Source: Mobula hypostoma
Lineage: Eukaryota
Reading direction: 5' to 3'
Length of the DNA stretch: 64,000 nt
NCBI RefSeq assembly: GCF_963921235.1
Contig: NW_026948141.1
Span: 186,001-250,000 of the forward strand
The notes below the pieces were generated by a model, which did not search any database, was not told the DNA's origin, and was given only the letters and a program-made list of their open reading frames with translations. The position numbers and the translations under genes were made by a program. Of the stretch, positions 1-64,000 are shown piece after piece. Positions within the stretch are counted from its first letter, which is position 1; each line of letters opens with the position of its first letter.

Positions 1-195
1 AGACATGTTGACGTCCCGGAACTTGAAACTGTTCACCCTTTCCACCACTGACCCCCTTGATGAGAACTGGTGCGTATTCTCTAAACTTCCCCTTCCTGAA
101 GTCCAGAATCAGTTCCCTAGTCTTAGTGACGTTGACTGCAAGATTATTGTTGCAACACCACTCAACCAGCTGACCCATTTCACTCCTGTACACAT
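1..195 (-). mobile_element. Rex1/Babar-like LINE RT fragment
   Basis: Minus strand encodes NVTKTRELILDFRK...VERVNSFKF, the typical RT C-terminal stretch. Confidence 0.6.
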
Positions 196-501
196 TCTAA
201 GTATAACACACTTGCTTTTATTGTTTGAGTCCAAAGCATTGAGTCTGCGAGTAGGGATGTCAGGTTACGCTTATAGAGAACACTGCAGATTATTAATTTA
301 TTAATGGGATGTGGGAGTTCCAGGTAAACCAGTATTTATTGCCATTCCTAACTGCTCCTGAGAAAGTGGTGTTGTGCTGTGGCAGTGATCGTGGTGAATC
401 ACGAAGGGAGAATTCCATTCCACACTAACATTTCAAGGGCTGTTGCTGATACTCAGAAACTGTGAAAGTAATTGCAATTTTGCTCTTTTCTGTGACCTCA
501 G

Positions 502-679
502 GATTCAAATGCTAACTACAGGAAGGTGGTCAGAAAGCTAATTCCACACTTGAAGTATTTGGATGATATTCCTGTGAGTGAGAGTTGTACTCAGTCTGAC
601 CATACCGTCAGTGAGGACTGGCTGATTGTGAAGGAAGCAATTAAGGATGGAATCTCTGCCGAGGACCTTGGAAATCTAG
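502..679 (+). CDS. LRRC56: LRRC56 internal coding exon (LRRcap end; gene starts upstream of window)
   Basis: Pyrimidine tract+cag acceptor and AG|gtgtgt donor. Translates DSNANYRKVVRKLIPHLKYLDDIPV...EDWLIVKEAIKDG, matching the LRRC56 motif NYRxxVRKLIPxLxxLD...DWLxVKEAIK. Phase 0 to 1. Confidence 0.9.
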
Positions 680-959
680 GTGTGTGGAATAATTCATGAA
701 AAACACCACACTTACCCGTGAAATGTGCTCATTAACAGAAAAGGCAGAATCATCTCTCATAACTTGCTAAACACTTGCTCGTGCTGCTAGTATCTGTGGC
801 AAATGTGGAAATGGATCAGTAAGTTATCAGAGACTAGTTCAACCAAAATGAAATAACTCCCAGCCTTTAACTTAAACCCTCTAAATGTAATAGGGTTTTA
901 TTTAATATATTTATTAGGAATACCATAAGAAACAAAACACTAATCATCTGGCAAAATTA

Positions 960-1345
960 CAAAGAAAAATATCTTATGAAGATAGGTTGAGTGACTTATG
1001 GCTTTTCTCTTTGGAGTGAAGGAGGGTGAGAGGTGACTTGATAGAGGTGTACAAGATAAGAGGCATAGATAGAGTGGACAGATGTTTTCCCAGAGTAGAA
1101 GTGGTTAATACAAGGGGGCATTCAATAAAAGTATTGGGGGGGTGTTAGAGGTGTTTTTTTTTTACAGAGTATTGAGTGCATGGAACATCTTGCCAGGGTG
1201 GTGATAGAGGCAAATACATTATAGATAGGCACATGGATGATAGAAAGATGGAGGGACACGTGGAAGGGAAGGTCAGATTGATCTTAGTGTAGGTTAAAGA
1301 GTGCCTCAACATCATGGGCTGAAGGGCCTGTACTGTTCTACCTTC
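960..1345 (+). mobile_element. CR1 LINE 3' fragment
   Basis: Decayed RGDLIEVYK...RVLSAWN coding remnant plus CR1 3' UTR (gggctgaagggcctgt). Confidence 0.8.
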
Positions 1346-1372
1346 TAAAACAATTGTTTTGAATGCACACAG

Positions 1373-1555
1373 ATGCTGTTGTTGGCCCAGGAAGATCAGC
1401 TTCTCGGCAGCATCAAGCCTGTTCATCTACGAGGCGGTCAAGCTGCCAGAGACCCTACAGTGCTGGGAGGGTCGCCACACTCTTACCCATTGGCACCTAC
1501 AGGACAGGAGCTGTTGACAACTGGCTTCAAGATGGTGCCAGTGACCTAACACACG
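1373..1555 (+). CDS. LRRC56: LRRC56 coding exon
   Basis: cacag|AT acceptor and ACG|gtactg donor, 183 nt, phase 1 to 1. Ends DGASDLTHG (LRRC56 SxLTHG motif). Confidence 0.85.
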
Positions 1556-1926
1556 GTACTGCTTTCCAGTTCATTCGGTATTTCACCACTTCTGAAGTAC
1601 TTGTGATGTAACCTTCCTGTGCAGTGATATGTCATGTTTTCAACTCAAGTTCGACCTCAGGTTATTGATATTCAGCCGTACATGTGTTTACCCTAAATGA
1701 AACAACATTCTTCCGGACCAGGGTGCACAACACACGACATATAACTCACACACATAACACATAAAGTGATATTACCACAAATAATAAAGTGCATTTATCA
1801 TACAAGTTAAAAAATAAACAGTATAATGCTACTGCCACTTCATACGTGATGAGACCTGGGTGGTGGCAGGGAGTTCAGTAGTCTTTGTGGCCTGGGGGAA
1901 TAGTGATGTCTCATTTCTGTACCCAG

Positions 1927-1991
1927 GTACGGGAAGCATCTTCTGTGGAAATCCTGTCACAGCTCTCCGTGCAAGAAAGAAGAAACAAGCT
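1927..1991 (+). CDS. LRRC56: LRRC56 coding exon
   Basis: cccag|GT acceptor and GCT|gtaagg donor. GTGSIFCGNPVTALRARKKKQA matches the LRRC56 CGNPxxxLRxR motif. Phase 1 to 0. Confidence 0.9.
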
Positions 1992-2204
1992 GTAAGGTTT
2001 TTATTCTCTGTTAGTTGAATTAAGTTTGAGATGAAGTGGTACTGTACCCGAGGTAGTGAAGAAATAGAGTTAAATCCTTCAACAGATGCTACATCTGATT
2101 CAAGGTTGTTTAGTATCATTTCCAATGCACAGGCACTCCCAATCTGATGCAGCACAAAGCAACTCACAATAAGATAAAGAGCACAATAATAAAAAAGCAC
2201 AATA

Positions 2205-4260
2205 ATTTTAAGTACATAACTCAGAAGGCACAGGATATGTACATCCCAAAGAGGAAGAAGAATTCTAAAGGAAAGGTGACACAGCCATGGCTAACAAGAG
2301 AAGTCAAAGCCAACATAAAAGCCAAAGAGAGGGCATATGATAAAGCAAAATTTAGTAGGAAGCTAGAGGATTGGGAAGCTTTCAAAAACTACCAGAAGAC
2401 AACTCAAACAGTCATTAAGGAGGCAAAGATGGAATACAAAAGTAAGTTAGCCAATAATATTAAAGGGGCTACCAAAAGTTTCTCTGGATACTTAAAGTGT
2501 AAAAGAGTGGATATAGGATCGCTGGGAAATGAAGCTGGAGAGATAATAATGGGGGGACAAGGAAATTGTGGACTAATTAAATAAGTAATTTGCATCAGTC
2601 TTCACAGTGGAAGACACTAGCAGTATGGTGGAAGTTCCAGGTGACAGGGGACATGAAGGGTGTGAAGTCACCATTACCAGGGAGAATGTTCATAAGAAAC
2701 TGAAAGACCTGAAGGTAGATAAGTCACTTGGACCAGATGGGGTGTACCTCAAGGTTCTGAAAGAGGTGGCTGAAGAGATTGTAAAAGCATTAGTAATAAT
2801 CTTTCAAGAATCACTAGATTCTGGAATGGTTCCAGAAGACTGAAAATTGGAAACTCTTTAAGAAGGGAGCAAGGCGGAAGAATGGAAATTATCGGCCAGT
2901 TAGTCTGACCTCACTGGTTGGGAAGATTTTGGAGTCAATTATTAAGGATGAGGTCTCAGGGTACCTGGAGTCACATAATAAAATAGGCTATAGTCAGCAT
3001 GTTTTCCTCAAGGGAAAATCTTGCCTGACAAATCTGTTGGAATTCTTTGAAGAAATAACAAGCAGGATGGACAAAGGAGAATCGGTTGATGTTGTGTACT
3101 TGGATTTTCAGAAGGCCTGTGACAAGATGCCGCACATGAGGCTGCCTAACAAGTTAAAAGCCCATGGCATTAAAGGAAAGATACTAGCATGGATGCAGCA
3201 TTGTCTGACTGGCAGGAGGCAAAGACTGGGAATAAAGGGAGTCTTTTCTGGCTCCTGCTGGTGACTAGTGGTGTTCCACAGAGGTCTGTGTTGGATTAAT
3301 TCTTCTTACATTTTATGTCAATGATTTGAATGTTGGAATTGATGGCTTTGTTGCAGAGTTTGCAGACAATATGAAGATAAATGGAGGGGCAGGTAGTTTT
3401 GAGGAAGTAAAGAGGTACAGAAGGACTTAGACAGATTAGGAGAATGGACAAAGAAGAGGCAGATGGAATACAGTGTCAGGTCATGCACTTTGGTAGAAGA
3501 AATAAAAGGATTGACTATTTTCTAAATGGAGAGAAAATTCAAAAAACTGAGTTGCAAAGAGACTTGTGTGGCATTCCCTAAAGGTTAATTTGCAGGTTGA
3601 GTCTATGGTGAGGAAACCAAATGCGATGCTAGCATTCATTTCAAGACGACTGGAATTTAAATGCAAGGATGTAATGTTGAGACTTTATAAAACATTAGTG
3701 AGGGCTCACTTGGAGTATTGTGAGAAAAGTTTTGGGCTCCTTATTTAGAATGGATGTGTTGAAATTGGAGAGGGTTTAAAGGAGGTTCATGAAAATAATT
3801 GCAGGTTTGAACAGCTTGTCATATGAAGAGCGTTTGATGACTCTGGGCCTGTATTCACTAAAGTTCAGAAGAATGAGACGTGACCTCATAGAAACCTATC
3901 AAATGGTGAAAGGCCTTGATAGAGTGGATGTGGAGAGGATGTTTCCTATGGTGGAAGAATCTAAGACCAGAGGACACAGCCTCAGAATAGAGGGACATCT
4001 TTTTAGAACAAAGATGAGAAGGAATTTCTTTAGCCAACAAGTGGTGAATCTGTGGAATTCTTTGCCACAGGCAGCTGTGGAGGCTGTCTGTAGGTATATT
4101 TAAGGCAGAGGCTGATAGATTTTTGATTGGTCAGGGCATGAAGGGATACAGGGAGAAGGCAGGAGACTGGGCCTGAGAGAAAAGGTGATGAAACAGTGCA
4201 GCTGACCCAATGGGCTAAATGGCCTAATTCTGCTCCTGTGTCTTATGGTCTTATGATCTT
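2205..4260 (+). mobile_element. 5'-truncated, frameshifted CR1 LINE (ORF2 RT)
   Basis: ORF fragments PWLT, KSxGPDG, SCLTNLLEFFE, YLDFQKA, RNFFSQQVVNLWNSLP; tail tcttatggtcttatg. Confidence 0.9.
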
Positions 4261-4330
4261 AAATGTTGAAATGTTGATCCAGATGTGTATAAAATTATAA
4301 GAGGCTAGGATAAGGTTAGTGGTTAGGATA

Positions 4331-5582
4331 ACATAGAAACAGAGAAAACCTAAGGCACAATACAAGCCCTTCGGTCCACAATGCTGTGCCAAACATGTAC
4401 TTACTTAGAAATTACCTATTGGCTACCCATAGCCCTCTATTTTCTAAGCTCCATTTACCTATCCAGGAGTCTCTTAAACAACCTATCATATCCACCTCCA
4501 CCACCGTTGCCAGCAGCCCATCCCACGCACTCACCACTCTCTGTGAAAAAAACTTACCCCTGACATCTCCTCTGTACCTACTTCCAAGCACCTTAAAACT
4601 GTGCCCTCTCATGCTAGCCATTTCAGCCCTGGGAAAAAGCCTCTGACTATCCACACGATCAATGCCTCTCATCATCTTATACACCTCCACCAGGTCACCT
4701 CTCATCCTGTGCCGCTCCAAGGAGAAAAGGCCGAGTTCACTCAACCTATTCTCATAAGGCATGCTCCCCAATCCAGCCAACATCCTTGTAAATCTCCTCT
4801 GCACCCTTTCTATAGTTTCCACATCCTTCCTGTAGTGAGGTGACCAGAACTGAGCACAGTTTTCCAAGTGGGGCCTGACCAGGATCCAAATAGCCGTAAC
4901 ATTACCTCTCGGCTCTTAAACTCAATCCCACGGTTGATGAAGGTCAATGCACTGTATGCTTTCTTAACCACAGAGTCAACCTGCGCAGCAGCATTGAATG
5001 TCCTATGGACTTGAACCCCAAGATCCCTCTGATCCTCCACTCCACCGAAAGTCTTACCATTAATACTATATTCTGCCATCATATTTGACCTACCAAAATG
5101 AACCATCTCACACTTATCTGGGTTGAACTCTATCTGCCACTTCTCAGCCCAGTTTTGCATCCTATCAATGTCCCGCTGTAACCTCTGACAGCCCTACACA
5201 CTATCCACAGCACCCCCGACCTTTGTGTCATCAGCAAATTTACCTACTCATCCCTCCACTTCCTCATCCAGGTCATTTATAAACATCACGAAGAGCAGGG
5301 GTCGCAGAACAGATCCCTGAGACACACCACTGATCACCGACCTCCATGCAGAATATGACCCATCTACGAACACTCTTTGCCTTCTGTGGGCAAGCCACTT
5401 CTGGATCCACAAAACAATGTCCCCTTTGATCCCATGCCTCCTTACTTTCTCAATAAACCTTGCATGGGATACCTTATCAAATGTCTTGCTGAAATCCACA
5501 TGCACTACATCTACCACTCTACCTTCATCAATGTGTTTAGTCACATCCTCAAAAAATTCAATAAGGCTTGTAAGGCACAACC
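4331..5582 (-). mobile_element. 5'-truncated CR1 LINE
   Basis: ORFs 4412-4867, 4810-5160 and 5248-5640 with CR1 RT motifs (QGSVL, FINDLD, WSPHYRKD). Confidence 0.9.
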
Positions 5583-5933
5583 TAATTAGATTAGATTCTT
5601 TTTCCCAATGTAGAAATGTCAAATAGTAGAAAACATACATTTAAGGTGAGAGGGAGAAATGTGTGGGGCAGGTTTTTTTTCCACACAGAAAGTGGTGGGT
5701 GCTTGGAACATGCTGCCGGGGTGATGATACAAAGATGTTTAAGAAGCTGTTAGCGAGACACATATATATTCAGGAATGGAGGGATATGGACAGCATTCAG
5801 ACAGAAGAGATGTAGTTTAATCTGGCGTCAAATTCCGTACAGACTTTGCGGGCAAAAGGGCCTGTTTCTGTGCTGTTCCAATTGCAAATGAAGGTTGGAA
5901 TTCCCATTAATATTCCTTCCTCTCCATTTACAG

Positions 5934-6073
5934 TCATCTTGTACTGGGACAAGCAATTGGTTCAGTCATTTTACCCACTCGCCAGAACACACATATGATT
6001 CTCTGGAAGTCGACAGCAGGACACGAGAAGATATTTTTGCGGAGCTAAGGGCCTGGAGGGCAGAACACAACAG
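5934..6073 (+). CDS. LRRC56: LRRC56 coding exon
   Basis: Strong polypyrimidine acceptor tttacag| and CAG|gtaggt donor. SSCTG...EDIFAELRAWRAEHNR, phase 0 to 2, compatible with its neighbours. Confidence 0.85.
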
Positions 6074-6269
6074 GTAGGTATGTCCCAGTGTCTTCAGGCA
6101 CACCTGATTGTCAGTTACGCAGGCCAGCAAATGGCTGGGGGGAGAGCTGCCCCTGATGAAGTGCACGGAAGTGGCTTCACTCAATACTTGACCCTTCTGC
6201 CCGCTCTCTGTCTCAATCACTCACAGTTTGCATTTTAGATTTTTTTTTAGCAATGCTAATACAGTGACA

Positions 6270-6530
6270 ACTGTAAAATCAGGCTCCATCACTGTCTGTG
6301 AGGAGTTTGTACGTTCTCCCTGTGACTGCATGGGTCTCCTCTGGTGCTCCGGTTTCCTCCCACAGTCTAAAGATACACGGTTTCGGGTTAGTAGGCTGTG
6401 AGCATGCTGTGTGCCACCAAAAGCATGGCAAAGCTTGTGGGCAGCCCAGCACACAGTCTCTGATTTAATTTGATACAAACAACACATCTCACTGTGTATT
6501 TCAATGTACATGTGACAATTAAAGCTAATC
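6270..6530 (+). mobile_element. V-SINE (HE1-like) copy
   Basis: V-domain core gttctccctgtgactgcatggg...tgctccggtttcctcccacag. Further copies at ~12950-13200(-), 14895-15120(+), 17990-18255(-), 21240-21400(+) and 47110-47300(-). Confidence 0.65.
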
Positions 6531-6749
6531 TTTGCTGGAATGTGCCCTTCACACCTGTGTACCAATGCAGCCGTTCAGAGTGTTAGATTCACCCATTTCA
6601 CTGGTGTGACAGTATTTAGTGTGAGGATCAGGTGCCTGTTTTGTCTGCTTCGTTCAGAAACAGAAAGATGGCTTTACCACAACACAAGAATTGTCTTTGA
6701 TAGAGAAGTTGCATTGAAATCTAACTGTTTCAGTTCATCAGTATTTCTG

Positions 6750-7850
6750 GGATACCTTGTATGAACAGCCCTCCTCAGGTCATGCCACAGCACCTCAGTT
6801 GGGTTAAGGTCTGGACTCTGACTCAGCCATTCCAAAACACAATTTTTCTTCTTTTCAAACTATTCTGTTGTTGATTTACTTTTGTGTTTTGGATCATTGT
6901 CTTGTTGCATCCAATTTCTATTAGGTTCCGGTGATGCACTGCTACCCTGACATTCGCCTGTAAAATGTCTCAGTACAATTTTGAATTCATTGTTCCCTCA
7001 AGCTGTCCAGGCCCTGAGGCAGCAAAACAGCCCCAAACCATGATGCTCCTTCCACCATGCTTCACAGTTGGAGGGAGGTTTTAGTGTTAATGTGCAGTGC
7101 CTTTTTCCTCCAAATATAGAGGTGTGCATTTTGCCAAAAAGTTAAGCTTTTGTCTCATTTGTCCACAGAACATTATCACAGAAGCATTGTGGAGCATCCA
7201 GGTGGTCTTTTACAAATGATACGTGCAGCAATTTTTGTTTTGGAGAGCAGTGGTTTCCTCCATGGTGAACACATGACCAGAGACTTTAGCAAGTTCGAGA
7301 GATTCCTGCAGGTCTTTTGCTGTTACCCTTGGGTTCTTTCTTACCTGGCTCTTGGTGTGATCTTTGCAGGATGTCCACACCTAGGGAGAATAGCAACAGT
7401 ACTGAGTTTCCTTCATCTGTAGACAATTTCTCTTACTGTGGACTGATAAACTCTCAGGTCTTTAGAAAGGCTTTTGTAGCCTTTTCCAGGTTGATGCATC
7501 TCCACAATTCTTCTTCTAAGGTCCTTTTAAAGTTGTTTTGATTGAGAAATGGATATTTCTTGAGAAGAACAAGCTCTGTCAGTAACCTGACTGTGTGTCT
7601 TCTCTGTAGGACAGGACACCTCTACAGCCCATATCTCCAAACTCATCTCATTGATTGGGACACCTGACCCAAATAGCTTTTGTAGAAGGCATTACCCCAG
7701 AGGTTCACACAATTTTTTGAACCTGGACTGTGATTATTTAAATAGTGTACTCAGTATTGATGAGAAGAAGTACAATTGTTTGTGTGTTATTAGTTTAGGC
7801 AGATTGTGTCTGTCTATTATTGTGACCTAGATGAACATCAAGCCACATTT
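6750..7850 (-). mobile_element. Decayed Tc1/mariner transposon
   Basis: Minus strand WLSQSPDLNPTE motif and MQQDNDPKH (DDE region), plus Tc1-type 5' region. Confidence 0.8.
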
Positions 7851-8537
7851 TATGAGTGGCTGGCATCCATCTGTCTTGAAAGACAATGGGTGATGATGAT
7901 CATTAACACAAGCCTGGGTGGAAGGTATGGAGATCCTGAGATGCCCAGTCATCAAGATCCCCCTGTTGGCCTCACCAGTGTGGTCCAAAGGAAAGCTTAT
8001 GAAATAATACATCTGGCACCAGCATGACTGCAGGAGCTGCCAGAAGGCTGTTCAATGACGTACATCCACCTTCGGGGCTCCACTCCAGATTTGTCGTCTG
8101 GGTTTACTCCCGTAGCCTTCATCTCTCTCAAGGCTGCCCACAAGACAGTGGGGCTATTTACCCATAGCTAGGGATCTGGTTGATGAGCAGCAGGGCATGT
8201 CCACACACTAGTGAGCCTCCTCCCTGTCCTCTGTAATTCAACCCGGGTTTGAAAGAAATGCAGTTCCCGTGTGTCGCCAGCGAGGAGGCACTACATGAGG
8301 CTTGCTGCTGGTGAGGCTGTGTACTGGCTGGGAGGGACTTACACATTCTGCTGTCCTTTTTGCAAGACTGCTAGCCAACGGTGGAAGCTGAAAGTGAGGG
8401 CAACAAGCACTCCCCACTACACTACCACACTAGACACATCACGACAACCATTTGAACAGCACTTATGAGCACGTGAATGCAGAAAACCAGGTAACTGAGT
8501 TCACAAACTTTTTCTTGCAACTGTATCAATCTATCTA

Positions 8538-10060
8538 CATGTTGTGCACCCCGTTATCTGAAATGCTTGGGGCTGGAAGTGTTTCGGATTTTGGATTTTT
8601 TCATATTTTGGAATCTCTGCATCAATATAATGAGATAGCTTGGGGATGGGAGCCAAGTCTAAACACAAAATCTATTACATTACGTATACATACTGTATGC
8701 CCTGAAACACACACAAAAATGCTGGAGGAACTCAACGGTCTCACAGGTGAAGTGTCGCCTCACCTGGAAGGACTATTTGGAGCCCTGAATGGTAGTGAGG
8801 GAGGAGGTGTAGGGGGAGGTATAGCACTGGCAAGGATAAGTGCCAGGAAGGAGATGAGTGGGGAGGGACAAATGAACCAGGGAGTCACGTAGGGAGCGAT
8901 CCTGTGAGTCTGTTGGGGTCATGTACTGTGTCCGGTACTCCCAGTGTGATCTTCTGTTTATCGGTGAGACCTGATGTAGGTTGGGAGACCGTTTCACTGA
9001 GCTGCTATGCTCTGTCCACCAGAAGAAGCAGGATCTCCCAGTGGCCACTGATTTTAATTCCACTTCCCATTCCCATTCTGATATGTTAATACATGGCCTC
9101 CTCTACAACTGCAATGAGGCCACACGAAGGTTGGAGGAACAACACCTTATATTCCCTCTGGATAGCCTCCAACCTGATTCTCAAACTTCCAGAAATGCCC
9201 CCTCCTACCATTCCCCATCCCCTTTCCCCCCCTCACCTTATCTCCTTGCCTGCCCGTCTCATCCCTTTGGTGCTCTTCTCCCCTTTTCTTTCTCCCACAG
9301 CCTTCTGTTCTCTCCTACCAGACTCTCCCTTCTCTAGCCCTGTGTCTCTTTCACCAATCAACTTGCCAGCTCTTTACTTCATCTCTCCCTCTCCCAGTTT
9401 CACCTATCACCTCATGATTCTCCTTCCCCTACCCCACCTTCTAAATCTACTCCTTATCTTTTTTTCTCCAGTCCTGCCGAAGGGTCTCGGTCCGAGACAT
9501 CGACTACTTTTTTCCATAGATGCTGCCTGGCCTGCTGAGTTCCTCCAGCATTTGCTTGGATTTCCAGCAGCTGCAGATTTTCTTTTGTTTGGATTTGACA
9601 TATACCCTGAAGGTAGTTTCGCACAGTATTTTTAAGAACTATCACTACCTCAGTTGCCCAGGTGGACAGTCAGTGGCAATTTGGCAGCACCATCATTCCC
9701 GACGTAATTGATGTGCTGTCAGTAAGCAGTCTTTATCTTACACTTGTTCATCACACATACTGATGCAGCCATTCCGTGTGTTAGATTTTCATCAGCAACA
9801 ATCTTGGCAAGCTCGTCAATGAGTTTCTCTGCTGATCAGCAAATGATTCAGCAACACAAATTTTTAAAAATTTAATGCCAAGCCTTTTCTTAAGTATCTG
9901 CAACCAGCCTGCAGAATATTCATAATTGCTTTCAATTTTCAGTTTGCTGGGATAGAATTTTGCTTGTTTTTTGATCGGCATACTGTAAAGTGGCATGTGT
10001 TCACTCCAACATTAACAAATCCACACTTTTAATACATAAAGTTTTCTACTTTTTGTTAAT
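8538..10060 (-). mobile_element. Tigger/pogo (Tigger4/Zombi-like) transposon remnant interrupted by a Penelope element
   Basis: Terminal sequence atctgaaatgcttggggctggaagtgtttcggattttgga; CENP-B HTH remnant YEYSAGWLQILKKRLGIKFLKIC (ORF 9781-9996). Confidence 0.7.
8700..9590 (+). mobile_element. Penelope-like element 3' part (GIY-YIG endonuclease) with inverted 5' segment
   Basis: CESVGVMYCVR...FIGET..RLGDRF..PVAxxFN...RRLEEQHLIF..LQP motif, pyrimidine-rich 3' UTR and hammerhead-like tail. 8700-8890 is in the opposite orientation. Confidence 0.85.
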
Positions 10061-10107
10061 GCCCACAAGAAAATAAATCTCAGCATTGTATTCTGTATGC
10101 TGAAATA

Positions 10108-12205
10108 CAACACTGTGCAAAGTCTTAGACATGCTAGATATTTTATATAAATTTCATTTTAGATGTTTAATTGTTTGTCTTCTTCATTCATGTGTCAATA
10201 GAAATGAGCAAATTTTCAATTTCCAAGCATTCATTTACCAAAAAATTAAATGTTACAGAGAATATTTTGTATTTCATTAAAGAAAGTAACATTTTAAGTA
10301 ATAGACCACTTTTCAAATTAAAAAAACTCTTGATTACCTTGTAGGTATATAGCCCAGTGCATGATTAAACAAACATAATAAACAGGATGCTAATGATCAA
10401 TGCCATCAGGAGTTGAATGAACTAAACTGATTAAATTAAACAGAAGTGGGTGTAGAAGGAATCAAACTGGGTGAAGGACAACCAAACTTAAAAGGTGAGG
10501 GTGTGGCAGATGTGACAGTTTAACCTTCTTACACCATGGCAAGAGTGAGCAGAACAACAGGACACAAGGTGGTCATCCTGCATCAGCAGGGCCTCTCCCA
10601 AGCAGAAATTTCACAACAGACAGGAGTTTCAAGATGTGCTGTCTAAGCTCTCCTGAAGAAGCACAAGGAAATGGGCAAAGTTGAGGACCAGAAACACAGT
10701 GGTCAGTCATGGAAGCTGAATGCAGCAGACAAGAGAAACATTAAACTGACATCTCTTCTAAGTTGGAAGAAGTTCAGCACTGATATCAGCTCTGAGCTCT
10801 CAGAAACCACTGGACCCAAGGACACCCCTCCACCATCCAGAGAATTGCTGCTAAAAAGCCAATCCTCCGATGTGGAAACTCATATCTGCACAAAAACACA
10901 AGGACACCCCTCCACCTTCCAGAGAATTGCTGCTAAAAAGCCATCCCTCCGATGTGGAAACTCATATCTGCACAAAAACACAAGGACACCCCTCCACCAT
11001 CCAGAGAATTGCTGCTAAAAAGCCAATCCTCCGATGTGGAAACTCATATCTGCACAAAAACACAAGGACACCCCTCCACCTTCCAGAGAATTGCTGCTAA
11101 AAAGCCAATCCTCCGATGTGGAAACTCATATCTGCACAAAAACACAAGGACACCCCTCCACCTTCCAGAGAATTGCTGCTAAAAAGCCAATCCTCCGATG
11201 TGGAAACTCATATCTGCACAAAAACACAAGGACACCCCTCCACCTTCCAGAGAATTGCTGCTAAAAAGCCATCCCTCCGATGTGGAAACTCATATCTGCT
11301 CAAAAACACAAGGATTGGGGTGCTGAACAATGGCAGCAAGTGCTCTGGACTGATGAGTCAAAATTTGACATTATTGGCTTGAACAGGAGGTAGTTTGTCA
11401 ATAGAAGTGCTGGAGAGCGCTACATGGATGAGTGTCTGTAGCTAGCATAGCGGAGGTTCCCTGCAGGTTTGGGGCTGCATATCTACAAATGGAGTTGGTG
11501 ATGTAGTTGGAATTAATGAGATGCTCAATGCTGAGAAGTACAAGCAAATTCTCATCCATCACACAACACCATCAGGGAGATGTCTGATCGGTCTCACCTC
11601 CATCCTGCAGCAGGGCAATGACTTAAAGCACACGGCCAAGATCATAAAGAACTACGTTCAGTGAAAAGAACGAGGAGCTGTGCAACACACACAAAATGCT
11701 GGAGGTCCTGATGAAGAGCCTCAGCCCAAAACATTGACTATACACTTTTCCACAGATGCTGTCTGGCTTGCTGAGTTCCTCCAGCATTTTCTGTGTGTTG
11801 CTGAGATTTTCTGCATCTGAGCTTTTCTCTTGCTTGAGTTCTGCAACAGATGGTATGGTTTCCACAGAGCCATGATCTCAACATCATCTGGGATTACTTT
11901 GAGAGGCAGATGCAAGTGAGACAGCCAAAGTCTGCAGAAGAACTGTGGCAAGTTCTCCAAGATGTTGGGAACAACCTACCAGCTGATTTTCTTAAAAAAA
12001 ACTTCACGGCAGTGTACCTAAAAAAATTGATGCAGTTTTAGTGGCAAAGGGCGGTTGCACCAACTATTGATTTGATTTAGTTTTTACTGCTCACTGCTCT
12101 TTGTAGTAATTTTTAAATATGTAGAAACTTTTCATTACAATATTTTGAAAACATCTTTGCTTTACAGAATTTTTTTACATGTGCCTAAACTTTTGCACAG
12201 TACTG
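10108..12205 (+). mobile_element. Full-span Tc1 transposon, inactive
   Basis: TA-flanked TIRs (caacactgtgcaaagtcttagacatg / catgtgcctaaacttttgcacagtactg). Transposase from ATG 10536 (HQQGLSQAEIS HTH) through VLWTDESKF, QQGNDLKH and PQSHDLNII, with stops and frameshifts. Penelope-derived insert at ~11680-11840. Confidence 0.9.
10816..11313 (+). repeat. 82-bp minisatellite, 6 copies, inside Tc1 transposase
   Basis: Unit caaggacacccctccacc...gcacaaaaaca; identical ORF starts at 10870, 10952, 11034 and 11116 (period 82). Confidence 0.95.
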
Positions 12206-13399
12206 TATATGTACTTTGATAATAAGTTTACTTTGAACGTCCCTCCCAATCTGTCCAACACTCTCCCTTTAAGATCACACACTTGACCTAGGGTAGGTGC
12301 AATGAATCTTTACCCAACTGGTGCCAGGGTATGGGTTTAATCTAATCTAATCTAACCTAGAGTTGTAGAGTCATGAAGCCAGAGTACTTGGAAAGAAGCT
12401 ATTCAGCCCATGCTGACCACGGAGCCTTCCCCAGCTAGTCCCATTTCACTTTAAAATCAGTGTATGTCATGATGTTTGTTGTTTTGCTGCAGCAGTACAG
12501 AGCAATACAAAAAATTACTATGAATTGCAAATAAATAGATAGTGCAAAAGGCGAGTAATGAGGTGGAGTTAACATTCATAAACCTTTCCTGTTCTTGCAT
12601 GAACCTGTCCAAATGTATTTTAATTGTTATAATTGTATCCATTCCTTTGGCAGCTTGTTCCATACACTCACCACCGCCTGCCTAATAAAGTTGCCCCTCA
12701 ACTCCTCTTTAAATCTTTCCCGTTACCCTAAACTATGAACTCTAATTTTAGACTGTCCTGCACTGGGAGAAAAAAATTGTGGCCATCGAGCTCATCTTCA
12801 TCCCTCGTGATTTTATACAACTCTTTGAGGTCACCCATCAGCCTCCTGTGCTCCACAAGAAAGAACCCTTCACTATCAAGCTCTTAACTTCTTCCCTCAC
12901 TGCAGGAGGAGAGATGGAGTAGGTGGGGATTCTATTCATTATTTATTTAGTTAGAGATACAACGAGGAAGGCCCTTCCAGCCCTTCGAGCCACACCACTC
13001 AGCAGCTCAGTGAGTTAACCTGAACCTAATCACGGGACAATACAATGACCAAGTCACCGACTAACCTGTACATCTTTAGACTGTGGAAGGAGACCAGGGT
13101 ACAGTACCTGGAGGAACACAGGAAGGAACGCACAAACTTGCTTACAAACTCTGATACCCTGAGTTGTAATAGCAGCAAGCTAACTGCTATGCCAATGCAG
13201 TGTTCAGAAAACTGAGAGGGAACCTCATGGAAATTTATAAAGTGTTTAGGGGACTTGACAGGCTGGATACAGGGAGTATTTCCCTGGCTGAGTAGTCTGA
13301 GACTAGAGAGTACAGTTTGAGATTGCTTTGGACTGTGATGAAGAGAAATTTCACTTGGTGAGGTGGTAAACCTCTAATCTGGAGGCTCAGTGGTTGTAG

Positions 13400-14715
13400 T
13401 AACAGTACAGCACAGGAACAGGCCCTTCAGCCCACAACATTGTGCTGAACCAACTAAATTAGTAATTAAATGAATCTCTTCTGCCTGCACAATGCCCATA
13501 TCCCTCCATTTTCCTCACATTCATGTGCGTATCTAAACATCTCTTAAAAGTCTCTAATGTATTTGCTTCTACCCCCACCCCAGGCAACACATTCTGGGCA
13601 CCCACCACTCTCTGTGTAGAAAACTTGTCCCATACATCTCCTTCGAAACTATTCCTTTCAGCTTAAATGCATGCCCTCTGGTATTAGGCATTTTAACCCT
13701 ATGAAGAAGTTACTGCCTGTCTACTCTATCTCTGCCTCTCATAATCTTGTAAACCTCTATCAGATCTCCCCTCAGTCTTCGCCACTCCAAAGAAAACAAC
13801 CCAAGTTTATCCAACCTCTAATATAGTCACAGTCATAGTCATACTTTATTGATCCTGGGGGAAATTGGTTAATTGGTTATAGGCAGCATCATGCTAAACC
13901 CAATGAAGGGTTTCGGTTCGAAATGTCCACTGTACTTTTCCTAGATGCTGTCTGGCCTGCTGAGTTCCTCCAGCATTTTGTGTGTATTGTTTGGATTTCC
14001 AGCATCTGTAAATTTTCTCTTGTTTCTCATGGTGAACCTCTTCTGCACCCTCTCCAAAGCCTCAACATCGTTCCTATAATGGGGTGAACAGAATTGCATG
14101 CAATACTCCAGATGTGGTCTAACTAGAGTTTTATAAAGCTGCAACATAGCTTCCTGACTTGTGAATTTAGTGCCTCGACTAATAAAGACAAGCATGCCGT
14201 ATGCTTTCTTATCTATATGTGCTGCCACTTTCTGGGAGCTGTGAACTTCCATTGCTCACCAACACTGTTAACGGTCTTGTCCTTAATAGTGTACTGTCAT
14301 TTTGCACTTTGGCCTACTAAGGTGCAACAATTCACATTTGGCTGGTTTAAACTCAATTTCTCCGCCCATATCTGCAACTGATCTATAGCCAGTCATCGAC
14401 GCGATCCACAATACCACCAATCTTTGTATCATTTGCAAACTTACTTACTCTGTCATCTACATTTTCACCCTGGTCATTTATATATATCACAAACAGCGGA
14501 GGTCCTAGTACAGATCCCTGTGGAACACCACCAATCACAGACCTCCAGCTGGAATAAGTCCTTTCAACCACCACCCTCTGTCGTCTACGAGCAAGCCATT
14601 TCTAAATCCAAATAGCTAATTCAATGTGGAGACAATGTATTTTAATCCCCTGGATGAGCCTTCCATGAAGGACCTTGTTAAATACCTTACTAAAATCCAT
14701 GTAGAGAACACCCAC
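13400..14715 (-). mobile_element. Truncated CR1 LINE with Penelope-tail insert (~13900-14025)
   Basis: ORFs 13941-14252 and 14383-14574 (GVPQGSVLGP, KFANDTKIGG). Confidence 0.85.
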
Positions 14716-15317
14716 AGCTCATTCATTTGAAGCAATTGATTTCTGGGCCTTAAGGGGGCCGACGGATATTGTGATGTTGCAGGAAATTGGGGCTGAAGTA
14801 TGAGATCCTGTAGTTGTAATAACTGATGGAGACCAGCAAAATTCTCACGTTTCCCAATAAAACCTATCTCTTCTGATCTCATATTTCTTCAACCAAACGG
14901 CAGCATAGTAGCATACCACTATTACACCACCAGTGAGCCAGGTTCAATTCTGCTGCTGTCAGTAAGGAGTTTGTCTATTCTCCCTGTATCCATGTTCTCT
15001 GGTTTCCTCCAAGTTCCAAAGACGTACTAGTTAGCAGGTTAATTGGTTGGATGGGTGTAATTGGGTCGCACAGACTTGTTAGGTTGCAACGGCTGTTACT
15101 GTGCTGTATCTCTGAATAAAGTAAAAACTCTGTGTGTGTGATTACAGAGATGTAGCAATGGTCTCAGTGCTTACTAACTGAGCATTAACATGCATTTACA
15201 CTTACCCATGGCTAAAGGCCTCATCTAAGATCATATATTTCAAGAAAATTACCTTAACCAAACAAAAATCAATACCAAAAGCTGCACTGCTCTGACATTT
15301 CCTAACTCCTTCCAAAG

Positions 15318-15499
15318 GCGCCTCGAAGCTATTATTAAGGAACAAGAACCGCAGGTGTTGAAAATTCATCACAATGATGACGACGCTGTAGAAGACAGTA
15401 TCAATGAGGAGGAGATGATGACCATCAGCTCCAACGAATGGAGTGACCCAGTTTCACCAGAACCTGTGTACCCATTGACTCTCCATCCTTCACCCCCAA
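15318..15499 (+). CDS. LRRC56: LRRC56 coding exon
   Basis: ccttccaaag|G acceptor and CAA|gtaaga donor. Open frame RLEAIIKEQEPQVLKIHHNDDD...HPSPP, phase 2 to 1. Not in the ORF track. Confidence 0.8.
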
Positions 15500-15809
15500 G
15501 TAAGATGAATGTTTGATTTAATTGAGCAGTTTTGTTCTCTTTTAAAATCTTTGCATCTACAGAAGTGGATGTTGCTGCATGGCTAACAATTATTGACCAA
15601 TCCTAATTGCTCCTGAACTAGATGGCTTGTTCAGCCATTTCAGAAGGTAGCTGAATCAAGCACATTAGCCAGACTGACCAAGACATGGTAAACTTCCTTC
15701 CATGAAGGATATTAATAAACCTCGATTTAGAAACAGCCTTTCACACACTCGGCTTCTTAGGAACAACTTCTTCCCCTCCACAACGGATTTCTGAATGGTC
15801 CATGAAACA

Positions 15810-17750
15810 AATTCCAAAGTAAATCTATTATCAATTAACATATATGTCACCATATACAACCCAGAGATTAATTTTCCTACAGGCATTCACAGTAAATCCA
15901 ATAACTATAATGGGATCAATGGAAGACTGCACTGAACAGGGCAGACAGACAACTAATATGCATAAGACAATAGACTCTGCAAATACAAAAGAGAAAAATA
16001 ATAAATAAATAAATAGATTAACAAACAAAAAGAAATAAGCAAGCAAGCAATAAATATCAAGAACATGAAAAGTCCTTGAAAGTGAGTTCATGGGTTGTGG
16101 AAACAGTTCAATGAGGGGGTGAATTGAAGTTGAGTGAAGTTATCCCCTTTGGTTCAAGAGCCTGATGGTTGAGAGTTAGTAACTGCTCCTGAGCCTGGTG
16201 TTGCTGACTCCGAGGCTCATCTCCCTTCTCTCTGATGGCAGCAGTGAGAAGAGAGCATGTCCTGGATGGCGGGGGGAGTCCCTGATGATGGAAGCCACTT
16301 TCCTGCAACAGTGCTCAATGGTGAGGAGGGGTTTACCGATGGTAAACTGGGCTATATCCACTACTTTTTGTAGGGTTTTCCATTTAAGGGCATTGATGTT
16401 TCCATACCAGGCTGTGATGCAACCAATCAATATGCTCTCCACCACACATCTATTGAGGTTTGTCAGAGTATTGAATATCATGCTAATAATCTTTGCAAAC
16501 TTCTAAGGAAGTAGAGGCACTGCCGTGCTTTCTTTGTAATTGCGCTTACGTGCTGGGCCTAGGACAGGTCCTCTGAAGTGATGACACTGAAAATCTAAAG
16601 TTGCTTCCCCTCCTTCGATATCCCAATGAAGACCTGCTTATGGACCTCCAGTTTCCTCTCCTGAAGCCAATAATCAGCACTTGGTGTTTGCTGTTGTGGC
16701 ACCTCTCAACCAGACTTTCAATTTCCCTCCTATATGCTGATTCCTCACCAGCTTTGATTCGGCCAACAACAGTGTGTTGTCAGCAAACTGAAATATGCAT
16801 TGGAGCTGTGCTTAGCCACACAGTCATAAGTGTAAACCGAGCAGAGCAGGAGCTAAGCACACAGCCTTGTGGTGCACCTGTGCTGATGCAGATCATGAAG
16901 GGGATGCCATTGCCAATCCAAACTGACTGGGATCTGCAAGTGAGGAAATTGGACAAGATGAGTCCAATCCACTGACTCAGAGCAATCTCTGCCTCCCGCA
17001 ACCACCTCTTCACTGTCCTTATCGCTGCTGCCATTCTTTTTAGCCTCTGCTTGTATGCAGGTGGGAGAAGGACAGCCGTGATCAGATTTACCGAAATGCA
17101 GTCTGGGCGTGGAATGATAGACATTATAGTATTGTAGTGTTTGAGTGCGTTGGGACCTCTGGCGCTACAGGTTATCTGCTGATGGCAGAGATTTCTTCAA
17201 TCAAGCCTGGCTGAAGTCCCTGACTATGATCTGAAATGCATCACTGTGGCCTGTTTCTTGTTTGGTGAAGGCAGCATGCAGTATCTCAAGCGCTTGATTA
17301 CAGTCAGCCTTTGGCAATGTATAAACTGCTGTCAGGATCACGGAAGAGAATTCTCTTGGTAAATGGAATGATTGGCATTTAATCATTAGGTGTTCCACGT
17401 CGAGGAAAATATGAGTACGACAAAACTGGTACATCAGAGCACCACAGAGAGTTTATCATGAAACACACACCCCCATCTTTTGCCTTTTTTGAATCAGAAG
17501 TTTGGTCCAACTTCCGTATCGAGAAGCCTTCGGGTCTGATTTACCATGTCTCAGTAAAACATTGAACACAGTTTCTCGTTTCCCTTCAATACAGCATTCT
17601 CGTTCTCAGGTCCTCAATCTTATTCTCCAGCTACTGCATATTTGCTAACAAGATGCTGGGTGAAGGGTGTTCCATCCCTCTGTGCTTCCCCCGCCTTGCT
17701 TCCGGCCACCTTAGTCTGCCGAAAGGCGCTGCACTTGTTTGCTTGAGAGT
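15810..17750 (-). mobile_element. Internally deleted Rex1/Babar LINE
   Basis: HLPREFSSVILTAVY (APE), STGAPQGCVLS (RT), CVVESILxGCITAWYGN and HPGHALFSLLPS, plus characteristic 3' tail. Confidence 0.85.
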
Positions 17751-19429
17751 TTAGTCTGCTGAATGCTTCAGAAGATCGTGAAACCTGTAGTTCATTACGT
17801 TGGTTCAAAAGTACTTTGCTTAAAAGGAAATTACATGCTGCAGGTTGCAGTGGGAGTAATTCAAAAGAACAGTATATTGAGAAGTTTCGTAAGCAGTCAG
17901 CAATACATTGCAGCACCATTGAATACTACCTCACTATTTTTGCTCTTTTTATTCTTATTTTGTTTAGTGATACAGCGCGGCGCGGAGAAGGCCCCTCAGA
18001 ACCCTCAAACAACAACGCCTCAGCAACCCTGACAAACTGATTAACCCTACCCTGATCACGGGACAATTTACAATGACCAATTAATCTACCCAGTATGTCT
18101 TTGGACTGTGGGAAGAAACCAAAGCACCCTGGGAAAACCCACTCATTCCATGGGGAAGATGTACAGACTTCTGACAGAATTGTGCCAGGTTGCACTCCGA
18201 CTTCCGAATGCCCAGAGCTGTAAAAGCATTGCGCTAACCACTACGCCACCGTAACGGTTTTTGGACTACTTTATATATATATAGTTCTGGCACCATTACT
18301 CGAGAAAAGTATGATATTTTCCCAAGGGGTTGTCTTTTGGTGGGTCCTCGGGTGGCTGTAGTGGTCAGTCTGGGATCCACATAATAGGGATGTTGTGGTG
18401 GGTCCTCCCAATGGAGAATGCCTATCCGTGTCTTTGTTTAACATGGGGAGGTTGATGCATGGGCAGCCACCACACAGTGCTGATGGAGTGCAATATGACT
18501 GGAGACACCTCACTGCCTCAGCCTTCCTGCACCTTCACCATCTTCCACAAGTTCCACTGTTGAGGTCTTGTGCCACAGATCAACAAATTTCGGAACATAT
18601 GTCAGTGATAATCAACCTGATTTTGCTTCTGAACCTGTCCAGCATCTTTACGGTTGCCATGGTCGCAGCTAGATTTTAGTTGGCAGATTTGTTTAAATTC
18701 CCCAGCTGTCATGGTAGGGTAGGAATTCCTAGCTATGATTAATATTCCAGGCTACTGGATAATTATCAGCCAACTTCTGCCATTTATCTCACTGGCTGCT
18801 CTGTTACTCAATACTGAGGGAAGGCAGCCAGTCAAAGACCCCCCCCCCCAGACATTCTCTCTTCTCCTCCCTCCCATCAGGCAGAAGGTACAAAGCACAA
18901 GCCACCAGGCTCATGGACAACTTCTACCCTGCTGTTTTAGAACTTTTAAATAGTCTCTTGTATGATAAGATGGACTCTTGACCTTGCAATCTACCTCGTT
19001 ATGGTCTTGCACTTTATTAGCAGCACACCCTTTCAGTAGTTTTTACACTTTAATCTGCATGGCTTTGTTTTACCTTGACTTATCTCAATGCACTGTGTAC
19101 TGACTTGATCTTTATCAGTTTGTAAAACAAGCTTGCAAGGCCCAATGCCCTTGAACAGAAAATCCTACAAAAAGTAATGGATATGGCCCAGTCTATCACA
19201 GGTAAACTATTCAGCACATTGACATCGAGCGCTGTTGCAAGAAAGCAGCATCCATCATCCAGCCCGTGGTCTCTTCTTGCTACTGCCATCAGAAAGGGAA
19301 CACGGGAACCTCAGAACCCACACCACCAGGAATAGTTATCACCCCTCACCATCAGGCTCTTGAACCAGAGGGGGTAACTTCACTGAACTGTTCCCAATAC
19401 CTATGGACTCTTCATCTCATGTTCTTAGC

Positions 19430-20795
19430 AACACAGAAAACCTACAGCACAATACAGGCCCTTCGGCCCACAATGTTGTGCCAAACATATCCCTACCTTA
19501 GAAATTACTAGGCTTGCCTTTAGCCCTCTATTTTACTAAGCTCCATGAACCTATCCAAAAGTCTCTTAAAAGAGCAAGAGGATAAGACGTGAAAGAATAG
19601 GACCTATCAAGTGTGACAGTGGGAAAGTCTGTATGGAACCAGAGGAAATAGCAGAGGTACTTAATGAATACTTTACTTCAGTATTCACTGTGGAAAAGGA
19701 TCTTGGTGATTGTAGTGATGACTTGCAGCAGACTGAAAAGCTTGAGCATGTAGATATTAAGACAGAGGATGTGCTGCAGCTTTTGGGAAGCATCAAATTG
19801 GGTAAGTCACCGGTACTGGATGTGCAGAACTCCACACAAATATTCCCTGAACATTTGCCACATTTCTTCCGTACTTTTCCATGAGAACATTTGTTTCCAA
19901 TTTAAACCTCCAATTTCCTGCCTGATAGCCTCATAATTCCCCTTACTCCAATTAAACGCTTTTCTAACTTGTCTGTTCCTATCCCTCGCCAATGCTATTG
20001 TAAAGGAGATAGAATTATGATCACTATCTCCAAGATGCTCTCCCACTGAGAGATCTGACACCTAACCAGGTTCATTTCCCAATACCAGATCAAGTACAGT
20101 CTTTCCTCTTGTAGGCTTATCTACATATTGTGTCAGAAAACCTTCCTGAACACACCTAACAAACTCCACCCCATCTAAACCCCTTGCTCTAGGGAGATGC
20201 TAATCGATATTTGGGAAATTAAAATCTCCCATCATGACAACTCTGTTATTATTACACCTTTCCAGGATCTGTTTCTCTATCTGCTCCTCGATATCCCTGT
20301 TACTATTGGGCAGCCTATAAAAAACACCCAGTAGAGTTATTGACCCCTTCTTGTTCCTAATTTCCACCCACAGAGACTCCGTAGACAATCCCTCCATGAT
20401 ATCCACCTTTTCTGCAGCCGTGACATTATCTCTGATCAACAGTGCCATGCCCCCACCTCTTTTGCCTCCCTCCCTGTCCTTTCTGAAACATCTAAAACCC
20501 GGCACCTGAAGTAACCATTCCTGTCCCTGAGCCATCCAAGTCTCTGTAATGGCCACAACATCATACCTCCAAGTACTGATCCACACTCTAAACTCATCCG
20601 CTTTGTTCACAACACTCCTTGTGTTAAAATAGACACATCTCAAACCTTCAGTCTGAGCACGTCCCTTCTCAATCACCTGCCTATCCTCCCTCTCGCACTG
20701 TCTCCAAGCTTTCTCTATTTGTGAGCCAACCCCCTCTTCCCCAGTCTCTTCAGTTCGGTTCCCACCCCCCAATAATTCTAGTTTAAACTCTCCCC
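19430..20795 (-). mobile_element. Rearranged CR1 (APE region on -, inverted tether segment 19570-19815 on +, 3' tail)
   Basis: ORF 20200-20772 YDVVAITETW...GDFNFPNID; ORF 19807-20061 LGDSDHNSI; + strand EVLNEYFTSVFT. Confidence 0.85.
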
Positions 20796-21834
20796 AGTTC
20801 TTGATACTTATTGCTTATTTATTATTATTATTTCTTTTTGTTTGTATTTGAACGGTTTGTTGTCTTTTGTGGTTGTTTGTCCGTCCTGTTGGGTGTGGTC
20901 TTTTATTGATTCTTTTATGTTTCTTGAATTTACTGAATGTGCCCACAAGAAAATGAATTTCAACGTTGCATATCGTGACATAAAAATACTTTGATAATAA
21001 ACTTACTTTGAACTTTGAAGCTTTTCATATATCTTGTAGTGAACCAATGCATGATTCTGATCACTATTAAATGTTCCATAGCCATTTCTGCTCTGGGAAT
21101 ACAGCCCCAGCTTCTCTTTCACAGAATTGCAAGTCCTTCTGCTGAAGACCAGACTGATAAATGCCCCCTAGACTTTTGCTAAAGTTTTGGCATTCCTCTG
21201 GATGTCTGAGGCCCAGACTGCACTCTGTACAACAGCTGGAACTGCAGCATAATGCTTTACAGTCCTAGCAACCCAGGTTCAGTTCTGCTGTTCCTATGTT
21301 CTTCTGGTGACCCCATGGGTTTCCTCTGGGTGGTCTAGTTTCCACATTACAAAGGCAGGTTACTCGTCACATGGGTGTCATTGGGTGGCATGGATGCATT
21401 GGCCAGGAAATCACTCTGGTTCCCCACTTCCTCCATCAACAAGGTGTGGTGCTTGTGACTTGGGGCATTTACACCAGATGTTTGCCCATTGTCGTGTTAA
21501 ATATCGTCAAGTTCTAGCACAGCCTCAGAACAAAGGGACATCAATTTAGAACCGAGAAGAGGGCAAATTTTTTTAGCCAGAGGGTGGCGAATCTATGGAA
21601 TTCATTTCCACTGATGGCTGTGGAAACCAAGTCATTGGATGCATTTAAAGCGAAGGTGGATAGGTTTTCCATCAATCAGTCAGGGCGTCAAAGGGTAAGG
21701 GAGAAGGCAGGAGAATGGGCTTGAGAGGACTATTAAATCAGCCATGGTACAGCAGACTCAAATGGCCTAATTCTGTTCCTATGCCTTTAGGACTTAAACT
21801 TGTGTGTCACTGATCGGTGAATGTATTTCTCTAG

Positions 21835-22159
21835 CAGATATGCCTTCTGACATGGAAGCTTCACTGGTTACAGCCTTCAATCAGGCACTGTCTCCCACTC
21901 CTCCATCAGCTCAGGAAGCAGCAAACCAACACAGTGTCCTTGACTTCAGGGTTGGACGCTTGAGGAGAGTTCTCCCTAAAGGAAACGAGCTCACGCAGGA
22001 AGAGGACGGAAGTTCTGCTCCGCTTGCTGAAGGCAGTGCAGCCTCGAATTTACCCGGAGTTAAAGTGAGAGATATGCCTGCTGGGCTGATGGTGAACTCT
22101 GGCATGAAGAGCCTCAGACCAGTGTCCGGGCTGGCCACAGTCGGATCACGAACCATGAG
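21835..22159 (+). CDS. LRRC56: LRRC56 coding exon (low-complexity C-terminal region)
   Basis: ttctctag|cag acceptor (NAGNAG) and GAG|gtatga donor. Lies within ORF 21804-22208; phase 1 to 2 fits both flanking exons. Confidence 0.75.
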
Positions 22160-22399
22160 GTATGATGGCACAGCTGTCCGCAGCCCAGCTCAGATTGTCA
22201 CAATGTGACTGGGTGGGGCAGGTGGATACGTGGAGTTGTTGGTGGTTGAAGTTTGATTGTTGCAAGGTGACGGGGTGGGGCAGATGGATACATGGATCTG
22301 TTGGTGGTTGAAGTTTAGCTGAGTGGATGGTTGACGAAATAATAGTGTGATTATTCGAGTTGTCCTCCTAAAGGGTTTTTCTCAGCGAATGACAGTTGG

Positions 22400-22930
22400 C
22401 GCAGGTCCAATAAAAAGAAAGGAGGTGTAAACAGAGGGGCCATTGGTGGAGAGAGGCAATGCTAGAGTGATTTGGCTTTGGCTCAACAGGCTCAGGCAAG
22501 CACAGACTCAGGCTCTAAGTAAGAAAGAAAGAAAGTTTCTGGTAATTTTGTTTCTGTTAGTACATAGCTAGTGCACTGAGAATGGGTCCAGAGGCAGTGG
22601 TATGTTCCTTGTGTGAGATGTGGGGTATTTGGGAGACCTCCAGTCTCCCTGATAACTATGTATATCTGCATGAAGTGCATTGAACTGCAACTTCTTAAAG
22701 ACTATGTTAAGGAACTGGAGCTGCAGCTTGATGACTTTTGGCTCATACGGGAGAACGAGGAGGCGACAGACAGGAGCTACATGGGGTGGTCACCCCTAGG
22801 TTGCAGGAAGCAGCTACCTGGGTGACTGTCAAGAGAGGGAAAGGGAATAGGCAGCCCGTGCGGAGTATCCCTGTGAACGTTCCCCTCAGTAATAAGTACA
22901 CCACTTTGGATACTGTTGGGAGGGAGGGGA
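22400..22930 (+). mobile_element. CR1 5' end / ORF1 N-terminus (Zn-finger and coiled coil)
   Basis: VVCSLCEMW...ICMKCIELQLLKDYVKELELQLDD and VPLSNKYTTLDTVG. Confidence 0.8.
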
Positions 22931-23019
22931 CAACCTGTATGCAAGACTATGTTTTCACTGCATCTCAGTATACGTGACAATAATAAATCAATTCCAACTT
23001 GAATTCCAGAGAAGATCTA

Positions 23020-25440
23020 TAAGAACATAAGACATGGGAGCAGAATGAGGCCATTCAGCCCATCCAGTCTGCTCCACCGTTCATCATAGCTGATTTATAA
23101 ATCCCTCTCAACCCCATAACCTTTGATGCCGTGACTAGTCAAGAACATATCAATCTCTGATTTATATACCCAATGACTCGACCTCCACAATTATTTGTGG
23201 CAATAAATTCGACAGATTCGCCACCCTCTGGCTAAAGAAATTCCTCCTTATCTTTTTTCTAAATGGACGTTCTTCTATGCTGAGACTGTCCTTTGATCCT
23301 AGACTCTCGCACTGTAGGATTCTTCCTATAAAAGGGCAACCAAAAGTACAGTGAATGAAGTGACAGATACCAGCCATCCATAACCAGCCTGCTATACAAC
23401 CATGGACAGTATTATGGAAGATCTCTCTTAGATTTGTGTAGCTCAAAAACACTTTGTGTCTTCCTGTGCTTTTCTGCATGATACCAACAGGCCCACCACA
23501 GACCTGGTCCTGGGACAGGGTGGGACTGGACAAGGCAGTGTCATTGCATCAGTTCTCCTCTTGATCTTGAAAGTAAACAAGGTCAGAAAATTCTGGAACA
23601 CTCAGCAGGTCAAGCAGTATCTGTAGGAGAGTTAATAGATTACATAAAACATAGAACATCACATTCAGCGCACAATGAAATTAGGAGAGCCAGAAGGGGC
23701 TATGAGAAGGCCTTGGCGGACAGGATTGAGGAAAAGCCCCAGGCTACTGTGGAAAGCGAGGGAGGAGATTACTGAGCCTCTGGCGATGATCTTTGCATCA
23801 TCAATGAGGACGGGAGAGGTTCTGGAGGATTGGAGGGTTGTAGATGTTCTTCCCTTATTCAAGAAAAGGAGTAGAGATAGCCCAGGAAATCATAGGTTAG
23901 TGAATCTTACTTCAGTGGTTGCCTGGATTGGGAAGCATGATGTACGAGAATAGGGTGAGTGAACTCAGCTTTTTTCCATGGAGCGACGGAGGATGAGAGG
24001 TGACCTGACAGAGGTGTACAAGATAATGAGAGGTATTGATCGTGTGGATAGTCAGAGGCTTTTTCCCAGGACAGAAATGGCTAGCACGAGAGGGCATAGT
24101 TTTAAGGTGCTTGGAGTAGGTACAGAGGAGATGTCAGGGTTAAGTTTTATACGCAGAGTGGTGATTGCGTGGAATGGGCTGCCGGTGGCGATGGTGGAGG
24201 CGGAAACGACAGGGTCTTTTAAGAGACTCCTGGGTGGATACATGGAGCTTAGAAAAATAGAGGGCTATGGGTAAGCCTAGGTAATTCTAAGGTAAGGACA
24301 TGTTCTGCACTGCTTTGTGGGCCGAATGGCCTGTATTGTGTTGTAGGTTTTCTATGTTCTAATGTTGTGCCTATCTTGAAGCCAATTTATACTAAGTATC
24401 CTTCTCCTGCATATCATCCATATCCCTCCACTCGTTTCAGATTCACTTATCTATCTAAAAGCCACAAAGTCCTAAATGGGCTGCTTCCACTACTACCTCT
24501 GGTAACCTATTTCATACACCTACTATACTCACCTTTAAAGTTCCCTCCTCAAATCAGAAATCCTCTGATGTTTGACACTTCTGTCAAAGTAACATATTCT
24601 GTCTGTCCACTCTATATGTGCTTCTCATAATTTTATAAAGCTCTATCAATCTCCCCTTAGTACCAACACTGCAGAAAAAATGACCCAAATTAATCCAATT
24701 TCTCCTTATAGCTCCTGCCTTCTAATCCAGGCCACATCCTGGTAAACCTCTTCTGCACCGTCTCCCAACATTTCGACATCCTCCTATAATGCGGCAAACA
24801 GAACTGCAGATAATACGTCAAGTATGGTCTGAAATAAAGTTTTATACAGCTGCAATGTGACTTCATTACTCACCACCTCTACACCATACTCCTTCATTAT
24901 CCACGTGCAGAGACACTTTCAGTGAACCCTGGACCTGGGCCCCAAGATCCTCCATGTGATTACGAGGCCTATCATTATCAGAATCAGAATCAGGTTTAAT
25001 ATCACTGGCATACGGTACATCGTGGAATTTGTTGTTCTGCGGTAGCAGTACATTGCAATACTTAATAATAAAATTTGTTATTTGCAGTAAGAAATATAAA
25101 ATACTGAGGCAGTGTTCAAAGGTTCATTGTCTGTTTAGAAATCTGATAGCGTAGGGGGAGAAACTGTTCCTGAAACGTGTGGCTTCAGGCTCCTGTATCT
25201 CCTCCTTGATGGTAGCAATGAGAAGAGAGCATGTCTGGGTGATGGCCAACACCTTCTATCATATTTTGAAGATGTCCTCGATGCTGGAGAGGCTGGAGCC
25301 CATGATGGAGCTGGCTGAGTTTACAACTTTCTGCAGCTTTCTTCAATCCTGTGTGGTGACCCGTCAATACCAGACGGTGATGCAACCAGTTAGAGTGCTC
25401 TCCACGGTACATCTGTAGAAATTTGTGAGTGTGTTTGGTA
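23020..25440. mobile_element. Cluster of CR1 fragments (both strands) and a Rex1 3' fragment
   Basis: ORFs 23675-23953 and 23978-24274 (CR1); minus-strand CR1 at 23020-23330 and 24365-24960; Rex1-type tail at 25000-25440. Confidence 0.75.
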
Positions 25441-26799
25441 CAGTAACTGTATAATTTCTCCTTTCCTTTGATATCCCAAAGTACAACACATCACATTTTG
25501 CATTTTGATCACTCCAGCCTGAGCCATTGAGTTATAAGGACCTTTTGTTACAAATACATTTGGATAATGACTCCTTCACTGAAGCCTAGGAGACACTGAC
25601 ATGCTTGTTAAACAACTGAAACGTGAACATACTTCACTGGTGTCACACTGCCCACTGATGGTCAGAGCACCTGATGAAACTCCAGACACTTGGTTCACGT
25701 TCCATACCTGAGGAGGCGTGTGTCAATGGCAAAACCTACAGTTAGCTGCTATGCAGCAACAGAGACCTCCAACACCCGAGGAAAGGAGTGGCTGACAGAG
25801 TGTCCAGGTGAAGGGTCTGGACCCGAAACGTTGTCTCTCCATTCCCTTCCACTTCCACAAATGCAACCTGACCCTCTGAGTTCCTCTGGCAGATTGTTTG
25901 TTGCTCCTGATTCCAGCTTCAGCCCTTTCTTGTGTCTCCCCAAACACCAATGTTCACAGAGTGGAGATCGCTGCCCTCCAATATACAACTGAGAAGTAGA
26001 CTCCTTGTAGCCGGGTGTCAACATCAGAGGATCTACTCTGGGCCCAGAACACTTATGCAATCATGAAGGGGGCTATATTTCATTCGGAGTCTGAGGACAT
26101 TTGGTATGTCACCAAAACCTCTTGAAAATGTCTGCAGGTGTGGCAAGGAGAGCGTTCTGACTGGTGGCATCACCGATTGGTCTGGAGGAGCCACTGCAGA
26201 GGGTTGTAATCTCAGCCAGCTCCATCACAGGCACAACCCGCCCCCCCCCCCCCCCCAGTGAGCACACCTTCAAAAGGCAATGCCTCAGGAAGGCAGCATC
26301 CATTACTACCCATCCTGAGGAGGGACACTCAACAAATCATAAACAGCTTCAGCTTCTTCCCCTCCACCAACAGATTTCTGAATGCTCCACAAATCTATGA
26401 ACACTACACCTCATTATTCTTTATTGTTGCAGTATTTTGTTTGTAATTTATAGCAATTTTTAAAACTTTGCTCTTTACTGCTGCTAAGCAAATAACAAAC
26501 ATCACATCATTTAACTCAGAGATAATCATACTGGTTCTGTTGGGATCCTTCGAAATCACGGGTATGATGGGCAATCAGTTTCAGTGTCAGGTCAACACCC
26601 AGCATGCAGGGGTGGCGGCTTGTTTCTGAGATGTAGTAATGCCTTGGATATGACAGCAGGGCGCCTGCTGTTGAGGATAGTGAGAAATATTGAATACACT
26701 AGATGGAGATATTTATCACGACTGCTACTTACACAGGACCCTTTGCACAATTACAGAAACAGTTACTTTCCACCCATTAACCCACCCCCATCACCACTA

Positions 26800-29700
26800 C
26801 ATAGAACATAGAACAGTACAGCACAGTACAGGCCCTTCGGCCCACAATGTTCTGCCAACCCTCAAACCCTGCCTCCCATATAACACCCCACCTTAAATTC
26901 CTCCATATACCTGTCTAGTAGTCTCTTAAATTTCACTAGTGTATCTGCCTCCACCACTGACTCAGGCAGTGCATTCCACGCACCAACCACTCTCTGAGTA
27001 AAAAACCTTCTTCTAATATCCCCCATTGAACTTCCCACCCCTTACCTTAAAGCCATGTCCTCTTGTATTGAGCAATGGTGCCCTGGGGAAGAGGCGCTGA
27101 CTATCCACTCTATCTATTCCTCTTATTAACTTGTACACCTCTATCATGTCTCCTCTCATCCTCCTTCTCTCCAAAGAGAAAAGCCCTAGCTCCCTTAATC
27201 TCTGATCATAATCCATACTCTCTAAACCAGGCAGCATCCTGGTAAATCTCCTCTGTACCCTTTCCAATGCTTCCACATCCTTCCTATAGTGAGGTGACCA
27301 GAACTGGACACAGTACTCCAAGTGTGGCCTAACCAGAGTTTTATAGAGCTGCATCATTACCTCGCGATTCTTAAACTCTATCCCTCGACTTATGAAGGCT
27401 AACACCCCATAAGCTTTCTTAACTACCCTATCCACCTGTGAGGCAACTTTCAGGGATCTGTGGATATGTACACCCAGATCCCTCTGCTCCTCCACACTAC
27501 CAAGTATCCTGCCATTTACTTTGTACTCTGCCTTGGAGTTTGTCCTTCCAAAGTGTACCACCTCACACTTCTTCGGGTTGAACTCCATCTGCCACTTCTC
27601 AACCCACTTCTGCATCCTATCAATGTCTCTCTGCAATCTTTGACAATCCTCTACACTATCCACAACACCACCAACCTTTGTGTCGTCTGTAAACTTGCCA
27701 ACCCACCCTTCTACCCCCACATCCAGGTCATTAATAAAAATCACAAAAAGTAGAGGTCCCAGAACTGATCCTTGTGGGACATCACTAGTCACAACCCTCC
27801 AATCCGAATGTACCCCCTCCACCACGACCCTCTGCTTTCTGCAGGCAAGTCAATTCTGAATCCACCTGGCCAAACTTCCCTGGATCCCATGCCTTCTGAC
27901 TTTCTGAATAAGCCTACAGTGTGGAACCTTGTCAAATGCCTTACTTAAATCCATGTGGATCACATCCACTGCGCTACCCTCATCTATATGCCTGGTCACC
28001 TCCTCAAAGAACTCTATCAGGCTTGTTAGACACAATCTGCCCTTCACAAAGCCATGCTGACTGTCCCTGATCAGACCACGTTTCTCTAAATGCCCATAGA
28101 TCCTATCTCTAAGAATCTTTTCCAACGGCTTTCCCACCACAGACATAAGGCTCACTGGTCTATAATTACCCGGACTATCCCTACTACCTTTTTTGAACAA
28201 GGGGACAACATTCGCCTCCCTCCAATCCTCTGGTACCATTCCTATGGACAACGAGGACATAAAGATCCTAGCCAGAGGCTCAGCAATATCTTCCCTCGCC
28301 TCGTGGAACAGCCTGGGGAATATTATCCGTCCTAATGTATTTTAACAACTCCAATACCTCCTCTCCCTTAATATCAACATGCTCTAGAACATCAACCTCA
28401 CTCATATTGTCCTCACCATCATCAAGTTCCCTCTCATTGGTGAATACCAAAGAGAAGTATTCATTGAGGACCTCGCTCACTTCCACAGCCTCCAGGCACA
28501 TCTTCCCACCTTTATCTCTAATCGGTCCTACCTTCACTCCTGTCATCCTTTTGTTCTTCACATAATTGAAGAATGCCTTAGGGTTTTCCTTTACCCTACT
28601 AGCCAAGGCCTTCTCATGCCCCCTTCTTGCTCTCCTCAGCCCCTTCTTAAGCTCCTTTCTTGCTTCCCTATATTCCTCAATAGACCCATCTGATCCTTGC
28701 TTCCTAAACGTCATGTATGCTGCCTTCTTCCTCCTGACTAGATTTTCCACCTCACTTGTCACCCATGGTTCCTTCACCCTACCATTCTTTATCTTCCTCA
28801 CCAGGACAAATTTATCCCTAACATCCTGCAAGAGATCTCTAAACATCGACCACATGTCCATAGTACATTTCCCTGCAAAAACATCATCCCAATTCACACC
28901 CGCAAGTTCTAGCCTTATAGCCTCATAATTTGCCCTTCCCCAATTAAAAATTTTCCTGTCCTCTTTGATTCTATCCTTTTCCATGATAACTATAAAGGCC
29001 AGGGAGCGGTGGTCACTGTCCCCCAGATGCTCACCCACTGAGAGATCTGTGACCTGACCCGGTTCATTACCTAGTACTAGATCTAGTATGGCATTCCCTC
29101 TAGTCAGCCTGTCCACATACTGTGACAGGAATCCGTCCTGGACACACTTAACAAACTCTGCTCCATCTAAACCCTTGGAACTAATCAGGTGCCAATCAAT
29201 ATTAGGGAAGTTAAAGTCACTCATGATAGCAATCCTGTTATTTTTGCACCTTTCCAAAATCTGCCTCCCAATCTGCTCCTCTGTATCTCTGCTGCTACCA
29301 GGGGGCCTATAGAATACCCCCAGTAGAGTAACTGCTCCCTTCCTGTTCCTGACTTCCACCCATACTGACTCAAAAGAGGATCCTGCTACATTACCCACCC
29401 TTTCTGTAGCTGTAATAGTATCCCTGACCAGTAATGCCACCCCTCCTCCCCTTTTCCCCCAAAATCCCTTGTAAAACACTGAAATCCAGGAATATTAAGA
29501 ATCCATTCCTGCCCTGGTACCAGCCAAGTCTCTGTTATGGCCACTATATCATAATTCCGTGTATGTATCCAAGCTCTCAGTTCATCACCTTTGTTCCTGA
29601 TGCTTCTTGCATTGAGGTACACACACTTCAGTCCTTCTACCTTACTGTCTTTACACCGTTTATTCTGCTTCTCTTTCCTCAAAACCTCTCTGTATGTTAG

Positions 29701-30455
29701 ATCTGGCTTTACTCCATGCACTTCTTTCACTGCTCTATCACTCCGGGTTCCATCCCCCTTGCAAATTAGTTTAAGCCCTCCCAAACCATGCTAGCAAACT
29801 TACCTGCAAGGATATTGCTCCCCCTCGAGTTCAGGTGCAACCCATCCAATCTGTACAGGTCCCACCTTCCCCAGAAGAGATCCCAATGATCTAAAAATCT
29901 AAAACCCTGCTCCCTGCACCAACTCCTCAGCCACGCATTCAACTGCCATCTCCTCCAATTCTTACCATCACTGTCACGTAGCACTGGCAGCAATCCTGAG
30001 AACGTCACCCTTGAGGTCCTGTTCTTCAGCCGTCTGCCTAGTTCCCAAAACTCACACTTCAGGACCTCATCCCTCTTCCTGCCTATCTCGTTGGTCCCAA
30101 GATATATCACGACTTCTGGTTGCTTTCCCTCTCGTAGCAGGATGTTGTGCACCCGGTCAGAGACATCCTGGACCCTGGCACCCGGGAGGCAACAAACCAT
30201 GCGGGTGTCCTTCTCACGTCCACAAAATCTCCTGTCTGCTCCCCTGACTATAGAGTCTCCAATGACGACAGCTCTCCTCTTCACCATCCCATCCTTCTGC
30301 ACCACAGGGTCAGACTCAGTGCTGGAGGCCCTGCCACCATGGCTCACACCTGGTCGGTCGTCCCCGCCAACAGTATCCAGGACGGTAAACTTATTATTCA
30401 GGGGAATGGCTACAGGGGTGCTCTGCACTACCTGTCTGCTCACCTTCGCTTTCCC
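26800..30455 (-). mobile_element. Near full-length young CR1 LINE (ORF1 SGNH esterase + ORF2 APE-RT), disrupted
   Basis: ORF1 29766-30443 with IGDSIVRG...GTNE...DGLHLN. ORF2 split into 29386-29784, 28280-29479, 27850-28260 and 27013-27825. Tail (ctatgtt)n at 26800. Confidence 0.95.
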
Positions 30456-30813
30456 CTACTTTATAATTTCCTGTCAGAGTCACCTTATGTACAAGCACTC
30501 CTGTGCCTAGTATCACTTTAGGGACATACAATCAATCATATGTCTTAATATTAATTGTGCTCTGTTATTATTTTTGTGTTCCTTATTGTGTTTTTTATGC
30601 TGCATTGGACCTGGAGTAACATTTATTTCATTCTCTTTAACACTTGCATAATGGAAATGACATTGAACAATCTTGAGTCTTGAAACTAATGGTCCAAGCA
30701 ACAATTGGTCAGCAAACAGTGTCCTAGGTACTAATTTATAGAAGAGAGATGAGCAGATATACGAGATCACTGCTGAACTCTAATTTACTTACACTAATTG
30801 TTTTCATTGGCAG

Positions 30814-31003
30814 AACGCAGGTTGACAAGAGATCCCATCTGGTTATTGCTAATCATCAGCCAATAATACGATCGTCCACAAAGACACCAGAGCGCACCCT
30901 TGCCCCAAATGCTGTCCGACCACTGACTGCAAAGGCTGCCTTACAGAGGCTGCCAAATAGAGCCTTTCTTCTGCCCAGCAAAGGGAGCAACATCAAACAC
31001 TGA
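30814..31003 (+). CDS. LRRC56: LRRC56 last coding exon (stop TGA 31001-31003)
   Basis: ttttcattggcag|A acceptor, phase 2. TQVDKRSHLVIANHQPIIRSS...RPLTAKAALQRLPNR...IKH*. Unique non-repeat sequence. Confidence 0.8.
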
Positions 31004-34000
31004 GGTAAAGTCGGGAAAAACTCTACACTGCATGGTGTTGTGTGCTGAGGTAAAGTCGGGAAAAACTCTACACTGCATGGTGTTGTGTGCTGAGGTACTG
31101 TTGGGAATAACTGTAGTCTGCAAGGTGTTGTGTGCTGAGGTACAGTCGGGAAAAACTCTACACTGCATGGTGTGTGCTGAGGTACTGTTGGGAACAACTG
31201 TAGTCTGCAAGGTGTTGTGTGCTGAGGTACTGTTGGGAATAACTGTAGTCTGCATGGTGTGTACTGAGGTACAGTGGAGAATAACTGTAGTCTGCAAGGT
31301 GTTGTGTGCTGAGGTACTGTTGGGAATAACTGTAGTCTGCATGGTGTGTGCTGAGGTACAGTGGAGAATAACTAGTCTGCAAGGTGTTGTGTGTTGAGGT
31401 ACTGTTGGGAATAACTGTAGTCTGCATGGTGTGTGCTGAGGTACAGTGGAGAATAACTGTAGTCTGCAAGGTGTTGTGTGCTGAGGTACTGTTGGGAATA
31501 ACTGTAGTCTGCAAACTACACTGCATGGTGTTGTGTGCTGAGGTACTGTTGGGAATAACTGTAGTCTGCAAGGTGTTGTGTGCTGAGGTACAGTCGGGAA
31601 AAACTCTACACTGCATGGTGTGTGCTGAGGTACTGTTGGGAACAACTGTAGTCTGCAAGGTGTTGTGTGCTGAGGTACTGTTGGGAATAACTGTAGTCTG
31701 CATGGTGTGTGCTGAGGTACAGTGGAGAATAACTGTAGTCTGCAAGGTGTTGTGTGCTGAGGTACTGTTGGGAATAACTGTAGTCTGCATGGTGTGTGCT
31801 GAGGTACAGTGGAGAATAACTAGTCTGCAAGGTGTTGTGTGTTGAGGTACTGTTGGGAATAACTGTAGTCTGCATGGTGTGTGCTGAGGTACAGTGGAGA
31901 ATAACTGTAGTCTGCAAGGTGTTGTGTGCTGAGGTACTGTTGGGAATAACTGTAGTCTGCAAAGTGTGTGCTGAGGTACAGTGGAGAATAACTGTAGTCT
32001 GCATGGTGTTGTGTGCTGAGGTACTGTTGGGAATAACTGTAGTCTGCATGGTGTGTGCTGAGGTACAGTGGAGAATAACTGTAGTCTGCATGGTGTTGTG
32101 TGCTGAGGTACTGTTGAGAATAATTGTAGGCTGCATGGTGTGTGCTGAGGTACAGTGGAGAATAACTGTAGTCTGCAAAGTGTGTGCTGAGGTACAGTGG
32201 AGAATAGCAGTAGTCTGCATGGTGTGTGCTGAGGTACTGTTAGGAATAACTGTAGTCTGCATGGTGTGTGCTGAGGTACTGTTGGGAATAACTGTAGTCT
32301 GCATGGTGTGTGCTGAGGTACAGTGGAGAATAACTGTAGTCTGCAAGGTGTGTGCTGAAGTACTGTTGAGAATAACTGTAGTCTGCAAAGTGTGTGCTGA
32401 GGTACAGTGGAGAATAACTGTAGTCTGCATGGTGTTGTGTTCTGAGGTACAGTCAGGAAAAACTCTACACTGCATGGTGTTGTGTGCTGAGGTACAGTGG
32501 AGAATAACTGTAGTCTGCATGGTGTGTGCTGAGGTACAGTGGAGAATAACTGTAGTCTGCAAGGTGTTGTGTGCTGAGGTACTGTTGGGAATAACTGTAG
32601 TCTGCATGGTGTGTGCTGAGGTACTGTGGAGAATAACTAGTCTGCAAGGTGTTGTATGCTGAGGTACTGTTGGGAATAACTGTAGTCTGCATGGTGTGTG
32701 CTGAGGTACAGTGGAGAATAACTGTAGTCTGCATGGTGTTGTGTGCTGAGGTACTGTTGGGAATAACTGTAGTCTGCATAGTGTGTGCTGAGGTACAGTG
32801 GAGAATAACTGTAGTCTGTATGGTGTTGTGTGCTGAGGTACAGTGGAGAATAACTGTACTCTGCAAGGTATTGTGTGCTGAGGTACTGTTGGGAATAACT
32901 GTAGACTGCAAGGTGTTGTGTGCTGAGGTACAGTGGAGAATAACAGTAGTCTGCAAGGTGTTGTGTGCTGAGGTACTGTTGGGAATAACTGTAGTCTGCA
33001 TGGTGTTGTGTGCTGAGGTACTGTTGGGAATAACTGTACTCTGCAAAGTGTGTGCTGAGATACAGTGGAGAATAACTGTAGTCTGCATGGTGTTGTGTGC
33101 TGAGGTACTGTTGGGAATAACTGTAGTCTGCATGGTGTGTGCTGAGGTACTGTTGGGAATAACTGTACTCTGCAAAGTGTGTGCTGAGATACAGTGGAGA
33201 ATAACAGTAGTCTGCATGGTGTTGTGTGCTGAGGTACTGTTAGGAATAACTGTAGTCTGCATAGTGTGTGCTGAGGTACAGTGGAGAATAACAGTAGTCT
33301 GCAAGGTGTTGTGTGCTGAGGTACTGTTGGGAATAACTGTAGTCTGCATGGTGTTGTGTGCTGAGGTACTGTTGGGAATAACTGTAGTCTGCATGGTGTG
33401 TGCTAAGGTACAGTGGAGAATAACTGTAGTCTGCAAGGTGTTGTGTGCTGAGGTACTGTTGGGAATAACTGTAGTCTGCAAGGTGTTGTGTGCTGAGGTA
33501 CTGTTGGGAATAACTGTAGTCTGCAAAGTGTGTGCTGAGGTACAGTGGAGAATAACAGTAGTCTGCAAGGTGTTGTGTGCTGAGGTACTGTTGGGAATAA
33601 CTGTAGTCTGCATGGTGTGTGCTAAGGTACAGTGGAGAATAACTGTAGTCTGCAAGGTGTTGTGTGCTGTGGTACTGTTGGGAATAACTGTAGTCTGCAA
33701 AGTGTGTGCTGAGGTACAGTGGAGAATAACTGTAGTCTGTATGGTGTTGTGTGCTGAGGTACAGTGGAGAATAACTGTACTCTGCAAGGTATTGTGTGCT
33801 GAGGTACTGTTGGGAATAACTGTAGACTGCAAGGTGTTGTGTGCTGAGGTACAGTGGAGAATAACTGTACTCTGCAAGGTGTTGTGTGCTGAGGTACTGT
33901 TGGGAGTAACTGTAGTCTGCATGGTGTTGTGTGCTGAGGTACAGTCGGGAAAAACTCTACACTGCATGGTGTTGTGTGCTGAGGTACAGTGGAAAATAAC

Positions 34001-37000
34001 TGTACACTGCATGGTGTGTGCTGAGGTACTGTTGGGAATAACTGTAGTCTGCATGGTGTGTGCTGAGGTACAGTGGAGAATAACTGTAGTCTGCATGGTG
34101 TTGTGTGCTGAGGTACTGTTGGGAATAACTGTAGTCTGCATGGTGTGTGCTGAGGTACAGTGGAGAATAACTGTAGTCTGCATGGTGGTGTTGTGTGCTG
34201 AGGTACTGTTGGGAATAACTGTAGTCTGCATGGTGTGTGCTGAGGTACAGTGGAGAATAACTGTAGTCTGCATGGTGTTGTGTGCTGAGGTACTGTTGGG
34301 AATAACTGTAGTCTGCATGGTGTGTGCTGAGGTACAGTGGAGAATAACTGTAGTCTGCATGGTGTTGTGTGCTGAGGTACTGTTGAGAATAATTGTACTC
34401 TGCATGGTGTGTGCTGAGGTACAGTGGAGAATAACTGTAGTCTGCAAAGTGTGTGCTGAGGTACAGTGGAGAATAGCAGTAGTCTGCATGGTGTGTGCTG
34501 AGGTACTGTTAGGAATAACTGTAGTCTGCATGGTGTGTGCTGTGTAGTCTGCAAGGTGTGTGCTGAGGTACAGTGGAGAATAACTGTAGTCTGCAAGGTG
34601 TTGTGTGCTGAGGTACTGTTGGGAATAACTGTAGTCTGCAAGGTGTTGTGTGCTGAGGTACTGTTGGGAATAACTGTAGTCTGCATGGTGTGTGCTGAGG
34701 TACAGTGGAGAATAACGTGTGCTGAGGTACTGTTGGGAATAACTGTAGTCTGCATGGTGTGTGCTGAGGTACAGTGGAGAATAACTGTAGTCTGCAAGGT
34801 GTGTGCTGAGGTACAGTGGAGAATAACTGTAGTCTGCAAGGTGTTGTGTGCTGAGGTACTGTTGGGAATAACTGTAGTCTGAGGTACTGTTGGGAATAAC
34901 TGTAGTCTGCATGGTGTGTGCTGAGGTACAGTGGAGAATAACTGTAGTCTGCAAGGTGTGTGCTGAAGTACTGTTGAGAATAACTGTAGTCTGCAAAGTG
35001 TGTGCTGAGGTACAGTGGAGAATAACTGTAGTCTGCATGGTGTTGTGTTCTGAGGTACAGTCAGGAAAAACTCTACACTGCATGGTGTTGTGTGCTGAGG
35101 TAAAGTGGAGAATAACTGTAGTCTGCATGGTGTGTGCTGAGGTACAGTGGAGAATAACTGTAGTCTGCAAGGTGTTGTGTGCTGAGGTACTGTTGGGAAT
35201 AACTGTAGTCTGCATGGTGTGTGCTGAGGTACTGTGGAGAATAACTAGTCTGCAAGGTGTTGTATGCTGAGGTACTGTTGGAAATAACTGTAGTCTGCAT
35301 GGTGTGTGCTGAGGTACAGTGGAGAATAACTGTAGTCTGCATGGTGTTGTGTGCTGAGGTACTGTTGGGAATAACTGTAGTCTGCATGGTGTGTGCTGAG
35401 GTACTGTTGGGAATAACTGTACTCTGCAAAGTGTGTGCTGAGATACAGTGGAGAATAACAGTAGTCTGCATGGTGTTGTGTGCTGAGGTACTGTTAGGAA
35501 TAACTGTAGTCTGCATGGTGTGTGCTGAGGTACAGTGGAGAATAACAGTAGTCTGCAAGGTGTTGTGTGCTGAGGTACTGTTGGGAATAACTGTAGTCTG
35601 CATGGTGTTGTGTGCTGAGGTACTGTTGGGAATAACTGTAGTCTGCATGGTGTGTGCTAAGGTACAGTGGAGAATAACTGTAGTCTGCAAGGTGTTGTGT
35701 GCTGAGGTACTGTTGGGAATAACTGTAGTCTGCATGGTGTTGTGTGCTGAGGTACTGTTGGGAATAACTGTAGTCTGCAAAGTGTGTGCTGAGGTACAGT
35801 GGAGAATAACAGTAGTCTGCAAGGTGTTGTGTGCTGAGGTACTGTTGGGAATAACTGTAGTCTGCATGGTGTGTGCTAAGGTACAGTGGGGAATAACTGT
35901 AGTCTGCAAGGTGTTGTGTGCTGTGGTACTGTTGGGAATAACTGTAGTCTGCAAAGTGTGTGCTGAGGTACAGTGGAGAATAACTGTAGTCTGTATGGTG
36001 TTGTGTGCTGAGGTACAGTGGAGAATAACTGTACTCTGCAAGGTATTGTGTGCTGAGGTACTGTTGGGAATAACTGTAGACTGCAAGGTGTTGTGTGCTG
36101 AGGTACTGTTGGGAATAACTGTAGTCTGCAAGGTGTTGTGTGCTGAGGTACTGTTGGGAATAACTGTAGTCTGCAAGGTGTTGTGTGCTGAGGTACAGTG
36201 GAGAATAACTGTAGTCTGCAAGGTGTTGTGTGCTGTGGTACTGTTGGGAATAACTGTAGTCTGTATGGTGTTGTGTGCTGAGGTACAGTGGAGAATAACT
36301 GTACTCTGCAAGGTGTTGTGTGCTGAGGTACTGTTGGGAATAACTGTAGTCTGCAAGGTGTTGTGTGCTGAGGTACAGTGGAGAATAACTGTACTCTGCA
36401 AGGTGTTGTGTGCTGAGGTACTGTTGGGAGTAACTGTAGTCTGCATGGTGTTGTGTGCTGAGGTACAGTCGGGAAAAACTCTACACTGCATGCTGTTGTG
36501 TGCTGAGGTACAGTGGAAAATAACTGTACACTGCATGGTGTGTGCTGAGGTACTGTTGGGAATAACTGTAGTCTGCAAAGTGTGTGCTGAGGTACTGTTG
36601 GGAATAACTGTAGTCTGCATGGTGTGTGCTGAGGTACAGTGGAGAATAACTGCAGTCTGCAAGGTGTGTGCTGAGGTACAGTGGAGAATAACCGTAGTCT
36701 GCAAGGTGTTGTGTGCTGAGGTACTGTTGGGAATAACTGTAGTCTGCAAAGTGTGTGCTGAGGTACAGTGGAGAATAACAGTAGTCTGCAAGGTGTTGTG
36801 TGCTGAGGTACTGTTGGGAATAACTGTAGTCTGCATGGTGTTGTGTGCTGAGGTACTGTTGGGAATAACTGTAGTCTGCATGGTGTGGGCTAAGGTACAG
36901 TGGAGAATAACTGTAGTCTGCAAGGTGTGTGCTGAGGTACAGTGGAGAATAACTGTAGTCTGCAAGGTGTTGTGTGCTGAGGTACTGTTGGGAATAACTG

Positions 37001-40000
37001 TAGTCTGCAAGGTGTTGTGTGCTGAGGTACTGTTGGGAATAACTGTAGTCTGCAAAGTGTGTGCTGAGGTACAGTGGAGAATAACAGTAGTCTGCAAGGT
37101 GTTGTGTGCTGAGGTACTGTTGGGAATAACTGTAGTCTGCAAAGTGTGTGCTGAGGTACTGTTGGGAATAACTGTAGTCTGCATGGTGTGTGCTAAGGTA
37201 CAGTGGAGAATAACTGTAGTCTGCAAGGTGTGTGCTGAGGTACAGTGGAGAATAACTGTAGTCTGCAAGGTGTTGTGTGCTGTGGTACTGTTGGGAATAA
37301 CTGTAGTCTGCAAGGTGTTGTGTGCTGAGGTACTGTTGGGAATAACTGTAGTCTGCAAGGTGTTGTGTGCTGTGGTACTGTTGGGAATAACTGTAGTCTG
37401 CAAGGTGTTGTGTGCTGAGGTACTGTTGGGAATAACTGTAGTCTGCAAGGTGTTGTGTGCTGAGGTACTGTTGGGAATAACTGTAGTCTGCAAGGTGTTG
37501 TGTGCTGAGGTACTGTTGGGAATAACTGTAGTCTGCAAGGTGTTGTGTGCTGAGGTACTGTTGGGAATAACTGTAGTCTGCAAGGTGTTGTGTGCTGAGG
37601 TACTGTTGGGAATAACTGTAGTCTGCATGGTGTGTGCTGAGGTACAGTGGAGAATAACTGTAGTCTGCAAAGTGTGTGCTGAGGTACAGTGGAGAATAAC
37701 TGTAGTCTGCAAAGTGTGTGCTGAGGTACAGTGGAGAATAACTGTACTCTGCAAGGTATTGTGTGCTGAGGTACTGTTGGGAATAACTGTAGTCTGCAAG
37801 GTGTTGTGTGCTGAGGTACTGTTGGGAGTAACTGTAGTCTGCGAGGTGTTGTGTGCTGAGGTACAGTCGGGAAAAACTCTACACTGCTTGGTGTTGTGTG
37901 CTGTGATACAGTGGAAAATAACTGTACACTGCATGGTGTGTGCTGAGGTACTGTTGGGAATAACTGTAGTCTGCATGGTGTGTGCTGAGGTACAGTGGAG
38001 AATAACTGTAGTCTGCATGGTGTTGTGTGCTGAGGTACAGTGGAGAATAACTGTAGTCTGCAAAGTGTGTGCTGAGGTACAGTGGAGAATAACAGTAGTC
38101 TGCAAGGTGTTGTGTGCTGAGGTACTGTTGGGAATAACTGTAGTCTGCAAAGTGTGTGCTGAGGTACTGTTGGGAATAACTGTAGTCTGCATGGTGTGTG
38201 CTGAGGTACAGTGGAGAATAACTGTAGTCTGCAAGGTGTGTGCTGAGGTACAGTGGAGAATAACTGTACTCTGCAAGGTATTGTGTGCTGAGGTACTGTT
38301 GGGAATAACTGTAGTCTGCAAGGTGTTGTGTGCTGAGGTACTGTTGGGAATAACTGTAGTCTGCAAGGTGTTGTGTGCTAAGGTACTGTTGGGAATAACT
38401 GTAGTCTGCATGGTGTGTGCTGAGGTACAGTGGAGAATAACTGTAGTCTGCAAGGTGTGTGCTGAAGTACTGTTGAGAATAACTGTAGTCTGCAAAGTGT
38501 GTGCTGAGGTACAGTGGAGAATAACTGTAGTCTGCATGGTGTTGTGTTCTGAGGTACAGTCAGGAAAAACTCTACACTGCATGGTGTTGTGTGCTGAGGT
38601 AAAGTGGAGAATAACTGTAGTCTGCATGGTGTGTGCTGAGGTACAGTGGAGAATAACTGTAGTCTGCAAGGTGTTGTGTGCTGAGGTACTGTTGGGAATA
38701 ACTGTAGTCTGCATGGTGTGTGCTGAGGTACTGTGGAGAATAACTAGTCTGCAAGGTGTTGTATGCTGAGGTACTGTTGGAAATAACTGTAGTCTGCATG
38801 GTGTGTGCTGAGGTACAGTGGAGAATAACTGTAGTCTGCATGGTGTTGTGTGCTGAGGTACTGTTGGGAATAACTGTAGTCTGCATGGTGTGTGCTGAGG
38901 TACTGTTGGGAATAACTGTACTCTGCAAAGTGTGTGCTGAGATACAGTGGAGAATAACAGTAGTCTGCATGGTGTTGTGTGCTGAGGTACTGTTAGGAAT
39001 AACTGTAGTCTGCATGGTGTGTGCTGAGGTACAGTGGAGAATAACAGTAGTCTGCAAGGTGTTGTGTGCTGAGGTACTGTTGGGAATAACTGTAGTCTGC
39101 ATGGTGTTGTGTGCTGAGGTACTGTTGGGAATAACTGTAGTCTGCATGGTGTGTGCTAAGGTACAGTGGAGAATAACTGTAGTCTGCAAGGTGTTGTGTG
39201 CTGAGGTACTGTTGGGAATAACTGTAGTCTGCATGGTGTTGTGTGCTGAGGTACTGTTGGGAATAACTGTAGTCTGCAAAGTGTGTGCTGAGGTACAGTG
39301 GAGAATAACAGTAGTCTGCAAGGTGTTGTGTGCTGAGGTACTGTTGGGAATAACTGTAGTCTGCATGGTGTGTGCTAAGGTACAGTGGGGAATAACTGTA
39401 GTCTGCAAGGTGTTGTGTGCTGTGGTACTGTTGGGAATAACTGTAGTCTGCAAAGTGTGTGCTGAGGTACAGTGGAGAATAACTGTAGTCTGTATGGTGT
39501 TGTGTGCTGAGGTACAGTGGAGAATAACTGTACTCTGCAAGGTATTGTGTGCTGAGGTACTGTTGGGAATAACTGTAGACTGCAAGGTGTTGTGTGCTGA
39601 GGTACTGTTGGGAATAACAGTAGTCTGCAAGGTGTTGTGTGCTGAGGTACTGTTGGGAATAACTGTAGTCTGCAAGGTGTTGTGTGCTGAGGTACAGTGG
39701 AGAATAACTGTAGTCTGCAAGGTGTTGTGTGCTGTGGTACTGTTGGGAATAACTGTAGTCTGTATGGTGTTGTGTGCTGAGGTACAGTGGAGAATAACTG
39801 TACTCTGCAAGGTGTTGTGTGCTGAGGTACTGTTGGGAATAACTGTAGTCTGCAAGGTGTTGTGTGCTGAGGTACTGTGGAGAATAACTGTACTCTGCAA
39901 GGTGTTGTGTGCTGAGGTACTGTTGGGAGTAACTGTAGTCTGCATGGTGTTGTGTGCTGAGGTACAGTCGGGAAAAACTCTACACTGCATGCTGTTGTGT

Positions 40001-42111
40001 GCTGAGGTACAGTGGAAAATAACTGTACACTGCATGGTGTGTGCTGAGGTACTGTTGGGAATAACTGTAGTCTGCAAAGTGTGTGCTGAGGTACTGTTGG
40101 GAATAACTGTAGTCTGCATGGTGTGTGCTGAGGTACAGTGGAGAATAACTGCAGTCTGCAAGGTGTGTGCTGAGGTACAGTGGAGAATAACTGTAGTCTG
40201 CAAGGTGTTGTGTGCTGAGGTACTGTTGGGAATAACTGTAGTCTGCAAAGTGTGTGCTGAGGTACAGTGGAGAATAACAGTAGTCTGCAAGGTGTTGTGT
40301 GCTGAGGTACTGTTGGGAATAACTGTAGTCTGCATGGTGTTGTGTGCTGAGGTACTGTTGGGAATAACTGTAGTCTGCATGGTGTGGGCTAAGGTACAGT
40401 GGAGAATAACTGTAGTCTGCAAGGTGTGTGCTGAGGTACAGTGGAGAATAACTGTAGTCTGCAAGGTGTTGTGTGCTGAGGTACTGTTGGGAATAACTGT
40501 AGTCTGCAAGGTGTTGTGTGCTGAGGTACTGTTGGGAATAACTGTAGTCTGCAAAGTGTGTGCTGAGGTACAGTGGAGAATAACAGTAGTCTGCAAGGTG
40601 TTGTGTGCTGAGGTACTGTTGGGAATAACTGTAGTCTGCAAAGTGTGTGCTGAGGTACTGTTGGGAATAACTGTAGTCTGCATGGTGTGTGCTAAGGTAC
40701 AGTGGAGAATAACTGTAGTCTGCAAGGTGTGTGCTGAGGTACAGTGGAGAATAACTGTAGTCTGCAAGGTGTTGTGTGCTGTGGTACTGTTGGGAATAAC
40801 TGTAGTCTGCAAGGTGTTGTGTGCTGAGGTACTGTTGGGAATAACTGTAGTCTGCAAGGTGTTGTGTGCTGTGGTACTGTTGGGAATAACTGTAGTCTGC
40901 AAGGTGTTGTGTGCTGAGGTACTGTTGGGAATAACTGTAGTCTGCAAGGTGTTGTGTGCTGAGGTACTGTTGGGAATAACTGTAGTCTGCAAGGTGTTGT
41001 GTGCTGAGGTACTGTTGGGAATAACTGTAGTCTGCAAGGTGTTGTGTGCTGAGGTACTGTTGGGAATAACTGTAGTCTGCAAGGTGTTGTGTGCTGAGGT
41101 ACTGTTGGGAATAACTGTAGTCTGCATGGTGTGTGCTGAGGTACAGTGGAGAATAACTGTAGTCTGCAAAGTGTGTGCTGAGGTACAGTGGAGAATAACT
41201 GTAGTCTGCAAAGTGTGTGCTGAGGTACAGTGGAGAATAACTGTACTCTGCAAGGTATTGTGTGCTGAGGTACTGTTGGGAATAACTGTAGTCTGCAAGG
41301 TGTTGTGTGCTGAGGTACTGTTGGGAGTAACTGTAGTCTGCGAGGTGTTGTGTGCTGAGGTACAGTCGGGAAAAACTCTACACTGCTTGGTGTTGTGTGC
41401 TGTGATACAGTGGAAAATAACTGTACACTGCATGGTGTGTGCTGAGGTACTGTTGGGAATAACTGTAGTCTGCATGGTGTGTGCTGAGGTACAGTGGAGA
41501 ATAACTGTAGTCTGCATGGTGTTGTGTGCTGAGGTACAGTGGAGAATAACTGTAGTCTGCAAAGTGTGTGCTGAGGTACAGTGGAGAATAACAGTAGTCT
41601 GCAAGGTGTTGTGTGCTGAGGTACTGTTGGGAATAACTGTAGTCTGCAAAGTGTGTGCTGAGGTACTGTTGGGAATAACTGTAGTCTGCATGGTGTGTGC
41701 TGAGGTACAGTGGAGAATAACTGTAGTCTGCAAGGTGTGTGCTGAGGTACAGTGGAGAATAACTGTACTCTGCAAGGTATTGTGTGCTGAGGTACTGTTG
41801 GGAATAACTGTAGTCTGCAAGGTGTTGTGTGCTGAGGTACTGTTGGGAATAACTGTAGTCTGCAAGGTGTTGTGTGCTAAGGTACTGTTGGGAATAACTG
41901 TAGTCTGCATGGTGTGTGCTGAGGTACAGTGGAGAATAACTGTACTCTGCAAGGTATTGTGTGCTGAGGTACTGTTGGGAATAACTGTAGTCTGCAAGGT
42001 GTTGTGTGCTGAGGTACTGTTGGGAATAACTGTAGTCTGTATGGTGTGTGCTGAGGTACTGTTGGGAATAACTGTAGTCTGCATGGTGTTGTGTGCTGAG
42101 GTACAGTGGAG
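31000..42111. repeat. Satellite array of 42/45-bp units (~250 copies)
   Basis: Consensus gctgaggtac(tgttgg/agtgga)gaataactgtagtctgca(a/t)ggtgt(tgt)gt repeated head-to-tail. Confidence 0.98.
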
Positions 42112-42271
42112 TAGTGGTCACCAACCTTTTTAAGCACACGATCCCTACCTCGACCTTAGTGAAAGGCAAGATCTACCTACTAAATCGTTCGGAGAGAAAA
42201 CAGCTCAGATTGTACTTCCAATTTGAGGCCTTTTATTTGGGCTATTCGTATTTGAATTACACAAAATACAT

Positions 42272-44285
42272 TTAGATTTAGCTTATGAGAACACTCAGTC
42301 CTCGTTTATTGTCACTTAGAAATGCATGCATGTATTAAGAAATGATACAATGTTCCTCCAGAGTGATATCACAGAAACAGCAGAAATATTTAAAATGTCG
42401 CTGTCTACGGGTGAAGTACCGGAGGATTGGAGAGTGGCTCATGTTATTCCGTTGTTTAAAAAAGGATCGAAAAGTAATCCGGGAAATTATAGGCCGGTGA
42501 GTTTAACGTCAGTAGTAGGTAAGTTGTTGGAGGGAGTACTAAGAGACAGAATCTACAGGCATTTGGATAGACAGGGACTTATTAGGGAGAGTCAACATGG
42601 CTTTGTGTGTGGTAGGTCATGTTTGACCAATCTGTTGGAGTTTTTCGAGGAGGTTACCAGGAAAGTGGATGAAGGGAAGGCAGTGGATATTGTCTGCATG
42701 GACTTCAGTAAGGCCTTTGACAAGGTCCCGCATGGGAGGTTAGTTAGGAAAATTCAGTCGCTAGGTATACATGGAGAGGTGGTAAATTGGATTAGACCTT
42801 GGCTCGATGGAAGAAGCCAGAGAGTGGTGGTAGAGAATTGCTTCTCTGAGTGGAGGCCTGTGACTAGTGGTGTGCCACAGGGATCAGTGCTGGGTCCATT
42901 GTTATTTGTCATCTATATCAATGATCTGGATGATAATGTGGTAAATTGGATCAGCAAGTTTGCTGATGATACAAAGATTGGAGGTGTAATAGACAGTGAG
43001 GAAGTTTTTCAGAGCCTGCAGAGGGACTTGGACCAGCTGGAAAAATGGGCTGAAAAATGGCAGATGGAGTTTAATACTGACAAGTGTGAGGTATTGCACG
43101 TTGGAAGGACAAAGCAACGTAGAACATACAGGGTTAATGGTAAGGCACTGAGGAGTGCAGTGGAACAGAGGGATCTGGGAATACAGATACAAAATTCCCT
43201 AAAAGTGTCGTCACAGGTAGATAGGGTCGTAAAGAGAGCTTTTGGTACATTGGCCTTTATTAATCGAAGTATTGAGTATAAGAGCTGGAATGTTATGATG
43301 AGGTTGTATAAGGCATCGGTGAGGCCGAATCTGGAGTATTGTGTTCAGTTTTGGTCACCAAATTACAGGAAGGATATAAATAAGGTTGAAAGAGTGCAGA
43401 GAAGGTTTACAAGGATGTTGCCGGGACTTGAGAGACTCAGTTACAGAGAAAGGTTGAATAGATTAGGACTTTATTCCCTGGAGCGTAGAAGAATGAGGGG
43501 AGATTTGATAGAGGTATATAAAATTATGATGGGTATAGATAGAGTGAATGCAAGCAGGCTTTTTCCACTGAGGCAAGGGGAGAAAAAAACCAGAGGACAT
43601 GGGTTAAGGGTGAGGGGGGAAAAGTTTAAAGGGAACACTAGTGGGGGCCTTCTTCACACAGAGAGTGGTGGGAGTATGGAATGAGCTGCCAGACGAGGTG
43701 GTAAATGTGGGTTCTTTTTTAACATTTAAGAATAAATTGGACAGATACATGGATGGGAGGTGTATGGAGGGACATGGTCCGTGTGCAGGTCAGTGGGACT
43801 AGGCAGAAAATGGTTCGGCACAGCCAAGAAGGGCCAAAGGGCCTGTTTCTGTGCTGTAGTTTCTATGGTTCTATGGTTCTGTGGTTCTAAAACAGGTCAA
43901 ACCAAAGACTAACACTGACAGAACCACATAATTATAACATATAGTTACAGCAGTACAAAGCAATACCATAATTTGATAAAGAGCAGATCATGGGCACGGT
44001 AAAAAAAAGTCTCAAAGTCCCAAGTTGATCGACTCCCAAGTCCCCAACAGCAGGCGGCAAATGGGAGAAACTCCCTGCCATAAACCTCCAGGCACCAACA
44101 ACTGCCGATGCATTGGAAACACCCGACCACAGCCGACACCGAGTTCGTCCGTCCGAAAACTTTGAGCCTCCGACCAGACCCTCCGATACAGCCTCCAAGC
44201 GCCATCGACCTCGCCCCGGCCGCCGAAACAAGCAAAGCCGAGATTCGGGGCCTTCTCCTCCGGAGATTCCAGACTACACAGTAAC
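42272..44285 (-). mobile_element. Non-autonomous SINE-like retroposon (CpG-rich head, Rex1-like tail) split by a CR1
   Basis: Contiguous sequence either side of the CR1, both carrying aaacag. Minus-strand tail ...ggaggaacattgtatcattt...tgacaataaa...taaatctaaa. No coding motifs. Confidence 0.5.
42381..43889 (+). mobile_element. Young 5'-truncated CR1 LINE with open RT
   Basis: ORF 42326-43684 has an uninterrupted RT (QGSVLGP, FADD); tail ttctatgg repeats; candidate TSD aaacag (42375-42380 / 43890-43895). Confidence 0.95.
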
Positions 44286-45798
44286 GTTTGTCAAACTTTC
44301 AAATCAATTCAAACAAGAAAACACTGTAGCTAGCATATCAAACAGGCCATTAGCTGTCTTTCTTTAAGAATATTACAATACTTCACACCTTTAATTCTAA
44401 GTTTCATTATTTAATTTTATTTCAACACGAAAAATAAATGAATAAAAATTGACTGTTGGACTCAGTGTGATGACTGGGGCTGAATACTTTCTGCTAGTTC
44501 CCTGAAATTTGGCTCATAACTACAGACAGCCAGTCTGAGACAGTCTGTGAGGTGTTTGTCAATAAGACAGCTCCTGTACTAAGATTCAATAATTTTCATC
44601 TGTGAAAATGCAATTTCACATAGATAAGTTGACCTGAAGTAGGTACTGACTTTTAGTGTTATAAAGCCAACATGCACACCGCGCATTGCTCAGGCCCCAT
44701 CAATAGTAATTGCCGCCAGTTTATGAATGGGGATGTCATTTTCACGGACATATTTTTAAAACTCATTGTAAATATCCTCACCTCTCGTTCTTTCCTTTAA
44801 TTGCAAAAGAGTGAGGAAGTTCTCCTTTGTTGTAAAATCCTGGAAAGCCATTCTGACAAATACAACAAGCTGAGCTGTTTGTATTACATCCAGGGATTCA
44901 TCGAACTGTAGTGAAAAATACCCACGTCCTCTGACAGTGACTCTACCCTCCTTGTCACTGTTGCAGGGCCAAGCGGTATATTATGTATTGCGGTTGTGAT
45001 GTTGTTTTTGTTTTTAAAGTCAGTAAAAACAGTCTCTGCGGTAATGACCATTGCTTCCTTGAATAAATCGACATCTGTAAAAGGCTTCTTGCATTTAGCC
45101 AAAAGGTGATTTACATGAAATGATGCTTCAATAGCAGTCTTATTCTGAGCAGCATGTTTTGTGAAAAACGATTGCTGGGCCTTCAACCCTGATTTCAGCT
45201 CAACTTTCCTGGCACGAATTGCGCTCTTTGGGGGGTAGGTGTCTTCAAATTTCTGGTGGTTGGTGCTGTGGTGCCTCTCCAGATTCCCTCTTTTCGTCAG
45301 TGCTTGTGTTTGGTGGCACAACATATATACACACTTGTCTTTCACCAAGGTAAGTAGAAATTCCTCTTCCCATTCTGGATGGAATTTGTACGTTTTCGCC
45401 TTCTTTCGTGGAGCCTCCGCCATGCTATCAGGATACCACGAGCGAGTGCCGTATATTGATGTTTGCGACAGTCTGTACTCTTATCTAATTTAATTGGTCA
45501 CTTTGATGCAGCACAGGCTACGCTGAAAACGTAGTTCATGGTGGGGGTGCTACACACGTGCACTGGGCAGAAAGCATGGAACTAAAACCCCGCAACCCGG
45601 AAACAATCTCTCTTTACAAACAGCTTTCAGTCGCGGAAGTATTGCTATATTACCATTATCCTAATTAGTATTACTTATTTTTATAATGCTCACATTACAA
45701 CAGTATTTGTGTATTTATTTTTGATTTTTTTTCGGGATCTACTGGGAAAGTCTCAAAGATCGACCGGTCGATCACAATCGACGGGTTGGCGACCACTA

Positions 45799-46298
45799 CC
45801 GTAGAGAATAACTGTACTCTGCCAGCTGTTGTGTGCTGAGGTACAGTGGAGAATAACTGTACTCTGCAAGGTGTTGTGTGCTGAAGTACTGTTGGGAATA
45901 ACTGTAGTCTGCAAGGTGTTGTGTGCTGAGATACTGTCAGTAATAACTTTGCAAGGTGTTGTGTGCTGAGGTACTGTCGGTAATAACTGTACTCTGCAAG
46001 GTGTGTGCTGAGGTACTGTAGAGAATAACTGTAGTCTGCCAGCTGTTGTGTGCTGAGGTACTGTAGCGAACAGCTGTACTCTGCAAGGTGTTGTGTGGAG
46101 AATAGCTGTTCTCTGCCAGCTGTTGTGAGCTGATGTACTGTTGGGAATAACTGTACTCTGCCAGGTGTTGTGTGCTCTGGTACTGTTGGAAATAACTGTA
46201 CTTTACAAGGTGTTGTGTGCTGAGGTACTGCAGAGAATAGCTGTTCTCTGCCAGGTGTTGTGTGCCGAGGTACTGTTGAGAATAACTGCAATCTGCAA
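45799..46298. repeat. Diverged distal part of the 42/45-bp satellite (~11 units)
   Basis: Same unit as 31000-42111 with many private substitutions. Confidence 0.9.
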
Positions 46299-46624
46299 GC
46301 TTTCTTTGGTGTCCACACATGGAGAAGAAATACACAACGATTTAACTCCCCCTGGCTGCTGTGTCTGAACTCCACCCGTGCTTTCCTGCTTTTAACTTTA
46401 TGCATCTTATCCTCCTGGCTTTGCCAGTTCTCCTCTGTTTCAATCGGTGAACAAACTCTCTTCACCAATTATACGTTCTTGACACTAGTACAACCCTCCA
46501 TCCTCCTGTACTTCCTGGGATAATGTACCCCTCTCCAGCATCATCTTCCATACCCAACCCCCCCAACTCTCCATCCACTCCCCACATCCTTAAACCTGCC
46601 AGCAACAAAAGATCTGCTGGGGGC

Positions 46625-46770
46625 AAACAACAGGAATTCTGCAGATGCTGGAAATTCAAGCAACACACATAAAAGTTGCTGGTGAACGCAGCAGGCCAGG
46701 CAGCATCTCTAGGAAGAGGTACAGTCGACGTTTCAGGCCGAGACCCTTCGGCAGGACTAACTGAAGGAAG
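46625..46770 (-). mobile_element. Penelope-like 3' tail with minimal type I hammerhead-like motif (46723-46758)
   Basis: Reverse complement agtc-CTGCCGA-agggtctcggcct-GAAAC-GTC-gact. Confidence 0.75.
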
Positions 46771-46789
46771 ACTGCTGGAGGGACTCAGC

Positions 46790-47052
46790 TGTCAAGCAGT
46801 GCCAGCAGGTCGAGCAGTGCCAGTAAGTTGAGCAGTGCTATTGGGTTGAGCAATGCCAGTGGGTTGAGTTGTGCCAGTGGGTTGAGCAGTGCCAGTGGGT
46901 TGAGCAGTGCCAGTGGGCAAACAATTCCAGTGGGTTGAGCAATGCCAGTGGATCTAGCAGTGCCAGTGGGTTGGACAATGCCAGTGGGTTGAGCAGTGCC
47001 AGTGGGTCGACCATCATCAGTGGCTTAGGCAGCATCAGCAGGTCAAGCATCA
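46790..47052. repeat. 18-bp minisatellite (~14 degenerate copies)
   Basis: Unit gcagtgccagtgggttga. Confidence 0.9.
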
Positions 47053-47489
47053 GCTGTGGAACAAAAGAAATTGTCTTCGATTCTGGTTCAGATCTGCTTC
47101 AGATCTATTCATTTAACTTAGAGATACAGCGCGGAACAGGCTCCTTCAGTCCAACAAGCCGCACTTGCAGAAATCCACCTATTTAACCCTAGCCTAACCA
47201 CAGCACAATTTACAATTTACATTTAACCTACTAACTGGTATGTCCTTGGACTGTGGGAGGAAACCACATACGCATAGGAAGAACATACAAACTCCTCACA
47301 GAGGACACTGGACCTAAACACCCGAGCCCTAGTATCCATGACAGGATGGAGGAGATGTCCAGTATAGAGGGGGGAAGGGGAATGATAAGGAAGGAATCCA
47401 AGGGGGTGGTGAACTGAGAAGGGATTTACGATGACAGGGAGGTAGGACATGAGAGCAGGGCTTTAGGTGAATGAGGGGTGGTCACACTG

Positions 47490-47842
47490 AAACCTATTGA
47501 ATATTGATTGTAAGGCCTAGAAAGAGAGTACATGGAGAGGATGTTTCCTGTAGCGGTTGAGTCTAGGACCAGGGGGCACAGCATCCAAATAGAAGGACAG
47601 AGATGAGGAGGAATCTCTTTATCTAAAGGGTGGTGAATCTGTGGAATTCATTGCCACAGGCGGCAAGGAGCCAAGTCATGGGCATATTTAATATGGAGAT
47701 TGATAGGTTCTTGATTAGTCAGGGTGTTGAAAGTTGTGGGGAGAAGGCAAGACAATGGGATTGAGAGGGTTAATAAATCAGCCATGAATGAATGGCGGAG
47801 CAGACTTGATGGGTTAAACGGCCTAGTTCTGCTCCTATGTCT
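47490..47842 (+). mobile_element. CR1 3' fragment (related copies at 21520-21795 and 52060-52358)
   Basis: RVVNLWNSLP remnant and 3' UTR ggcctaattctgctcctatgtctt. Confidence 0.8.
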
Positions 47843-48381
47843 TGTGGGTTTTGCTGGAGTGTGGAGGTGAAGGCAGCTTCACCCTCCATCCTCCAATGTT
47901 TCAACTCCATCACCTCACTCTCCGTACATCTCTAACAAAACCTCCACACCACCATCTCTTACAGCTGCCTCTTGAGAACCTCCCCTCAGTTAGTGAGCTT
48001 ATAGAATACAGAACAGTACAGGCCCTTCGGCCCACAATGTTGTGCCAACCTTTTAACCTACTCCAAGATCAATCTACCACTTCCTTCCTTCATAACCCTA
48101 CATTTTTGTTTCATCCATGGGCATTTTTAAGAGTCTCTTAAATGGTGTCTCTTCCACCAGCACATTCCAGACCCTCACCACCTATCTCTGACATCACTCC
48201 AAAATCCTTCCAGGCACATTAAAGAGATGTCATCTGTTGTTGGTCATTGCCACTCTGGAAAAAAGGCACTGACAGTCCTCTCTAATCATGCTTCTCAAAC
48301 CCCCGCGTTCCACACACCCACCGCTCTCTGTGTAAAACTACTTACCTCTGACATCTCCCCTATATTTTCCTCCAACCACCT

Positions 48382-48883
48382 TACTGTTCAAAAGTCTTAG
48401 ACACACATATATCGCAATATTGTATTTGTCAACGTGGAGTGGAGAGTGAGTTTGTAAATCAGGCAGGAACAAAGGGAATGACGAGGAGGGGGCACCGCAG
48501 GACGGGTATGGCACAGGTGGCAGAGGAGGAGTGCCAGGGGCAGGGCATGGCACAGGTGCAGACACACCCAGCCCTGAGACACCAGGCAAGGTCACTTGAT
48601 TCCAAACTATTGGTTTGTTGACCATTACAGAATGTCTCTCTGGTGCTTGCCACTCCCTCCTCTCTCCCTTCCCCTTTTCCCAATCATGATTCCCCTCTTC
48701 CTACCACCTTCCCACTCTCAGTCTACAACGGAGACTCATATCAGAATCAAATTTATCATCACCCACATATGTCATGAAATTTGATCTTTTTTGTGGCAGC
48801 ATACATAAAATTACTACTGTACTGTGCAAGAGTCTTAGTCACCCTCGTTAAATCTATGTGCCTAAGACTTTAGCGCAGTATTG
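48382..48883. mobile_element. Tc1-derived non-autonomous element (MITE-like) inside a minus-strand CR1 fragment (48000-49020)
   Basis: Ends match the TIR of the Tc1 at 10108 (tactgtgcaa.agtcttag / ctaagactttagcgcagtattg-TA). Confidence 0.65.
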
Positions 48884-49406
48884 TATTAGCTATTTGCACT
48901 GTGGAAAAAGGTATCCGTTATCCATTCAACCTATGCCTCTTATCATCTTGTACACCTCTATCAAGTCACCTCTCATCCTCCTTCGCTCTAGGAGAAAAGC
49001 CCTAACTCACTCAACCTTTCATTGTCTATGAAAACAACTGGTCATTTTCTTCTGGCTGATTAGAAACCTTTTCCTGGCTTTACCCTTTCCCTTCCCACTC
49101 TAGCCTCTTACCTCTTCTCCTCATCTGCCTATCACCTCCCCATGGTGCCCCCTCCTCTTTCCCTTTTTCCCATGGTCCACTCTCGTCTCCTATCAGATTT
49201 CCTCTTCTATCAGATTTCTTTTTCTCCAGCCCTTTACCTTTTCCTCCAATCACCTCCCCGCTTCCTACTTCCTCCCCCACTCCCCCACGTACCCAGTCTC
49301 ACCTATCACCTTCTAGCTTGCTCTCTTTTCCCTAACCCCAACTACTTATTCAAGCGCCTTGCCCCTTCCTTTCCGATGAAGGGTCTCAGCCCGAAACTTT
49401 GACTGA

Positions 49407-51410
49407 TTATTTTTGTGTTAGCCATGGAGGTCATTGTGAGGGCTGCAGAATCAGTGGGACCAGGTGTCGCACTTGATGGCAGAGGGGAGTTACCACCAAT
49501 ATGAGCATTCATGGACGATTTCACCCTTTTGGGTCCCAGCAACGGAGGCAGTGGAAAATGTACTATCTAGACTCGAGGAGCTAATGGATTGGGGAAGAAT
49601 GAAGTTCAAGACCAAGAAGTCAAGGAGCCTTGTTCTTAGGAGAGGAAAGCTGGTTGACTTTCATTTCACCCTTTGTGGAGAGGAGATTCCATCCATTCAG
49701 GACCAACCAGTTAAGAACCAGAGGAGCTGAGAGTCACCAAGAGGGTTCAAGAGACAGGAGGACAGATCAGCAGAGGTCTGATGTCTGTTGACAAGCGTGG
49801 CTTGCCTGGCAAGTTGAAGTTGTGCTTGTAGTACAGACTGATGCCACAGATAATGTGGCCATTAACTGTCTGTGAAGTGGCAATGTCCCACGTTGAGGCA
49901 ATGGAACGGAAGATCAACAAGTATGTGAAGAAGTGGCTTGGAGTACTGAGCAGCCTCACCAATGTTGCAATCCACAATAGCCAGACAAAGCTTACCATCC
50001 CAGTGCAATCCCTTGTTGAGAAAGTCAAGGTAGCTAAGGTAAGATCATTCTTGATGCTTCGAGACTCAAAAGACCCTGTCATCAAGAACGCCCAGCCGGA
50101 TGTGAGATCAGGCAGGAAGTGGTCAGCCCATGTAGCAGTTGATGAGGCAGAGTCTAGATTGAAGCACAAGGAGATGGTTGGGGCTACCCAGCTAAGCCGC
50201 CAGGGACTTGGATGGACAACCCACAAGTGGTGGTCATCTTCCACAGGTAAGGAGCTTGTAACACAAGAAGTACGAGAGGTAGAAGAGGAGAAGAGGTTAG
50301 CTAAAACAGCTGGCCTGGCCAAACAAGGGGCTTGGACCTGGTGGGAAAGTGTTGAACAACGACATCCATCTTGGAATGTTCTGTGGCAGATGGAACCACT
50401 CCGCATTTCTTTTCCACACAGAGCAATGTACGATCTGCTCCCAACACCTGCCAACCTCAGCACCTGGTATGAAGATAAGACAGACAGGTGTGCTGCTTGT
50501 GGCGAGAAGGGAAAATATTTTGAGTCCATGCAGAGTCAATCTTTCCAGTGGCATGTACACTTGGAGACATAACAACGTTCTCAAAATTGTAACAGAAGTG
50601 GGTGAGCAGAGAGTACTTCAGCACAACTTATCTCATGCCCCATGCTGCACAGAACATCGCATATCATTTGTGAAAGAAGGCTCCAAGTCAAGGGTGTACA
50701 GCGCAGGCTCACGATCAAGCATACTTTCCTCAGCCAATGATTGGTGTGTCAAGGCTGACCTGGATGGGAAAGGCAGTTTCCCGGAGCAAATAGCTTTCAC
50801 CACATTGCGTCCAGATATAATCGTATGGTCTGACACCAGTAGAGAAGTGGTTATTGGTGAACTCACAGTCCCCTGGGAAGACAACATCGATGAAGCCCAT
50901 GAGCGCAAGTTAACCAAGTATGCAGAGTCAAGATCAGAGTGCAGAGACAGAGGGTGGAAGGTCTCATGCTATCCATTCGAAGTAGGCTGCCATGGGTTTA
51001 TTGCGTTCACTTTCCAGAAGTGGCTGCGTGACCTTGGCTTCACTAGAAGAGAGATCAAGTCAACCAGCAGGGCTGTAGCTGAGGCAGCAGAGACAGGACC
51101 AGCATGGGTGTGGACCAAGTATGTCCAGAGGGGCAGAGAGTCGGACAGTGTATCCATCTTTTGCAAACCCTTCAGTAGTTGCATAGACACCTGAAGAGTA
51201 GACTATCTGTTGGATGGAAGCAACCAACAACTCTGATAGAGGCAGATGCCAAGTTTTTAAGCTCACCAGTGGGAGGTGGTGCTTTAGCACTGCTGATCCA
51301 CCACCTCGAGGGAGCCTTGATCATAAGCGGGCCGAAACTCCTGAAGACAGGTGGCAGATCAACTGATGATCCCTCTGGTGATAGCACAGGACAGTTAACA
51401 TCTTAGTCCA
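49407..51410 (+). mobile_element. 5'-truncated Hero-like (R2 group) non-LTR retrotransposon with restriction-like endonuclease
   Basis: LFVLAME...AFMDD (RT), GLPGKLK, GRKWSA, YDLLPTPANL, CAACGEKG knuckle, YTWRHNNVL, RPDIIVWS...ELTVPWED...ERKLTKY and PFEVGCHGF. Several stops and frameshifts. Inserted in a Penelope 3' tail (49080-49405 / 51440-51505). Confidence 0.9.
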
Positions 51411-51571
51411 CGTGTATTTTGTAACTCTTTCCCTCACTTGACTGACTTGCTGAGTTCCTCCAGCATTTTGTGTGTGTTGCCTGGATTTCCAGCATCTGCA
51501 GAACCTCCTGCATTTGTGATCTGCTACCATTCTCTACCAGCTGCAGTTCCCTCATCTGTCACCTTATCCTC

Positions 51572-51612
51572 GTGTGGGTGTGTGTGTGTTTGTGGGTGTG
51601 TGCGTGTGTGTG
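51572..51612. repeat. Imperfect (GT)n microsatellite
   Basis: gtgtgggtgtgtgtgtgtttgtgggtgtgtgcgtgtgtgtg. Confidence 0.85.
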
Positions 51613-51697
51613 CTCTGTCTCTCCCCTAACTGAAGGCTGGGCCTTGCGCCCAGCCCCCATTCTGAGTCCTTTAACCTGTTCTCCTTTCTCTTTTAAG

Positions 51698-52040
51698 ATG
51701 CTCCTAACAGCTATTTGTGGCTTGACTAAAATCCTTCTTTGTTTAATTCATTATTCATTGAAGGAAAGTGTGTTTCGCAGGCTGAGCCTGTCTTTAATTG
51801 CCTGACGCTGAGTTACCCTGGACAAAGTGGCGATGAGCTCTGTAGTCCTTGTGGTTTGGGTATCATTTTGTCCACAGGCTCCACTTTAATTTTGCTTCCT
51901 CTTGTGTGTATTGTGACCTTTCTGTGTTAAAAGCATTATATAAATGCAAATGACTGATGTTACCATGGTGCATTTGACAAGAGGAAGATTGTATCAGTCT
52001 GAAAAATTCTATTTCAGTGTTCATAAATAAGATATAAACT
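51698..52040 (+). other. Candidate non-coding terminal (3' UTR) exon of LRRC56
   Basis: Unique AT-rich island preceded by a branch-like tttaac and ctcctttctcttttaag| acceptor. Would pair with the unexplained donor at 31005. No canonical AATAAA seen. Confidence 0.35.
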
Positions 52041-53143
52041 AATGTCCCTAGTTAAAGACTAAAAAGGGGCATCCTAGTAAAAGAAGCGACGTCCATTTAC
52101 AACAAAGATGAGGAGGAATTTCTTTATCCAGAGGGTGGTGAATCTGTGGAATTCATTGCCACAGACAGCTGTAGAGGCCAAATCATTGAGTATGTGTAAA
52201 GCAGAGGTTGATATGTTCTTGATTAGTCAGGGCGTCAAAGGTTACAGGGAGAAGGCAGAAGAATGGGGTTGAGAGGGATAATAAATCAGTCATGATGGAA
52301 TGGTGGGGCAGACTTGATGGACCGAATGGCCTAATTCTGCTCCTGTCTTATGTTCTTACAGAATACTTGCCCCTCAGGTCCTCTTAAATCTCTTCCTTAA
52401 AACCGTGCCCTCTAGTTTTAGACTCCCCTACCCTCGGGAAAATCCTTTGACTTATCTTTGCCTCTCATTACTAACCGTAACCCATGACCTCTGGTTGTAG
52501 TCCCACCCAACCTCAGTGGAAAAAGCCTGCTTGCCTTTACCCTATCTATATCCCTCGTAATTTTGCATACCTGTATCAAATCTCCTCTCAGTCTTCTACA
52601 TTCTGAAGAATATAGTCTTAACCTATTCAATCATTACTCATAACTCAAGTCCTCTAGACGCGACAACATCCTCGTAAGTTTTCTCTGTACCCTTTCAACC
52701 TTGAAAAGGAAAATAAAAGGCACCACACATCAAAGTCCAATCTCTTCGTGCACAAACAGTTGGAGCTCAAGGACCTTCTTCTTCACCCTGCGACCCCTCG
52801 GACCACCTCGACCGGCCGCCACTATGGAGTAGTCAGTATGTGGAATGAGCTGCCAGACGTAAGAACAGCAACAACATTGAACAATGTCTGATTGATCAGG
52901 GCACAGAGGGATGTGGGATTCACCCAAGTAAGTTGGATTAGTGTCAGTGAGCTTGATGTTCAGCATAGATATGGTGGGCCGAAGGGCCTGTGGCAACGTC
53001 CTATGTCAATGTTGGCTGCTCATTCAGAATTGGGTTTATTATCACTGACACGATGTGAGCTTTATTGTTTTGTAGCAACAGTGCCATGCAAGTTTCAAAA
53101 CTTATGAGAGACCTAGATGGGGTTTATAGTCAGAATCTCTTTC

Positions 53144-54745
53144 CATAGAAAAACTACAGAACCATAGAAACTGCAGCACAGAAACAGGCCCTTTGGCCCT
53201 TCTTGGCTGTGCCGAACCATTTTCTGCCTAGTCCCACTGACCTGCACACAGACCATATCCCTCCATACACCTCCCATCCATGTATCTGTCCAATTTATTC
53301 TTAAATGTTAAAAAAGAACCCGCATTTACCACCTCATCTGGCAGCTCATTCCATACTCCCACCACTCTCTGTGTGAAGAAGCGCCCCCCCAATGTTCCCT
53401 TTAAACTTTTCCCCCCTCACCCTTAACCCATGTCCTCTGGTTTTTTTCTCCCCTTGCCTCAGTGGAAAAAGCCTGCTTGCATTCACTCTATCTATACCCA
53501 TCATAATTTTATATACCTCTATCAAATCTCCCCTCATTCTTCTACGCTCCAGGGAATAAAGTCCTAACCTATTCAACCTTTCTCTGTAACTGAGTTTCTC
53601 AAGTCCCGGCAACATCCTTGTAAACCTTCTCTGCACTCTTTCAACCTTATTTATATCCTTCCTGTAATTTGGTGACCAAAACTGAACACAATACTCCAGA
53701 TCCGGCCTCACCAGTGCCTTATACAACCTCATCATAACATTCCAGCTCTTATACTCAATACTTCGATTAATAAAGGCCAATGTACCAAAAGCTCTCTTTA
53801 CGACCCTATCTACCTGTGACGACACCTTTAGGGAATTTTGTATCTGTATTCCCAGATCCCTCTGTTCCACTGCACTCCTCAGTGCCTTACCATTAACCCT
53901 GTATGTTCTACCTTGGTTTGTCCTTCCAACGTGCAATACCTCACACTTGTCAGTATTAAACTCCATCTGCCATTTTTCAGCCCAATTTTCCAGCTGGTCC
54001 AAGTCCCTCTGCAGGCTCTGAAAACCTTCCTCATTGTCTACTACACCTCCAATCTTTGTATCATCAGCAAACTTGCTGATCCAATTTACCACATTATCAT
54101 CCAGATCATTGATATAGATGACAAATAACAATGGACCCAGCACTGATCCCTGTGGCACACCACTAGTCACAGGCCTCCACTCAGAGAAGCAATTCTCTAC
54201 CACCACTCTCTGGCTTCTTCCATCGAGCCAATGTCCAATCCAATTTACCACCTCTTCATGTATACCTAGCGACTGAATTTTCCTAACTAACCTCCCATGC
54301 GGGACCTTGTCAAAGGCCTTACTGAAGTCCATGTAGACAATATCCACTGCCTTCCCTTCATCCACTTTCCTGGTAACCTCCTTGAAAAACTCCAATAGAT
54401 TGGTCAAACATGACCTACCATGCACAAAGCCATGTTGACTCTCCCTAATAAGCCCTTGTCTATCCAAATGCTTGTAGATTCTGTCTCTTAGTACTCCCTC
54501 CAATAACTTACCTACTACTGACGTTAAACTCACCGGCCTATAATTTCCCGGATTACTTTTCGATCCTTTTTTAAACAACGGAACAACATGAGCCACTCTC
54601 CAATCCTCCGGCACCCCACCTGTAGACAGCGACATTTTAAATATTTCTGCCAGGGCCCCCGCAATTTCAACACCAGTCTCCTTCAAGGTCCGAGGGAACA
54701 CCCTGTCAGGTCCCGGGGATTTATCCACTTTAATTTTCCTCAAGA
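53144..54745 (-). mobile_element. Young 5'-truncated CR1 LINE with open RT
   Basis: ORF 53346-54743 (465 aa), nearly identical to ORF 42326-43684. Confidence 0.95.
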
Positions 54746-54839
54746 TAGAGTAGAGTTGTCAAACATAAGTTGGAATCAAGACCAACACAACAGCATGAAC
54801 CAAGTTGCCCATCCATTGCTGTTCTATTCTCCTACTTAA

Positions 54840-55050
54840 GCCGATTACCAGCAACAGCTCACCACAGTCCTCTATCCTGGGCCGATTGAAGATTGATCAA
54901 CCCCTGTGGGTTCTGATTTCACCACGTGACTTCATATGCCTTCCAGGCAAAGACCTTTTCTCTCCGAAGGATGAGATCTTTGGAGCTTCTGTTTCTGTTT
55001 CTGTAGCTCTGGGTTTTTACAGGATGGGGTTGCTAGTGCCATGTTCAACT
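54840..55050 (-). mobile_element. RTE-like non-autonomous element (5' UTR fused to 3' end)
   Basis: Minus strand ...actagcaaccccatcctgtaaaa... (RTE-type 5' UTR) followed by gcccaggatagaggactgtggtgagctgttg (AQDRGLW.AV, RTE C-terminus remnant). Confidence 0.5.
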
Positions 55051-58000
55051 CTCCTCCTTTCACAGCCGGGTTTGGGACTGTCCATGGGGAGTTCATACCC
55101 GTTCCTCCTCCTTTCACAGCCAGGTTTGGGACTGTCCATGGGGAGTTCATACCCAACCCTCCTCCTTTCACAGCCGGGTTTGGGACTGTCCTTGGGGAGT
55201 TCATACCCAACCATCCTCCTTTCACAGCCGGATTTGGGACTTTCCATGGGGAGTTCATACCTGTTCCTCCTCCTTTCACAGCCGGGTTTGGGACTGTCCA
55301 TGGGGAGTTCATACCCGACCCTTCTCCTTTCACAGCCGGGTTTGGGACTGTCCATGGGGAGTTCATACCCGTTCCTCCTCGTTTCACAGCCAGGTTTGGG
55401 ACTGTCCATGGGGAGTTCATACCCGTTCCTCCTCCTGTCACAGCCAGGTTTGGGACTGTCCATGGGGAGTTCATACCCAACCCTCCTCCTTTCACAGCCA
55501 GGTTTGGGACTGTCCTTGGGGAGTTCATACCCAACCATCCTCCTTTCACAGCCGGATTTGGGACTTTCCATGGGGAGTTCATACCTGTTCCTCCTCCTTT
55601 CACAGCCGGGTTTGGGACTGTCCATGGGGAGTTCATACCCGACCCTTCTCCTTTCACAGCCAGGTTTGGGACTGTCCATGGGGAGTTCATACCCAACCCT
55701 CCTCCTTTCACAGCCAGGTTTGGGACTGTCCATGGGGTTCATACCCCCTCCTCCTTTCACAGCCGGGTTTGGGACTGTTCATGGGGAGTTCATACCCAAC
55801 CCTCCTCCTTTCACAGCCGGTTTGGACTGTAGGTCAGCCGTTTGGGACTCATGGGGAGTTCATACCCGTTCCTCCTCCTTTCACAGCCGGGTTTGGGACT
55901 GTCCATGGGGAGTTCATACCCAACCCTCCTCCTTTCACGTTCATACCCGTTCCTCCTCCTTTCACAGCCGGGTTTGGGACTGTCCATGGGGAGTTCATAC
56001 CCAACCCTCCTCCTTTCACAGCCGGGTTTGGGACTGTCCATGGGGAGTTCATACCCAACCCTCCTCCTTTCACAGCCGGGTTTGGGACTGTCCATGGGGA
56101 GTTCATACCCAACCCTCCTCCTTTCACAGCCGGGTTTGGGACTGTCCATGGGGAGTTCATACCCAACCCTCCTCCTTTCACAGCCGGGTTTGGGACTGTC
56201 CATGGGGAGTTCATACCCGTTCCTCCTCCTTTCACAGCCGGGTTTGGGACTGTCCAGGGGAGTTCATACCCGTTCCTCCTCCTTTCACAGCCGGGTTTGG
56301 GACTGTCCATGGGGAGTTCATACCCAACCCTCCTCCTTTCACAGCCGGGTTTGGGACTGTCCATGGGGAGTTCATACCCAACCCTCCTCCTTTCACAGCC
56401 GGGTTTGGGACTGTCCATGGGGAGTTCATACCCAACCCTCCTCCTTTCACAGCCGGGTTTGGGACTGTCCATGGGGAGTTCATACCCAACCCTCCTCCTT
56501 TCACAGCCAGGTTTGGGACTGTCCATGGGGAGTTCATACCCGTTCCTCCTCCTTTCACAGCCGAGTTTGGGACTGTCGATGGGGAGTTCATACCCGTTCC
56601 TCCTCCTTTCACAGCCGGGTTTGGGACTGTCCATGGGGAGTTCATACCCGTTCCTCCTCCTTTCACAGCCAGGTTTGGGACTGTCCATGGGGAGTTCATA
56701 CCCGTTCCTCCTCCTTTCACAGCCGGGTTTGGGACTGTCGATGGGGAGTTCATACCCGTTCCTCCTCCTTTCACAGCCGGGTTTGGGACTGTCCATGCAG
56801 AGTTCATACCCGTTCCTCCTCCTTTCACAGCCGGGTTTGGGACTGTCCATGGGGAGTTCATACCCGTTCCTCCTCCTTTCACAGCCGGGTTTGGGACTGT
56901 CGATGGGGAGTTCATACCCGTTCCTCCTCCTTTCACAGCCGGGTTTGGGACTGTCCATGCGGAGTTCATACCCAACCCTCCTCCTTTCACAGCCAGGTTT
57001 GGGACTGTCCATGGGGAGTTCATACCCGTTCCTCCTCCTTTCACAGCCGTGTTTGTGACTGTCGATGGGGAGTTCATACCCGTTCCTCCTCCTTTCACAG
57101 CCGGGTTTGGGACTGTCCATGCGGAGTTCATACCCAACCCTCCTCCTTTCACAGCCGGGATTGGGACTGTCCATGGGGAGTTCATACCCGTTCCTCCTCC
57201 TTTCACAGCCGGGTTTGGGACTGTCCATGGGGAGTTCATACCCAACTCTCCTCCTTTCACAGCCGGGTTTGGGACTGTCCATGGGGAGTTCATACCCGTT
57301 CCTCCTCCTTTCACAGCCGGGTTTGGGACTGTCCATGGGGAGTTCATACCTGTTCCTCCTCCTTTCACAGCCGGGTTTGGGACTGTCCATGGGGAGTTCA
57401 TACCCGTTCCTCCTCCTTTCACAGCCGGGTTTGGGACTGTCCATGGGGAGTTCATACCCGTTCCTCCTCCTTTCACAGCCGGGTTTGGGACTGTCGATGG
57501 GGAGTTCATACCCGTTCCTCCTCCTTTCACAGCCGGGTTTGGGACTGTCCATGCGGAGTTCATACCCAACCCTCCTCCTTTCACAGCCGGGTTTGGGACT
57601 GTCCATGGGGAGTTCATACCCGTTCCTCCTCCTTTCACAGCCGGGTTTGGGACTGTCCATGGGGAGTTCATACCCGTTCCTCCTCCTTTCACAGCCGGGT
57701 TTGGGACTGTCCATGGGGAGTTCATACCCAACCCTCCTCCTTTCACAGCCGGATTTGGGATTTTCCATGGGGAGTTCATACCTGTTCCTCCTCCTTTCAC
57801 AGCCGGGTTTGGGTCTGTCCATGGGGAGTTCATACCCGACCCTTCTCCTTTCACAGCCAGGTTTGGGACTGTCCATGGGGAGTTCATACCCAAGCCTCCT
57901 CCTTTCACAGCCAGGTTTGGGACTGTCCATGGGGAGTTCATACCCAACCCTCCTCCTTTCACAGCCGGGTTTGTGACTGTCCATGGGGAGTTCATACCCA

Positions 58001-61000
58001 ACCCTCCTCCTTTCACAGCCGGGTTTGGGACTGTCCATGGGGAGTTCATACCCAACCCTCCTCCTTTCACAGCCGGGTTTGGGACTGTCCATGGGGAGTT
58101 CATACCCGTTCCTCCTCCTTTCACAGCCGGGTTTGGGACTGTCCATGGGGAGTTCATACCCGTTCCTCCTCCTTTCACAGCCGGGTTTGGGACTGTCCAT
58201 GGGGAGTTCATACCCGTTCCTCCTCCTTTCACAGCCGGGTTTGGGACTGTCCATGGGGAGTTCATACCCAACCCTCCTCCTTTCACAGCCGGGTTTGGGA
58301 CTGTCCATGGGGAGTTCATACCCAACCCTCCTCCTTTCACAGCCGGGTTTGGGACTGTCCATGGGGAGTTCATACCCGTTCCTCCTCCTTTCACAGCCAG
58401 GTTTGGGACTGTCCATGGGGAGTTCATACCCGTTCCTCCTCCTTTCACAGCCGGGTTTGGGACTGTCGATGGGGAGTTCATACCCGTTCCTCCTCCTTTC
58501 ACAGCCGGGTTTGGGACTGTCCATGCGGAGTTCATACCCGTTCCTCCTCCTTTCACAGCCGGGTTTGGGACTGTCCATGGGGAGTTCATACCCGTTCCTC
58601 CTCCTTTCACAGCCGGGTTTGGGACTGTCCATGCGGAGTTCATACCCAACCCTCCTCCTTTCACAGCCGGGTTTGGGACTGTCCATGGGGAGTTCATACC
58701 CGTTCCTCCTCCTTTCACAGCCGGGTTTGGGACTGTCCATGGGGAGTTCATACCCAACTCTCCTCCTTTCACAGCCGGGTTTGGGACTGTCCATGGGGAG
58801 TTCATACCCGTTCCTCCTCCTTTCACAGCCGGGTTTGGGACTGTCCATGGGGAGTTCATACCTGTTCCTCCTCCTTTCACAGCCGGGTTTGGGACTGTCC
58901 ATGGGGAGTTCATACCCGTTCCTCCTCCTTTCACAGCCGGGTTTGGGACTGTCCATGGGGAGTTCATACCCGTTCCTCCTCCTTTCACAGCCGGGTTTGG
59001 GACTGTCGATGGGGAGTTCATACCCGTTCCTCCTCCTTTCACAGCCGGGTTTGGGACTGTCCATGCGGAGTTCATACCCAACCCTCCTCCTTTCACAGCC
59101 GGGTTTGGGACTGTCCATGGGGAGTTCATACCCGTTCCTCCTCCTTTCACAGCCGGGTTTGGGACTGTCGATGGGGAGTTCATACCCGTTCCTCCTCCTT
59201 TCACAGCCGGGTTTGGGACTGTCCATGCGGAGTTCATACCCAACCCTCCTCCTTTCACAGCCGGGTTTGGGACTGTCCATGGGGAGTTCATACCCGTTCC
59301 TCCTCCTTTCACAGCCGGGTTTGGGACTGTCCATGGGGAGTTCATACCCAACTCTCCTCCTTTCACAGCCGGGTTTGGGACTGTCCATGGGGAGTTCATA
59401 CCCGTTCCTCCTCCTTTCACAGCCGGGTTTGGGACTGTCCATGGGGAGTTCATACCTGTTCCTCCTCCTTTCACAGCCGGGTTTGGGACTGTCCATGGGG
59501 AGTTCATACCCGTTCCTCCTCCTTTCACAGCCGGGTTTGGGACTGTCCATGGGGAGTTCATACCCGTTCCTCCTCCTTTCACAGTCAGGTTTGGGACTGT
59601 CCATGGGGAGTTCATACCCGTTCCTCCACCTTTCACAGCCGGGTTTGGGACTGTCGATGGGGAGTTCATACCCGTTCCTCCTCCTTTCACAGCCGGGTTT
59701 GGGACTGTCCATGCGGAGTTCATACCCGTTCCTCCTCCTTTCACAGCCGGGTTTGGGACTGTCCATGGGGAGTTCATACCCGTTCCTCCTCCTTTCACAG
59801 CCGGGTTTGGGACTGTCCATGGGGAGTTCATACCCGTTCCTCCTCCTTTCACAGCCGGGTTTGGGACTGTCCATGGGGAGTTCATACCCAACCCTCCTCC
59901 TTTCACAGCCGGGTTTGGGACTGTCCATGGGGAGTTCATACCCGTTCCTCCTCCTTTCACAGCCGGGTTTGGGACTGTCCATGGGGAGTTCATACCCGTT
60001 CCTCCTCCTTTCACAGCCGGGTTTGGGACTGTCCATGGGGAGTTCATACCCAACCCTCCTCCTTTCACAGCTGGGTTTGGGACTGTCCATGGGGAGTTCA
60101 TACCCAACCCTCCTCCTTTCACAGCCGGGTTTGGGACTGTCCATGGGGAGTTCATACCCGTTCCTCCTCCTTTCACAGCCGAGTTTGGGACTGTCCATGT
60201 GGAGTTCATACCCAACCCTCCTCCTTTCACAGCTGGGTTTGGGACTGTCCATGGGGAGTTCATACCCAACCCTCCTCCTTTCACAGCCGGGTTTGGGACT
60301 GTCCATGGGGAGTTCATACCCAACTCTCCTCCTTTCACAGCCGGGTTTGGGACTGTCCATGGGGAGTTCATACCCGTTCCTCCTCCTTTCACAGCCGAGT
60401 TTGGGACTGTCCATGTGGGAGTTCTATCCGTTCATACCCAACCCTCCTCCTTTCACAGCTGGGTTTGGGACTGTCCATGGGGAGTTCATACCCAACCCTC
60501 CTCCTTTCACAGCCGGGTTTGGGACTGTCCATGGGGAGTTCATACCAAACCCTCCTCCTTTCACAGCCGGGTTTGGGACTGTCCATGGGGAGTTCATACC
60601 CGTTCCTCCTCCTTTCACAGCCGGGTTTGGGACTGTCCATGTGGAGTTCATACACGTTCCTCCTCCTTTCACAGCTGGGTTTGGGACTGTCCATGGGGAG
60701 TTCATACCCAACCCTCCTCCTTTCACAGCCGGGTTTGGGACTGTCCATGGGGAGTTCATACCCAACGATCCTCCTTTCACAGCCGGGTTTGGGACTGTCC
60801 ATGCGGAGTTCATACCCGTTCCTCCTCGTTTCACAGCCGGGTTTGGGACTGTCCATGGGGAGTTCATACCCGTTCCTCTTCCTTTCACAGCCGGGTTTGG
60901 GACTGTCCATGGGGAGTTCATACCCAACCCTCCTCCTTTCACAGCCGGGTTTGGGACTGTCCATGGGGAGTTCATACCCGTTCCTCCTCCTTTCACAGCC

Positions 61001-64000
61001 GGGTTTGGGACTGTCCACGGGGAGTTCATACCCGTTCCTCCTCCTTTCACAGCCGGGTTTGGGACTGTCCATGGGGAGTTCATACCCAACCTTCCTCCTT
61101 TCACAGCCGGGTTTGGGACTGTCCATGGGGAGTTCATACCCAACCCTCCTCCTTTCACAGCCGGGTTTGGGACTGTCCATGGGGAGTTCATACCCGTTCC
61201 TCCTCCTTTCACAGCCGGGTTTGGGACTGTCCATGGGGAGTTCATACCCGTTCCTCCTCCTTTCACAGCCGGGTTTGGGACTGTCGATGGGGAGTTCATA
61301 CCCGTTCCTCCTCCTTTCACAGCCGGGTTTGGGACTGTCCATGCGGAGTTCATACCCGTTCCTCCTCCTTTCACAGCCGGGTTTGGGACTGTCCATGGGG
61401 AGTTCATACCCGTTCCTCCTCCTTTCACAGCCGGGTTTGGGACTGTCGATGGGGAGTTCATACCCGTTCCTCCTCCTTTCACAGCCGGGTTTGGGACTGT
61501 CCATGCGGAGTTCATACCCAACCCTCCTCCTTTCACAGCCGGGTTTGGGACTGTCCATGGGGAGTTCATACCCGTTCCTCCTCCTTTCACAGCCGGGTTT
61601 GGGACTGTCCATGGGGAGTTCATACCCAACTCTCCTCCTTTCACAGCCGGGTTTGGGACTGTCCATGGGGAGTTCATACCCGTTCCTCCTCCTTTCACAG
61701 CCGGGTTTGGGACTGTCCATGGGGAGTTCATACCTGTTCCTCCTCCTTTCACAGCCGGGTTTGGGACTGTCCGTGGGGAGTTCATACCCGTTCCTCCTCC
61801 TTTCACAGCCGGGTTTGGGACTGTCCATGGGGAGTTCATACCCGTTCCTCCTCCTTTCACAGCCGGGTTTGGGACTGTCGATGGGGAGTTCATACCCGTT
61901 CTGCCTCCTTTCACAGCCGGGTTTGGGACTGTCCATGCGGAGTTCATACCCAACCCTCCTCCTTTCACAGCCGGGTTTGGGACTGTCCATGGGGAGTTCA
62001 TACCCGTTCCTCCTCCTTTCACAGCCGGGTTTGGGACTGTCGATGGGGAGTTCATACCCGTTCCTCCTCCTTTCACAGCCGGGTTTGGGACTGTCCATGC
62101 GGAGTTCATACCCAACCCTCCTCCTTTCACAGCCGGGTTTGGGACTGTCCATGGGGAGTTCATACCCGTTCCTCCTCCTTTCACAGCCGGGTTTGGGACT
62201 GTCCATGGGGAGTTCATACCTGTTCCTCCTCCTTTCACAGCCGGGTTTGGGACTGTCGATGGGGAGTTCATACCCGTTCCTCCTCCTTTCACAGCCGGGT
62301 TTGTGACTGTCCATGCGGAGTTCATACCCAACCCTCCTCCTTTCACAGCCGGGTTTGGGACTGTCCATGGGGAGTTCATACCCGTTCCTCCTCCTTTCAC
62401 AGCCGGGTTTGGGACTGTCCATGGGGAGTTCATACCCAACTCTCCTCCTTTCACAGCCGGGTTTGGGACTGTCCATGGGGAGTTCATACCCGTTCCTCCT
62501 CCTTTCACAGCCGGGTTTGGGACTGTCCATGGGGAGTTCATACCTGTTCCTCCTCCTTTCACAGCCGGGTTTGGGACTGTCCATGGGGAGTTCATACCCG
62601 TTCCTCCTCCTTTCACAGCCGGGTTTGGGACTGTCCATGGGGAGTTCATACCCGTTCCTCCTCCTTTCACAGCCAGGTTTGGGACTGTCCATGGGGAGTT
62701 CATACCCGTTCCTCCTCCTTTCACAGCCGGGTTTGGGACTGTCGATGGGGAGTTCATACCCAACTCTCCTCCTTTCACAGCCAGGTTTGGGACTGTCCTT
62801 GGGGAGTTCATACCCGTTCCTCCTCCTTTCACAGCCGGGTTTGGGACTGTCCATGGGGAGTTCATACCCAACCCTCCTCCTTTCACAGCCGGGTTTGGGA
62901 CTGTCCATGGGGAGTTCATACCCAACTCTCCTCCTTTCACAGCCGGGTTTGGGACTGTCCATGGGGAGTTCATACCCAACCCTCCTCCTTTCACAGCCGG
63001 GTTTGGGACTGTCCTTGGGGAGTTCATACCCGTTCCTCCTCCTTTCACAGCCGGGTTTGGGACTGTCCATGCGGAGTTCATACCCGTTCCTCCTCCTTTC
63101 ACAGCCGGGTTTGGGACTGTCCATGGGGAGTTCATACCCGTTCCTCCTCCTTTCACAGCCGGGGTGGGACTGTCGATGGGGAGTTCATACCCGTTCCTCC
63201 TCCTTTCACAGCTGGGTTTGGGACTGTCCATGCGGAGTTCATACCCAACCCTCCTCCTTTCACAGCCGGGTTTGGGACTTTCCATGGGGAGTTCATACCC
63301 GTTCCTCCTCCTTTCACAGCGGAGTTTGGGACTGTCCATGGGGAGTTCATACCCGTTCCTCCGCCTTTCACAGCCGGGTTTGGGACTGTCCATGGGGAGT
63401 TCATACCCAACCCTACTCCTTTCACAGCTGGGTTTGGGACTGTCCATGGGGAGTTCATACCCGTTCCTCCTCCTTTCACAGCCGGGTTTGGGACTGTCCA
63501 TGGGGAGTTCATACCCGTTCCTCCTCCTTTCACAGCCGAGTTTGGGACTGTCCATGTGGAGTTCATACACGTTCCTCCTCCTTTCACAGCTGGGTTTGGG
63601 ACTATCCATGGGGAGTTCATACCCAACCCTCCTCCTTTCACAGCTGGGTTTGGGACTGTCCATGGGGAGTTCATACCCAACCCTCCTCCTTTCACAGCCG
63701 GGTTTGGGACTGTCCATGGGGAGTTCATACCAAACCCTCCTCCTTTCACAGCCGGGTTTGGGACTGTCCATGGGGAGTTCATACCCGTTCCTCCTCCTTT
63801 CACAGCCGGGTTTGGGACTGTCCATGTGGAGTTCATACACGTTCCTCCTCCTTTCACAGCTGGGTTTGGGACTGTCCATGGGGAGTTCATACCCAACCCT
63901 CCTCCTTTCACAGCTGGGTTTGGGACTGTCCATGGGGAGTTCATACCCAACGATCCTCCTTTCACAGCCGGGTTTGGGACTGTCCATGCGGAGTTCATAC
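55045..64000. repeat. 54-bp satellite array (>160 copies, runs off window)
   Basis: Unit ctcctcctttcacagccgggtttgggactgtccatggggagttcatacc(cgttc/caacc). Confidence 0.98.

Follow-up and report, generated by a model that had tools for sequence, protein, structure and literature searches.

A minisatellite of about 260 units that begins on the stop codon and splice donor of LRRC56 in the ray Mobula hypostoma

Introduction

LRRC56 takes part in the assembly of the dynein arms of motile cilia. In Mobula hypostoma, its stop codon and the splice donor next to it are followed by some 11 kb of tandem repeats in which donor-like sites recur, and the locus raises the question of which of these sites is used, what this choice means for the transcript and how the array came to lie there. 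A sequence-only reading had proposed answers to all three parts, and we followed them up in a window of 64,000 nt (contig NW_026948141.1, positions 186,001 to 250,000, forward strand), within which all coordinates are given.

Results

Seven plus-strand exons in the window, when spliced, accounted for 420 of the 420 residues of protein P0023, which carries the NCBI name LRRC56. Six of them lie upstream (502–679, 1373–1555, 1927–1991, 5934–6073, 15318–15499 and 21835–22159), and the last coding exon (30814–31004) showed 100% identity to P0001 and ends with the stop codon plus 1 nt of UTR. All coding introns in the window are of the GT-AG type, including the one that opens at 1556, whose donor had been given as gtactg and indeed reads ACG|GTACTG. 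The C-terminus (...SKGSNIKH) is followed by TGA at 31001–31003; of 22 homologues, 19 share this stop position, which is found in sharks, skates and sturgeon as well.

The array that had been described as starting on this stop codon and donor is real. Tandem Repeats Finder (TRF) reported a period of 45, 253.2 copies and a score of 13628 for the span 31000–42104, and decomposition yielded 253 plus-strand units of 42 or 45 nt between 31000 and 42111. The first unit (31000–31044) consists of five terminal exon bases (CTGAG) and the first 40 nt of the intron. Among the 252 intervals between units, 134 measured 45 nt, 106 measured 42 nt, five measured 43 nt and seven had other lengths, while the 253 anchors represented 59 distinct unit sequences. 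AGGTA was present in 246 of the 253 units and a GAG|GTA pseudo-donor in 225, distributed over the forms GAGGTACTG (n = 124), GAGGTACAG (n = 97) and GAGGTAAAG (n = 4). The claim of donors in nearly every unit, about 250 sites in total, thus holds for 225 of 253, but the 9-mer of the authentic first donor, GAG|GTAAAG, occurs in only 4 of 253, and intron position +4 is C instead of A in 236 of 240 regular units. Likewise, the asserted recurrence of TGA in the frame of the gene applies to the first nine anchors but to only 61 of 253 overall; in-frame TGA codons in later units are without consequence, being behind the first stop. Polyadenylation inside the array was rejected as a candidate, since it contains neither AATAAA nor ATTAAA.

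Within the array, a block of 3,499 bp is present twice in tandem on the plus strand (34921–38419 and 38420–41918), with three differences between the copies, which indicates either a very recent duplication or a duplication made in assembly. That only 3 of 3,499 positions differ would fit an assembly that doubled the block in error, leaving a true main array of about 7.6 kb. We consider such inflation quite unlikely, given that recent higher-order duplications are normal in arrays of this kind, and it would affect nothing but size: the junction, the distal remnant described below and the presence of the array in other species would stand.

Contrary to what had been assumed, the array continues beyond 42111. 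About 11 further units, older and decayed, lie on the plus strand at 45799–46301 (TRF rows 45797–46296), in register with the main array beyond an insertion of about 3.7 kb, which brings the total to about 264 copies. These distal units share 74–85% identity with main units, lie 3–5 bases away from any of them and carry variants missing from the main array. The insertion (42112–45798, minus strand) is a decayed hAT-like DNA transposon situated inside one repeat unit. It shows short terminal inverted repeats of 15 nt (94% complementarity over 16-nt arms) and an 8-bp target duplication (42104–42111 and 45799–45806, 6 of 8 positions alike), and these ends and the duplication split a single unit in register. 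Its minus strand retains only a putative N-terminal transposase remnant, matched by the Pfam Spin-doc zinc finger at E 2.3e-4 (21.2 bits, below the cut-off of 27.3). Nested in the transposon is a truncated plus-strand LINE (42380–43878; RVT_1, E 8.9e-37), presumably CR1-like, which is 97.3% identical across 1,499 bp to a copy at 53152–54650.

Use of the donors was assessed from assembled contigs of two runs, X9 and X10, which stem from two ray species and two studies and which we take to be RNA-like by guess, not from a record. Both cover 30812–31005 and then diverge from the genome 1 nt past the stop, with an identical 30-nt loose end at 31005. The 5′ side of the X9 contig joins the end of exon 21835–22159 and lacks precisely the upstream intron of 8,654 nt, demonstrating that it derives from spliced RNA. 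As the contigs leave the genome at unit 1, the donor of the first unit (GAG|GTAAAG, junction after 31004) is real, being seen in two of two RNA-like runs, and the first monomer spans a genuine exon–intron boundary. The possibility that no donor of the array is ever used, which had been named as a refutation, therefore does not apply. The comparison took in 31000–31085 of the array, whose whole length was spanned by no contig; on 31008–31085 no X9 or X10 contig gave cover, and none left at unit 2, in assemblies from which rare variants and isoforms drop out. With the same limit, these contigs displayed neither a repeat-bearing 3′ UTR nor a link to nonsense-mediated decay (NMD). The proposed variable-length, repeat-containing 3′ UTRs find no support in the observed junction 1 nt past the stop.

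The downstream sequence of the RNA had no match on either strand of the window at up to 3 mismatches, the best ungapped alignment having 13 mismatches in 30. As the RNA thus joins sequence outside the window, the array lies within a 3′-UTR intron of at least 32,996 nt (31005–64000, plus strand), whose acceptor and next exon are beyond the window, and all units after the first are intronic. For the same reason, acceptors at 46428 and 51698, which had been picked by eye, were dismissed as main partners. Back-splicing to a coding exon was also rejected, the short translation of the loose end being unrecognisable by eye in P0001 and P0023. We also discarded a model of intron gain in which an AGGT segment was duplicated and the last unit came to serve as acceptor, because the RNA does not rejoin the distal remnant and because each YAG of the main array is preceded by at most 9 pyrimidines in 17 nt. 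Most likely, the array is spliced out whole, at a position that is safe from NMD.

This position follows from the spacing of the units. The distance from stop to junction is 1 nt for unit 1, 46 nt for unit 2 and 91 nt for unit 3, so that neither the observed junction nor one at unit 2 would make an NMD-eliciting 3′-UTR intron under the 50–55-nt rule (PMC13223760). The idea that donors more than 50–55 nt past the stop would create NMD substrates consequently fails for unit 2 and would concern unit 3 onward only (at least 91 nt). A crude estimate of U1-pairing energy did not separate real donors from pseudo-donors: the common pseudo-donors scored −5.7 to −7.7, within the range of LRRC56's own donors (−4.3 to −13.7).

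It could be argued that the array tunes LRRC56, transcripts that use donors from unit 3 onward keeping repeats and going to NMD according to array length or unit order. The presence of 225 donor-like sites that pair with U1 about as well as real donors do and the distance of at least 91 nt from unit 3 on are compatible with this, and assemblies would miss such isoforms, as NMD would hide them. Moreover, a study on ABCA7 (PMC5954066) reports that a few percent of the transcripts keep one unit and that the length of the variable-number tandem repeat (VNTR) tracks expression; unit retention, however, did not vary with length there. The junction lies at unit 1 in both species, the nearest competitor of equal strength is the NMD-safe unit 2 (46 nt), and downstream copies in F7 minigenes exerted no competition (PMC1557585). 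In one human cell line, true 3′-UTR introns were likewise found to depart from the 55-nt rule (PMC13223760). We therefore regard tuning through NMD as very unlikely. Highly improbable, too, is a broader regulatory role in which the array would be a retained element whose roughly 250 U1 sites leak transcripts to NMD from unit 3 onward, with LRRC56 dosage following array structure, or in which U1 binding shields the terminal intron of more than 33 kb from premature polyadenylation, while selection keeps the A(+4) donors of units 1 and 2 in the NMD-safe zone across rays. Most likely, the array represents tolerated, neutral DNA.

Regarding origin, similarity to the unit begins abruptly at 31000: upstream of this position only 9 of 40 bases match, and the exon-versus-unit score was equalled by 369 of 500 shuffles. 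Because this abrupt start falls on a conserved stop, growth in place would be the simplest origin of the array. The earlier suggestion that it grew from the exon/intron boundary gains support from the sharp start, the real junction and the conserved stop. Individual DNA contigs extend out of the unique flank into the array, reaching 31052 in organism B and 31067 in the more distant ray organism C (31 differences in 390 nt), placing the array start of the latter at the same site; with sharks, the stop position is what is shared. The A at +4 of unit 1 is kept in all three organisms compared. Given the distal units and a start shared with a more distant ray, the array is both larger and older than had been noted.

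Alternatively, the array might belong to a dispersed ray minisatellite family and have landed at the stop, or been seeded there by microhomology, perhaps supplying the donor and creating the 3′-UTR intron. Many repeat contigs of X5 and X11 stack on 31018–31058 at a depth that is well above the single-copy flank and is not equivalent to copy number. Such depth would suit a dispersed family, but one long local array explains it too. The window holds no unit copies besides the array and its own remnant, and a foreign unit would have had to set a TGA in frame exactly at the ancestral stop position. Tests that are weak for a ray genome gave no matches of the unit to metagenome contigs or Rfam and none of the plus-strand frame among 8,000 candidates at E 1e-5; the minus-strand frame had 37 matches at no more than 46% identity, of which 35 shared no 7-residue word and two shared two. 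We consider a dispersed origin unlikely.

Discussion

Taken together, we think it probable that the array arose at its present site, as an intronic minisatellite expanding from the stop/donor junction of LRRC56, and that it is spliced out whole. In an ancestral ray, a 45-nt segment (5 exonic and 40 intronic bases) would have been duplicated head to tail and then amplified and homogenised through slippage and unequal exchange. The hAT-like transposon would have severed the distal 11 or so units and left them to decay; the proximal part may meanwhile have grown to about 250 units, the 3.5-kb block being its putative newest growth step. Of all the donors, the spliceosome would pick the one lying furthest upstream, which is the pattern in human F7, and the better +4 base of the first donor would favour this choice; with that donor taken, the mRNA would be repeat-free, retain its native stop and escape junction-dependent NMD.

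The LRRC56 array represents an extreme natural case of donor choice, in which one site is picked over more than 200 similar ones across 11 kb, and its copy number is far above that of the human cases compared (5–25 copies, ABCA7 apart). Since the intron lies in the 3′ UTR, a slip by one unit is free of cost and a slip by at least two units could lead to NMD; this makes the locus well suited to testing whether donors are selected by position first. In addition, the remnant isolated by the transposon records an earlier stage of the array.

Comparison with known systems

The array is a further case of a known class, the junction-spanning minisatellites of human F7, CBS, IFI6, LMNB2 and ABCA7, in which the first donor is dominant. 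Our literature search, which covered few subscription journals, returned no publication describing this array or any junction minisatellite that includes a stop codon. The closest parallel is the 37-bp VNTR of human F7 intron 7, where the donor furthest upstream prevails (Borensztajn et al. 2006, PMC1557585). In both genes the first monomer combines a few exonic bases with the start of the intron (4 + 33 in F7, 5 + 40 in LRRC56), and the donor is repeated downstream with the most upstream one seen in use. The two differ in copy number (5–9 in F7 versus about 264), in setting (a coding intron versus a 3′-UTR intron with the stop codon within the unit) and in uniformity, F7 copies being identical whereas most LRRC56 copies deviate from the authentic donor at +4. 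The same source lists minisatellites repeating an exon/intron junction in IFI6 (6-16) intron 2, CBS intron 13, LMNB2 and PDGF, with 10–25 copies. IFI6 and CBS (PMC1557585), as well as ABCA7 (PMC5954066), show some use of a second or third copy; in contrast to the nearest pseudo-sites of IFI6 and CBS, none was seen in use in the LRRC56 contigs. The VNTR in ABCA7 intron 18, whose length affects splicing and expression, resembles our array in that its unit starts at the donor and its alleles reach almost 10 kb, but that unit measures 25 bp and begins with GT, without exonic bases (De Roeck et al. 2018, PMC5954066). Finally, the LRRC56 junction, 1 nt past the stop, is like most annotated UTR-only junctions, which lie within 55 nt of it (Riley et al. 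2025, PMC13223760); unlike the 3′-UTR introns described there, the LRRC56 intron spans at least 33 kb and opens with a donor-bearing array.

Splicing at the array boundary

The first donor of the 42/45-nt tandem array that begins at the LRRC56 stop codon (main array, 31000–42111) is real and is used in RNA. Contigs of four of 23 sequencing runs were compared with 30600–31085, a region that takes in just 85 bases of the array. A 1,307-nt contig from X9 (a run of ray organism A, its RNA status being a guess by the tool) covers 30812–31005 and matches the exon without mismatch. Its 5′ loose end corresponds to the end of the 21835–22159 exon, with the 8,654-nt intron skipped, and the contig therefore represents spliced RNA. 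It departs from the genome at 31005 and runs on for 438 nt. In a separate study, a 257-nt contig from organism B (run X10) departs at 31005 too, continuing with 30 letters identical to X9; it carries two exon differences, both synonymous by our own reading. The G at 31005 is compatible with either side of the junction, and the GT rule places the junction after 31004, 1 nt past the stop. Neither strand of the window contains a match to the RNA sequence downstream of the junction. Given this position and a continuation outside the window, the array thus lies inside a 3′-UTR intron whose length is 32,996 nt or more. The non-coding 3′ exon of LRRC56 in these rays is found at least 33 kb past the stop. 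As a partner exon we considered the AT-rich, unique-looking 51590–52070, which follows a strong acceptor-like site at 51698, and rejected it: it is not the exon joined in the RNA.

The exon preceding the array encodes the C-terminus of P0001 (LRRC56, NCBI name) at 100% identity, and seven window exons with GT-AG joins yield 420/420 residues of P0023 (Mobula hypostoma LRRC56, NCBI name). The donor at 1556 reads ACG/GTACTG, as stated in the sequence-only reading. In 19 of 22 homologues (rays, skates, sharks, sturgeons) the distance between the start of LQRLP and the protein end is exactly 20 residues; it is 19 in one other and 21 in two turtles. Stingray LRRC56 proteins share the C-terminus SKGSNIKH. 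As judged from these homologues, the stop at 31001–31003 is native, so the array has not shortened the protein. Organism C, a more distant ray (run X11), has an in-frame 9-nt deletion at 30901 in the last coding exon, absent from annotated stingray proteins. Four RefSeq accessions share a single Mobula LRRC56 protein (P0025), suggesting annotated variants of the transcript whose differences are confined to the UTRs. An LRRC56 intron also contains an 82-nt tandem repeat (10817–11314; 6 copies, 97% identity).

Architecture and origin of the array

Tandem Repeats Finder reported a period of 45 and 253.2 copies over 31000–42104. Splitting at the anchor CTGAGGTA gave 253 anchors, with intervals of 45 nt (134), 42 nt (106) or other lengths (12) and 59 distinct sequences; GAGGTACTG, GAGGTACAG and GAGGTAAAG occurred 124, 97 and 4 times, respectively. 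This decomposition upheld the earlier array counts, with about 250 donor-like sites after the stop. The proposed recurrence of TGA in the gene's frame holds without a break for the first 9 anchors, and for 61/253 overall. The array extent had been set too small by about 11 units, which continue at 45799–46301. Within the main array, a 3,499-bp tandem duplication, whose copies differ at 3 positions, is a very recent event or else a product of the assembly.

The two parts are separated by a 3.7-kb hAT-like remnant (42112–45798). It is bounded by terminal inverted repeats of 15 nt, its target duplication measures 8 bp (6/8 positions alike), and it splits one array unit in register. A Spin-doc zinc-finger match, weak and under the Pfam cut-off, points to a hAT element. 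Nested in it is a young LINE fragment, 97.3% identical to a copy at 53152–54650. The two distal units closest to the insertion differ from main-array units by 0–1 bases, those further out by 3–5; GCCAG(C/G)TG variants, found in five distal units, are missing from the main array (0 occurrences).

In organism B, a single DNA contig reaches from the flank as far as 31052; in organism C, a contig showing 31 differences over 390 nt plus 10 gap positions reaches 31067, inside unit 2. The array start is present in both, and the repeat is therefore older than the split of these rays. Unit 1 of organism C retains A at +4 and carries the CCAGCTG variant of the distal remnant. Unit similarity begins at 31000: the 40 nt upstream share 9 matching positions with the unit tail, 369/500 shuffles reached the top local score of exon versus unit, and sequence past 46301 was at chance level (176/500). 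The array would have arisen by in-place duplication of the 45-nt start segment (31000–31044; 5 bases from the exon, 40 from the intron). We infer that this is simpler than arrival of a foreign repeat, because the latter would need its TGA to coincide, in frame, with the ancestral stop. Indirect, weak tests for dispersal (Rfam, metagenome contigs, translated array frames) were blank. An origin at the LRRC56 exon/intron junction is likely.

Donor competition and NMD

The sequence-only reading had proposed repeat-bearing 3′ UTRs and NMD substrates from array donors. PMC13223760 gives a junction >50–55 nt past the stop as the usual NMD requirement; the observed junction lies at +1, and use of unit 2 or 3 would place it at +46 or +91. 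The proposal thus finds no counterpart in the contigs, which miss rare variants. GAG/GTAAAG donors occur in units 1, 2, 95 and 174, and C occupies +4 in 236 of 240 regular units. By a crude U1-pairing energy, common pseudo-donors (–5.7 to –7.7) do not fall below the gene's real donors (–4.3 to –13.7), so weak pairing alone may not account for their silence. The main array lacks AATAAA/ATTAAA as well as any acceptor preceded by a good pyrimidine tract. Since contigs lose rare variants, NMD would mask the isoforms at issue and the region covered ends 85 bases into the array, later donors may have minor use. A regulatory role of the array for LRRC56 is unsupported and is left as a low-probability reading.

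Relation to other repeats and known minisatellites

The same 3′-UTR intron holds a second large array of a 54-nt unit (55051–64000; 166 copies in the window, continuing past its edge). On visual inspection, decayed open frames at 49420–51250 resemble the 3′ portion of a non-LTR retrotransposon that has a restriction-like endonuclease, an element possibly related to the 54-nt array; frame 49832–50569 had no Pfam match. An 18-nt tandem repeat (about 12 copies) occupies 46795–47023.

Our literature search found no publication on the ray LRRC56 array. Borensztajn et al. (PMC1557585) describe F7, IFI6, CBS, LMNB2 and PDGF minisatellites in which an exon-intron boundary falls within the first monomer. 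For ABCA7, PMC5954066 reports one unit retained at low level independent of length; exon skipping and expression do vary with length. The ray array has the structural features of this junction-minisatellite class, but differs from the F7, IFI6, CBS, LMNB2 and PDGF examples in its size, in the stop codon within the unit and in its location in a 3′-UTR intron.

What the first reader, a model, noticed from the sequence alone, without database searches (positions are those of the whole stretch)
51308..51380. Hammerhead-ribozyme core in a non-canonical (pseudoknotted) strand order in the Hero-like 3' UTR
Seen: GGAG-C-C-TTGATC (51311-51322), GAAA-CTCC (51334-51341) and GATCAA-CTGATGA (51357-51369). 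GGAG/CTCC pair in the exact register of hammerhead stem III next to GAAA. TTGATC/GATCAA form a perfect 6-bp stem I directly abutting both the cleavage triplet and CUGAUGA. Known: type I/II/III hammerheads are circular permutations of the order cleavage strand > CUGANGA > GAAA. Here the order is cleavage strand > GAAA > CUGAUGA, so stems I and III cross (pseudoknot) or the ribozyme forms between two RNAs. Caveats: this copy has GCC rather than the GUH triplet, and stem II pairs poorly; an alternative outer helix gaggga/tccctc exists. Inference: a possibly undescribed ribozyme architecture processing the 3' end of Hero retrotransposon RNA. I know of HDV-like ribozymes at R2 5' ends but not of this arrangement.
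Basis: partly seen in the sequence, partly recalled or inferred. Interest (0 to 1): 0.85.

Follow-up and report, generated by a model that had tools for sequence, protein, structure and literature searches.

The report
Permuted hammerhead ribozyme in LINE tail
The 3' untranslated tail of an abundant Hero-like jumping gene carries a complete hammerhead ribozyme core whose parts come in an unusual order, and the same arrangement is kept, with compensating base changes, in distant relatives of this element.

Summary
The motifs are at the stated coordinates. They are not chance. Most copies in this genome have GUC where the window copy has GCC (429 against 21 exact 32-mers). In 78 distant relatives from metagenome contigs (32-61% protein identity), 37 of the 55 whose ORF end is held show the same order after the stop codon: cleavage strand, then GAAA, then CUGANGA. 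Shuffles gave about 0.1 of 55. [quoted passage not shown] N7 takes all four bases and position 17 is never G.

Its partner strand lies upstream of the cleavage strand, at 51295-51299, and is mutated in the window copy. A long outer helix (51263-74 with 51370-81) closes the domain directly after CUGAUGA.

The order S>G>C is already published as the type-SGC hammerhead (Eckert et al. 2023), which cleaves in vitro. Here the CUGANGA block is also separated from stem II, which that paper assumed does not happen. I found no paper linking this form to LINE retrotransposons.

Cleavage itself is not shown. Genomic copies do not support simple 3'-end processing. The window copy carries three disabling changes.

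The parts
49440..51140 (+). 5'-truncated, frameshifted ORF remnant of the element: C-terminal part of the reverse transcriptase, zinc-binding region and restriction-like endonuclease. The family stop codon TAG corresponds to 51138-51140; the window copy has GAG and reads on to 51194.
   Evidence: ORFs. An intact relative, L039:5918-7771, matches RVT_1 and zf-RVT below Pfam's cut-offs. RHN and PD..E..K-type strings are visible in the translation (the motif names are recalled). Stop codon.
51141..51428 (+). 3' UTR of the family. Copies end at about 51421-51428, with two tail variants.
   Evidence: Alignment of 30 copies with unrelated flanks.
51263..51274 (+). P1 5' strand (TCACCAGTGGGA), the outer closing helix.
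   Evidence: 12 bp with 51370-81 in family copies. Kept in the MFE folds. A C-G to U-A double change at 51266/51378 appears in the contigs of two other organisms.
51279..51290 (+). P2, a small hairpin (GTGC TTTA GCAC) between the P1 5' strand and stem II.
   Evidence: Read from the sequence. Insertions of 17-29 nt at this place in relatives; hairpins there were seen by eye in L082 and L099 only.
51295..51299 (+). Stem II, 10.x strand. The family reads GGCCC; the window copy reads GATCC, with two pairs broken.
   Evidence: 27 of 36 relatives have 5 of 5 pairs with the strand before GAAA.
51301..51305 (+). Helix IV 5' strand (CCACC). It ties the far ends of stems I and II together.
   Evidence: Pairs with 51350-54. 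Covaries: 84.1% of cells paired on the unfitted alignment, 4 of 5 pairs with changes on both sides.
51311..51315 (+). Stem III, 16.x strand (GGAGT in the family). The window has C at 51315, so the A15.1-U16.1 pair is lost.
51316..51316 (+). Position 17 (C). The predicted cut lies between 51316 and 51317.
   Evidence: By analogy with the hammerhead core. H17 is C 20, U 11, A 19, G 0 in 50 rows. Cleavage was not tested.
51317..51322 (+). Stem I, 1.x strand (TTGATC).
   Evidence: Pairs with 51357-62. 96.3% of cells paired, 5 of 5 pairs with changes on both sides, on an alignment not fitted to this helix.
51329..51333 (+). Stem II, 11.x strand (GGGCC).
51334..51337 (+). GAAA (G12 A13 A14 A15.1).
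   Evidence: G12 in 50 of 51 rows; A13, A14 and A15.1 in 51 of 51.
51337..51341 (+). Stem III, 15.x strand (ACTCC).
51350..51354 (+). Helix IV 3' strand (GGTGG).
51357..51362 (+). Stem I, 2.x strand (GATCAA).
51363..51369 (+). CTGATGA (C3 to A9).
   Evidence: C3 45/50, U4 50/50, G5 50/50, A6 49/50, G8 48/50, A9 50/50. N7 is T 27, A 12, C 9, G 2.
51370..51381 (+). P1 3' strand. It starts directly after A9. The family reads TCCCACTGGTGA; the window has T at 51374, one mismatch.

Best explanation
The 3' UTR of this Hero-like LINE (reverse transcriptase plus restriction-like endonuclease) encodes a pseudoknotted hammerhead ribozyme. It is a relative of the published type-SGC hammerhead.

Order of the parts in the RNA: P1 5' strand, small hairpin P2, stem II strand 10.x, helix IV 5' strand, [stem III 16.x - U - H17 - stem I 1.x], short A-rich linker, [stem II 11.x - GAAA - stem III 15.x], helix IV 3' strand, [stem I 2.x - CUGANGA], P1 3' strand.

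All three hammerhead stems cross one another. Helix IV joins the far ends of stems I and II, where ordinary hammerheads have a loop-loop contact. The 5' and 3' ends of the domain leave through P1, which sits between A9 and G10.1. In the block names of Eckert et al., block C is split, and the form is a circular permutation of the SGC/GCS/CSG class opened inside block C.

Inferred mechanism: the folded core places the 2'-OH of C17 (51316) in line to attack the 51316|51317 phosphate. That would give a 2',3'-cyclic phosphate on the ORF-bearing piece and a 5'-OH on a 3' piece of about 105-112 nt. The two pieces would stay held by P1, II, III and IV (about 27 bp), so re-ligation is conceivable.

What is shown and what is inferred: the conserved structure and core are shown. 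Catalysis and its role are inferred. My best guess for the role is a controlled nick that divides transcripts between template and messenger use. In families arranged head to tail, it would cut multimeric transcripts into units and free the 5' end of the next unit.

The window copy itself is a dead, 5'-truncated copy with three disabling changes.
For: Family level: 429 exact GTC against 21 GCC 32-mers. The strict motif is intact in 25 of 30 and 27 of 30 sampled copies.

Distant relatives: 78 loci at 32-61% protein identity. The strict motif is found in 37 of 55 against 0.1 of 55 in shuffles. The covariance model gave 55 hits in 80 sources, all on the ORF strand.

Covariation on a MAFFT alignment fitted to nothing: 85.5% of cells paired, against 62.7% shuffled and 39.5-48.6% when partners are slid; covariation score 0.533 against 0.170.

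On the model alignment, stems I and II were not part of the model. Stem I is 96.3% paired with 5 of 5 pairs changed on both sides. Stem II is 80.4% paired.

Core pattern as in hammerheads: N7 free, H17 never G, A13/A14/A15.1 in 51 of 51 rows, G10.1-C11.1 in 40 of 50 informative rows (51 distinct, one with a gap).

The stem II partner lies upstream in 27 of 36 (5 of 5 pairs) against 17% in a control with swapped partners. Directly after A9 it is 0 of 36.

P1: 26 of 38 rows score at or above the 95th percentile of mismatched partners. In 19 of 38 the helix starts directly after A9. A compensatory C-G to U-A change is seen in two other organisms.

Across four other organisms the 3' half of the UTR is nearly invariant, while contigs over the ORF end differ by 8-11%.

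Type-SGC hammerheads with the same four helices cleave at the predicted site in vitro (PMC10085705, section 14).
Against: No cleavage was measured for this form.

A whole helix plus a hairpin between A9 and G10.1 is unprecedented. Eckert et al. state that known alignments have at most one or two inserted nucleotides there (section 13). It might disturb the A9/G10.1 region.

All genomic copies contain the sequence on both sides of the cut, so the reverse-transcribed RNA was uncut, re-ligated or bridged.

None of 24 mapped 5' ends lies at the cut; the nearest are 18 nt upstream and 33 nt downstream.

One diverged contig in organism G has G8 changed to C. Twenty-one genomic copies carry C at 16.1.

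Several relatives have core changes (C3 to U, G8 to A, G12 to A). These may be decayed copies.

Rfam 15 recognises nothing here.
Confidence: 0.7

Rival explanations
1. The fold is a conserved, hammerhead-shaped docking platform for the element's reverse transcriptase. RLE-type LINEs recognise their own 3' UTR. Cleavage would be absent, negligible or irrelevant, and the core nucleotides would be kept because they build the fold.
For: Copies always include both sides of the cut, and there is no 5' truncation hot spot at it. R2 protein is reported to bind a pseudoknotted 3' UTR RNA (PMC12222951, abstract only). The insertion at A9/G10.1 could disable catalysis. The 3' UTR core is more conserved than the ORF end across species, which fits any essential cis element.
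Against: Every catalytic position follows the hammerhead rule, including free N7 and the exclusion of G at position 17. A correctly folded hammerhead core is expected to cleave. Type-SGC relatives with the same helices do cleave (PMC10085705, section 14).
Confidence: 0.2
2. It is an ordinary type-SGC hammerhead exactly as published, with stem II formed by the nucleotides that follow CUGANGA.
For: The S>G>C order and a helix joining stems I and II match the published description (PMC10085705, section 13).
Against: The 5 nt before GAAA pair 5 of 5 with the nucleotides after A9 (offsets 0-2) in 0 of 36 sequences, and 4 of 5 in 5 of 36. The upstream strand pairs 5 of 5 in 27 of 36 and covaries: GATG/CATC, GTTG/CAAC, GACT/AGTC, GCTC/GAGC, GGTG/CACC. 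The nucleotides after A9 instead form P1.
Confidence: 0.03
3. The hammerhead forms between two RNA molecules as a dimer, as the first reader proposed as an alternative. The small Penelope-associated hammerheads work this way.
For: Crossing stems could in principle be resolved in trans.
Against: All partner strands lie within about 120 nt of one RNA and are enclosed by a covarying closing helix. The linker lengths (4-10 nt between stems I and II) match the cis-acting type-SGC form, which cleaves co-transcriptionally (PMC10085705, section 14).
Confidence: 0.04
4. A chance resemblance inside a structured UTR.
For: My rough estimate is about 1 in 1000 per 64-kb window (my own arithmetic, not a tool result).
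Confidence: 0.01

Closest known systems
Type-SGC hammerhead ribozymes (HRIMA-1 motif and variants), Eckert, Friedrich, Weinberg and Weinberg, NAR 2023 (PMC10085705)
   Same: Order cleavage block > GAAA block > CUGAnGA block. All three stems cross. A short linker runs from stem I straight into stem II. A fourth helix joins the other sides of stems I and II. The conserved core is the same.
   Different: There, the 10.x strand of stem II follows CUGAnGA directly, so block C is uninterrupted. Here it lies upstream of the cleavage block, and a closing helix P1 plus a hairpin sit between A9 and G10.1. Their examples come from metatranscriptomes and metagenomes next to hairpin ribozymes, presumed circular RNA agents. 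These lie in the 3' UTR of an animal LINE. My word search of their main text and of the one supplement file held as text found no Branchiostoma, Danio or reverse transcriptase.
Type-CSG and type-GCS hammerheads (same paper)
   Same: They belong to the same circular class of permutations. The present form is that circle opened at another point.
   Different: In those the opening lies between blocks. Here it lies inside block C.
Classical type I/II/III hammerheads in retroelements: Penelope-like elements and retrozymes (PMC4209133, PMC7229834; listings and abstracts only)
   Same: A hammerhead core carried by a retrotransposon. Some relatives of this element are arranged head to tail with one ribozyme per unit, as Penelope-like elements and retrozymes are.
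   Different: Those are unknotted three-way junctions found by Rfam-type models, in elements with GIY-YIG endonuclease or none. This one is pseudoknotted, invisible to Rfam 15, and sits in an RLE-type LINE.
HDV-like ribozymes of R2 and other LINEs (PMC3774820, abstract only; other details recalled)
   Same: A self-cleaving ribozyme as a built-in part of an RLE-type LINE RNA.
   Different: A different fold. It sits at the 5' end, where cleavage frees the element from a co-transcript. Here the ribozyme is in the 3' UTR and the cut is about 105-112 nt before the 3' end.
Discontinuous hammerhead in mammalian Clec2 3' UTRs (Martick et al. 2008; recalled, not looked up)
   Same: A hammerhead in a 3' UTR with an unusual split.
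   Different: That one keeps the canonical order with a long insertion in a loop, and it lies in a host gene.

Membership tests
Hammerhead ribozyme (catalytic core) | CUGANGA with N7 free and the other six positions fixed | tested here: met
   C3 45/50, U4 50/50, G5 50/50, A6 49/50, G8 48/50, A9 50/50. N7 is T 27, A 12, C 9, G 2.
Hammerhead ribozyme (catalytic core) | GAAA, with A15.1 paired to U16.1 | tested here: met
   G12 50/51; A13, A14 and A15.1 51/51; U16.1 49/50. The one exception is the window copy.
Hammerhead ribozyme (catalytic core) | Position 17 is any base except G | tested here: met
   C 20, U 11, A 19, G 0.
Hammerhead ribozyme (catalytic core) | Stems I, II and III abut the core in register and covary | tested here: met
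   Stem I is 89.9% and 96.3% paired, stem II 75.4% and 80.4%, stem III 92.0% and 97.1%. Changes on both sides occur in 5, 4 and 4 of 5 pairs. G10.1-C11.1 is the commonest first pair of stem II (40 of 50 informative rows).
Hammerhead ribozyme (catalytic core) | Site-specific self-cleavage giving 2',3'-cyclic phosphate and 5'-OH ends | not testable with these tools
   No raw RNA reads were on offer. Contigs cannot show RNA ends.
Type-SGC hammerhead (Eckert et al. 2023) | 5'-to-3' order S block, G block, C block | tested here: met
Type-SGC hammerhead (Eckert et al. 2023) | A helix joining the other sides of stems I and II | tested here: met
   Helix IV: 84.1% paired on the unfitted alignment, 90.2% on the fitted one.
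Type-SGC hammerhead (Eckert et al. 2023) | Block C uninterrupted: the 10.x strand of stem II directly follows CUGAnGA | tested here: not met
   0 of 36 with full pairing after A9; 27 of 36 with the upstream strand. P1 starts directly after A9 in 19 of 38.
Rfam hammerhead families (types I, II, III, HH9, HH10) | A match to a curated covariance model | tested here: not met
   No hammerhead hit at E<=10 on window 50800-51900. No hit of any family at E<=1 on 8 loci with intact motifs.
Hero clade of RLE-type LINEs | A single ORF with reverse transcriptase, zinc-binding region and C-terminal restriction-like endonuclease | tested here: inconclusive
   RVT_1 (21.3 bits) and zf-RVT (21.2 bits) match only below Pfam's cut-offs, on a C-terminal fragment. 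Relatives have one ORF of 1139-1152 aa. The endonuclease motif was read by eye.
Hero clade of RLE-type LINEs | Groups with reference Hero sequences in a reverse-transcriptase tree | not testable with these tools
   No Repbase or Dfam references are held. The closest named proteins are from Branchiostoma (63-69%) and Lytechinus (63%). From memory, Hero was described in those animals.

The most novel reading that the evidence does not exclude
This is a new natural permutation of the hammerhead, with the RNA ends inside the CUGANGA block and a helix inserted between A9 and G10.1. It is catalytically active and is a required cis element of Hero-clade LINEs across animals: relatives nearest to amphioxus, teleost and bivalve proteins. 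It would work by a reversible nick. Where units lie head to tail, it would cut multimeric transcripts into unit-length RNAs that might circularise, making these elements autonomous counterparts of retrozymes.
Probability: 0.4. Interest if true: 0.9.

Novelty: new variant of a known kind. Interest (0 to 1): 0.82.

Why it matters
Non-circular permutations of a ribozyme were first reported in 2023, from unidentified RNA agents in metatranscriptomes. Here a member of that class sits in a defined, very abundant animal retrotransposon. This genome has 875 exact copies of one 34-mer of the ribozyme. The relatives that carry the motif are nearest to fish, bivalve and amphioxus proteins.

It matters in three ways:
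- It breaks an assumption used to list the possible hammerhead permutations, namely that block C cannot be interrupted. Searches built on that assumption, and Rfam models, miss it.
- It gives the permuted hammerheads a tractable biological setting.
- It adds a second ribozyme class, at the other end of the RNA, to the biology of RLE-type LINEs, next to the HDV-like ribozymes of R2. What a cut about 105-112 nt before the 3' end does for target-primed reverse transcription becomes a concrete question.

Tried and rejected
- RNA evidence: the look-up of sequencing runs listed 24 runs, with no RNA holder on record and all kept as contigs. Cleavage ends could therefore not be read. In read laying no table of ends was produced; contigs bridge the site in all four runs and none of the listed contigs stops there. 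This says nothing either way.
- Divergent families inside this genome: the DNA search and the protein search returned only the young family (96-98% DNA identity, 90-95% protein identity).
I did not pursue it by another route.
- Truncation hot spot at the cut: none among 24 mapped 5' ends. Six further copies ran to the edge of the locus.
- Tandem arrangement in this genome: none. Two full-length copies start at the same base with unrelated flanks and hold one ribozyme each.
- Box C/D or k-turn reading of CUGAUGA with CUGA at 51341-44: considered by eye and dropped once GAAA, the UH site and all four helices proved conserved.
- A canonical stem II after A9: rejected.
- tRNA-like strings upstream of the ribozyme in some relatives: ARAGORN found no tRNA in 6 loci.
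- Earlier notes of this scan: three look-ups, nothing found.
- Literature searches that found no description of a hammerhead in Hero-type or RLE-type LINEs. One search was too broad to be useful. Subscription journals outside the library were not searched. Of the supplements of PMC10085705, only the one file held as text was searched by word.
Full report
**1. The observation**

The surrounding DNA is the 3' end of a 5'-truncated, frameshifted retroelement copy.

An intact relative of its ORF, L039:5918-7771, matches RVT_1 and zf-RVT, both below Pfam's own cut-offs. Its translation ends with a restriction-like endonuclease pattern, which I read by eye. The closest named proteins are uncharacterised proteins of Branchiostoma (63-69% identity) and Lytechinus (63%), followed by many teleosts and bivalves at 40-50%. 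This fits 'Hero-like', but no reference Hero sequence was available to test it.

**2. The family in this genome**

- The genome has 3.48 Gb. The UTR has at least 1700 candidate matches, and the 40 that were scored are 96-100% identical. The C-terminal protein has 9837 candidates.
- Copies are mostly 5'-truncated. Full length is about 4.86 kb, with a defined 5' end and one ribozyme.
- In 30 aligned copies, position 51315 is T in 25 and C in 5. Genome-wide, the 32-mer with GTC occurs 429 times and the one with GCC 21 times.
- The window copy has two more private changes. It reads GATCC for GGCCC at 51295-99, and T for A at 51374.
- The family stop codon is TAG at the equivalent of 51138-40. The window has GAG there.

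**3. Distant relatives**

A profile of 17 proteins pulled 78 loci from metagenome contigs, at 32-61% identity to the query.

- In 41 of the 55 loci whose ORF end is present, a CTGANGA lies within 600 nt after the stop codon.
- Read side by side, they share one arrangement. A strict scan finds it in 37 of 55. Forty shuffles gave a mean of 0.1 of 55. Reversed, reverse-complemented and upstream coding sequence each gave 0.
- Of the 18 misses, at least 7 have only 44-115 nt after the stop. Several others are visibly decayed versions, for example G12 to A in L087 and C3 to T in L080.
- A covariance model built on helices III and IV finds 55 matches at E<=0.01 in 80 sources. All are on the ORF strand, and they include the window (56.1 bits).

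**4. Anatomy, in window coordinates**

| Part | Coordinates | Sequence or note |
|---|---|---|
| P1 | 51263-74 with 51370-81 | outer closing helix |
| P2 hairpin | 51279-90 | between P1 5' strand and stem II |
| Stem II, 10.x strand | 51295-99 | GGCCC in the family, GATCC in the window |
| Helix IV, 5' strand | 51301-05 | CCACC |
| Stem III, 16.x strand | 51311-15 | GGAGT in the family |
| Position 17 | 51316 | predicted cut 51316\|51317 |
| Stem I, 1.x strand | 51317-22 | TTGATC |
| Linker | 51323-28 | A-rich |
| Stem II, 11.x strand | 51329-33 | GGGCC |
| GAAA | 51334-37 | G12 to A15.1 |
| Stem III, 15.x strand | 51337-41 | ACTCC |
| Helix IV, 3' strand | 51350-54 | GGTGG |
| Stem I, 2.x strand | 51357-62 | GATCAA |
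| CUGAUGA | 51363-69 | C3 to A9 |

The strand before GAAA pairs with an upstream strand. It makes 5 of 5 pairs in 27 of 36 distinct sequences, against 17% when the strands of different sequences are swapped. It covaries: GATG/CATC, GTTG/CAAC, GACT/AGTC, GCTC/GAGC, GGTG/CACC. The nucleotides right after A9 give 5 of 5 pairs in 0 of 36.

Those nucleotides instead form P1. The best helix starts directly after A9 in 19 of 38 rows and is 9-14 bp long in most of them. In 26 of 38 rows it scores at or above the 95th percentile of mismatched partners.

**5. Covariation**

| Measure | MAFFT alignment, 36 sequences, fitted to nothing | Model alignment, 51 distinct rows |
|---|---|---|
| Cells paired | 85.5% | 91.0% |
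| Same, 3' letters shuffled | 62.7% (0 of 500 shuffles reach the observed value) | 63.8% |
| Same, partners slid | 39.5-48.6% | 39.6-47.0% |
| Covariation score | 0.533 against 0.170 | 0.630 against 0.176 |
| Pairs with changes on both sides | 17 of 20 | 17 of 20 |

On the model alignment, stems I and II were not in the model, so they are unfitted there. Stem I is 96.3% paired with 5 of 5 pairs changed on both sides, and stem II is 80.4% paired. Stems III and IV were fitted and are 97.1% and 90.2% paired.

The measure 'pairs with a change on both sides' does not stand out from shuffles by itself (18 of 500 and 124 of 500 shuffles reach it). The cell-level measures and the slid controls carry the case.

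**6. The core**

- A13, A14 and A15.1: 51 of 51.
- G12: 50 of 51.
- U4, G5 and A9: 50 of 50.
- A6: 49 of 50. G8: 48 of 50. C3: 45 of 50.
- U16.1: 49 of 50. The exception is the window copy.
- N7: T 27, A 12, C 9, G 2.
- H17: C 20, U 11, A 19, G 0.

This is the hammerhead pattern, including its one free position and its one forbidden base.

**7. Other species**

Contigs of four coded organisms were laid on a family copy.

- The 3' half of the UTR is almost invariant: 0 differences in 93 nt in one contig, 1 in 130 nt in another. Contigs over the ORF end differ by 8-11%.
- P1 shows a C-G to U-A double change at 51266/51378, at full depth in two organisms.
- Against my reading: one diverged contig has G8 changed to C. 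That contig also has 12 nt deleted around P2.

**8. What is known**

Eckert et al. 2023 (PMC10085705; sections 13, 14, 15 and 18 read) describe type-SGC hammerheads. These have the same S>G>C order, crossing stems, a short stem I to stem II linker and a fourth helix joining stems I and II. Five examples cleaved in vitro at the predicted site. Each of the four helices was confirmed in one variant by disruptive and compensatory mutations.

Two things differ.

[quoted passage not shown] Here the 10.x strand is moved to the 5' side, and P1 plus P2 stand between A9 and G10.1. The form is the SGC/GCS/CSG circle opened inside block C.
- Their RNAs come from metatranscriptomes and metagenomes, plus one bacterial record. 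My word search of their main text and of the one supplement file held as text shows no retroelement host.

Searches of the library for a hammerhead in Hero-type or RLE-type LINEs found nothing. A 2026 paper that cites the permutations does not mention LINEs in the passages I searched. Rfam 15 gives no hit.

**9. How it probably works, and what is open**

The structure and the core are shown. Catalysis is inferred from the core and from the activity of type-SGC relatives.

The role is open. The cut would lie about 105-112 nt before the 3' end that all copies share. None of 24 mapped 5' ends lies at the cut. So the simple idea of 3'-end processing is not supported. After a cut, the two pieces would remain joined by about 27 base pairs.

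In some relatives the units lie head to tail, or the contigs close on themselves, with one ribozyme per unit of 3.7-3.8 kb (L044, L047, L049, L052, L066). In L044 the ribozyme lies 162 nt before the ATG of an intact 1139-aa ORF. There the ribozyme could cut multimeric transcripts into units. In this genome the copies are dispersed and not tandem.

**10. Verdict**

The finding is a new variant of a known kind, in a new and tractable biological setting.

Noticed in passing
L044, L047, L049, L052, L066 (metagenome contigs): The contig ends repeat. L044 has 111 nt identical at both ends (unit 3713 nt) and L047 has 55 nt identical (unit 3836 nt). L066 has 235 nt at 93% identity, L049 has 90 nt at 92% and L052 has 77 nt at 98.7%. 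These are head-to-tail units or circular assemblies with one ORF and one ribozyme per unit. In L044 the non-coding spacer is only 293 nt.
   Followed up: partly
window 51421-51428 and loci L001-L030: The family has two 3' tail variants after ...TGTATTTT: GTAACTC(T) and CAATTC. There is no poly(A) or simple repeat tail.
   Followed up: no
window 55051-62600 and beyond: A 54-bp satellite of about 140 copies at 93% match. It explains the 2157-aa stop-free frame on the + strand and the long open frames on the - strand.
   Followed up: yes
window 53346-54758, minus strand: A 470-aa open frame with a reverse transcriptase domain (RVT_1, E 1e-36). This is a fragment of another, unrelated retroelement.
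   Followed up: no
window 51439-51510: The stretch just past the element's 3' end recurs at 83-94% identity in the flanks of other loci (L010, L019, L020, L028, L029). It is a different interspersed repeat.
   Followed up: no
L064, L065, L102, L107, L118: between the stop codon and the ribozyme: Strings that resemble a tRNA T-arm (GGTTCGA.TCC-like) sit upstream of the ribozyme in several relatives. ARAGORN called no tRNA in 6 loci.
   Followed up: partly
L101:141-224: A metagenome contig carries a ribozyme nearly identical in sequence to this genome's family. Its ORF piece is 79% identical to the query and 79% to a Branchiostoma belcheri protein. It is the closest outside relative of the family that I saw.
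   Followed up: no
window 51138-51140: The family stop codon TAG is GAG in the window copy, so its open frame runs 54 nt further, to 51194.
   Followed up: yes
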